A stretch of 32,000 bases of DNA from Candidatus Electronema aureum. GTDB taxonomy: Bacteria > Desulfobacterota > Desulfobulbia > Desulfobulbales > Desulfobulbaceae. The stretch covers positions 1 through 32,000 of the forward strand of contig NQJD01000004.1 of NCBI GenBank assembly GCA_004284765.1, read 5' to 3'. The notes below the pieces were generated by a model. The model did not search any database, was not told where the DNA came from, and saw nothing but the letters and a program-made list of their open reading frames with translations. Of this stretch, positions 1 to 32,000 are shown piece after piece; positions within the stretch are counted from its first letter, which is position 1, and every line of letters begins with the position of its first letter. The position numbers and the translations under genes are program-made.

Positions 1-290
1 CATTCGCCCTCTGAAAACTGAGACCAAGTCGGAAGTCAACTTTTTCAATATTATATTGTTTTTAATGGTAAATTCAATGTGTTTTTTAGGGAGCCGTTCG
101 CTTTGCCACTCATGGTTCACCATTACCTATTTTTGGGAGACTACTTAACGGTTGCACTTGGAACTTGAATTCACCCTTTTCCATATCTCCTCCGTGAATA
201 TGTTTGCGTGATCAATGCAAGCAGAGACCGCGCTGCCCGCTGAAAATGCCTCATCTGCCGCCTTCACTGCACCACCATTGCGCGAAAATG

Positions 291-312
291 AGAATAATTT
301 TCAAATTATTCT
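291..312. promoter_or_regulatory. Perfect 10-2-10 palindrome AGAATAATTT-TC-AAATTATTCT; candidate operator site
   Basis: Read directly: 291-300 agaataattt, 301-302 tc, 303-312 aaattattct, the exact reverse complement. It lies in the ORF-free region upstream of dxs. The binding protein is unknown. Confidence 0.3.
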
Positions 313-626
313 TGCAGGATACGCAGTCCCATCCTCTTCATATCATCGAATGAGAGATTCCGCAAAAAAAATATCAGCAGATTTTTAGCTGACACCGAGG
401 CCGACAGACACAAGCGTACGTTTGCTCTCCCCTGCGGAAGCTGTCCCGATCTCCTGCCAATGCTGCAATCAAGGCTTGAAAGTCTGCACTGTCCGATCTA
501 CAATGCGGATTGCTTTGGCGGGGATCATGCGATGACCGCCGAGCTGGAGCAGGGCAATCTGCAACTGAAACCTGCGCACGGAACAAACGGGCAGACCCGC
601 CCGCAGCCTTTCCTAACGAGACAACC

Positions 627-2516
627 ATGACGGAAGCCGCAGCCGAACTCAGTCTGCTTGAAACTATTGATTCCCCGAAAGACCTGCGTGAGCTTGATCT
701 GGCTGAATTAGAGCAGCTCGCCGGAGAAATTCGCACAAAGATCATCAGCACGGTGGCTAAAAATGGTGGCCATCTTGCGCCCAGTCTTGGCGTGGTTGAG
801 CTAACCTTGGCCCTCCATTATGTTTTCAACACGCCGAAAGACCAGCTTATTTGGGACGTGGGCCACCAGTGCTACGCCCACAAGCTGATCACGGGTCGCC
901 GCCACACATTTCATACCCTTCGGCAGGCTCAGGGCATCAGCGGTTTTCCCAAACGAGCGGAAAGCGAATACGACACTATCGAAACTGGCCATAGCTCCAC
1001 CTCCATCTCTTTTGGCTTGGGACTGGCAGCGGCAAAGGCCATTCAAGGCGATCCGAGCAAGGTTATTACCGTGATCGGCGACGGCTCGATGACCGCTGGT
1101 TTAGCCTTTGAGGGGCTTAATCATGCGGGTGATTTGCATAAAAATCTAATCGTTATCCTCAACGATAACGAGATGTCGATTTCTGCCAATGTCGGTGCGT
1201 TGTCCAGCTTTCTGAGCAGAAAGCTGTCTTCCAAGACCATGCGCCGCCTCAAAGATCAAATTGAAGAAGGGCTGAAGCTCTGCTCGGTAGGCGAAAATCT
1301 TCTCAGCGTTTTGCGGAAGTCTGAAGACAGCCTAAAGGTTTTTTTCACACCAGGGATGCTGTTCGAGGCTTTTAAGTTTGAATACATTGGCCCCATTCCT
1401 GGCCACGATCTGCCTGCTTTATTAGAAACCTTGGAGAATGTCCGTGACAGCAGCAACGGACCGGTTTTAATCCATGTGCTTACTACTAAGGGCAAGGGAT
1501 ATGCACCTGCCGAGCAGACTCCCGGTGATTATCACGGAGTTGGGCCATTTTCAATTGCTGATGGCAAACCCCTGCCGACTTCTGGCCCACCTTCATATAC
1601 CTCAGTTTTTGGTAAAACCCTCTGCACCATCGCTGAGACGGATAAACGGGTGGCAGCAATCACCGCTGCTATGCCCGCAGGCACCGGCCTGACCGAATTC
1701 AGCAAGCGTTTTCCTGAACGCTTCTTTGATGTAGGCATTGCCGAACAGCACGCTGTCACTTTTGCCGCTGGCTTGGCCTTAGCTGGGTTGCGTCCGGTGT
1801 TGGCGGTGTATTCCAGCTTCATGCAGCGTGCCTTGGATCAGGTTATCCATGATGTCTGCCTGCCGAATTTGCCGGTTATTTTCGCCCTTGATCGTGCAGG
1901 TGTAGTCGGTGACGACGGCCCCACCCACCACGGCGTATTTGACATTTCCTTTCTTCGCTTTATCCCCGGCCTCACCCTAATGGCCCCCAAGGATGAGAAC
2001 GAATTGCGGCACCTGCTCCACACCGCCGTGAATCATAACGGCCCGTGTGCGATTCGTTACCCACGCGGCTCCGGCGAAGGCGTACCTACAGATGAAGAGC
2101 TGCGGCTTCTGCCGGTTGGCAAAGGTGAGTTACTCCGCAAGGGTAGCGATATTCTAATCATTCCTGTCGGCAATCGGGTGTATCCAGCGATGCAAGCAGC
2201 AGAAGGTTTAGCCAAGCTCGGCGTTGAGGCGACCGTGATCAATCCACGTTTTATTAAACCGTTAGACATCGAGCTGATCAGTCACTGGGCAAAACAATGT
2301 GGCAGAGTGCTAACTGTGGAGGACAACGCTAAGAAAGGTGGCTTTGGCAGCGCAGTGCTGCAAATGTTGCATGAGCTGCATCTGATCATACCGGTACGCA
2401 GCCTCGGCTACGGCGATAAGTTCATTGAGCAAGCTCCACAGCAGGTGTTGTGGAAAGACGCAGGCATTGATGCCACCGGAATTATTAAAGCCGCATTAGA
2501 GTTGATGCAGCGATGA
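627..2516 (+). CDS. dxs: 1-deoxy-D-xylulose-5-phosphate synthase
   Basis: Full-length similarity to Dxs. Motifs seen: [37 protein letters not shown], the [21 protein letters not shown]-binding region, and [15 protein letters not shown] trimmed the start from the 510 track ORF to the ATG at 627 ([23 protein letters not shown]), which matches the usual Dxs N-terminus. Confidence 0.96.
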
Positions 2517-3313
2517 TGGAACTGCTTGCCGATACCCACCTGCATCTGTATTCCTGCTATGATCTTGATTACGCCTTTTCTGGCTTGATTGATCGGCTGG
2601 TTGCGCATAATCCGCAGGCCGTCTTTGCCGCTTTTTTAGCCGAACGCTCTGGGTATAATTTTTACGAGCACCTGCAAACAGGCGAGAAAATCTTGCGTGA
2701 TTTCGTGATCGAACATGCAGGCAACAATCTCGTCTTACGGCGCAAAAAGGATGCTCGCTGCTTGACCGTGCTGCCGGGTCGTCAAATTATTGCAGCGGAA
2801 AACATAGAGGTGCTGGCCCTTTGCACAGACGCACTTTTTGCTGATGGCATCCCGGCGGCAGAGCTGATCAAATTAATCTTGAAAAAAAACGGTGTGCCGG
2901 TGTTGCCGTGGTCGCCGGGTAAATGGTTTTTCCAGCGCGGCAAGGTGATTGATCATCTACTGCACAGCTTCACGCCACAAAATTTTTTAATCGGTGATGT
3001 CAGTCTGCGGCCTCACGGCTGGCCGCTGCCACTCCTGATGCGCAAGGCCAAGCGGCTTGGCTATCAGATCATCAGCGGCTCTGACCCCTTGCCCTTCCCC
3101 GGTCAAGAAGCGCAGTTCGGTAGATATGCCTCCCGCATCATCAGCACTGAACAAAAGCTGGGGCCTGACGATACGTTGCGTTCCTTGCTCGCAGGCAAGG
3201 CAGAGGCGATTAGTATTGGCCAACGTGCCTCCTTGCTTGAGCTGTTCAAGCGATTGCGCTATAATAGACAAGTGCGCAGAGGACAGGAGAAGCATTTGAG
3301 CGACGAAATTTGA
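2513..3313 (+). CDS. Hypothetical protein, possibly a PHP- or amidohydrolase-like metal-dependent hydrolase
   Basis: 266-aa ORF whose ATG overlaps the dxs stop (ATGA at 2513-2516). It has an N-terminal ADTHLHLY (HxH) motif and a C-terminal GSDPLPFPG, both reminiscent of metal-dependent phosphoesterases. The family assignment is weak. Confidence 0.6.
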
Positions 3314-3325
3314 CAAGGAAACAAG

Positions 3326-4486
3326 GTGACAATTTCAACCTGCGAGCAGTTCAGAGATGTCAGCGTCTTGATTACCGGGGCCACTGGCTTCACCGGCAGA
3401 GTGCTGACCAAAAAGTTGGCAGCGGCAGGAGCGCAAATTCGTGCGATTGCTCGCCCCACATCTCAACTCGGTGATTTAGCTGATCTCAACGTCACTTGGT
3501 TGAAAGGCGAAGTTTTTGATCCAGAAACCGTCCGCCGAGCCGCTGATGGTGTTGAGTACATTTTTCATATCGCTGCCGCCTATCGGCAGGAAAATGCGAC
3601 TGAGGAAGATTATCGCCGGGTGCATGTCTATTCTACCCAGCTCTTAGCCGAAGTCGTTAAAGATCAGACAAAATTTAAACGCTTTATCCATGTCTCCACC
3701 GTCGGGGTGCATGGCCATATTCCCGGTGATGACCTTGCCGACGAAACCTACCGCTTCAGTCCGGGCGACAGCTACCAGCGCACCAAGCTGGAGGCTGAAC
3801 AATGGCTGACCGATTTTGCTACCCGCAGCGGCATTCCGCACACGGTCATTCGTCCGGGCGCGATTCTCGGCCCCGGCGATGAGCGGCTGCTGAAAATTTT
3901 TAAGATGGTGCAGAACGGCTTTATTCTCATGCTCGGCAGCGGTAAAGGAATGTATCATCTTATCCATGTCGAAGACCTGACTGATATTCTCCTCGCTGCC
4001 GCTGTGTCGGACAAAGCACGTTCACAAGTGTTTATCGCTGCTAACGATGAACCGATTTCTATCATCGGCATGGGCAAAGTTATCGCCAAAACGTTACAGA
4101 AAAAAATTCGAGTTATCCGTTTGCCAATTTGGCCTTTCTTCCTTGCTGCCGACCTCTGTAAGGTCATCTGCACACCGCTGGGCATCCAGCCGCCTCTCTA
4201 TCGCCGCCGGGTAGCCTTTTACACCAAAGACCGCAAATTCAACAATACCAAGCTGAAGCAGTTGCTCGGTTATTCGTTCCGTTACAGCAATGAAAGCGGC
4301 TTGGCTGAAACTGCAAGGTGGTATAAGCAGCAGGGCTGGCTGGCTGGGTCTGCCGCCAAAAAACAACCGCTGCGTGAAATTTTTTACTGCAAATACATTA
4401 CAGATGGCCTTGTCTCCAGCCTCTCGCGGTATGTTGAACCTGCTATTGGCCCCGCCAGCGATTTTGTGGGCTTGTCCTTGCTGTAG
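3326..4486 (+). CDS. NAD-dependent epimerase/dehydratase (extended SDR family)
   Basis: GATGFTG Rossmann glycine motif at the N-terminus (VLITGATGFTGRVL) and a YQRTK catalytic YxxxK. GTG start at 3326, preceded by aaggaa. About 60 aa of C-terminal extension beyond a typical SDR. Confidence 0.85.
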   Translation: MTISTCEQFRDVSVLITGATGFTGRVLTKKLAAAGAQIRAIARPTSQLGDLADLNVTWLKGEVFDPETVRRAADGVEYIFHIAAAYRQENATEEDYRRVHVYSTQLLAEVVKDQTKFKRFIHVSTVGVHGHIPGDDLADETYRFSPGDSYQRTKLEAEQWLTDFATRSGIPHTVIRPGAILGPGDERLLKIFKMVQNGFILMLGSGKGMYHLIHVEDLTDILLAAAVSDKARSQVFIAANDEPISIIGMGKVIAKTLQKKIRVIRLPIWPFFLAADLCKVICTPLGIQPPLYRRRVAFYTKDRKFNNTKLKQLLGYSFRYSNESGLAETARWYKQQGWLAGSAAKKQPLREIFYCKYITDGLVSSLSRYVEPAIGPASDFVGLSLL

Positions 4487-4497
4487 ATGAGGAGCTG

Positions 4498-5238
4498 ATG
4501 CAGGAATCAACGCACTTTCTCGAAACCGCCGACATTGCAACTGCCTCAGAGGATTATGCCAGCCGTTTTTCGGGCGAGGTTGGGGCGTATTTTCTCCAGC
4601 TCCAGCTTGATCTTCTCTTGGAGCTGCTGCCTGAGCTTGCTCCGGGTACATCGGTGCTGGATGTGGGCGGCGGCCATGCCCAGTTAGCTGTGCCATTGGC
4701 AGAGCGTGGCTGCAAGGTCACTGTTACCGGCAGCAACGAAAGCTGTCGCCGACGGCTGGCGCAGCAGCTACCAAACGGTGCCTATTCCTACCAGACCTGC
4801 GACATGCTCCATCTGCCCTTTGCTGACCGCTCGTTTGATTTTGTCATCGCTTTTCGCCTTGTGCCGCATGTTGACCGCTGGCCGCAACTGCTGGCCGAGT
4901 TAGCGCGAGTTGCAGGCAAGGCAGTGGTCATTGACTATCCTGACCTCCGCAGCATCAATATCCTGAATTCTCTTTTCTTCCACCTGAAGAAAAAGCTGGA
5001 GGGTAATACCCGTACCTTCGGCCTCTTCAACCGGGCACAGATCATCAGTGAATTCACCAAAAACGGCATGGTCAATTCCCAGTTGCGCCCAGAATTTCTC
5101 CTCCCAATGGTACTACATAGAAAGCTGCGTTCTGTAAAAATATCCGGTTTCCTTGAGAACTGCTGCCGTTCTTGCGGCCTGACCCAGCTTTTCGGCTCGC
5201 CAATCATCCTGCGGGTGGATAAGGCGGAGCGGCAATGA
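4498..5238 (+). CDS. Class I SAM-dependent methyltransferase
   Basis: Motif I VLDVGGGHAQLA followed by an acidic loop, with typical spacing to LPFADRSFDFV (post-I/II). GAGGAG lies just upstream of the ATG. Confidence 0.8.
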   Translation: MQESTHFLETADIATASEDYASRFSGEVGAYFLQLQLDLLLELLPELAPGTSVLDVGGGHAQLAVPLAERGCKVTVTGSNESCRRRLAQQLPNGAYSYQTCDMLHLPFADRSFDFVIAFRLVPHVDRWPQLLAELARVAGKAVVIDYPDLRSINILNSLFFHLKKKLEGNTRTFGLFNRAQIISEFTKNGMVNSQLRPEFLLPMVLHRKLRSVKISGFLENCCRSCGLTQLFGSPIILRVDKAERQ

Positions 5239-6398
5239 AAATTCTCCTGCTTGCGCCACAGCCCTTTTTCCAAAACCGGGGTACGCCCATCGCCGTCCGC
5301 TTGCTGGCAGAGACTCTTGGCAAGGCAGGCCAAGAGGTGCATCTGCTGGTTTTTCATGAAGGCGAAGATCTTGCGATGCCCAACGTGACCTTGCACCGGA
5401 CTGCCGCCCTGCCCTTTCTCCGCGCTATTCCGCCCGGCTTTTCTTGGCAGAAAATCTGCTGCGACCTACTGATGACCGCAAAAGCGATCCAGATGCAGCG
5501 GCAGCTTGGCTTTGATCTGGTTCACGCGGTAGAGGAGTCGGTCTTCATTGCCATGCTCCTGCGACTGCTCTTCAAGGTGCCGTATATTTATGACTTGGAT
5601 TCATGGATGAGCGATCAGCTTATAGCCAAGCTCACCGTTCTCCGCCCCTTCCGTTCGTTGCTTGAATCTTTTGAAAAGGCGGCAGTGCGGCACAGTCTCG
5701 GTGTGGTGCCAGTTTGTCGGGCGATTGAGGACAAGATCAGGAGTTTTAACCGCGACAAGTCACTGCTTCGACTGGAGGACATCAGTCTGCTGGAAGAAGG
5801 CAACTTTTGTCAAAAGGAAGATGTGCGAACGTTGACCGGGTGCCAAGGCAAGATAGTGATGTATGTCGGCAACTTGGAAAGGTATCAAGGCATGACTCTG
5901 TTCCTTGAAGCCTTTACCTTAGCTGATCCTGCGGCCTTGGATTGCAGCTTGGTGATCATTGGCGGAGTTGCGAAGGATATTGCCTATTATACGGAAATGG
6001 CCCAGCAGCTTGGCATCAGCAAACGGGTTTTCTTCATTGGCCCCCGCCCGGCTTCCGCACTCGGTATGTACTTAACTCAGGCGGACTTACTGGTCTCGCC
6101 ACGCACCGAGGGCGAAAACACGCCGATGAAAATTTATTCCTACATGGATTCTGGCAAGCCGATTCTGGCCACCAAGATTGCCAGCCACACTCAAGTGCTG
6201 GATGAGAGCAACGCCTTTCTTGCTCTCCCAGAACCTGCGGCCTTGGCAGCGGAGCTGCGGCGTGTCCTTACAGACAACAGCGAGGCAAGCAAACGGGCAG
6301 CACAGGCTAAAGAGAAGGCGGCAGATTACAGTCGGCCAGCCTACGAACGAAAGATCAACAGGTTTTACAGCGAGCTGATGCAGGAGATGATAAGATGA
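5235..6398 (+). CDS. Glycosyltransferase, GT4/GT-B fold family
   Basis: N-terminus MKILLLAPQPFFQNRGTPIAV and a C-terminal EGENTPMKIYSYMDSGKPILAT (EX7E-like region), both typical of GT4 enzymes. The start overlaps the upstream stop (ATGA). Confidence 0.85.
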   Translation: MKILLLAPQPFFQNRGTPIAVRLLAETLGKAGQEVHLLVFHEGEDLAMPNVTLHRTAALPFLRAIPPGFSWQKICCDLLMTAKAIQMQRQLGFDLVHAVEESVFIAMLLRLLFKVPYIYDLDSWMSDQLIAKLTVLRPFRSLLESFEKAAVRHSLGVVPVCRAIEDKIRSFNRDKSLLRLEDISLLEEGNFCQKEDVRTLTGCQGKIVMYVGNLERYQGMTLFLEAFTLADPAALDCSLVIIGGVAKDIAYYTEMAQQLGISKRVFFIGPRPASALGMYLTQADLLVSPRTEGENTPMKIYSYMDSGKPILATKIASHTQVLDESNAFLALPEPAALAAELRRVLTDNSEASKRAAQAKEKAADYSRPAYERKINRFYSELMQEMIR

Positions 6399-7984
6399 AG
6401 AGGAATCCAGAGCGGGTTGCTGCAAGCCATTACGATCTTGTCGTTATCGGCGGCGGCATCAATGGCATTGCCACTGCCTATGAAGCAGCCACCCGGGGCC
6501 TAAAGACTTGCCTGCTGGAAGCCTCGGATTTCATGAGTCAGACTTCCTCTAATTCGCTCAAGATCATTCATGGCGGCTTTCGCTATCTCCAGCAGGCAAA
6601 TTTGAAAAGAATTCGTGAATCCAACTGCGAACGGCGTACGCTGCTGAAGATTGCACCTCATCTGGTGCATCCGCTGCAATGTGTCATGCCGACCGAATCT
6701 ATCTGGAATCTACGCAGCCTGCCTGGTCTGTTTGCAGCCAGTCTGATTAACGGCTTGATTTCCTTTGACCGCAGTAAAGGCCTGCCGACAGATAAACAGC
6801 TTCCGCTCGGCGGCATCATCTCGAAACAGAAGCTGATTGCGCTGCTGGGCAAGGAATTTGACCGGCCTTCTGTCACCGGCGCAGCTATCTGGCATGACGG
6901 CATGGCGGTCAACTCCGAACGGCTTGGCCTTGCCTTTCTTCATGCGGGAGCAAAATACGGGCTGGACGCGCTCAACTACTGCCCGGTCACTGGCTTTCAG
7001 CAGAAAAATGGCCATATCACCGACGTTCACGTGCGCGATGCAGTGTTGGGCGGCAGCTTCACCGTTTCGGCAGATTTTGTCATCAATGCCGCCGGAGCCT
7101 GGGCGGGCGGCCTGCTGAACTTACTGCCAACCCTGCCTAAGCGCGATTTTCCGCAGTGCCGGGTGATGAATCTTGTTACGAAAAGAACGCTTTTCCCGGG
7201 TAAGCAGGCGGTTGGTCTGTTTGATCATGATAGAGCTTTTTTCTTTGTGCCGTGGCGCGGATATTGGATGATCGGTACGGACGAAGCAGCATGGAAGGAC
7301 GAACCGGGGCAGTTACGGATTAGCGAGGAGGATATTGAACGGTTTCTTGGGCGGATCAACAAGGTCTATCCGGGACAACCCCTGCGCCGGGAGGACATCT
7401 GCCATGTGCATAAAGGCTTTGTGCCAGGCCGCTTCAAGCCAGACGGCGACTTTAAGCTGCTTGACCACCAGAAGAATGGCATTGACAATCTCATCTCCTT
7501 GCAGCCCGTTAAATACACCACGGCCAGAGATGTCGGTCAGAAGACGGTCGATTTTGTGCTGAGAAAGACGGGCAAGCCATTCCAAGCATCAAGAACGGCG
7601 GAAATGCCGCTTGAAGGTGGGGAGATGGAGAGCTTTGCTGCATTCTGTGCTCAGAATATGACAGAGATCGCGGATGCTGGTATCAGCCAGCAAGCAGCGC
7701 AGCATCTCCTTAACAATTACGGCTCTTCATACCGGAACGTGCTGAATCATACTGACCTACTGCGCTTACTGCCTGGTTCTGAGGAAGTGCTGGAGGCAGA
7801 AATTACCTATGCGGTCGAGGAGGAGATGGCGGTGCGATTGGACGACGTTGTGCGGCGGCGTACTGATCTTGGATCAGGAGAAAAACCATCTCAAGAATCC
7901 CTTGTCTGCTGTGCTGCACTGATGGGAAAAATGCTCGGTTGGAACAAAGAGCGGCAGGATGCTGAAATCTTGTCAATTCATTAA
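6395..7984 (+). CDS. FAD-dependent oxidoreductase, glycerol-3-phosphate dehydrogenase/oxidase (GlpD/GlpO)-like
   Basis: YDLVVIGGGINGIATAYEAATRGLKTCLLEASDF...SSNSLKIIHGGFRYL closely parallels the GlpD N-terminal FAD-binding region. The 529-aa length fits GlpD with its C-terminal domain. The start overlaps the upstream stop (ATGA). Confidence 0.8.
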   Translation: MKRNPERVAASHYDLVVIGGGINGIATAYEAATRGLKTCLLEASDFMSQTSSNSLKIIHGGFRYLQQANLKRIRESNCERRTLLKIAPHLVHPLQCVMPTESIWNLRSLPGLFAASLINGLISFDRSKGLPTDKQLPLGGIISKQKLIALLGKEFDRPSVTGAAIWHDGMAVNSERLGLAFLHAGAKYGLDALNYCPVTGFQQKNGHITDVHVRDAVLGGSFTVSADFVINAAGAWAGGLLNLLPTLPKRDFPQCRVMNLVTKRTLFPGKQAVGLFDHDRAFFFVPWRGYWMIGTDEAAWKDEPGQLRISEEDIERFLGRINKVYPGQPLRREDICHVHKGFVPGRFKPDGDFKLLDHQKNGIDNLISLQPVKYTTARDVGQKTVDFVLRKTGKPFQASRTAEMPLEGGEMESFAAFCAQNMTEIADAGISQQAAQHLLNNYGSSYRNVLNHTDLLRLLPGSEEVLEAEITYAVEEEMAVRLDDVVRRRTDLGSGEKPSQESLVCCAALMGKMLGWNKERQDAEILSIH

Positions 7985-8115
7985 AAGTGATAAATTCACT
8001 TTGTAGACTTCTAATTATAGAATCCCACCTACAGCTCCTCTTTATCACGCATCACGACAGAACATGAAATAGCCGGGCGCGTTCTTAATGAACAACCAAC
8101 ACGAAAGGAGTATTC

Positions 8116-10809
8116 GTGGATACAGTTACTGTTATCAGCGTAATCGTCGGTGGCATCTTAGCCGCATGGATTTTCGAGGATTCAGCGGGTTGGTTGACCG
8201 GAATGCTGCTTGGCTTTCTATTGGCAAAGCATTTCACCCAAAAGCGAACGCTGGTTCAGATAGAAAAACGACTACAGGAGGTTGAAGACCTGATTGAGGA
8301 GATACCGGAGGAAGAAGAACCAAAAATATCTTCTGTCATTAACACAGTCCAAGAGGAAAACAAACCAACCGGGTCTATTCATCCAGTTTTTTTCGCGCCA
8401 GAACCTCCGTCTTCTCCACTTCCTTCCAAAAGCATTGGCGGCAAAAAGGAAGCACCGCCAGAGCCAGCCGTTACGGAAAACGCTTTTTTTAGCAAACTCA
8501 GCGAGTTATTCACTCAAGGTAACGTTGTCCTCCGCGTCGGCCTGCTGGTGCTTTTTTTCGGCGTGGCCTTCCTGCTCAAATACGCTGCTGACCGCAACGT
8601 CATCCCGATTGAGCTGCGGCTGTTCACCGTGGCAATGGGCGGGCTGGCTCTGCTCGGTTTTGGCTGGCTCCAGCGGCAGGCGCGGCCCGGCTTTGCGCTG
8701 CTGGTGCAAGGAGGCGGCATCGGCATCATGTATCTGACTGTCTTCGCGGCCTTCAAGCTCTATCATCTGGTGCCGACACCGCTGGCGTTCGGCCTGATGC
8801 TGGGATTGGTCGCCGCCTCCACGGCCCTCGCTCTGCTGCAAGACTCCAGCCCGCTGGCCCTGTTCGGCGCGGCAGGCGGATTTCTTGCGCCGGTGCTGCT
8901 CTCCACCGGCAGCGGCAATCATGTCGCCCTGTTCAGCTACTACGCCCTGCTCAATTCAGGCATTCTGGCTGTGTCGTGGTTCAAGGCGTGGCGCAGCCTG
9001 AACCTGCTCGGCTTTGTCTTCATCCTCGGCATCGGCGCGGCCTGGGGCCTGAACAGCTACCAGCCAGAGCTTTTCGCCACCGCCGAGCCGTTCCTGATTC
9101 TCTTTTTCCTGATGTTCAACGCCATCGGCGTGCTCTTCGCCTTCCGCCAGCCGCCGAACCTGCGCGGCTATGTGGACGGCACCCTTGTTTTCGGCACGCC
9201 GGTGGTCTGCTTCTCGCTGCAAGCGGGGATGGTGCAGGACATGCCGCACGGCCTCGCCTACAGCGCGCTGGCCATGAGCCTGTTTTACGTCGTGCTGGCG
9301 ACCTTTCTCTGGAACAAAGGCGATGAGCGGCTGCGGCAGGGAATGCGCACCATGACTGAAGCCTTCCTCGCGCTCGGCGTGGTCTTTGTCACTTTGGCCG
9401 TGCCGCTGGCTCTGAGCGGACGCTGGACTGCCGTCACTTGGGCGATGGAAGGCGCGGCTTTGATCTGGGTGGGCATTCGGCAAAACCGCGTCCTTGCCCG
9501 TAGCACTGGCTTTCTGCTTCAGTTCGGAGCAGGATTTTTCTTCCTCGCTGATCTCGGCTATCACGGCGCAGGTGCCGCCCCGCTGCCGCTGCTCAACGGC
9601 ACGTGGCTTGGTTCCGCGATCATTGCCGTGTCCGCGCTCTTCTCCTCGTGGCAGCTTTATAAGGCGGACAATCTCCGCCGCTGGGAGCAATGGAATCATC
9701 TGCCGCTCTTCTTCTGGGGCGGCCTCTGGTGGTTCTGCGCCGGCATGAACGAGATTCCATACGGAGATAACAATGTTAGGGATCACGCCATGTTGCTTTT
9801 CAATGCCCTGAGCTGTGCTGTCATGGCCAGACTGGCTGTGAGGCTGAACTGGCCGCCCGCCGCTTGGCCCAGCCTGTGTCTGCCGTTGTTCATGCTCATC
9901 GTCATGCAGTCCAATCTGAACTGGAAATATATTTATCCATGGAACGGTCATCTATTTGGCGGCATAGGCGTGGCCGCTTGGCCGCTTGCTTTTATGCTGC
10001 TTTATCATTGCCTGCGGAAGGCGCACGGCCTTTTAAAAGAACACTGCTTGCGTCTGACGCATGGCAGCGGTTTTTTACTGCTGACTTTGACTGTTATCAT
10101 GGAGGCTCTTTGGCACCTGCGCCGTTTGACTGGCGGCGCAGGCGTATGGGACGACATAGCCTGGGGCCTGATTCCGACGGGCATGGTCTTGCTGGCGCAC
10201 AGCCGCCGCTTGGAAGCGCACTGGCCGCTGGCCGATTATGCCGCCGTGTATCAGCGGCAGGCTTCGGCGGTGCTGGCTTTCTTCATGTGGCTCTGGCTGC
10301 TGGCGGGCTACTTCGGCAGCGCAGGCGATGCGCCGCCGCTGCCCTTCATTCCTGTCGTCAATCCGCTGGAGCTGAGTCAGCTTGCGGTCATGCTCCTGCT
10401 CGTCTGGTGGACAATGCGGCATCATGCGCGCGCTGAATTCGCGGCGATGCTTGCAGTTGTCGGCGCGGGAACGGTTTTCCTTTGGCTTAACACGGCCTTG
10501 GCCCGCGCGGTGCATCATTTCGCGGCTGTGCCTTTTGATGCGGACGCGATGCTGGACTCCCGCCTCTATCAGACCTCGCTGGCCATCCTCTGGGCCTTGC
10601 TCTCGCTGGCCCTGATGCGCCGCCAAAGCCGGACGCTCTGGTTCGCGGGCTGCGTCCTGATCGGTGCCACGGTGCTGAAACTCTTCCTGATTGATCTGGC
10701 CAACAGCGGCGCGGCGGAGCGCATCGTTTCCTTCATCTCTGTCGGCCTCTTAGTCATTGCGATCAGCTACTTCTCGCCCTTGCCGCCCAAGAAGGAGGAA
10801 GCTCCATGA
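8116..10809 (+). CDS. Large polytopic membrane protein, DUF2339-like
   Basis: 897 aa. One N-terminal TM segment, an acidic and Pro-rich linker (EEIPEEEEPK...PPSSPLP), then more than 20 hydrophobic segments. GTG start at 8116 with aaaggag 5 nt upstream. The DUF2339 label is from memory of the architecture and of the adjacent DUF3999-type partner. Confidence 0.75.
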   Translation: MDTVTVISVIVGGILAAWIFEDSAGWLTGMLLGFLLAKHFTQKRTLVQIEKRLQEVEDLIEEIPEEEEPKISSVINTVQEENKPTGSIHPVFFAPEPPSSPLPSKSIGGKKEAPPEPAVTENAFFSKLSELFTQGNVVLRVGLLVLFFGVAFLLKYAADRNVIPIELRLFTVAMGGLALLGFGWLQRQARPGFALLVQGGGIGIMYLTVFAAFKLYHLVPTPLAFGLMLGLVAASTALALLQDSSPLALFGAAGGFLAPVLLSTGSGNHVALFSYYALLNSGILAVSWFKAWRSLNLLGFVFILGIGAAWGLNSYQPELFATAEPFLILFFLMFNAIGVLFAFRQPPNLRGYVDGTLVFGTPVVCFSLQAGMVQDMPHGLAYSALAMSLFYVVLATFLWNKGDERLRQGMRTMTEAFLALGVVFVTLAVPLALSGRWTAVTWAMEGAALIWVGIRQNRVLARSTGFLLQFGAGFFFLADLGYHGAGAAPLPLLNGTWLGSAIIAVSALFSSWQLYKADNLRRWEQWNHLPLFFWGGLWWFCAGMNEIPYGDNNVRDHAMLLFNALSCAVMARLAVRLNWPPAAWPSLCLPLFMLIVMQSNLNWKYIYPWNGHLFGGIGVAAWPLAFMLLYHCLRKAHGLLKEHCLRLTHGSGFLLLTLTVIMEALWHLRRLTGGAGVWDDIAWGLIPTGMVLLAHSRRLEAHWPLADYAAVYQRQASAVLAFFMWLWLLAGYFGSAGDAPPLPFIPVVNPLELSQLAVMLLLVWWTMRHHARAEFAAMLAVVGAGTVFLWLNTALARAVHHFAAVPFDADAMLDSRLYQTSLAILWALLSLALMRRQSRTLWFAGCVLIGATVLKLFLIDLANSGAAERIVSFISVGLLVIAISYFSPLPPKKEEAP

Positions 10810-12155
10810 ACCGTCTGCTCATTCTCTTGATTCTGCTGGCCACGCCGCCCTGTTGGGCCAAGGATGAGCCGCAGCCGCTGCGGCTGGAGGATTTCGCCTA
10901 CGGCATGGAGTTGAAGGTGAGCGGCGGCAGTCCGGTGGTCAGTCTGAGCCTGCCTGCTGAAGTGTACAAGGGCTGCGTCCGGCCTGATCTCGGCGACCTG
11001 CGGGTTTTCAACGCGCAGGGCCCGGTGCCGCATCTGCTCCGCCAGCCGCAGCCAGAGCAGAAGGAGAACCCTGCGCAAGAACTGCCGTTTTTTCCGCTTT
11101 CCGCTCCTGCTGGAGCTAACCGGGCGGCGGATTTCGGCATTGCCATCGGCGGCAACGGCACACTCATCGCCATCAGCGCAGGCGGGGCAGAAAAGGCAGT
11201 CCAAACCGTCACCGCCTATCTTATTGACATCTCTGCATTGCAGCACCGCCCGAACTGGCTAGACTTTGCTTGGCAAGGGCAGTTCTCCGCTTCGGTGCAG
11301 TTAGACAGTAGCGATGATCTGAATAGCTGGCAGCCTGTGACCTCAGCGGCTTTAGCTGAACTGAGTTTCGGCGGCCACAAGCTCCTACGCAACAGGATTG
11401 ACCTGAACCAAGCTGCAACAGGCAAATATTTGCGCCTGTCATGGTCGCCGGGCAAAGACGGCATCAGCCTAAGCGCGGTTAAAGCTGGGTACGAGAGCGA
11501 GACCCGGACGCAGCCGCGCACCCTGCTGACATTAGTCGGGCAGCCGGATGCAGCGGCGGCAGGTCATGCTGCTTGGTTCTACATGACCGATGGCTTTTTT
11601 CCAATTGATCAGCTTAATATCCGCCTGCCGGAGCAGAACTCGCTGGCGGAATTTGCTGTATTTTCAAGGGCAGATGAAAAAGCGGCTTGGCAGCAACGGG
11701 CTTCTTTGCTGGCTTGGCGGCTGACTGTGAACGGCGTGAATTTGGAAAATGGGCTGCTTCATCTTGCCCCGAATGCTGACCGTTATTGGCGGTTAGAAAT
11801 CGAAGGCAACGGCAGCCAGGTGCCAAAATTGGAACTGGGCTGGCTGCCGGGCCAGTTAATTTTCATGGCACAGGGCGAGGGGCCGTACAGTCTGGTCTAT
11901 GGTCGAGCCGGACTGCTGCCTGCGCACTCTCAGGTGGCGCAGCTCATCAAGGCCGTAGAACCAGTGAGCGGCAGCAAGCTGATTGAGGCTGCCAAAGCCG
12001 GTGCGCAGACTGTGCTGGCAGGCCAAACCGCGTTAGCGCCGAAGACGGAACTGCCTTGGCGCATCTGGCTGCTCTGGGCTGGACTGATCGCTGGTGTGCT
12101 GGCCGTGGGGGCGATGGCCTTGAAGCTGTTCAAGGAGATGAATAGCACTCGGTGA
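10806..12155 (+). CDS. Secreted, C-terminally anchored protein, DUF3999-like
   Basis: 449 aa with a signal peptide (MNRLLILLILLATPPCWAKD) and a single C-terminal TM segment (IWLLWAGLIAGVLAVGAMAL). The ATG overlaps the stop of the upstream gene (ATGA at 10806-10809). The family label is from memory of the conserved DUF2339/DUF3999 pairing. Confidence 0.7.
   Translation: MNRLLILLILLATPPCWAKDEPQPLRLEDFAYGMELKVSGGSPVVSLSLPAEVYKGCVRPDLGDLRVFNAQGPVPHLLRQPQPEQKENPAQELPFFPLSAPAGANRAADFGIAIGGNGTLIAISAGGAEKAVQTVTAYLIDISALQHRPNWLDFAWQGQFSASVQLDSSDDLNSWQPVTSAALAELSFGGHKLLRNRIDLNQAATGKYLRLSWSPGKDGISLSAVKAGYESETRTQPRTLLTLVGQPDAAAAGHAAWFYMTDGFFPIDQLNIRLPEQNSLAEFAVFSRADEKAAWQQRASLLAWRLTVNGVNLENGLLHLAPNADRYWRLEIEGNGSQVPKLELGWLPGQLIFMAQGEGPYSLVYGRAGLLPAHSQVAQLIKAVEPVSGSKLIEAAKAGAQTVLAGQTALAPKTELPWRIWLLWAGLIAGVLAVGAMALKLFKEMNSTR
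12104..12143 (+). repeat. Direct repeat copy 1 (attL-like); forms the functional 3' end of the DUF3999-like gene
   Basis: cgtgggggcgatggccttgaagctgttcaaggagatgaat matches 14652-14691 at 36 of 40 positions by hand alignment. Confidence 0.8.
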
Positions 12156-12371
12156 ACGGGCTTTATCGATTTTGTTTTGCAGAGGAATATTGCATTTTTT
12201 CTTCCTATCATTCGGTAGTTGGTATATATTGCACACCGATGCGTCACAATGGTATCGTGGCGTTCGCTTCGTTTCTGTCTTGCACCTCAGCGCGAAGTAC
12301 CGAAGACATTAAAATCTGAGTCAGACTTAACGGTCGATCTGTTATATTTCAACATACACCATTATATTGAT

Positions 12372-12857
12372 ATGAATAATCTTGTTATAGGAGAAAATTT
12401 AGAAATAGCCCCACATCTTCGAGCTATGTTACAGCACTCTTTTGATTCTCTCCAGAAATTACTAACGCCTGATGAGATGGAACGACTATCAGAACACGTT
12501 CGCAAAGTACAAGCAATTAATAATTATAACTATATACTTAAAATATCATCAAAAATTCAAGAGGCAAGACTTTTACACTTCGAAGAAAAAATACGGCAAA
12601 AAACTACGCAAAATTTAAATAAAATGTTTTTTTCATATAAAAAAGAACGTTCCAATATGCTATTGGATTTTGTAAAGCATTTAGATGCATGTAGATCAGA
12701 ATCTGATAAGTTGAAATATAATCCTTTTAAAAAGAATTTTGAAAAAACATTGGAAAAAACATTGGAAAAAACATTGGAAAACTTCATGGAGTATTTGAAC
12801 ACTATGGATAAAAATTTCGAGCGCGAATTCAGTAATCGGATTAAATTATTAATATAA
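12372..12857 (+). CDS. Hypothetical small alpha-helical protein carried by the island, with an (EKTL)3 repeat
   Basis: AT-rich ORF; the track ORF is 12219-12857. I placed the start at the ATG at 12372 (MNNLVIGENLEI) because the upstream part of the ORF runs through the GC-rich to AT-rich transition. No clear SD, so the start is uncertain. I recognise no family. Confidence 0.5.
   Translation: MNNLVIGENLEIAPHLRAMLQHSFDSLQKLLTPDEMERLSEHVRKVQAINNYNYILKISSKIQEARLLHFEEKIRQKTTQNLNKMFFSYKKERSNMLLDFVKHLDACRSESDKLKYNPFKKNFEKTLEKTLEKTLENFMEYLNTMDKNFEREFSNRIKLLI
12741..12782 (+). repeat. 12-bp tandem repeat gaaaaaacattg, about 3.5 copies, coding EKTLEKTLEKTLE
   Basis: Read directly: units at 12741-12752, 12753-12764 and 12765-12776, plus a partial unit. 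Confidence 0.9.
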
Positions 12858-12870
12858 TTAAAGACAAGTT

Positions 12871-14463
12871 ATGAAATTTTTCCTTCAAAGAATTGAACGA
12901 TCTCTTATTTATATTGCAGGATTTGACATAAATATATTAGAATCGCATCTAAAAGGATCGGGAAGGTCAGAAAAAATTAGGTTAGCTCAATTGGGTGCAA
13001 CGTTATTTGTCCCAGCAATAATTAGCGTTTTTTCTTTTCCTTATTTTTTATCTGCCGCAATTAATAATTTATTTATCATAATCATTTCTTCTTTTTTCTA
13101 TGCAATATCAATATTTTTATTAGACCGGTACTTTACTCTATCTTTCAGGAGGCATTCAAATCTACGATCTATTTGGGCAGTATCATGGAGGATGATAATT
13201 GCTATTTGTATAGGATTCGCTGTAACAGAGCCTTTAATAATTGCAATTTTTGCAAAAAGTATTAACAAGGAATTGACAGAACAGATTGATCGAGAAAAAT
13301 CAAACAAAGACAGTCCATTACAACAAAAGAAACAGCTACTTGAGACTAATATTGAGAAAACAAATAAGGAAATATCTGAGTTGCGAAATGCACTTACATC
13401 TGCGCGATCGCGTGTATCGCAGATAGATAGTGAAATTCAAAAATTATCTGAACAAGGCAACGCTGAAAAAAATCAGAAAAACGAAAAAATAAGCACGTTA
13501 GTTACATCAACAGAGCAAGAAATCAAAAAACTTCAATCACAGCTTGAAAGCTTGGAACAACAAATTTCAGATATAACGAAGAAAATTGCTTCTGAGCGTA
13601 TTGGAGCAGGAGATACTAAAAGGAAGGGATTTGGCACAGAGGCCAAACGCTTAACCACCGAAAAAAACAACTTGGTTTCCCAAAAAGCTACTGCAACTTC
13701 GGAGCTTAACCAGCTCAAGCGTGAACTGGAGAAACTTAAACGTACATTGTCTCAGTCAATACTACTTACTGAAAATCCTAATAAGTCTAAAATAGAAACA
13801 CTTTCTACGGAAAGAGCCAACCGTGTATTAAATCCAGTGCAGTACGCGCCAACTCAAGAAATTCGTGAAATAGAGTCACAAATAGACATAAGAAAAAAAT
13901 CTGTCGCTGAGTCTCTAAAAGAACTACAGTTTGTTAACCAACAGATTCAACAATTGACCGGAAATATAACTTTGACCGATCGCGATGATCCACTTGCTCG
14001 TTCATCAGCATTGTGGAGTATTCTGATAAAAAGTAAAAATCCTTTGGCATGGGCAATGTTTGGCTCCATAATTATATTGTTTATGGCTCTTGACACATTC
14101 CCTATAATAACAAAATTATCTTTCAAAGCACCAGCCGATGAAATATTGAAAAATATAGAAGAAGAAGATGTGGAATTTTTCACAAGCATGAAGGTACAAA
14201 AAATACTTTTAAGTGATTTTATTGAAGAAAACGCTTTTCGTGATATTGTAAACACTGGGAAAAATAGATCTGATTTGATAGTGGAATTGGCTATGAAATT
14301 TGGCTCAGACATTGAAAAAATCAATGATTCAAAATATGAAAAAAAAGAAATAATGATTGACGCCTTGGAAAAACACTTTAACTTTGTAATTTCAAAGATA
14401 GATCAATACCACCTAAGAGATACAAGTGGTAACACGGAATGTTCTGACGAGAATATATGTTGA
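12871..14463 (+). CDS. Membrane-anchored coiled-coil protein, DUF4407-like
   Basis: 530 aa. The N-terminus (IYIAGFDINILE...LAQLGATLFVPAII) and the layout resemble DUF4407 as I remember it. The layout is three TM segments (about aa 41-128), a heptad-rich Q/E/K coiled coil of about 240 aa (about nt 13255-13980), a fourth TM segment (about aa 385-410), then a C-terminal domain of about 120 aa. AT-rich codon usage differs from the flanking genes. Confidence 0.7.
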   Translation: MKFFLQRIERSLIYIAGFDINILESHLKGSGRSEKIRLAQLGATLFVPAIISVFSFPYFLSAAINNLFIIIISSFFYAISIFLLDRYFTLSFRRHSNLRSIWAVSWRMIIAICIGFAVTEPLIIAIFAKSINKELTEQIDREKSNKDSPLQQKKQLLETNIEKTNKEISELRNALTSARSRVSQIDSEIQKLSEQGNAEKNQKNEKISTLVTSTEQEIKKLQSQLESLEQQISDITKKIASERIGAGDTKRKGFGTEAKRLTTEKNNLVSQKATATSELNQLKRELEKLKRTLSQSILLTENPNKSKIETLSTERANRVLNPVQYAPTQEIREIESQIDIRKKSVAESLKELQFVNQQIQQLTGNITLTDRDDPLARSSALWSILIKSKNPLAWAMFGSIIILFMALDTFPIITKLSFKAPADEILKNIEEEDVEFFTSMKVQKILLSDFIEENAFRDIVNTGKNRSDLIVELAMKFGSDIEKINDSKYEKKEIMIDALEKHFNFVISKIDQYHLRDTSGNTECSDENIC

Positions 14464-14651
14464 TATATGCGGTATTTTTTATTTGCAATAGATCATCAGC
14501 TATATCATTTTGTAAAAGCTGAAACCGATGGCAGATTAGCTTGACGTACCAAACACTTTCATTTTTTCCACCACCTTCCTTCTGTGGCCGCCAATACAGC
14601 ATTCAGCCAACCAAATGAACGATCAACGATTTCTGGCCAATGTGAATTAGT

Positions 14652-14691
14652 CGTGAGAGCGATGGCCTTGAAGCTGTTCAGGGAGATGGAT
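14652..14691 (+). repeat. Direct repeat copy 2 (attR-like); displaced relic 3' end of the DUF3999-like gene
   Basis: cgtgagagcgatggccttgaagctgttcagggagatggat. In the frame equivalent to copy 1 it reads RAMALKLFREMD, followed by TAG at 14692-14694. Confidence 0.8.
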
Positions 14692-14695
14692 TAGG

Positions 14696-15376
14696 ACCTA
14701 ATGTGCAACTCTTTTAAACTTGATTAGACAGCAATCAGTCCATCCAGATGAAGCGGAGGGTGATTACAGGTCAAGTTAATGAAAACACAGACCGTATGCG
14801 CCAATATTTTACGAATCAGACGGTGCTGAAAATGCCAAAGATCGTGTACGCGGATATGGTCTGTTTTTGAAACGTCTTGTTAAATGGGAGCCTGCCGGTG
14901 TAGTGCATATCTTTAGCTGCGCAGTATCCAAAATCAGCCGCTGCCGGAAAACAACGGTCTCGTTTGGCTCTAGTGCGGACACAAACAGGCAATGGAAATG
15001 TATCAATTATTTGGACGGGATCGTTGAGTTGTTAAGCGTTGTTGAACAGCCGCTTTGACTTGCCATAAATTCGCAGCTTGGCGGACAAACAAAGACCTGT
15101 CATGGAGCTTCGGAAAAGAGTGCCGATAATGCGCATGAAAGTATGCAAAGATATCCTTGTCGCATTCGAGTTTGAAATACTCGCCGCAGATTTCTATGGT
15201 GATGACTTCTTCATCTGTTAAGGCAAGCTCAAAGCCGCCCCACCGCAGTCAGTATTGTTGTTTGATGACACTGTATTGCTCGCAAACAAGCAGATTTGTG
15301 AATAGGGATTAGATACCGCTATGCTACAGGATGCACCCAATGGATCGGGTATTTTTTTAAGAGTTGCACATTAGGT
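14696..15376 (-). mobile_element. Decayed insertion sequence (IS982/IS4-IS5-like DDE type) with intact 18-bp terminal inverted repeats
   Basis: acctaatgtgcaactctt at 14696-14713 is the exact reverse complement of aagagttgcacattaggt at 15359-15376. Transposase-like reading frames lie between them. At 681 bp the element is too short for a complete IS of this type. Confidence 0.8.
14819..15308 (-). pseudogene. DDE transposase pseudogene with an in-frame stop, a frameshift and a 3' truncation
   Basis: Minus-strand translation gives three pieces. First, SLFTNLLVCEQYSVIKQQY, ending at a TGA (15249-15251). Second, LRWGGFELALTDEEVITIEICGEYFKLECDKDIFAYFHAHYRHSFPKLHDRSLFVRQAANLWQVKAAVQQRL, ending at a TGA (15003-15005). 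Third, in another frame, IDTFPLPVCVRTRAKRDRCFPAAADFGYCAAKDMHY. These motifs are typical of IS982-type DDE_Tnp_1 transposase N-terminal halves. Only the first catalytic D region remains. Confidence 0.75.
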
Positions 15377-15561
15377 GTCTATAGTGTTTTATACATCCAT
15401 GTATATGTGGGAATCAGAACTATGTACATAGACGAGTCTCACATATGTACAGTACATGGAACTTTTTCCCGCATGTGCATGAAGACCAATTGCCATTAAA
15501 CTTTTTGCATAATTCAGACATATTGGCTGTATCGCTGCAATTTGCAGTTTTTTAGAAGACT

Positions 15562-15587
15562 GTCCGCCTCAAGAATGAGAGGCGGAC
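15562..15587 (-). terminator. GC-rich hairpin downstream of sppA; putative intrinsic terminator
   Basis: gtccgcctc (15562-15570) pairs with gaggcggac (15579-15587) around an 8-nt loop, 14 nt after the sppA stop. The minus-strand tail AGUCUUCU is only partly U-rich. A weaker plus-strand hairpin, ctgca-att-tgcag followed by T6, lies at 15535-15553. Confidence 0.5.
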
Positions 15588-15600
15588 ACGCAGTTCGCAG

Positions 15601-17463
15601 TTAAAACAGAAGAACAGAAAGGGGCAAGAGGCAATGGCTGTACATGTTTTGCGGATCGCCTTGGAAGAGAAAATTATACTGAAGGGTGAGACGGTTGATG
15701 AACTGCCCAGCGCGAGTCAGCAGCGGCGAAGAAGCACCGAGTGGTAAGGCTGTCCGAGTAGAATGCAGACTGCGCAGCAGCAACTCCGCCGAACTTTCCT
15801 CTTTCTCGACGTAAGAGGCTCTATCTGCTGGCAGTCCGACCATTTCTGCCGCAGCGGCCACCGCATCTTCAAGGCTCCCCAGCTTGTCCGTCAAGCCCAG
15901 TTCAAAGGCAGCGGCTCCGTCCCATATCCGACCTCCGGCAATTTTCTCCACGTCTTCCCGGTTCATTTTCCGTCCGTTCGCGACGATATCGATGAAGCGG
16001 CGGTAGCCTAATTCAATCTGCGACTGCATGGCCCGACTGAAGGCTTCCGGCAGAGGCCGAACAATGCTCCCGGCTCCGGCCAAATCAGTAGTGCCAATGC
16101 CGTCACTGAAAATACCTGCCTTGGCTATGGTTTTTTCTAAGGTAGGAAAAGCTCCGAAAATGCCAATCGAACCAGTGATGGTGTAGGGTGAGGCAAAAAC
16201 TCGGTCTGCATCAGCAGCGATCCAATAGCCACCAGAAGCGGCAGCGGAACCCATTGAAATCACGATGGGTTTCCCCGCTTTTCGAGTGAGCAGCAGCTCC
16301 TGCCGGATCACCTCTGAAGCAAAGGCACTGCCGCCACCGCTGTCGATGCGCAGCACCACTGCCTTGACATGCGTGTCTTTACGCAGCTTACGGAGCTGAC
16401 TGGCTACATCACCGGAACCAATTTGTCCCTCGTCGCCTTCGCCATAGACAATATTGCCCTGCGCAGTCAGGATAGCAATCCGATCTTGGTTCGCTAACGG
16501 CTTGCTGTAGCTGCTGCCAACAGCATTGAGATAATCAGCGAAATCAATTTGCTTGAATCCCTCTTCGTCTTTGTCGCTGTCGCCAACCAAGCTCCGCAGG
16601 TAGTCACGCAGTTCTGCTTGGGTTTTCAGGCCGTCAACCAGCTTGCTGTTCTGGGCCATCAGCGCAGAATCGCCACCAGCTGCCTCCATGTTTTCGGCCA
16701 GCCGGTTGACCGCATCGTTCAGAGTCTGCGGTGAAATACGCCTCTGTGCGGCAATATCTCGGCAGTAGCCCTCCCACATGCTGGTCAGCCAGCGGCGGTT
16801 ATTCTCCTTCGCTTCAGGGGACATATCCTTGCGGAGCAACGGTTCGACCGCAGCTTTGAAATCCCCGACCCGGAAAATGTGGAAGGTAATTTCTAATTTA
16901 TCTAAGAGTTCACGCAGGTAAAGATTGAAGATGCCGAAGCCTTGCAAATCAACGGAACCCATCGGATTGAGGTAGATTTCATCGCTCCACGCCGCCAAAT
17001 AATACTGACCTTGGCTGTATGTGTCAGCAGTGGCGATCACTCGTTTGCCCGTGGCCCGGAACTGCTGCACAGCTTGGCCGATGTCTCGCAACTGATTGAG
17101 ACCGGCCTGTTCAAGTCGATCTGGGGCAATAACCAAGAGCTTGATCCGCTGATCGTTCGCTGCGGCCCTTATGCCACTGATGATGTCTTGAAGCAGCAGT
17201 TCTTTTTTTTCTGGAGTCCGATTAAGCAGACTAACGATCTCTTTAGCAGGATTAAGCGGCGGTCTTTTTTCGAGAATACTGCCGTGCGGGGCCAACACCA
17301 AAGCGGAGCCGTTGGGTACAATGATTGGTTGCGCTTGGCGGTACAGAGAAGATGCGCCGAAAATGAGCACGAGAAAAAAAAGCAGAAAACAGCCAGTGAA
17401 GACGATGCTGCCAGCGGCTGCAATCCTCCACAGCCAGCGGCAAACTACAGAGAGTCGTTGCAA
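15601..17463 (-). CDS. sppA: Signal peptide peptidase SppA, 67K type (two tandem S49 domains)
   Basis: 620 aa with an N-terminal TM segment (CRWLWRIAAAGSIVFTGCFLLFFLVLIF). Two ClpP/crotonase-like halves; the second carries VVLRIDSGGGSAFASE and SMGSAAASGGYWIA. The start is an unusual TTG at 17463 with no SD, so the start is uncertain. Confidence 0.9.
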   Translation of the reverse strand: MQRLSVVCRWLWRIAAAGSIVFTGCFLLFFLVLIFGASSLYRQAQPIIVPNGSALVLAPHGSILEKRPPLNPAKEIVSLLNRTPEKKELLLQDIISGIRAAANDQRIKLLVIAPDRLEQAGLNQLRDIGQAVQQFRATGKRVIATADTYSQGQYYLAAWSDEIYLNPMGSVDLQGFGIFNLYLRELLDKLEITFHIFRVGDFKAAVEPLLRKDMSPEAKENNRRWLTSMWEGYCRDIAAQRRISPQTLNDAVNRLAENMEAAGGDSALMAQNSKLVDGLKTQAELRDYLRSLVGDSDKDEEGFKQIDFADYLNAVGSSYSKPLANQDRIAILTAQGNIVYGEGDEGQIGSGDVASQLRKLRKDTHVKAVVLRIDSGGGSAFASEVIRQELLLTRKAGKPIVISMGSAAASGGYWIAADADRVFASPYTITGSIGIFGAFPTLEKTIAKAGIFSDGIGTTDLAGAGSIVRPLPEAFSRAMQSQIELGYRRFIDIVANGRKMNREDVEKIAGGRIWDGAAAFELGLTDKLGSLEDAVAAAAEMVGLPADRASYVEKEESSAELLLRSLHSTRTALPLGASSPLLTRAGQFINRLTLQYNFLFQGDPQNMYSHCLLPLSVLLF

Positions 17464-17576
17464 GGAAGTGTCAGGAGAAAAAAATTGCGGCGACCTGCTG
17501 CGGACGGCGGTCTACCGGGATGTTTATTGCGGAACAGCGGCAAAACCGTTGCTCTTTGTCCTTCTGCTGCCGCAGC

Positions 17577-17936
17577 TCAGTCCAAGTATTTACGCACCGC
17601 TGCTTTTAAGTCTGCGGTGTTAGCTGATTTTACGATGTACTCGTCCGAAGCCCATGCCCCAAAATCTTGCTTGTATTCAGGATAAGCAGAACTAAGGATG
17701 ACCGGCAGTGAAGCGTTGATGCTCTTCATCTGGCGCAGCACTTCAATACCGTTCATGCCCGGCATGTTGATGTCGAGAATGACCAAGTCCGGCGGCGCAG
17801 CCTCAAATTGCCGCAGAGCCAATTCTCCGTTCATGGCCGTTTCCACAGCAAAGCCCTCCTCTTCCAGCTCTTCTTTGTAGAGGAACAGGATGACTTCCTC
17901 ATCATCAACGATCAGAACTTTTTTTTTGCTTTCCAC
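17577..17936 (-). CDS. Single-domain response regulator (CheY-like receiver)
   Basis: KVLIVDDEE, LVILDINMPGMNG and SSAYP receiver motifs. I trimmed the start to the GTG at 17936, because AGGAGG lies 5 nt upstream and immediately follows the galT-like TAA (17950-17952). Confidence 0.85.
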   Translation of the reverse strand: MESKKKVLIVDDEEVILFLYKEELEEEGFAVETAMNGELALRQFEAAPPDLVILDINMPGMNGIEVLRQMKSINASLPVILSSAYPEYKQDFGAWASDEYIVKSANTADLKAAVRKYLD

Positions 17937-17949
17937 GGCAGCCTCCTGT

Positions 17950-18951
17950 TTACAATTGCATGTCACGGAGATAACGGCAGGCATCTTCCGGCGGCATGGG
18001 GTTGATGTAAAAGCCGGTACCCCACTCAAAACCGGCGATGCTCGTCAGCTTGGGCACAATTTCAAAATGCCAGTGATAATGTTCCAATGGTCTGGAACGG
18101 AGCGGCTGAGTATGCAGGATAAAGTTGTAGGGAATGCCGGGGATGCAGGTATCCAGCCGTCGCAGGGTCTCGGAAAAAATATGGGCCAAGTCAGAAAGCG
18201 AAGCCTCATCCTGCTCAATATAGGAGGAATTGTGCTTCTTTGGCAGCACCCACATCTCGAAAGGAGTGCGCGGGGCAAAGGGAGTCAGGGTGACAAAGCG
18301 GCTGTTTTCGCAAACTAAACGCACTTTCTGCTGCACCTCCTGCCGGATGATGTCGCAGAACACGCAGCGGTCTTTGTAACTGTAGTATTGCCTGCTCCCT
18401 TCCAACTCCGAAACCAGCATTCTCGGCATTACCGGCAAAGCAACGAGCTGAGAATGGGAATGCTCTAGTGAGGCTCCGGCGGCTTTACCATTGTTTTTGA
18501 ACACCATGACATAAGTAAAGCGCTCATCTTTGGACAGATCGGCTATGCGCTCTTTGAAGGCCCGGAAGGTGAGCAGCATTTGGTCATGGGGCAGGAAGCT
18601 GAAACTGGCCGCATGATCCGGGCTTTCAATCACCACCTCGTGAGCACCGATGCCGTTCATGCGGTCATACAGCCCCTCGCCCTGCTTGTCTAGCTCGCCT
18701 TCGATGACCAAAGCCGGATATTTGTTCGGCACCACGCGCAATTGCCAACCTGGCGAATTCGGCGGCATACCATAACCACGGCCATAGACTAACACTTCCG
18801 GCGGCGTAGTTCGCTCATTTTCTGGGCAGAGTGGGCAAAAACCGCCCTGTGACTCATGGCAATCGACCACAAAATCTGAGGGTCGCTTACTCCGCTCCAT
18901 AGCGATGATAATCCAACGTCCAAGGATCGGGTCTTTCCGCAGCTCAGGCAT
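17950..18951 (-). CDS. galT: Galactose-1-phosphate uridylyltransferase-like HIT-family nucleotidyltransferase
   Basis: MPELRKDPILGRWIIIA N-terminus, a CPLCPENE zinc motif and the HSHSQ (HxHxQ) active-site motif. This is the short (333 aa) form common in anaerobes. The true substrate could differ, for example an ADP-glucose phosphorylase type. Confidence 0.8.
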   Translation of the reverse strand: MPELRKDPILGRWIIIAMERSKRPSDFVVDCHESQGGFCPLCPENERTTPPEVLVYGRGYGMPPNSPGWQLRVVPNKYPALVIEGELDKQGEGLYDRMNGIGAHEVVIESPDHAASFSFLPHDQMLLTFRAFKERIADLSKDERFTYVMVFKNNGKAAGASLEHSHSQLVALPVMPRMLVSELEGSRQYYSYKDRCVFCDIIRQEVQQKVRLVCENSRFVTLTPFAPRTPFEMWVLPKKHNSSYIEQDEASLSDLAHIFSETLRRLDTCIPGIPYNFILHTQPLRSRPLEHYHWHFEIVPKLTSIAGFEWGTGFYINPMPPEDACRYLRDMQL

Positions 18952-18957
18952 TTTTTG

Positions 18958-19320
18958 TCATCTTCCTATATTTCTTTCCCGCTGCTCCTGCTTAATTTTG
19001 CAGTCAATGCAATGGGTTGCGACCGGCCTCGCCTCCAGCCGCTTGATACCAATCTCTTCCTCACATTCCTCGCAGATACCGTAGGTACCGCTGTCAATTC
19101 GGGTAATAGCTTGGTTGATTTTGTCCAAGAGCTGCTGCTCCCTGCCACGCAGGCGTAGCTCAAAGCTGCGATCAGATTCCAGCGTAGCCCGATCGGTGAT
19201 GTCCGGGGTGTTGAACTGATGATCAGTCATCTCGGAAATCGTCTGTTCAACATCGGAGACGATCTCGCTCTTCATATCTTCAAGCAATACTCTGAATTTC
19301 TGCAATTGTTCGCTGTTCAT
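18958..19320 (-). CDS. dksA: DksA/TraR-family C4 zinc-finger protein
   Basis: 120 aa with a coiled-coil N-terminal half and [26 protein letters not shown] (CxxC-N17-CxxC). The ATG overlaps the moaC stop (ATGA). Confidence 0.85.
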
Positions 19321-19829
19321 GGTCTCTTGGTCTCGGTGTTCCGGTCGTCACTTTCTGCTGGGCGGCTGAAATCACCGCTCCTGCCGCCGCTTTTTTTCAT
19401 CAATCGGATTTGAGAAATTTCCATTCCCTTATCCACAGCTTTGCACATGTCGTAAATTGTCAGGGCGGCCACGGAAACTGCGGTCAACGCCTCCATTTCC
19501 ACTCCAGTTTTGCCGGTGATGCGGACAGATGCCTCAATGCGGATGCTGTGCCGTTCGTCATCAAAAAAGAAAGTCACTTCTGCCCCGCTGATTGCCAAAG
19601 GATGACAGAGTGGAATTAAGGCGGAAGTCTGCTTGGTCGCCATGATTCCAGCTATACGGGCCACACCCAGCACGTCACCCTTTTTCATTGCCCCAGCTTT
19701 GACCATTTCATAGGCTACCGGAAGCAGTGAAATCTGGCCTTCCGCGACCGCAACCCGCTCGGTCTCCGCCTTGGCTCCCACATCGACCATCCAAGCCTGG
19801 CCTGCCTCGTCAAAATGGCTGAACTGCAT
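19317..19829 (-). CDS. moaC: Cyclic pyranopterin monophosphate synthase MoaC
   Basis: [57 protein letters not shown] and [23 protein letters not shown] are MoaC hallmarks. Confidence 0.93.
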
Positions 19830-19834
19830 CGTCC

Positions 19835-20962
19835 TCAGTGCTGCTGCTCTTTATCCCGGCCTTTGAAGCTGCCGAACATTTTCGCGAAGAAACCTTCTTC
19901 CTCGTCCTGGCAGTGGCCGTCAAACTCCTGAAGCAGCTCTTTTTGCTTACTGGTCAGGTTGATCGGGGTCTGTACTTGGACTTCAACGATCATGTCACCC
20001 GGAGTGTGTCCTCGGAGACCAATGATGCCCTCACCGCGCAGGGTAAAATGCTCACCAGACTGAGTGCCAGACTTAATCTTCAGCTTGGCTGTGCCGTTGA
20101 CTGTGGGTACATCGACCTCGCAGCCCAAGGCTGCCTTGACCATTGAGACTGGATAGCGGAGATAAATCGTTTGCCCATCTCGGACGAAATACTCGTGGTC
20201 TTTAACATGAATCACCACGTAGAGATCACCGGAAGAACCACCCCGCCGACCACCCTCACCTTCGCCAGTCAGCCGCATCCGCGAGCCAGTATCAACGCCT
20301 GCGGGAATCTTGAGCATGACCTTTTTCTTTTTACTCACCAAGCCTTCGCCGTGACAATCACCACAAGGGTCGGACACGGTTTGGCCTGTACCCCGACAGT
20401 GCGGACAGGTCGAGCTGACCTGGAAAAAGCCCTGCGAGCGGATTACTTCGCCCCGGCCTTTACAGGTTGAGCAAGTCTGCGGACTGCTGCCTGGCCGTGC
20501 GCCTGAGCCTTCACACGTCCAGCAGGTTTCACGCTTTTCGAGCTCAACTTCCTTCTCCACCCCGTGGGCGGCATCCATGAAGGAGATTTCCAGATCGTAA
20601 CGCAGGTCATTACCGTGCGCTGGCGCGTTAGGATTACGCTGTTGCGCCCGCCCGTTGAAACCACCAAAGATGCCACCGAACATTTCGTTGATGTGAGAAA
20701 AAATATCACTCGCATCACGAGGGCCAGAATAGCCCGTGTTCTTCAGGCCATCGTGGCCGTAGGCATCATAAATCTGCCGCTTTTTTGTATCGCTGAGGAC
20801 TTCGTATGCCTCAGCCGCTTCTTTGAAGCGGGCTTCAGCCTCTTTGTCGCCCGGATTGCGGTCCGGGTGATACTTCATGGCGTGCTTCCGATATGCCTTC
20901 TTTATGACCTCCCCGTCCGCATTCTTGGGGACTTCGAGGATTTCATAATAATCTTTACTCAT
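19835..20962 (-). CDS. dnaJ: Molecular chaperone DnaJ
   Basis: J-domain (DYYEILEV...YHPDRNPGD), a G/F region, and four CxxCxGxG zinc motifs ([32 protein letters not shown]). Confidence 0.96.
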
Positions 20963-20985
20963 ATTCTGCGTCTGCTCGTCTAAGT

Positions 20986-21240
20986 CTATTCGCCTTTGCT
21001 GTCGCGCTCAACCGCTTCCCGTGCCCGACGTTGGGCTGGTAAGTCTTTGATATTGCCGAAGGTAACTTTGCCAGACGCGATTTCCCGCAGGGTCATGACG
21101 ACTTCTTTATTTTTGCCACCGACCAAAAACGGCTCTCCTTGGCGATGCTGGCGAATACGTTCCACCGCCAGATGAACCAAAGCAAAACGGTTGTCGTCAC
21201 CAACTTGGTCGAGACAATCTTCAACAGTAATACGAGCCAT
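20986..21240 (-). CDS. rpoZ: DNA-directed RNA polymerase subunit omega
   Basis: [31 protein letters not shown] is the canonical RpoZ N-terminus; 84 aa. Confidence 0.9.
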
Positions 21241-21332
21241 ATAAATCTCCTCAGAACGATGCTCGCCGCAGCGCAGCTGACACTCTGTGTGTGTATAATA
21301 TCTGCTTTTGCAGCGAATGTGAAATCGAAAAA

Positions 21333-22763
<1,431 letters not shown>

Positions 22764-23020
22764 TTACAAGGCGCATGGAGTTGCGCTGAAAAGAGGGCAG
22801 GCTAAGGGCGTGAAGAATATTTTTGACGTTCGGCGGTACAAGCAAGCCTACCTCAGTATTCGTCAATTAGATTCGATTTGAGAGAAATATGCCTAATAGT
22901 GCTGATCAGCGCAAGAACAGCACTATACTTCGCACGTTCGTGAAACACTTGAATCAGCAGCGGAGAATTTGCTTTTTGCTATCGGTAAAACCTAATATGG
23001 AGTGACTAAGGTGTAGATAT

Positions 23021-23041
23021 CCCCAGCTCAAAAAGCTGGGG
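23021..23041 (-). terminator. Hairpin downstream of the IHF gene
   Basis: ccccagc (23021-23027) pairs with gctgggg (35-41), 20 nt after the stop at 23062. There is no clear U-tract after the stem on the minus strand, so function is uncertain. Confidence 0.35.
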
Positions 23042-23061
23042 GTAATACTTCGGCAGAATCT

Positions 23062-23352
23062 TTACTCGCCGCTGTTGATCTTGCTGCGCAGTATACCCGA
23101 TGGTTTGAAGGTAACTACCCTTCTGGCATCCAAAATCAGCTCGTCGCCGGTCTGTGGATTACGCCCGCGTCGAGGTTTTTTGTCCTTCACATTGAACTTA
23201 CCAAAGCCGCTGAGGAGTAAATCCTCACCCTTGATCAGGGATTCTTTGACCAAGTGGATGAAGGTCTCCACTGAGTCGGCGGCTTGGGTTTTGGTCAGGC
23301 TAGGGTGTTTTTTATAAACCGCTTGAATGAGATTTGCCTTTGTCAGGGTCAT
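23062..23352 (-). CDS. ihfA: Integration host factor subunit, alpha-like (HU/IHF family)
   Basis: LSGFGKFNVKDKKPRRGRNPQTGDELILDARRVVTFKPS matches the IHF beta-arm region. The ARRVVTF signature resembles the alpha subunit. 96 aa. Confidence 0.85.
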   Translation of the reverse strand: MTLTKANLIQAVYKKHPSLTKTQAADSVETFIHLVKESLIKGEDLLLSGFGKFNVKDKKPRRGRNPQTGDELILDARRVVTFKPSGILRSKINSGE

Positions 23353-23401
23353 TGTCTGTTCCTCTACTCTGTGTTGATGATCTATGTTGAGTTCAACCTA
23401 C

Positions 23402-23430
23402 TATATAAGAAAAATAAAAGATAATGTCAA
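23402..23430 (-). promoter_or_regulatory. Sigma70-type promoter for the IHF gene
   Basis: The minus strand reads TTGACA (23430-23425), a 17-nt spacer, then TATATA (23407-23402), in the 98-bp gap between pilC and the IHF gene. Confidence 0.55.
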
Positions 23431-23450
23431 TCATTATCAAAACAGAGCTA

Positions 23451-24656
23451 TTAGATAGCATCCGCCATAGTGAAGATAGGCAAATACATGGCCACAACAA
23501 GGCCGCCGATCATGCCGCCGAGAAAGACCATCATGAAGGGTTCGATCATCGCGGTAAGGTTTTCCACCGCTTGATCCACTTCCTCGTCATAGAAATCGGC
23601 AATCTTAGACAGCATGGAATCCAAGGCACCAACCGACTCGCCGACGTTGATCATCTGTACAACCATGTTGGGAAATACGCCCGATTCTTCTAATGGCTCG
23701 GCGATGGGACGACCTTCAGCAATAGAGTTGGCAATATGAAACACTGCCTGCTCGATGACCTTGTTACCCGCAGTTTTAGCCACTACTTGTAGGGCATCCA
23801 AAATTGGCACGCCACTCTCCAGCATCGTGCTGAGAGTACGAGTGAATTTAGCCACTGCTACTTTGCGGATCAACACTCCCGCTACTGGCGCATGAAGCAG
23901 CAAGCCGTCAACTTTCAGTCTGCCTTTTTCCGTGGCATAATATTTTTTAAAAAGAAAGCTGACAAAAAATCCAGCCATGATGATATAGAGAAAATTTGCT
24001 TTGGCAAATTCACTCATGTCAACGACAATCTGAGTCGGCACAGGCAGCGCACCACCCATGCTTTTGAACATCTCCTGAAAGACAGGAATAACAAAAATCA
24101 AAATAACCGACAAAATAAGAATAGAGATACCAAGACAGATCACTGGATAGGTCATGGCACCTTTAATTTTTCTCTGTAGGGCCATGGATTTTTCTTTGAA
24201 TGCAGCCAGCCGCGAGAGGATAGTATCCAAAATGCCGCCTATCTCGCCCGCCTCAATCATATTCGCAAACAGGGAGTCGAAAACTTTTGGATGTTTCCGC
24301 ATACCATCAGCAAGAGTCATACCCGTCTCGACATCAGTGAGAATTTCTGCCAATGCTCGCTTGAAGCTGGGATTATCCTGCTGTTTGGAGAGAATCTGGA
24401 GGCTTTGCACTAAGGGCAGACCGGCATCAATCATGGTAGATAGCTGCCGAGTAAAAATGACGATGTCTTTACCTGTGACCTTAGGCTGAAGGAAGGCCAC
24501 GTTGGCAAACATATCCTTGGGTTTTTCCTTCACCGTTGGATTTTGGATGCGCAGTCGCTTCAGTTGAGAAAGCACACCTGCCTCATTGACCGCTTCTATT
24601 TCGCCCTTGATCTTGTTGCCGAGGGAATTCTTCCCTTTCCAGACGTAAACAGGCAT
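23451..24656 (-). CDS. pilC: Type IV pilus assembly platform protein PilC (GspF family)
   Basis: 401 aa with two T2SSF repeats (FTRQLSTMIDAGLPLVQSL and FTRTLSTMLESGVPILDAL), three TM regions, and the typical MPVYVWKGKN N-terminus. Confidence 0.92.
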   Translation of the reverse strand: MPVYVWKGKNSLGNKIKGEIEAVNEAGVLSQLKRLRIQNPTVKEKPKDMFANVAFLQPKVTGKDIVIFTRQLSTMIDAGLPLVQSLQILSKQQDNPSFKRALAEILTDVETGMTLADGMRKHPKVFDSLFANMIEAGEIGGILDTILSRLAAFKEKSMALQRKIKGAMTYPVICLGISILILSVILIFVIPVFQEMFKSMGGALPVPTQIVVDMSEFAKANFLYIIMAGFFVSFLFKKYYATEKGRLKVDGLLLHAPVAGVLIRKVAVAKFTRTLSTMLESGVPILDALQVVAKTAGNKVIEQAVFHIANSIAEGRPIAEPLEESGVFPNMVVQMINVGESVGALDSMLSKIADFYDEEVDQAVENLTAMIEPFMMVFLGGMIGGLVVAMYLPIFTMADAI

Positions 24657-24704
24657 CGTTCAGACTCCAGTGATATTTTTAAGCGGAAAATACCGGATAA
24701 ACAG

Positions 24705-24733
24705 TTGACAGCCGCCGCAATACCATTTATAAA
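24705..24733 (+). promoter_or_regulatory. Sigma70-type promoter for the PxxKW gene
   Basis: TTGACA (24705-24710), a 17-nt spacer, then TATAAA (24728-24733), about 90 nt upstream of the ATG at 24822. Confidence 0.5.
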
Positions 24734-24821
24734 ACAGCAGCTTCACGCAATCTGTTTCATTGTATGCAAGATTTCTTTCCAATTCAAGGAAAACTTTATA
24801 TTTTTTCAGGAGGTTCGCAGA

Positions 24822-25073
24822 ATGCAGACCAGCAGCGCAGGAAAATATAGCTCCGGCAGCTTTCAGCCGATCATCGAGAAATGCAGCGGCTGTGACCGAG
24901 TTGTTGCGGAAAACAGCAGCCAGTATTGCGGAACATTCATGAATCCTTCAGCAAAATGGCGTTTGGGTTTCTGTAATTTGGCCACCCACGCCAAACCAGA
25001 GATCAAGGTTGTGACGGTGAAAGTTAACCCGCTGAAGGCCGCAAAACGGGCTTCTGGCCGTAAAAAGAAATAA
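24822..25073 (+). CDS. PxxKW-family small cysteine-rich protein
   Basis: 83 aa: CSGCDRVV...YCGTFMNPSAKWRLGFCNLATH contains the PxxKW motif and 4 Cys, followed by a basic tail. caggagg lies 8 nt upstream. I trimmed the start from the 24543 track ORF, which overlaps the pilC start. Confidence 0.75.
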   Translation: MQTSSAGKYSSGSFQPIIEKCSGCDRVVAENSSQYCGTFMNPSAKWRLGFCNLATHAKPEIKVVTVKVNPLKAAKRASGRKKK

Positions 25074-25122
25074 GCCGTTGCGGGGGTTAGTCAATTCTCG
25101 ACCACCCCCCACATCGTTATTT

Positions 25123-26433
25123 TTATTTTCTCCCCACCCCGATATAGCGGAAGCCCGCAGCCTTCATGACCGTTGGCTCATAGACGTTGCGCAGATCGAT
25201 AAAGACTGGCTCGTTCATCGCTTTTTTGATTCTGTCCATATCTAAGGCGCGGTACTGATTCCACTCGGTCATCAGCACCACCGCATCCGCTCCTTCACAG
25301 GCCGCGTAGGCGTTTTCAGCATATTCAATGCCTTCAGGCAGATATTTTCTCGCTTCATCCATACCTTTTGGATCATGGGCGTAAATTTTTGCTCCTTTCT
25401 CCAACAGCGCAGGCAGAATGGTAATTGCCGGGGCATCACGCATGTCGTCGGTTTCTGGCTTGAACGTTAGGCCAAGCACTGCGATGGTTTTGCCAGCCTC
25501 AGAGCCACCCATTGCATCGCGAATTTTTTTAACCATCCGAGCCTTCTGAGCAGAATTTACCTCCACTGCCGCCTCAACAATCCGCAGACTTTCCCCGTAT
25601 TCCTGCACTAAGCGCATCAAGGCTAAGGTATCTTTAGGAAAACAAGAACCACCGTAGCCAGGGCCAGGATGTAGAAATTTGCTGCCAATTCTGCCGTCCA
25701 TGCCGATGCCCTTGGCTAAGGCGGCAACATCTGCCCCAACCGCCTCGCAAACTGAAGCGATCTCATTGATAAAACTAATTTTGACGGCAAGAAAAGCGTT
25801 GGCGGCGTATTTAGTCAGCTCGGCAGTTTCGATGCTGGTGCTAACAATCGGAGTTTCCCGCAAAAACAGCGGCTTGTAGATTTCCCGGAGCAGCTGTTCC
25901 GACCGCTCAGAATCTACGCCAATCACCACACGATCTGGGCGCATAAAATCAGCAATAGCCGCGCCCTCACGGAGAAATTCAGGATTAGAAGCCACGTCGA
26001 AATCTGCCTGCGGATTTGCCTCGCGAATGATCCGAGCCACTTGCCGTGCCGTGCCTACCGGGACCGTGCTTTTATCAATAATCACGGTATAATCGCGCAG
26101 ACAGGAAGCTATTTCCTTGGCAGCCGCGTAAATGTAACTCAGGTCGGCATAACCATCACCGCGCCGAGATGAAGGCGTACCCACGGCGATAAACACCGCC
26201 TCCGCTTCTGGTACAGCCTCTTCCAGCTTGGTGGTGAACTGTAGCCGTCCTTCAGCAACATTTTTCGCCACCATTACATCTAAGCCCGGCTCGTAGATCG
26301 GGATTTTTCCCTGCCGTAGCCGCTCGATCTTCTCATCGATCTTATCAACACAGACCACATCATGACCGAACTCGGCAAAACAAGTGCCGGTGACTAAGCC
26401 GACATAGCCAGTGCCGATTATTGCTATTTTCAT
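25123..26433 (-). CDS. ugd: UDP-glucose 6-dehydrogenase
   Basis: MKIAIIGTGYVGLVTGTCFAEFGHDVVCVD Rossmann N-terminus, GGSCFPKD catalytic Cys motif, and a C-terminal UDP-binding domain; 436 aa. Confidence 0.93.
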   Translation of the reverse strand: MKIAIIGTGYVGLVTGTCFAEFGHDVVCVDKIDEKIERLRQGKIPIYEPGLDVMVAKNVAEGRLQFTTKLEEAVPEAEAVFIAVGTPSSRRGDGYADLSYIYAAAKEIASCLRDYTVIIDKSTVPVGTARQVARIIREANPQADFDVASNPEFLREGAAIADFMRPDRVVIGVDSERSEQLLREIYKPLFLRETPIVSTSIETAELTKYAANAFLAVKISFINEIASVCEAVGADVAALAKGIGMDGRIGSKFLHPGPGYGGSCFPKDTLALMRLVQEYGESLRIVEAAVEVNSAQKARMVKKIRDAMGGSEAGKTIAVLGLTFKPETDDMRDAPAITILPALLEKGAKIYAHDPKGMDEARKYLPEGIEYAENAYAACEGADAVVLMTEWNQYRALDMDRIKKAMNEPVFIDLRNVYEPTVMKAAGFRYIGVGRK

Positions 26434-26466
26434 ATTCTTCCTTTATGTTGAGATACGTTGAGAATG

Positions 26467-27156
26467 CTACTGCGTTCTCTCTCCAAAAATCGCTGTGCCG
26501 ATGCGAATCAGCGTTGCACCTTCTTCAATGGCAACTATATAATCTCCCGATAAACCCATTGACAATTCCACTGCATTGTTATCATAAAATAAGCCTTCGT
26601 CAGCTAAATGTAAGGCTAATTGCTTCAAAGCACGGAACCAAGGACGGCTTTCTTCCGGCTCGCGACCGTAAGGCGGCATAGTCATCAAACCACGAACACG
26701 TAAGCAAGCAAGCGACTGCATCTCACGGAGCAATTCCTCGGCATTCTCCGGCATTACCCCATATTTCTGTCGCTCGCGGCCCACATTGACTTGAATCAGC
26801 ACGTCAAGTTGCTTATTGAGCCGCGCTGCGTTGCTGTCCAAAGCAACAGCGATTTTCAGCCGGTCAACAGTTTGGATGACATGAAATAATTCCGCTGCGA
26901 CTGCCGCCTTATTACTTTGCAAATGACCAATAAAATGGCATTGCAACGCATCATCTATCTGCGTAATTTTACCTGTCGCCTCTTGGAGATAGCTTTCTCC
27001 AAAAATAACTTGGCCATATTGACTGGCAGCAGCTATTTTTGTAGCAGAAACATGCTTTGACACCGCCACAATGTTGATTGAGTTAGGATTTCTGCCGCAG
27101 CGTAGTGCGGTTTCATGAACAGTTGCTCGGATACGCTCAAGATTATCGCAGATCAT
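26467..27156 (-). CDS. yggS: YggS-family pyridoxal-phosphate-binding protein
   Basis: NIVAVSKHVS (the PLP lysine), HFIGHLQSNK, and LSMGLSGDY...GATLIRIGTAIFG are YggS/PROSC hallmarks; 229 aa. Confidence 0.9.
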   Translation of the reverse strand: MICDNLERIRATVHETALRCGRNPNSINIVAVSKHVSATKIAAASQYGQVIFGESYLQEATGKITQIDDALQCHFIGHLQSNKAAVAAELFHVIQTVDRLKIAVALDSNAARLNKQLDVLIQVNVGRERQKYGVMPENAEELLREMQSLACLRVRGLMTMPPYGREPEESRPWFRALKQLALHLADEGLFYDNNAVELSMGLSGDYIVAIEEGATLIRIGTAIFGERTQ

Positions 27157-27977
27157 ACTGGTAAGGAAAACAATTTTTCCGCATTAAGGGTAGTCTGTCG
27201 GGCAATTTCATCTAAGGACAAGCCTTTCAGCGTGGCCACCGCAGCAGCCGTATGTAGCAAATATTCAGGCCGGTTACATTTACCCCGGAAAGGTACAGGC
27301 GCAAGAAATGGCCCATCGGTTTCTAACAACAGCCGGTCTATTGGTACTTCCCGTACCACCTGCTGCATAGTTTCTGCTTTCTTAAAAGTGATAACTCCGG
27401 GGATAGAAAGATAAAAATTCAGCTCCAGCACTTGTCGGGCTAAGTTGGTGTCGCCGGAAAAACAGTGCATCACTCCGCCCGCCGGAAACGGCCCTTTGTC
27501 CCGAAGCAAGCGCATAGTATCCTCGTGCGCCTCGCGGTCGTGGATGATGAGCGGCAGACGCAGTTCTTTGGCTAAATCAAGCTGGCGAGCAAAGACGGCA
27601 AGCTGAACATCAACTAGCGCGTATTTTTTGGCATAATCAAGGCCGATTTCACCAAAACCCACTACCTTGGGTTTGGCTGCTAACTCCGCAAGTTGACGAA
27701 AAACTGCTTCATCTGCCGCTGCTGCATCATGGGGATGAATGCCGATTGAAGCATAAACGCCCTCGTATTGCGCGGCTAATTCCACAGCTCGGCGCGAACT
27801 GGCCAAATCAATGCCGATAGTGATGATGCGGGTCACACCGCAGCGGCGAGCCGTGGCAATGACTTCTTCTAAATCAGCCTGATAATCGGCCATGTCCAAA
27901 TGACAGTGGGTATCAACCAAGCTATATCCGGGCGTAAGCTTAGTTTGCGGGCGGACCTGCAATTGCAGGTTAAACAT
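27153..27977 (-). CDS. TatD-family metal-dependent hydrolase
   Basis: LVDTHCHLDM, GEIGLDY, PLIIHDREAHED, VMHCFSG and LLLETDGPFLAP motifs. I moved the start to the ATG at 27977 (gagga 5 nt upstream) rather than the TTG at 28004. The stop overlaps the yggS start. Confidence 0.9.
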   Translation of the reverse strand: MFNLQLQVRPQTKLTPGYSLVDTHCHLDMADYQADLEEVIATARRCGVTRIITIGIDLASSRRAVELAAQYEGVYASIGIHPHDAAAADEAVFRQLAELAAKPKVVGFGEIGLDYAKKYALVDVQLAVFARQLDLAKELRLPLIIHDREAHEDTMRLLRDKGPFPAGGVMHCFSGDTNLARQVLELNFYLSIPGVITFKKAETMQQVVREVPIDRLLLETDGPFLAPVPFRGKCNRPEYLLHTAAAVATLKGLSLDEIARQTTLNAEKLFSLPV

Positions 27978-28120
27978 GATGTTCCTCGTGATTGGTGGCG
28001 GCAAGCTGCTGCTCTGCCATCTTTTGTTTCAGCTCATCGAAGATGACATTTGGAGATTTATTAACTACTACAATGATCACTTATAGTTCACCGTGTGCCC
28101 CACACTGTGCGTTCCTTGTT

Positions 28121-29152
28121 TTACCATGTCCGTTCTCCTTTGATCTTTTGTTTCAGCGCGGCAATCCGCGCCAAAGAAGCCTTGAGGCGATTTTCATCAA
28201 TCAGGCCGCGTTTCAGCAGCTCCTGAACAGCCGCTATTCCTTCAGTCAGCGCATTTGGGCTGCGGACTAAGTTATTCCCCACGATCAGTAAATCAGCACC
28301 GGCGAGTACCGCCTGCTGCACAGCTTCGCGAAATCCGCAGCGGTTGCTGATTGCCTTCATTTGAAGATCATCAGTGATGATCACTCCGTCAAAGCCCAGT
28401 CGCTCACGCAATAGTTCCGTGACCACCGCAGGCGAGAGACTCGCAGGCTGTCTCTTCGCATCCAAGCCGCAGTGTATCACATGGGCAGTCATCACCGCAT
28501 CAGCAAAGCCTGCTTTTATTACGATTTTATACGGCTCCAACTCCTGTTCCTGCCAATCATTGGTGATATCAACAAAACCGAGATGTGTGTCGCCGCTTGC
28601 ACTGCCGTGGCCAGGAAAATGCTTGAGACAACAGGCAATTCCGTGCTGGTGATGGGCTTTGATAAAAGCTAAACAGTGGGCAGCGACCTGCCCCGCTTCG
28701 CTGCTGAAGCTGCGTCCGTAGCGGGCAATAATCGGACTGGATAGGTTCAAGTTTAAATCCGCTACTGGCGCGAGATTCAGATTAATACCGTACTCTGCCA
28801 ACGTGGTCGCCATTGCCTCAGCAGCAAGCGTGGTTGACTGTTCTGGATACTTTCTACCCAGTTCTTCTGCCGTAAAGCTGGTAGGAAAACCGTCTCGCGC
28901 CTTCAATCTGCATACTTTTCCACCTTCTTGATCAACCGCAACAAGCAGTAATTCTGGAGAAAGCTCTTGCAGCTGGGCAGTCAATTCTTTCAGTTGGGCG
29001 GGTGAGCTGAAGTTTTGCACAGAGCCGTCAACATTGCGGTCGAAGAGGATCACTCCGCCGGGCAAACCTTGCTCAAGAGCTGCGGTCAGCCAATGGTTGC
29101 GATCAAGGCCACAACCGTCAAAGCCAACGAGAAACATCTGGCCGATATTCAT
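28121..29152 (-). CDS. nagZ: Beta-N-acetylhexosaminidase, glycoside hydrolase family 3 (NagZ-like)
   Basis: GQMFLVGFDG, VDQEGGKVCRL, KHFPGHGSASGDTH and VIITDDLQM motifs; 343 aa. Confidence 0.88.
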   Translation of the reverse strand: MNIGQMFLVGFDGCGLDRNHWLTAALEQGLPGGVILFDRNVDGSVQNFSSPAQLKELTAQLQELSPELLLVAVDQEGGKVCRLKARDGFPTSFTAEELGRKYPEQSTTLAAEAMATTLAEYGINLNLAPVADLNLNLSSPIIARYGRSFSSEAGQVAAHCLAFIKAHHQHGIACCLKHFPGHGSASGDTHLGFVDITNDWQEQELEPYKIVIKAGFADAVMTAHVIHCGLDAKRQPASLSPAVVTELLRERLGFDGVIITDDLQMKAISNRCGFREAVQQAVLAGADLLIVGNNLVRSPNALTEGIAAVQELLKRGLIDENRLKASLARIAALKQKIKGERTW

Positions 29153-29412
29153 GAGAAGTTATTGAAAAATAAAGATAACACGTCAGCGTGAACGATCGAT
29201 CCAGTTTTCCAACTGTAATTCTATCAATGCGCGCAAATTCTTTGATCGCTGATAAAAACTTTCGCTGTTGTTTTTTTCATACGCATTTCCTGGGTAATAC
29301 TGAACTGTGTGAAGATATATATATAATATATATACCAAATAGTGCAATTTGTCAAACATCCTTACGTGCTACAGCAACAATACGCTGTATAAAAACTACT
29401 CGTTTCAGATTG

Positions 29413-29437
29413 AAACTGAGTAATAAATACTCAGTTT
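29413..29437. promoter_or_regulatory. Perfect 10-bp inverted repeat AAACTGAGTA-N5-TACTCAGTTT; candidate upstream activator or operator site
   Basis: Read directly in the 560-bp AT-rich divergent intergenic region. It lies about 117-140 bp upstream of the sigma54-like element at 29554. Confidence 0.3.
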
Positions 29438-29553
29438 GTATGGAACGAGAAACGTTCTCATTGTCAATTAGAATTAATATAATTGAAATATATTAATAAA
29501 AACAATATATTATCTGTATAGGTATCACAAAAACAATATTTACCAAAAAAACA

Positions 29554-29567
29554 GGTACAGTTTTCGC
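29554..29567 (+). promoter_or_regulatory. Possible sigma54 -24/-12 promoter element
   Basis: GGTACAGTTTTCGC has the GG-N10-GC spacing of the TGGCAC-N5-TTGC consensus. It departs from the core consensus at two positions (T for C in the -24 element, C for T in the -12 element). It lies about 147 nt upstream of the ATG at 29714. Confidence 0.3.
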
Positions 29568-29713
29568 ATAGAAGGACGGGCAGGCAAAGCAACCGGCCTG
29601 TCCTATCATCTTACTGCGGAAAAAATCTCTGACGTTTTTCCAGCACATTTTACAAATGAAAGGCGCAACAGCAGCCTTTTCACGCTTAATACTCTTTTTG
29701 GAGAAAAGAAACC

Positions 29714-30601
29714 ATGAAGCATCAACCTGCATCAAAACGCTTTTTTTATCTACTGACAGCGGCGATGACGCTGTTTTGCTCAGAAGTATCAGCAAATGCT
29801 TCTGCTCAGGATGTCAATGAGCTTGATGACATTTGCATGTACTCGCAGCGCATTCTTAAAGATTACGCCCTGATTGGCATGGGTGTGACCTATCATGATC
29901 CCAAGAAAGATATCGACGAGAACATCAAGACGATCGATAAGTACTTCAAGGATATCGAAAGTCACAAATTGAATGAGAAGTTAAAAGCTGAGGTAGTTGA
30001 GGTTGAAAAATCTTGGAATGAGATCAAACCAGAATTCCAGAATGCCCCTGACAAGGCAAAAATGAGCGAGTTGCGCAAGAAGGTTGAGGCATATACCGTT
30101 CGCTGCGAGCAGGTTGCTGAAGATTTGGCTAAAGACACTGGCATCAAGGGCGAGCATGATGTAGTGCTGGTTGCAGAACTTGGTTTGGAATCACAACGTT
30201 TAGCTGCTCTGTATCTGATGAAAGCGTGGGGTGTTGCTGATGCCAACTACGAGCAGGAAGTAACGCAGACTGTCGATGAGACCGAAAGAATCTACAAAGA
30301 GTTGCTGGCAGCTGATGACAAGCTCGTTTCTAAAGAAATCAAAGAAAAGCTGAAAACGACTGAAAATGATTTTATTGCCTTCGGGGTGATGGCAAAAAGC
30401 AAATCAGGTCGTTTCATGCCTTCGGCAGCTGAGGAAAACGCCAGCAAGATTTTTGAAGCACTGCGGGAAATCTTGGCTATGGAGAAAAAATTAGTTGAAG
30501 GCAATGTTTCAGGATATTTCATTCCTGTAGCGGGCGAAAAGGCCATTCTTTTCGATAAATTCACCGTAATCTTGCAGGCAAAGGAGGAGGAGACAGTATG
30601 A
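29714..30601 (+). CDS. Secreted all-alpha protein with two internal PilJ/NarX-type four-helix-bundle-like repeats
   Basis: Signal peptide MKHQPASKRFFYLLTAAMTLFCSEVSANASA. Internal repeat signatures SQRILKDYALIGMGV and SQRLAALYLMKAWGV. No TM segment or output domain. A ggag sits upstream of the ATG. Confidence 0.7.
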   Translation: MKHQPASKRFFYLLTAAMTLFCSEVSANASAQDVNELDDICMYSQRILKDYALIGMGVTYHDPKKDIDENIKTIDKYFKDIESHKLNEKLKAEVVEVEKSWNEIKPEFQNAPDKAKMSELRKKVEAYTVRCEQVAEDLAKDTGIKGEHDVVLVAELGLESQRLAALYLMKAWGVADANYEQEVTQTVDETERIYKELLAADDKLVSKEIKEKLKTTENDFIAFGVMAKSKSGRFMPSAAEENASKIFEALREILAMEKKLVEGNVSGYFIPVAGEKAILFDKFTVILQAKEEETV

Positions 30602-31389
30602 AAAAAATTTCTCTCAAGGCATGGGCAGCAGTTGCCCTGTGTTGCGCAATGAGCGCAGGCAATGCAGCAGCAGATGTAAATCAGCAAGAGCTGGATATGC
30701 TGCAAACTGCTAAAAATGTAGAGATCGCCAGCCAGAAGATCACCAAAGCGTATTTCTACAAGCAGTTGGATATTCGCGCCGATCATGCAGGTAAGGATTT
30801 ACAGGACAGCATTGCTCAGATCAAACGCGACATTCTCACACTCCATGAAGGCATTAAGGGCAACGACAAGGAAGCAAAAAACATCGCAGTATTTCTTTCC
30901 TATACCCGTGATGAATTAGACAAAACAATAACTAAGCCCTACAGTAAGGAAGTTGGTGCGCTGATGATTGACTTCAGCGAATCCTTGCTTGAAGGTGCTG
31001 ATTTCCTGTCCACTCGGCACAGTAAAGATAAAGGACCAGAAGCAAAGATGCTGGCGGAAGTTGAGCGGCTGCTGTTTCTGTTAGAGCGGGTGAATAAATA
31101 CTACATCATCCACAAAGCTGGTTTCAAAGACTACAACAACGTGGTTCAGTTAGAGAAAGCAGTACAGGATTTTGAGGTCAGCTTGGCTAAGGTCAACGCT
31201 TACGGCGGTTATCCTGACGAAACCAAGGAAAGCGTTACCAAAATCAATCAGTTTTGGCCAGTGGCTAAAGAGTTTTACCTTGGTGTGCAACAGAATGCTT
31301 TACCGGTGATTGTGCTTGCATCCACTGATAAGCTGGAGAAGGAAGTGAGAACTTTGGAGAGCTTTCATCAGAGTCAAGTCGTGAAGTAA
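30598..31389 (+). CDS. Secreted all-alpha protein, paralogue of the upstream gene
   Basis: Signal peptide MKKISLKAWAAVALCCAMSAGNAAA and the same two-repeat helical layout (ASQKITKAYFYKQL, LERVNKYYIIHKAG). The ATG overlaps the upstream stop (ATGA), with aggaggagg upstream. Confidence 0.7.
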   Translation: MKKISLKAWAAVALCCAMSAGNAAADVNQQELDMLQTAKNVEIASQKITKAYFYKQLDIRADHAGKDLQDSIAQIKRDILTLHEGIKGNDKEAKNIAVFLSYTRDELDKTITKPYSKEVGALMIDFSESLLEGADFLSTRHSKDKGPEAKMLAEVERLLFLLERVNKYYIIHKAGFKDYNNVVQLEKAVQDFEVSLAKVNAYGGYPDETKESVTKINQFWPVAKEFYLGVQQNALPVIVLASTDKLEKEVRTLESFHQSQVVK

Positions 31390-31414
31390 ATTTCCAAAAA
31401 AAAGGAAAAGAAAA

Positions 31415-31441
31415 GGCCGGGAACTTGCGCAGTTCCCGGCC
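31415..31441. terminator. Bidirectional rho-independent terminator
   Basis: ggccgggaact (31415-31425) pairs with agttcccggcc (31431-31441) around a 5-nt loop. An A-run lies 5' and ttttctttg 3'. It sits between the convergent stops at 31389 and 31465. Confidence 0.85.
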
Positions 31442-31464
31442 TTTTCTTTGTCTATTTTCCCGCT

Positions 31465-31779
31465 TCAGCCTTTGCTTTTCATCTCTTTCATGATGATGAG
31501 TCCCACTTTGAATTTAGGTTCCTCTTCTTTTTTGACGATGCTGTAAAACTCGCAGGTATGGCAGTCGCTACAAAATTTCTCAATGTAAGAACCTTGTGCA
31601 TTCGCACCCTTGCAGAGGGTTCCTGCAATAACCCAGCAGCAGCGACCTCCATTCTTTCCCTCATGAATGCCATCTGCCCGCTGCTCACCTGCCGCTGGGC
31701 AAACTCCGAACTCGGCGGCCTTTGGTCCACCTATCTCCCGCCCGCATTGTTTGACTTCCCAGCAATTCTTCTTGTCCAT
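31465..31779 (-). CDS. Two-CW domain cysteine-rich protein
   Basis: 104 aa: KNCWEVKQCGRE...GVCPA...GGRCCWVIAGTLC...FCSDCHTCEFY, that is, two CW motifs and 11 Cys. This matches the two-CW domain family as I remember it. gaaggag lies 5 nt upstream of the ATG. Confidence 0.75.
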   Translation of the reverse strand: MDKKNCWEVKQCGREIGGPKAAEFGVCPAAGEQRADGIHEGKNGGRCCWVIAGTLCKGANAQGSYIEKFCSDCHTCEFYSIVKKEEEPKFKVGLIIMKEMKSKG

Positions 31780-31863
31780 TGATGCTCCTTCTCTATAAAT
31801 TCAAAAGGGATTGTTTCTTGGTTTCATAATGTGATTAAAACTGCGCTTTCTCTTCTTATCTAT

Positions 31864-31895
31864 TTGATAAATTTTCAATTTTTGAATTTTATCAA
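31864..31895. promoter_or_regulatory. Nested AT-rich imperfect palindrome upstream of the two-CW gene
   Basis: TTGATAAA (31864-71) pairs with TTTATCAA (31888-95), and the inner TTCAA (31874-78) pairs with TTGAA (31882-86). There is a one-nucleotide asymmetry. It lies 85-115 nt upstream of the ATG at 31779. Confidence 0.3.
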
Positions 31896-31907
31896 CTGCT
31901 AAAAAAT

Positions 31908-31927
31908 AAGGGCGAAAAATCGCCCTT
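31908..31927 (-). terminator. Rho-independent terminator for the gene entering from the right edge
   Basis: The minus strand reads aagggcga-tttt-tcgccctt followed by attttttag, 15 nt after a minus-strand TAA at 31943-31945. Confidence 0.7.
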
Positions 31928-31942
31928 ACCCGTACACCATCA

Positions 31943-32000
31943 TTATTTTACTGGCTTAACTAACTTATCGACATAGACAAACGTAGCTTCGTCGCCTGTT
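31943..32000 (-). CDS. 3' end of an unidentified gene truncated by the window edge
   Basis: The open minus-strand frame reads ...TGDEATFVYVDKLVKPVK*, followed by a strong terminator. It is too short to identify. Confidence 0.3.
   Translation of the reverse strand, partial: TGDEATFVYVDKLVKPVK

Follow-up and report, generated by a model that had tools for sequence, protein, structure and literature searches.

The window analysed here, the whole 32,000-nucleotide stretch at the start of contig NQJD01000004.1 of Candidatus Electronema aureum, contains a gene for a DUF3999 family membrane protein, identical (100%) to the Ca. Electronema aureum protein P0001, the 3' end of which is duplicated on the far side of a two-gene islet (Table 1). 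The duplicated sequence forms two 40-nt direct repeats with a spacing of 2548 nt. A repeat search and a script count confirmed the 36 identical positions out of 40 (90%) that the initial annotation had obtained by hand alignment, and placed the four mismatches at positions 5, 7, 30 and 38. In the frame of the gene copy 1 reads ...AVGAMALKLFKEMNSTR up to the stop codon, and copy 2, in the equivalent frame, reads VVRAMALKLFREMD followed by TAG; the reading frames thus agree with the claim that copy 1 supplies the working C terminus and that copy 2 runs into a stop codon. The last four DUF3999 codons and the stop (12144-12155, AGC ACT CGG TGA) lie past copy 1, within the inserted DNA. That the islet is not an assembly artefact is demonstrated by an independent Logan assembly of SRR14559659, which lies entirely (100%) within the window and runs across both copies of the repeat.

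Table 1. Features of the DUF3999 locus and of the DNA inserted at its 3' end
Feature	Position	Strand	Remarks
Target gene, DUF3999 family membrane protein, 449 aa	10806..12155	+	Pfam PF13163, E 3.3e-104
Direct repeat copy 1, attL-like	12104..12143	+	Encodes working DUF3999 C terminus ...GAMALKLFKEMN
Perfect 22-nt core	12111..12132	+	Same as 14659-14680; presumed crossover zone
Dyad CCTTGAA-GCTG-TTCAAGG	12118..12135		7-nt arms, 4-nt asymmetric spacer (7-4-7); perfect in copy 1
Left non-coding flank of insert	12156..12371		40% GC
Cargo gene 1, 161 aa, predicted helical	12372..12857	+	ATG 12372; gene callers' start 12249
Cargo gene 2, DUF4407, 530 aa	12871..14463	+	Pfam PF14362, E 6.4e-40
Right non-coding flank of insert	14464..14651		39% GC
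Direct repeat copy 2, attR-like	14652..14691	+	Displaced gene end, ...RAMALKLFREMD
TAG, stop of displaced gene end	14692..14694	+	Read from the sequence
681-nt neighbour element, outside islet	14696..15376	-	23-nt inverted repeats, 91% complementary

The DNA between the repeats (12144-14651, 2508 nt) is foreign and interrupts the last DUF3999 codons. Its GC content is 33.7%, whereas the remainder of the window has 51.6% and the DUF2339-DUF3999 gene pair 59%, and no other 2.5-kb stretch of the window deviates as much in tetranucleotide usage (0.52; median 0.22). These window-wide measures bear out the foreign composition proposed in the initial annotation, the hand counts of which (0.30 GC at 12541-12600 and 0.65 at 10501-10560) were exact when recomputed by script. 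Domain searches likewise upheld the description of the insert as two genes with no integrase, transposase or recombinase reading frame: no recombinase, relaxase or transposase domain was detected in either gene, and no recombinase elsewhere in the 32-kb window, the rest of which holds housekeeping genes. The left flank of the insert displays no convincing plus-strand promoter. Immediately downstream of the islet, an IS-like remnant with broken transposase-like reading frames and no Pfam match begins 1 nt past the displaced TAG; the Logan contig stops within its left arm.

Cargo gene 1, which has a 96% relative (P0121), contains a 12-nt tandem repeat (12730-12777, encoding EKTL three times); no family match above threshold was obtained for it in Pfam, PADLOC, NCBIfam or PHROG. 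The product of cargo gene 2 scores 137.7 bits against PF14362 (gathering cut-off 31.3). Its AlphaFold2 model (pLDDT 66) is all-helical: helices at the N terminus precede a long central coiled coil, which is followed by further helices and a helical C-terminal region, and the terminal hydrophobic helices may span the membrane; comparison of the model with solved structures returned coiled-coil matches only. A known anti-phage defence system was considered, but PADLOC yielded only coiled-coil-type matches to the helical stretch (LmuB, 4e-8; JetC; ZorA, 0.003).

Judged from their sequences, the two genes are a conserved module consisting of a predicted helical protein of ~165 aa and a DUF4407 membrane/coiled-coil protein. 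Among 1.84 billion cluster representatives, which stand for ~15 billion proteins, full-length copies of the module numbered three, the other two (37-39% identity) residing in unrelated metagenomic loci, L009 and L010. The closest full-length relatives of the cargo gene 2 product are 39% and 37% identical, and homologues of cargo gene 1 lie directly 5' of the DUF4407 gene in both L009 (E 5e-10) and L010 (E 5e-9). In L009 the module (35% GC in surroundings of 55-58%) adjoins phage tail tube, tail and baseplate genes, and no flanking repeat was found there. In L010 it contains about 50% GC, the surroundings 60-69%, and has on each side a direct repeat of 47 nt (89% identical); it occupies one slot in an array in which at least three direct repeats of ~145 nt (7255-7400, 8699-8845 and 12024-12165, plus a partial copy) separate unrelated genes. 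The initial annotation had suggested a search for the cargo genes beside integrases elsewhere; the module does recur, but in both loci it is recombinase-less as well as compositionally foreign. The three copies have no repeat sequence in common, and no shared att site travels with them. As the other two known copies sit in different vehicles, the module looks like passive, promiscuous cargo.

It could be argued that the AT-rich genes are native and that the second copy of the motif arose by chance or represents a dispersed repeat. Beyond the absence of a demonstrated empty site, nothing speaks for this proposal. The 22-nt core has two matches in the 32-kb window even when three mismatches are allowed, a number that was reached in none of 100 shuffles. 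The check for further copies of the repeat envisaged by the initial annotation returned only these two in the window, and DNA pattern scans of metagenome and viral collections found no match to the repeat motif or to an attP. Nowhere else in the window do composition and tetranucleotide usage deviate as strongly as in these genes, and the module is a low-GC islet in unrelated genomes. Four other Electronema species, moreover, have the motif only once and lack such cargo after DUF3999; it should be emphasized that their DUF3999 genes are at most 79% identical and are not syntenic. We thus consider a native origin extremely improbable and effectively refuted. An empty site was not found: the nearest DUF3999 relative is 79% identical with different neighbours, and clustering at 90% identity leaves the host protein as the single member of its cluster.

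The orthologues are informative about which copy is the original gene end. The repeat covers the most conserved stretch of the DUF3999 gene end (89-97% nucleotide identity across Electronema species). The C termini of the nearest Electronema orthologues (P0002-P0016) read ...(F/W)REM..., and the 3' side of copy 2 encodes this arginine whereas copy 1 encodes lysine. The initial annotation had regarded copy 2 as the displaced original end, and the arginine of the orthologues makes it the better candidate; since their proteins end like copy 2, copy 2 and its TAG are probably the ancestral terminus. On the 5' side the relationship is reversed. The GTG GGG GC of copy 1 is present in all orthologues, whereas the GTG AGA of copy 2 is found in none and would place an arginine in the hydrophobic, presumably membrane-spanning, sequence VLAVGAMAL. 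The ancestral states of the two copies, at only three informative positions, fit a model in which each copy is a chimera of host and donor DNA.

Our preferred, albeit tentative, interpretation (probability about 45%) is that the 2508-nt islet was acquired horizontally through a Campbell-type crossover generating attL and attR, by a recombinase that has been lost or that acted in trans. In this model a single reciprocal crossover would have joined the DUF3999 3' end to a look-alike site of ~40 nt on a circular donor. Copy 1 would be host on its 5' side and donor on its 3' side, supplying the substitute tail KEMNSTR before the stop, and copy 2 would be donor on its 5' side and host on its 3' side, retaining the displaced original end REMD. 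The exchange would have occurred inside the 22-nt identical core, with a dyad typical of recombinase core sites, and the recombinase may have disappeared along with the rest of a larger element or may have been provided in trans. The gene end is duplicated, its tail is replaced, the module recurs in other genomes and a recombinase is absent from both the islet and the 32-kb window; the circular donor, the site-specific catalysis and the choice of the ancestral copy are inferred.

Several properties of the repeats are consistent with this att-type model. Local alignment and an anchored extension test detected no homology beyond the 40 nt on either side, and such a sharp limit is what an att-type core would be expected to give, as opposed to a more extensive duplication of the gene. 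Integrative elements typically target conserved gene-end stretches, and an attL/attR origin fits the position of the repeat, which coincides with the best conserved part of the DUF3999 end. The dyad is perfect in copy 1 and has one mismatch in copy 2 (14666-14683) and two in the orthologue from L002; arms of 7 nt or more are present in 0.5% of shuffled sequences and in 1.4% of the 40-nt windows taken from neighbouring genes (p about 0.005-0.014). That it is perfect only where the model places a donor-derived arm supports the att reading. The 22-nt core, however, by itself is no evidence, nor is the layout of the mismatches, since four random mismatches leave a perfect run of this length with p = 0.17. 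An attP junction, an integrase and an empty site were not found within the searched window and collections. The topology, too, fits a Campbell-type origin. The classic attL/attR footprint of the initial annotation thus describes the shape of the locus fairly, the mechanism being a proposed one, and the att-type reading is plausible but unproven.

The host locus itself is mosaic between species, and a homology-driven origin thus stays a live alternative. Positions 10369-10750 are 91-96% identical to L007 and 72-87% to L001/L002, whereas 10757-10950 are 91-94% identical to L001/L002 and 73-76% to L007; the closest partner of the DUF2339-DUF3999 pair hence changes at about 10750-10800, which shows that the locus undergoes homologous recombination with foreign DNA. 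Linear DNA from a related cable bacterium, in which the module already lay immediately 3' of that organism's own DUF3999 gene, could have recombined within the gene pair, with an illegitimate junction attaching the far end of the incoming DNA about 33-40 nt short of the resident stop codon. Copy 1 would then be entirely donor and copy 2 entirely resident, and no site-specific recombinase would be required, matching its absence. Such an import would agree with the clear mosaicism of the pair, with its GC content (59-63% in a 52% GC window, its relatives having 59-61%), with the different neighbours that the pair has in each species and with the divergence of the repeat copies (6-10%), which is within the interspecies range for the same stretch. 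It would, however, only shift to the donor the question of how the module came to lie exactly past a stop codon, and neither the L009 nor the L010 module, the flanks of which are readable, adjoins a DUF3999 gene. The resident copy would read V-R-A in the hydrophobic stretch unless the junction lay at 14659, in which case five of seven matches would be coincidental (p about 0.01-0.02), as would the perfect dyad of copy 1. Furthermore, the last 300 nt of the DUF3999 gene show no change of closest relative. On balance we regard homology-facilitated import as rather unlikely, though still a serious rival of the att-type model. At rhs/cdiA loci the C terminus is displaced by homology-driven exchange in a conserved stretch. 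The islet resembles these loci in that a GC-rich gene gives way at its last codons to AT-rich acquired DNA and an older 3' end is orphaned downstream (14652-14694), but its new tip is only seven residues, its cargo comprises two separate genes and no toxin or immunity family was found, and displacement of this type was rejected.

Transposition-like insertion, in which a target site of about 40 nt was duplicated and the copies then diverged by four substitutions, would explain why host-derived direct repeats lie on both sides of the insert, and random decay could account for the pattern of mismatches. There are, however, no terminal inverted repeats at 12144 and 14651 and no transposase, and the IS-like remnant lies outside the repeat, so that an insertion sequence or transposon was rejected. 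A target duplication of 40 nt far exceeds those that transposases are known to produce. In addition, a divergence of 10% would imply an old event, yet the insert still has 34% GC, and the non-ancestral lysine is in copy 1 and not in copy 2. Such an origin is very improbable. An element of the Xer-dependent IMEX type, which would have dif-like sites of 28 nt on its flanks, was also discarded, as the repeat, compared by eye only, is unlike the dif consensus and lies within a coding region.

The L010 array raises the further possibility of an undescribed trans-acting system that inserts cassettes at chosen sites and builds repeat-separated arrays, an integron-like logic without attC hairpins. Insertion at conserved host sequences would leave direct repeats of 40-150 nt, and repeated use of one site would generate arrays such as that in L010, where the module fills a slot among at least three repeats. 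Indeed, two of the three module copies lie between repeats of 40-47 nt that are about 90% identical, with no recombinase inside. Against this, the window contains two repeat copies only, and these belong to host coding sequence that species without the insert also conserve; the L009 module has no flanking repeat; and ordinary vehicles are available near the L010 array, which has TniA/TniB-like genes and an IS transposase 6-9 kb upstream. The window and L010 repeats are unrelated by profile search, the L010 repeat profile having no match in the window, and their pairwise similarity is marginal (p about 0.005 per test, eight tests). On neither strand, moreover, do the L010 repeats fold better than shuffled sequences. 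We consider such a system improbable, and equally doubtful is the idea that the small-protein and DUF4407 pair is the cargo, or even a marker, of a trans-acting cassette mover in cable bacteria and other environmental lineages. As to integrons proper, the islet is similar to a cassette in being a small, recombinase-less, compositionally foreign unit of one or two genes, and the L010 unit sits in a repeat array. Integron insertion, however, duplicates only a short core site of about 7 nt. An integron cassette was rejected because no attC hairpin, an imperfect inverted repeat with RYYYAAC and GTTRRRY core sites, was found, the window repeat being conserved DUF3999 coding sequence and the L010 repeats not folding, and because no IntI was detected in the window or among the called genes of L009 and L010.

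The islet has its closest parallels among established integrative elements. Prophage 21 and e14 integrate at the 3' end of icd in E. coli and bring a substitute gene end. As at the DUF3999 locus, the last codons supplied differ slightly and the original end is moved to the far junction; in contrast with the islet, which contains no phage genes and no integrase, these prophages carry an integrase beside att and extend over tens of kb. Dehalococcoides ssrA islands similarly use a conserved gene 3' end and repeat it, and about half lack the integration module (present in 16 of 31), the histories of cargo and integration part being discordant; they differ from the islet in targeting an RNA gene, in their size of about 12 kb and in having integrase-bearing relatives in the same genomes (PMC3146451). 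CIMEs (cis-mobilizable elements), a described class of recombinase-less, att-flanked elements, and other decayed streptococcal integrative elements are delimited by attL/attR-type repeats where a protein-coding gene ends and carry neither integration nor transfer genes (PMC5704250), and in the islet too the repeat forms the DUF3999 3' end and no such genes lie inside. The islet, however, is far smaller than typical CIMEs (2.5 kb, two genes) and has no known parent ICE or IME at the same site, and its repeats are only putative recombinase substrates. Overall it is real but ordinary, a CIME-like element that fits a familiar class of decayed or hitch-hiking genomic islets better than a new mechanism.

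Recombinase-less att-flanked remnants have already been described, and the locus leaves current understanding unchanged. If the att reading is true, the conserved last codons of DUF3999 would be an integration hot spot in cable bacteria. These organisms are uncultured and hard to manipulate, and the 18-nt dyad would, if that same reading holds, be a candidate recombinase site to seek, and perhaps to use, in cable-bacterium genomes. Each copy of the rare DUF4407 two-gene module is a low-GC islet, which marks the module as a mobile accessory function, phage exclusion being one candidate role.

The topology of the islet, in which foreign DNA lies between short direct repeats of host sequence and one of these rebuilds the gene, is that expected when a circular molecule joins the chromosome by one reciprocal crossover. 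A Campbell-type insertion mediated by a recombinase that is now gone or lies elsewhere is the reading that we prefer, with a probability of roughly 45%. The initial annotation had described direct repeats identical at 36 of 40 positions, the first supplying the working C-terminus of the DUF3999 gene; repeat finding, counting and reading frames bear out both this description and its coordinates (see table). Copy 1 is the gene end in use (...AMALKLFKEMNSTR*) and copy 2 reads ...AMALKLFREMD before meeting a TAG. A search for the perfect 22-nt core that tolerated three mismatches found exactly two occurrences in the window, a number never reached in 100 shuffles, and the motif is thus not a repeat dispersed within the window. 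Local and anchored alignments revealed no homology past the 40 nt on either side; a longer homology upstream of copy 2, apparent in a MAFFT alignment, was lost in the anchored extension test. Within the DUF3999 gene end, conservation is highest where the repeat lies (89-97% nucleotide identity across species). The repeat contains the dyad CCTTGAA-GCTG-TTCAAGG, which is perfect in copy 1, has a single mismatch in copy 2 and has two in the orthologue at L002, a locus of another Electronema species. Dyads of equal quality arose in 0.5% of shuffles; among comparable windows the figure was 1.4%. The position of the repeat on the most conserved part of the gene end, together with the dyad, would favour a site-specific enzyme over RecA.

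Coordinates of the islet, its surroundings and the repeats at two other loci that carry the module
Feature	Coordinates	Strand	Remarks
DUF3999 gene	10806-12155	+	
Direct repeat (att-type motif, 40-mer)	12104-12143 (copy 1), 14652-14691 (copy 2)		
Cargo gene 1	12372-12857	+	
12-nt tandem repeat in gene 1	12730-12777		encodes EKTL x3
Cargo gene 2	12871-14463	+	DUF4407
TAG after copy 2	14692-14694		
681-nt IS-like element	14696-15376		23-nt inverted repeats, 91% complementary
GC-rich hairpin	15562-15587		GTCCGCCTC ... GAGGCGGAC
Second low-GC stretch	29150-29714		33-38% GC
L009, G-rich low-complexity tract	~3950-4010		at one module edge
L009, 41-nt imperfect direct repeat	6376-6416, 6916-6956		88%; internal stem in each
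L010, ~145-nt repeats	7255-7400, 8699-8845, 12024-12165		partial copy 12805-12872; one slot holds the module
L010, 47-nt repeat	8717-8763, 12042-12088		89% identical; flanks the module
L010, tandem array	12071-12658		21/42-nt period

The insert had also been called compositionally foreign, and this holds throughout its length: GC content is 33.7% over the 2508 nt that separate the copies and 51.6% in the remainder of the window, of which the insert is also the most deviant stretch in tetranucleotide usage, and the two hand counts originally offered (30% GC at 12541-12600 and 65% at 10501-10560) were exact on recount. A native origin of the AT-rich genes is excluded. An independent Logan assembly of SRR14559659, which lies wholly inside the window, spans both repeat copies, and the structure is therefore not an assembly artefact. 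This assembly breaks at 14722, inside the left arm of the 681-nt element, which is thus probably multicopy. The element begins 1 nt past the displaced TAG and has transposase-like frames on its minus strand, frameshifted and stop-ridden, with no obvious target duplication and no Pfam family. The DUF3999 protein is 100% identical to one encoded on a 2.94-Mb contig of Candidatus Electronema aureum, a cable bacterium of fresh water. The region is otherwise a housekeeping one, with genes for DXP synthase, sugar-nucleotide and glycosyltransferase enzymes, an FAD oxidoreductase, DUF2339 and DUF3999 upstream and, downstream on the other strand, SppA, the reverse-strand reading frames at 17577-19829, DnaJ, PurA and others. 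No recombinase of any kind was detected in the window outside the 17577-19829 frames, nor any tRNA, tmRNA or Rfam family in the window as a possible target, and promoter and terminator scans performed at chance level. The hairpin closely follows the stop codon of SppA (15601), faces the old DUF3999 end and looks like a putative terminator for the two convergent genes. The second low-GC stretch is intergenic; its neighbours are a glycoside hydrolase family 3 gene on the minus strand and, on the plus strand, a gene weakly matching PilJ.

The DUF2339-DUF3999 loci of the four other Electronema species with readable DNA (L001, L002, L007 and L008) each contain one copy of the motif, followed past the stop codon by ordinary DNA of native composition with no trace of the cargo; the two genes are thus clearly not a fixture of this position among relatives. 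These loci are no true empty sites: protein identity is at most 79%, the value of the best DUF3999 relative, and the neighbours of the gene pair differ in every species. A scan of genome collections with the DUF3999 protein returned no empty site; the species that it did return were at most 73% identical and had other genes around DUF3999. A degenerate 27-nt repeat pattern retrieved nothing from metagenome or viral collections, and the exact SppA protein matched no database record.

The differences between the two copies bear on which of them is original. The nearest Electronema orthologues (P0002-P0016) read F/W-R-E-M at this point, as do most of the wider set of DUF3999 relatives (P0002-P0025); copy 1 has K. 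The Arg codon that copy 2 has on its 3' side (AGG) differs by one step from the CGG found in relatives, the AAG of copy 1 by two. On the 5' side, the GTG GGG GC of copy 1 is the state of every orthologue; copy 2 has GTG AGA, which puts an Arg midway along VLAVGAMAL, a hydrophobic and presumably membrane-spanning stretch, and is found in no orthologue. Copy 1 would accordingly be host-donor and copy 2 donor-host, which is the chimera pattern predicted by a single crossover, as judged from only three informative positions. Under this model the unoccupied site would have read CGTGGGGGCGATGGCCTTGAAGCTGTTCAGGGAGATGGATTAG, and the perfect right arm of the dyad would be the donor's, as expected of an element's own site. 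The polarity of the mismatches was rejected as further evidence of a crossover, as a 22-nt perfect run with four mismatches arises by chance in 17% of cases (p = 0.17). It could be argued that the repeat is instead a long target-site duplication; this is unlikely, as the insert has neither terminal inverted repeats nor a transposase, and copy 1 carries a non-ancestral state.

A rival that dispenses with a recombinase altogether is suggested by the history of the gene pair itself. In comparison with the four Electronema loci, positions 8116-12155 comprise blocks of 91-96% nucleotide identity that change partner near 10750-10800, L007-like sequence giving way to L001/L002-like sequence and then returning. 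Thus 10369-10750 is 91-96% identical to L007 and 72-87% to L001/L002, 10757-10950 is 91-94% identical to L001/L002 and 73-76% to L007, and the remaining DUF3999 sequence is 77-85% identical to L007. The DUF2339-DUF3999 pair is also 59-63% GC in a 52% GC region, like the genomes of relatives. This suggests that inter-species recombination or mobility of the pair may be frequent; homologous exchange with other cable bacteria is thus active at precisely this locus. A donor segment with the module in place behind its DUF3999 gene could therefore have been imported by homology and closed by an illegitimate join 33-40 nt before the resident stop, an explanation consistent with both the mosaic and the GC content of the pair. 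We regard it as the main alternative, less probable than a Campbell-type insertion because it defers the question of how the module reached the donor, because neither of the two other full module copies with readable flanks adjoins DUF3999, and because it would leave both the dyad and the left-edge match (5 of 7) to coincidence.

Gene 2 encodes a DUF4407 protein (E 6.4e-40) that AlphaFold2 predicts to be all-helical: helices at the N-terminus, a coiled coil of ~200 residues, another helix and a helical tail (pLDDT 66, low confidence). Solved structures matched it in fold searches through the coiled coil only, and we read the terminal hydrophobic helices of the model as probably membrane-spanning. 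Gene 1 belongs to no family; for the function of the cargo no informative family was found, nor anything on DUF4407 in the literature. When 1.84 billion cluster representatives were searched exhaustively, only four close relatives of gene 2 were returned (P0122-P0125), two of them full-length (39% and 37% identical) and two fragments, one 96% identical. Because a gene 1 homologue directly precedes both full-length relatives (E 5e-10 and 5e-9), the pair constitutes a conserved two-gene module; more distant DUF4407 genes lack the partner. Alignment-based locus scans (metagenome and viral collections), tblastn (phage and plasmid collections) and blastn (plasmids only) revealed no further copies. 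The 12-nt tandem repeat of gene 1 has two units in P0121, a 96% relative, and a Logan contig ends at 12795, just past it. The C-terminus of P0121 (...RIKYINIIKDKL) is different, probably owing to a 1-nt indel, and the gene encoding P0121 runs into the start of gene 2. Both contigs that carry this gene (ERR15459707 and ERR12035931) are short, and each begins exactly 121 nt before the long gene 1 ORF, equivalent to position ~12128 of the window, inside the dyad spacer of copy 1; the assembly graph may branch here, at the repeat, as it would if one sample contained both occupied and empty alleles.

The module occurs in very different settings. At L009 (GCA_016919605.1) it is 35% GC in a contig of 55-58% GC, with phage tail tube, tail and baseplate genes on one side and a 5'-truncated higB-like remnant with a higA-like gene on the other, and no repeat was found to flank it. 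The 41-nt repeat at this locus brackets the higB-like remnant and higA-like gene and adjoins the module, whose other edge is the G-rich tract. At L010, an ENA metagenome contig, the module is ~50% GC, against 60-69%, and lies between copies of a 47-nt repeat, the best-conserved part of a ~145-nt unit present in at least three direct copies between unrelated genes; TniA/TniB-like genes and an IS (DDE) transposase are located 6-9 kb upstream of this array. The L010 tandem array is open in several frames on both strands and its coding strand is ambiguous; the plus-strand product weakly matches an antifreeze beta-roll repeat family. On L012, a Logan contig of 930 nt (SRR12445281), lie the end of gene 1 and the first 750 nt of gene 2, 96% identical in nucleotides, truncated and nonsense-bearing, with unrelated flanks on both sides; this piece represents a decayed copy from another sample. 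The L010 array could suggest that an undescribed cassette system, acting in trans, also placed the module in the window; this is a weak candidate, as the link between the two loci is weak and their repeats are unrelated by profile search. An att sequence common to both was rejected (pairwise p about 0.005, no support from the profile search, absent from L009), and attC-like folding of the L010 repeats was ruled out. No recombinase was present within the islet, or within the copies at L009, L010 and L012. Our reading is that the module is promiscuous cargo carried in different vehicles, and not a unit with its own att site.

With respect to the attL/attR footprint originally proposed, the description of its shape was right; the Campbell-type mechanism is what we infer from that shape. 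The structure is a small CIME-like genomic islet, a class already known. It fits the ssrA islands of Dehalococcoides, of which about half lack an integration module, 16 of 31 having one (PMC3146451). Two modest by-products emerge: the DUF4407 two-gene module, rare yet recurrent, and, in cable bacteria, a DUF2339-DUF3999 locus prone to recombination.

Follow-up and report, generated by a model that had tools for sequence, protein, structure and literature searches.

An att-flanked foreign insertion in Candidatus Electronema aureum carries an ORFan and a DUF4407 membrane protein, a possible two-gene conflict module

The window analyzed here is a 32,000-nucleotide stretch of DNA from the cable bacterium Candidatus Electronema aureum (assembly GCA_004284765.1, contig NQJD01000004.1, positions 1 to 32,000). 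At the 3′ end of the host DUF3999 gene it contains a 2,548-bp insertion of 34% GC, which carries two genes referred to below as gene A and gene B (Table 1). Across the two genes the GC content is 29–37%, compared with 52–63% in the flanks. A 40-nt direct repeat marks both ends of the insertion, its two copies being identical at 36 of 40 positions and spaced by 2,548 nt. The right copy is the displaced ancestral end of DUF3999, because its LFREM ending matches the DUF3999 C-termini of relatives. In Candidatus Electronema sp. JC, no comparable low-GC stretch follows DUF3999. Moreover, Shine-Dalgarno motifs are present at the host genes and absent from the island genes. Collectively, the low GC, the repeat duplicating the host gene end, the JC locus without a comparable stretch and the missing Shine-Dalgarno motifs support a foreign origin of the insertion; a sequence-only reading of the same DNA had called the pair compositionally foreign and acquired, in agreement with these findings.

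The insertion displays features of an integrase-type island, namely direct repeats that duplicate the target and a position at the 3′ end of a gene. No integrase or recombinase was found among its ORFs by inspection of the ORF list, Pfam scanning or six-frame translation, and neither an integrase nor a tRNA lies within or beside the 2.5-kb insertion. Apart from genes A and B, the only ORF is a 74-aa antisense frame (14378–14602), which we judged spurious. An IS982-family remnant adjoins the pair and lies outside it; its stitched translation matches NCBIfam transpos_IS982 with an E-value of 4.6e-23. A second transposase fragment, read by eye at 14590–14640, received no support from Pfam or NCBIfam. 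Neither the window nor the island contains an Rfam family, the fold of the 228-nt leader does not exceed shuffled sequence in stability (z = +1.25), and a promoter and terminator scan stayed at background level. When a back-translated att-site peptide pattern was run against JGI metagenomes in search of empty sites or other islands, it returned two chance matches in unrelated genes. The neighboring genes encode SppA, a response regulator, MoaC, DnaJ, PurA, a PilC-like protein and UDP-glucose dehydrogenase; since the genes surrounding this att-flanked, integrase-free insertion are all housekeeping, the locus does not look like a defense island. Host genes upstream include those for a sugar epimerase, a methyltransferase and a glycosyltransferase, with the DUF2339 and DUF3999 genes separating the pair from the glycosyltransferase genes, and no conjugation, replication or recombination genes are found nearby.

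Table 1. Positions of the insertion, its genes and their parts within the window
Feature	Position	Strand	Description
Left direct repeat (attL-like)	12104..12143	+	Present 3′ end of the host DUF3999 gene, now ending ...AMALKLFKEMNSTR*
Left arm / leader, non-coding	12144..12371	+	Only the last ~60 nt common to variant L006 (alignment with L006 and L002)
Gene A	12372..12857	+	161 aa, basic (pI 9.2), predicted soluble and all-helical; ORFan
12-nt tandem repeat	12741..12781	+	GAAAAAACATTG x3.4, within gene A; encodes repeated (E)KTL motif (Tandem Repeats Finder)
Gene B	12871..14463	+	530-aa DUF4407 membrane protein; UniRef100_A0A521G3U1, CAK8721291.1
Gene B, three N-terminal TM segments	12994..13254	+	Residues 42-128; hydropathy
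Gene B, coiled-coil region	13255..14043	+	Residues 129-391 (~260), K/E/L/S/Q-rich, predicted long helices
A7 tract in gene B	13466..13472	+	A6 in variant L006, giving a frameshift (alignment, P0005 sequence)
Gene B, fourth TM segment	14044..14121	+	Residues 392-417; hydropathy peak 398-409
Gene B, C-terminal domain	14122..14460	+	Residues 418-530 (113 aa), acidic (pI 4.6), helical
Right arm of insertion	14464..14651	.	No convincing gene (six-frame translation)
Right direct repeat (attR-like)	14652..14691	+	Encodes AMALKLFREMD*; DUF3999 C-termini in related genomes (L003, L004 translations) read LFREM
IS982-family remnant	14696..15376	-	Internally deleted, frameshifted; 23-nt terminal inverted repeats; adjoins the pair, outside it

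Both ORFs lie where the sequence-only reading had placed them, as a same-strand pair separated by 13 nt. At the base composition of the island, a run of 161 codons would be stop-free with a probability of 2.5e-6 and one of 530 codons with a probability of 4e-19, and thus neither ORF is a chance product. In the contigs of the gene A cluster P0001, the two called genes (122–736 and 733–1149) overlap by 4 nt (ATGA). The two genes form one operon, and in this variant the ATGA overlap couples them translationally. Gene A and gene B share no internal similarity with each other, and neither protein matches any housekeeping family in Pfam, PADLOC, NCBIfam or PHROG. Searches of plasmids (72,556), phages (50,697), viral contigs and JGI metagenomes returned no relatives.

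Gene B matches Pfam DUF4407 (PF14362) at 137.7 bits (curated gathering cut-off 31.3; E = 6.4e-40). The match falls into two stretches that together span residues 27–417, the second covering residues 191–417. With 11-residue blocks masked, 58–79 bits remain for the N-terminal part by itself, while the C-terminal part by itself reaches 47.4 bits; X-masking shows that residues 104–136 and 82–92 add most to the score. By profile evidence, gene B is clearly a DUF4407 member, as the sequence-only reading had assigned it. Its membrane architecture also follows the family, in which a coil separates the N-terminal TM segments from a further one. Gene B is very divergent, with searches reaching only its own near-identical copies; its coil is longer (227 residues versus 168 profile positions), and it ends in an additional acidic domain of 113 residues that the family does not cover. 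The hydrophobic segments, at about residues 42–62, 66–86, 104–128 and 392–417, coincide with Kyte-Doolittle peaks at residues ~45–56, 62–79, 109–122 and 398–409, which together with the predicted long helices uphold the previously described order, in which the coil follows three TM segments at the N-terminus and precedes a fourth.

The topology of gene B was derived from charge counts under the positive-inside rule. Since the N-terminus and the TM2–TM3 loop are rich in Arg and Lys, both would lie in the cytoplasm. In the single-sequence AF2 model, DSSP helices span residues 149–245 and 254–299 on either side of a break at residues 246–253 (GAGDTKRK); pLDDT reaches 70–89 in the coil part only, and the model outside the coil is poor (mean pLDDT 55.5). 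From these predictions we infer that the coil may form an antiparallel hairpin on the periplasmic side, each arm having ~115 residues and a length of about 17 nm, with the C-terminal domain probably cytoplasmic. The C-terminal domain alone matches no Pfam family and no PDB sequence, and PDB sequence searches with the whole protein, the TM domain or the C-terminal part gave nothing below E = 0.1. Foldseek against BFVD retrieved nothing but coil noise, such as SMC and tape-measure proteins. A full-length word-indexed search of 5.8 billion proteins produced 8,000 coil-word candidates, none significant, and a coil-less chimera (residues 1–143 joined to 364–530) found only the near-identical fragment P0002. 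In tblastn searches against plasmids and phages, gene B gave nothing even at E ≤ 10. As the sequence-only reading had it, DUF4407 has no established function: the searchable literature names it in just three papers, each time within gene lists, with no published link to defense. The gene B entries already carry the DUF4407 label in UniProt and NCBI.

The length of gene A had been given as 161–212 aa. Both starts are indeed open, the frame running from TTG 12219 (212 aa) or from the ATG at 12372 (161 aa). Homology with variant L006, however, begins only ~60 nt upstream of this ATG, in a stretch with frame-breaking indels, which favors the 161-aa reading over the longer one. Helices are predicted at residues 14–30, 33–112 and 120–160, and a single-sequence AF2 model reached a mean pLDDT of 79.6; the model matched no PDB fold, and a PDB sequence search yielded nothing below E = 0.1. 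Pfam, PADLOC, NCBIfam and PHROG recognized no family, the PADLOC matches having E-values of at least 0.003 and lying on coil tails, and phmmer, run exhaustively against 1.84 billion representatives, found only the protein's own cluster, P0001. The sole non-self match, P0003, is an FN3-repeat protein aligned via a repeated NNYNYIL motif and was rejected as spurious. Consistent with the earlier statement that gene A has no recognizable family, these searches indicate that it is a true ORFan. P0001 has one 12-nt repeat unit fewer than gene A of the window.

Three near-identical copies of the pair are present in SRA assemblies as single short Logan contigs, so that frameshift and nonsense changes in them could be assembly errors. 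Among the copies, gene B is 95–96% identical at the protein level. Contig L001 is identical to the window, and both genes are intact in the two. Compared with L006, gene B has a dN/dS of 0.21 (NG86, 394 codons); compared with L002, it differs by 20 synonymous and 10 non-synonymous changes. These codon comparisons show that gene B is a real gene under purifying selection, which was at work for most of the time over which the copies diverged. Gene A, in contrast, has a dN/dS of 1.17 against L006, with a dN of 0.28 in its C-terminal half, and the synonymous and non-synonymous counts of the two genes differ (Fisher p = 8e-6). A dN/dS near 1 also fits a decaying or meaningless ORF. Gene A is still open in three variants, an in-frame 12-nt indel included; were 64 substitutions to fall at random, it would escape a stop with a probability of 0.055.

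Gene B is frameshifted in L006, and in L002 gene A is deleted and gene B carries the nonsense change Q224*. The states seen are therefore both genes intact (window), gene A intact with gene B broken (L006) and both lost (L002). An intact gene B without gene A was not seen, the pattern expected if gene B were harmful without gene A, although three or four lineages are too few for this to be statistically meaningful. Two of the three lineages that allow a judgment carry a broken gene B, which may therefore simply be dispensable. The selection pattern, the coupled variant and the losses are in keeping with a conflict module of rapid turnover, but foreign cargo in decay would be expected to show them just as well.

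We compared the pair with known membrane-acting systems. Lambda RexA/RexB is a two-gene membrane-acting abortive-infection system. By analogy, the pair would resemble it in combining a soluble cytoplasmic protein with a four-TM membrane protein in a tight operon on horizontally acquired DNA. However, neither protein shows sequence similarity to Rex, Abi or any other PADLOC model, and gene B differs in its far greater size and its long coiled-coil hairpin. Zorya ZorA consists of a MotA-like TM domain followed by a long coiled-coil tail. Gene B likewise has a TM bundle followed by a very long coil, yet the pair lacks a MotA/ExbB domain match and ZorB, ZorC and ZorD partners, and the gene B coil comes back to the membrane via the fourth TM segment. 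Weak coil-level PADLOC matches to ZorA2 (gene A, E = 0.003) and ZorA3 (gene B, E = 0.55) are compositional. In Wzz/PCP proteins, TM helices flank a long helical hairpin, an arrangement that gene B may share if its hairpin is periplasmic; in contrast to them, gene B has no match to the family, two extra N-terminal TM segments, a putatively cytoplasmic C-terminal domain and a foreign genomic context.

Building on the observed anatomy, foreign origin and selection pattern, we tentatively favor the view that the pair is an accessory conflict module akin to two-gene membrane-acting abortive-infection or toxin-immunity pairs; the topology of gene B, an A–B contact and the conflict function itself are parts that we infer. 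Gene B would be the constrained inner-membrane effector or scaffold, with its N-terminus and acidic C-terminal domain facing the cytoplasm and the TM3–TM4 coiled-coil hairpin projecting into the periplasm. Gene A would be a rapidly diversifying cytoplasmic partner that restrains gene B or senses an invader, possibly acting through the acidic cytoplasmic domain of gene B. The fast evolution of gene A, the constraint on gene B, their coupling and the inactivation of gene B are compatible with a conflict role without proving it. The tight operon, with its 13-nt gap in the window and 4-nt overlap in the P0001 contigs, is in line with that of toxin-antitoxin and abortive-infection modules. Conserved co-occurrence across diverse genomes, the usual mark of a system, cannot be shown because gene A has no homologs, and the pair is found in a handful of near-identical copies only. 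The conflict or defense role put forward by the sequence-only reading gained no support from homology, with PADLOC matches at coil level only and a housekeeping neighborhood. In PADLOC-DB v2.0.0, the best match of gene B is LmuB (29.9 bits), confined to coil residues 132–368, with none to the TM domain or the C-terminal domain; across PADLOC, NCBIfam, PHROG and PDB, neither protein has a match beyond coiled-coil noise. It is unlikely, in our estimate, that the two genes constitute a previously undescribed membrane module of the abortive-infection or toxin-immunity type, in which the hairpin and acidic domain of gene B would translate a signal from the envelope or the cytoplasm into membrane damage.

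Alternatively, the pair could be residual cargo in decay, left behind by a degraded mobile element and with no current function in the cable bacterium, a possibility that we regard as only a little less probable. In that case the element would have lost its integrase and all its other parts, gene B, a DUF4407 protein, would have been of use to the donor, and gene A would be an ORF free of constraint or devoid of meaning. The missing integrase and tRNA, the IS982 remnant abutting the insertion, the near-neutral dN/dS of gene A and its lack of homologs all fit this account, as do the gene B frameshift in L006 and the gene B nonsense change and gene A deletion in L002. However, the low dN/dS of gene B and the intactness of both genes in the window and L001 argue against it, as do the small probability of a 161-codon ORF arising by chance in 34% GC DNA and a gene A that stayed stop-free despite ~64 substitutions and an in-frame indel.

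Distinctly unlikely is an envelope-structural or export-associated role of gene B, similar to Wzz/PCP or periplasmic stalk proteins, with gene A as an incidental neighbor. Its layout of a long helical hairpin between TM segments, probably facing the periplasm, would suit such a role, and so would the upstream sugar epimerase, methyltransferase and glycosyltransferase genes. HpsJ (PF28006) is named for a gene of a cyanobacterial hormogonium polysaccharide locus, and the precomputed annotation of the N-terminal fragment P0002 contains a weak match to it; yet this match is flagged weak and is absent from our own Pfam scan (E ≤ 1), which also returned no Wzz or export family, and the HpsJ literature yielded nothing useful. 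Moreover, the pair sits on a foreign insertion apart from the glycosyltransferase genes, and gene B is lost in close relatives. A role in mobile-element maintenance or exclusion, for instance as an entry or surface exclusion or transfer-associated membrane protein kept after decay, would agree with the att-flanked location, the exposed coiled coil of a membrane protein and the rapid gain and loss among close relatives, but is very unlikely given the absence of nearby conjugation, replication or recombination genes, of tblastn matches in the plasmid and phage sets and of a PHROG match to the gene B TM domain.

DUF4407 is a widespread bacterial membrane-protein family. At 2.1 kb, the pair is compact and clonable, and could serve to test whether members of this family act as conflict effectors. 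Should the conflict idea fail, it would be one more accessory gene pair in a cable-bacterium genome; if the conflict-module reading is true, it would provide the first functional handle on the DUF4407 family.

The sequence-only reading placed two same-strand open reading frames in the low-GC insertion, and both are real: at the island's composition (34% GC), frames of 161 and 530 codons would be open by chance with probabilities of ~2.5e-6 and ~4e-19, respectively. The upstream frame, gene A, is open for 212 aa from a TTG at 12219, or for 161 aa counted from the ATG at 12372. The ATG start is supported by a variant copy of the pair (SRA-assembly contig L006), whose homology to the window begins only ~60 nt upstream of this ATG, with indels; the upstream context of the module therefore differs in L006. 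The downstream frame, gene B, follows the gene A stop after 13 nt. Shine-Dalgarno motifs are absent upstream of both island genes (12346-12371 and 12845-12870), and flanking host genes carry AAGGAG or GGAGGA (8090-8115 and 10780-10805), which fits a donor lineage making little use of such sites.

Features of the insertion and its surroundings (window coordinates)
Feature	Positions	Strand	Details
DUF2339 + DUF3999 genes	8116-12155		897 and 449 aa; overlapping, uncharacterised
Direct repeat, left copy	12104-12143		40 nt; 36/40 identical to right copy; spacing 2,548 nt
Gene A	12372-12857	+	161 aa
12-nt tandem repeat in gene A	12741-12781		perfect, x3.4; encodes KTLE units
Gene B	12871-14463	+	530 aa
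Direct repeat, right copy	14652-14691		40 nt
IS982-family remnant	14696-15376	- (transposase frame)	681 bp; 23-nt terminal inverted repeats; 4 nt past right repeat
ORF in second low-GC stretch (39-45%)	29714-30601	+	295 aa
ORF in second low-GC stretch (39-45%)	30598-31389	+	263 aa; 4-nt overlap with preceding ORF

The proposed foreign origin of the pair is borne out by its low GC content (29-37%, vs 52-63% on both flanks) and by the direct repeat, which duplicates the 3' end of the host DUF3999 gene. The left repeat copy forms the present end of that gene and encodes ...LFKEMNSTR*, and the right copy encodes AMALKLFREMD*. Because DUF3999 of a Desulfobulbaceae MAG and of Candidatus Electronema sp. 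JC ends in ...AMALKLFREM..., the right copy represents the displaced ancestral end. At the JC locus, DUF3999 is not followed by any comparable stretch of low GC. In both relatives a long ORF upstream overlaps the DUF3999 start, as in the window, and a further DUF3999 homologue occurs in a Synergistaceae MAG (24% identity). The island contains neither an integrase nor a tRNA. Next to it, a frameshifted, stitched minus-strand translation of the 681-bp element matches the N-terminal half of the IS982 transposase (E = 4.6e-23), and the element is an internally deleted IS remnant of this family. One contig carrying the pair, L001, stops within it, at window position 14722.

Gene B (CAK8721291.1/UniRef100_A0A521G3U1, on a 2.94-Mb contig of the cable bacterium Candidatus Electronema aureum) belongs to DUF4407, as had been claimed and as its public annotation already states. 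It matches PF14362 at E = 6.4e-40 and 137.7 bits (cut-off 31.3 bits). The N-terminal stretch of the match spans residues 27-185, and the C-terminal part of the protein, scanned alone, matches profile positions 116-283 of 297 over residues 191-417. Given these two stretches, the family domain comprises three N-terminal hydrophobic segments, a coil and a fourth hydrophobic segment (hydropathy peaks at residues 45-56, 62-79, 109-122 and 398-409). X-masking of 11-residue blocks traces most of the family signal to residues 104-136 (TM3 and the coil start) and 82-92. The acidic last 113 residues (pI 4.6) have no family match in our Pfam scan. AF2 run on the single sequence gives a poor model as a whole (mean pLDDT 55.5), with a confident coil (pLDDT 70-89) of helices 149-245 and 254-299 broken at 246-253. 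Seven Lys/Arg residues lie in the N-terminus, three Arg in the TM2-TM3 loop, and the TM1-TM2 loop has just four residues; by the positive-inside rule, the predicted topology is N-in, C-in. The coil would accordingly form an antiparallel hairpin on the periplasmic side, with ~115 residues per arm (roughly 17 nm). Among the matches listed, searches of protein, plasmid, phage, viral-contig and JGI metagenome collections retrieved no DUF4407 relative other than near-identical copies of gene B. The sole pointer to another family, a precomputed weak match of its near-identical N-terminal fragment P0002 to PF28006 (HpsJ), was not reproduced by our own Pfam scan. The searched literature mentions DUF4407 in three papers, solely as a gene-list entry, in agreement with the claim that it has no known function.

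Gene A encodes a basic protein (pI 9.2) with no meaningful match in Pfam, NCBIfam, PHROG or PADLOC. A word-indexed search of 5.8 billion proteins returned one cluster, P0001 (96% identity), and exhaustive phmmer against 1.84 billion representatives added only an FN3-repeat protein, a spurious match that rests on a repeated NNYNYIL motif. This makes gene A an ORFan. Its AF2 model is all-helical (helices 14-30, 33-112 and 120-160; mean pLDDT 79.6), with no fold match in the PDB, where the pair has no sequence relatives either.

Four SRA runs each yielded a short Logan assembly contig with a near-identical copy of the pair; these contigs are all single and unverified. L001 (SRR14559659) is identical to the window, with both genes intact (161 and 530 aa). 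In the P0001 contigs (ERR15459707 and ERR12035931), gene A has one 12-nt repeat unit fewer, so the copy number varies in frame, and a longer C-terminus, as a single added base close to its 3' end would explain. Gene B, of which these contigs hold just the first ~135-139 codons, starts there 4 nt before the gene A stop (gene A 122-736, gene B from 733). L006 (SRR10083319) has an intact gene A (157 aa) and a gene B frameshifted by A7 -> A6 at window position 13466 (tract 13466-13472), a change that may stem from slipped-strand variation or from an error in assembly. L002 (SRR12445281) matches L006 over its first ~25 nt and continues directly with the final 44 codons of gene A (L002 1-60 vs L006 1-520); this deletion of ~470 bp removed most of gene A in a lineage that also carries Q224* in gene B. 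Between the window and L006, Nei-Gojobori dN/dS is 0.21 for gene B (394 codons) and 1.17 for gene A (157 codons; C-terminal half dN 0.28, dS 0.24), and the balance of synonymous to non-synonymous changes is different in the two genes (Fisher p = 8e-6). Gene A stayed open after 64 random substitutions in 5.5% of simulated sequences, making its upkeep as an ORF suggestive, not decisive.

The pair is an isolated foreign insertion and does not lie in a defence island. The wider neighbours, all judged housekeeping, are sugar-modifying enzymes, DUF2339/DUF3999, SppA, a response regulator, MoaC, DnaJ, PurA, a T2SS-F/PilC-like protein and UDP-glucose dehydrogenase. The two overlapping ORFs of the second low-GC stretch, with no Pfam, NCBIfam or PADLOC match, may be another foreign pair with no assigned function. 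The suggestion of a conflict or defence module stands as regards foreign DNA, DUF4407 membership and lack of known function, but the conflict role itself stays conjectural: in PADLOC-DB v2, gene B has only coil-level matches to LmuB (29.9 bits, residues 132-368), JetC, PbeC and ZorA3, and gene A to ZorA2 and LeoBC (E ~0.003). NCBIfam and PHROG matches of the pair are coil noise (SMC, Rad50 and tape-measure models).

Our tentative reading, which we hold at less than even probability, is a conflict module, in which gene B would act as membrane effector or scaffold and gene A as its fast-evolving cytoplasmic controller or sensor. It is favoured by the contrasting selection on the two genes, by translational coupling in one variant, and by the states seen (A+B+, A+B- and A-B-, with A-B+ absent). 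Each observation is weak, since lineages are few, contigs are single and unverified, and a dN/dS of ~1 fits decay too. That ratio in gene A equally suits the main rival, in which the pair is functionless cargo left behind by a degraded element and which we hold to be only slightly less probable. An envelope or export stalk protein is improbable, and a mobile-element role in exclusion or transfer very improbable.

Taken together, the locus holds a tightly linked pair of horizontally acquired genes, gained and lost over short timescales: one encodes a DUF4407 membrane protein under constraint, the other a soluble ORFan that changes rapidly. The new information lies in the variant copies in SRA assemblies; gene B is a further member of the known, uncharacterised DUF4407 family, here with an orphan partner.
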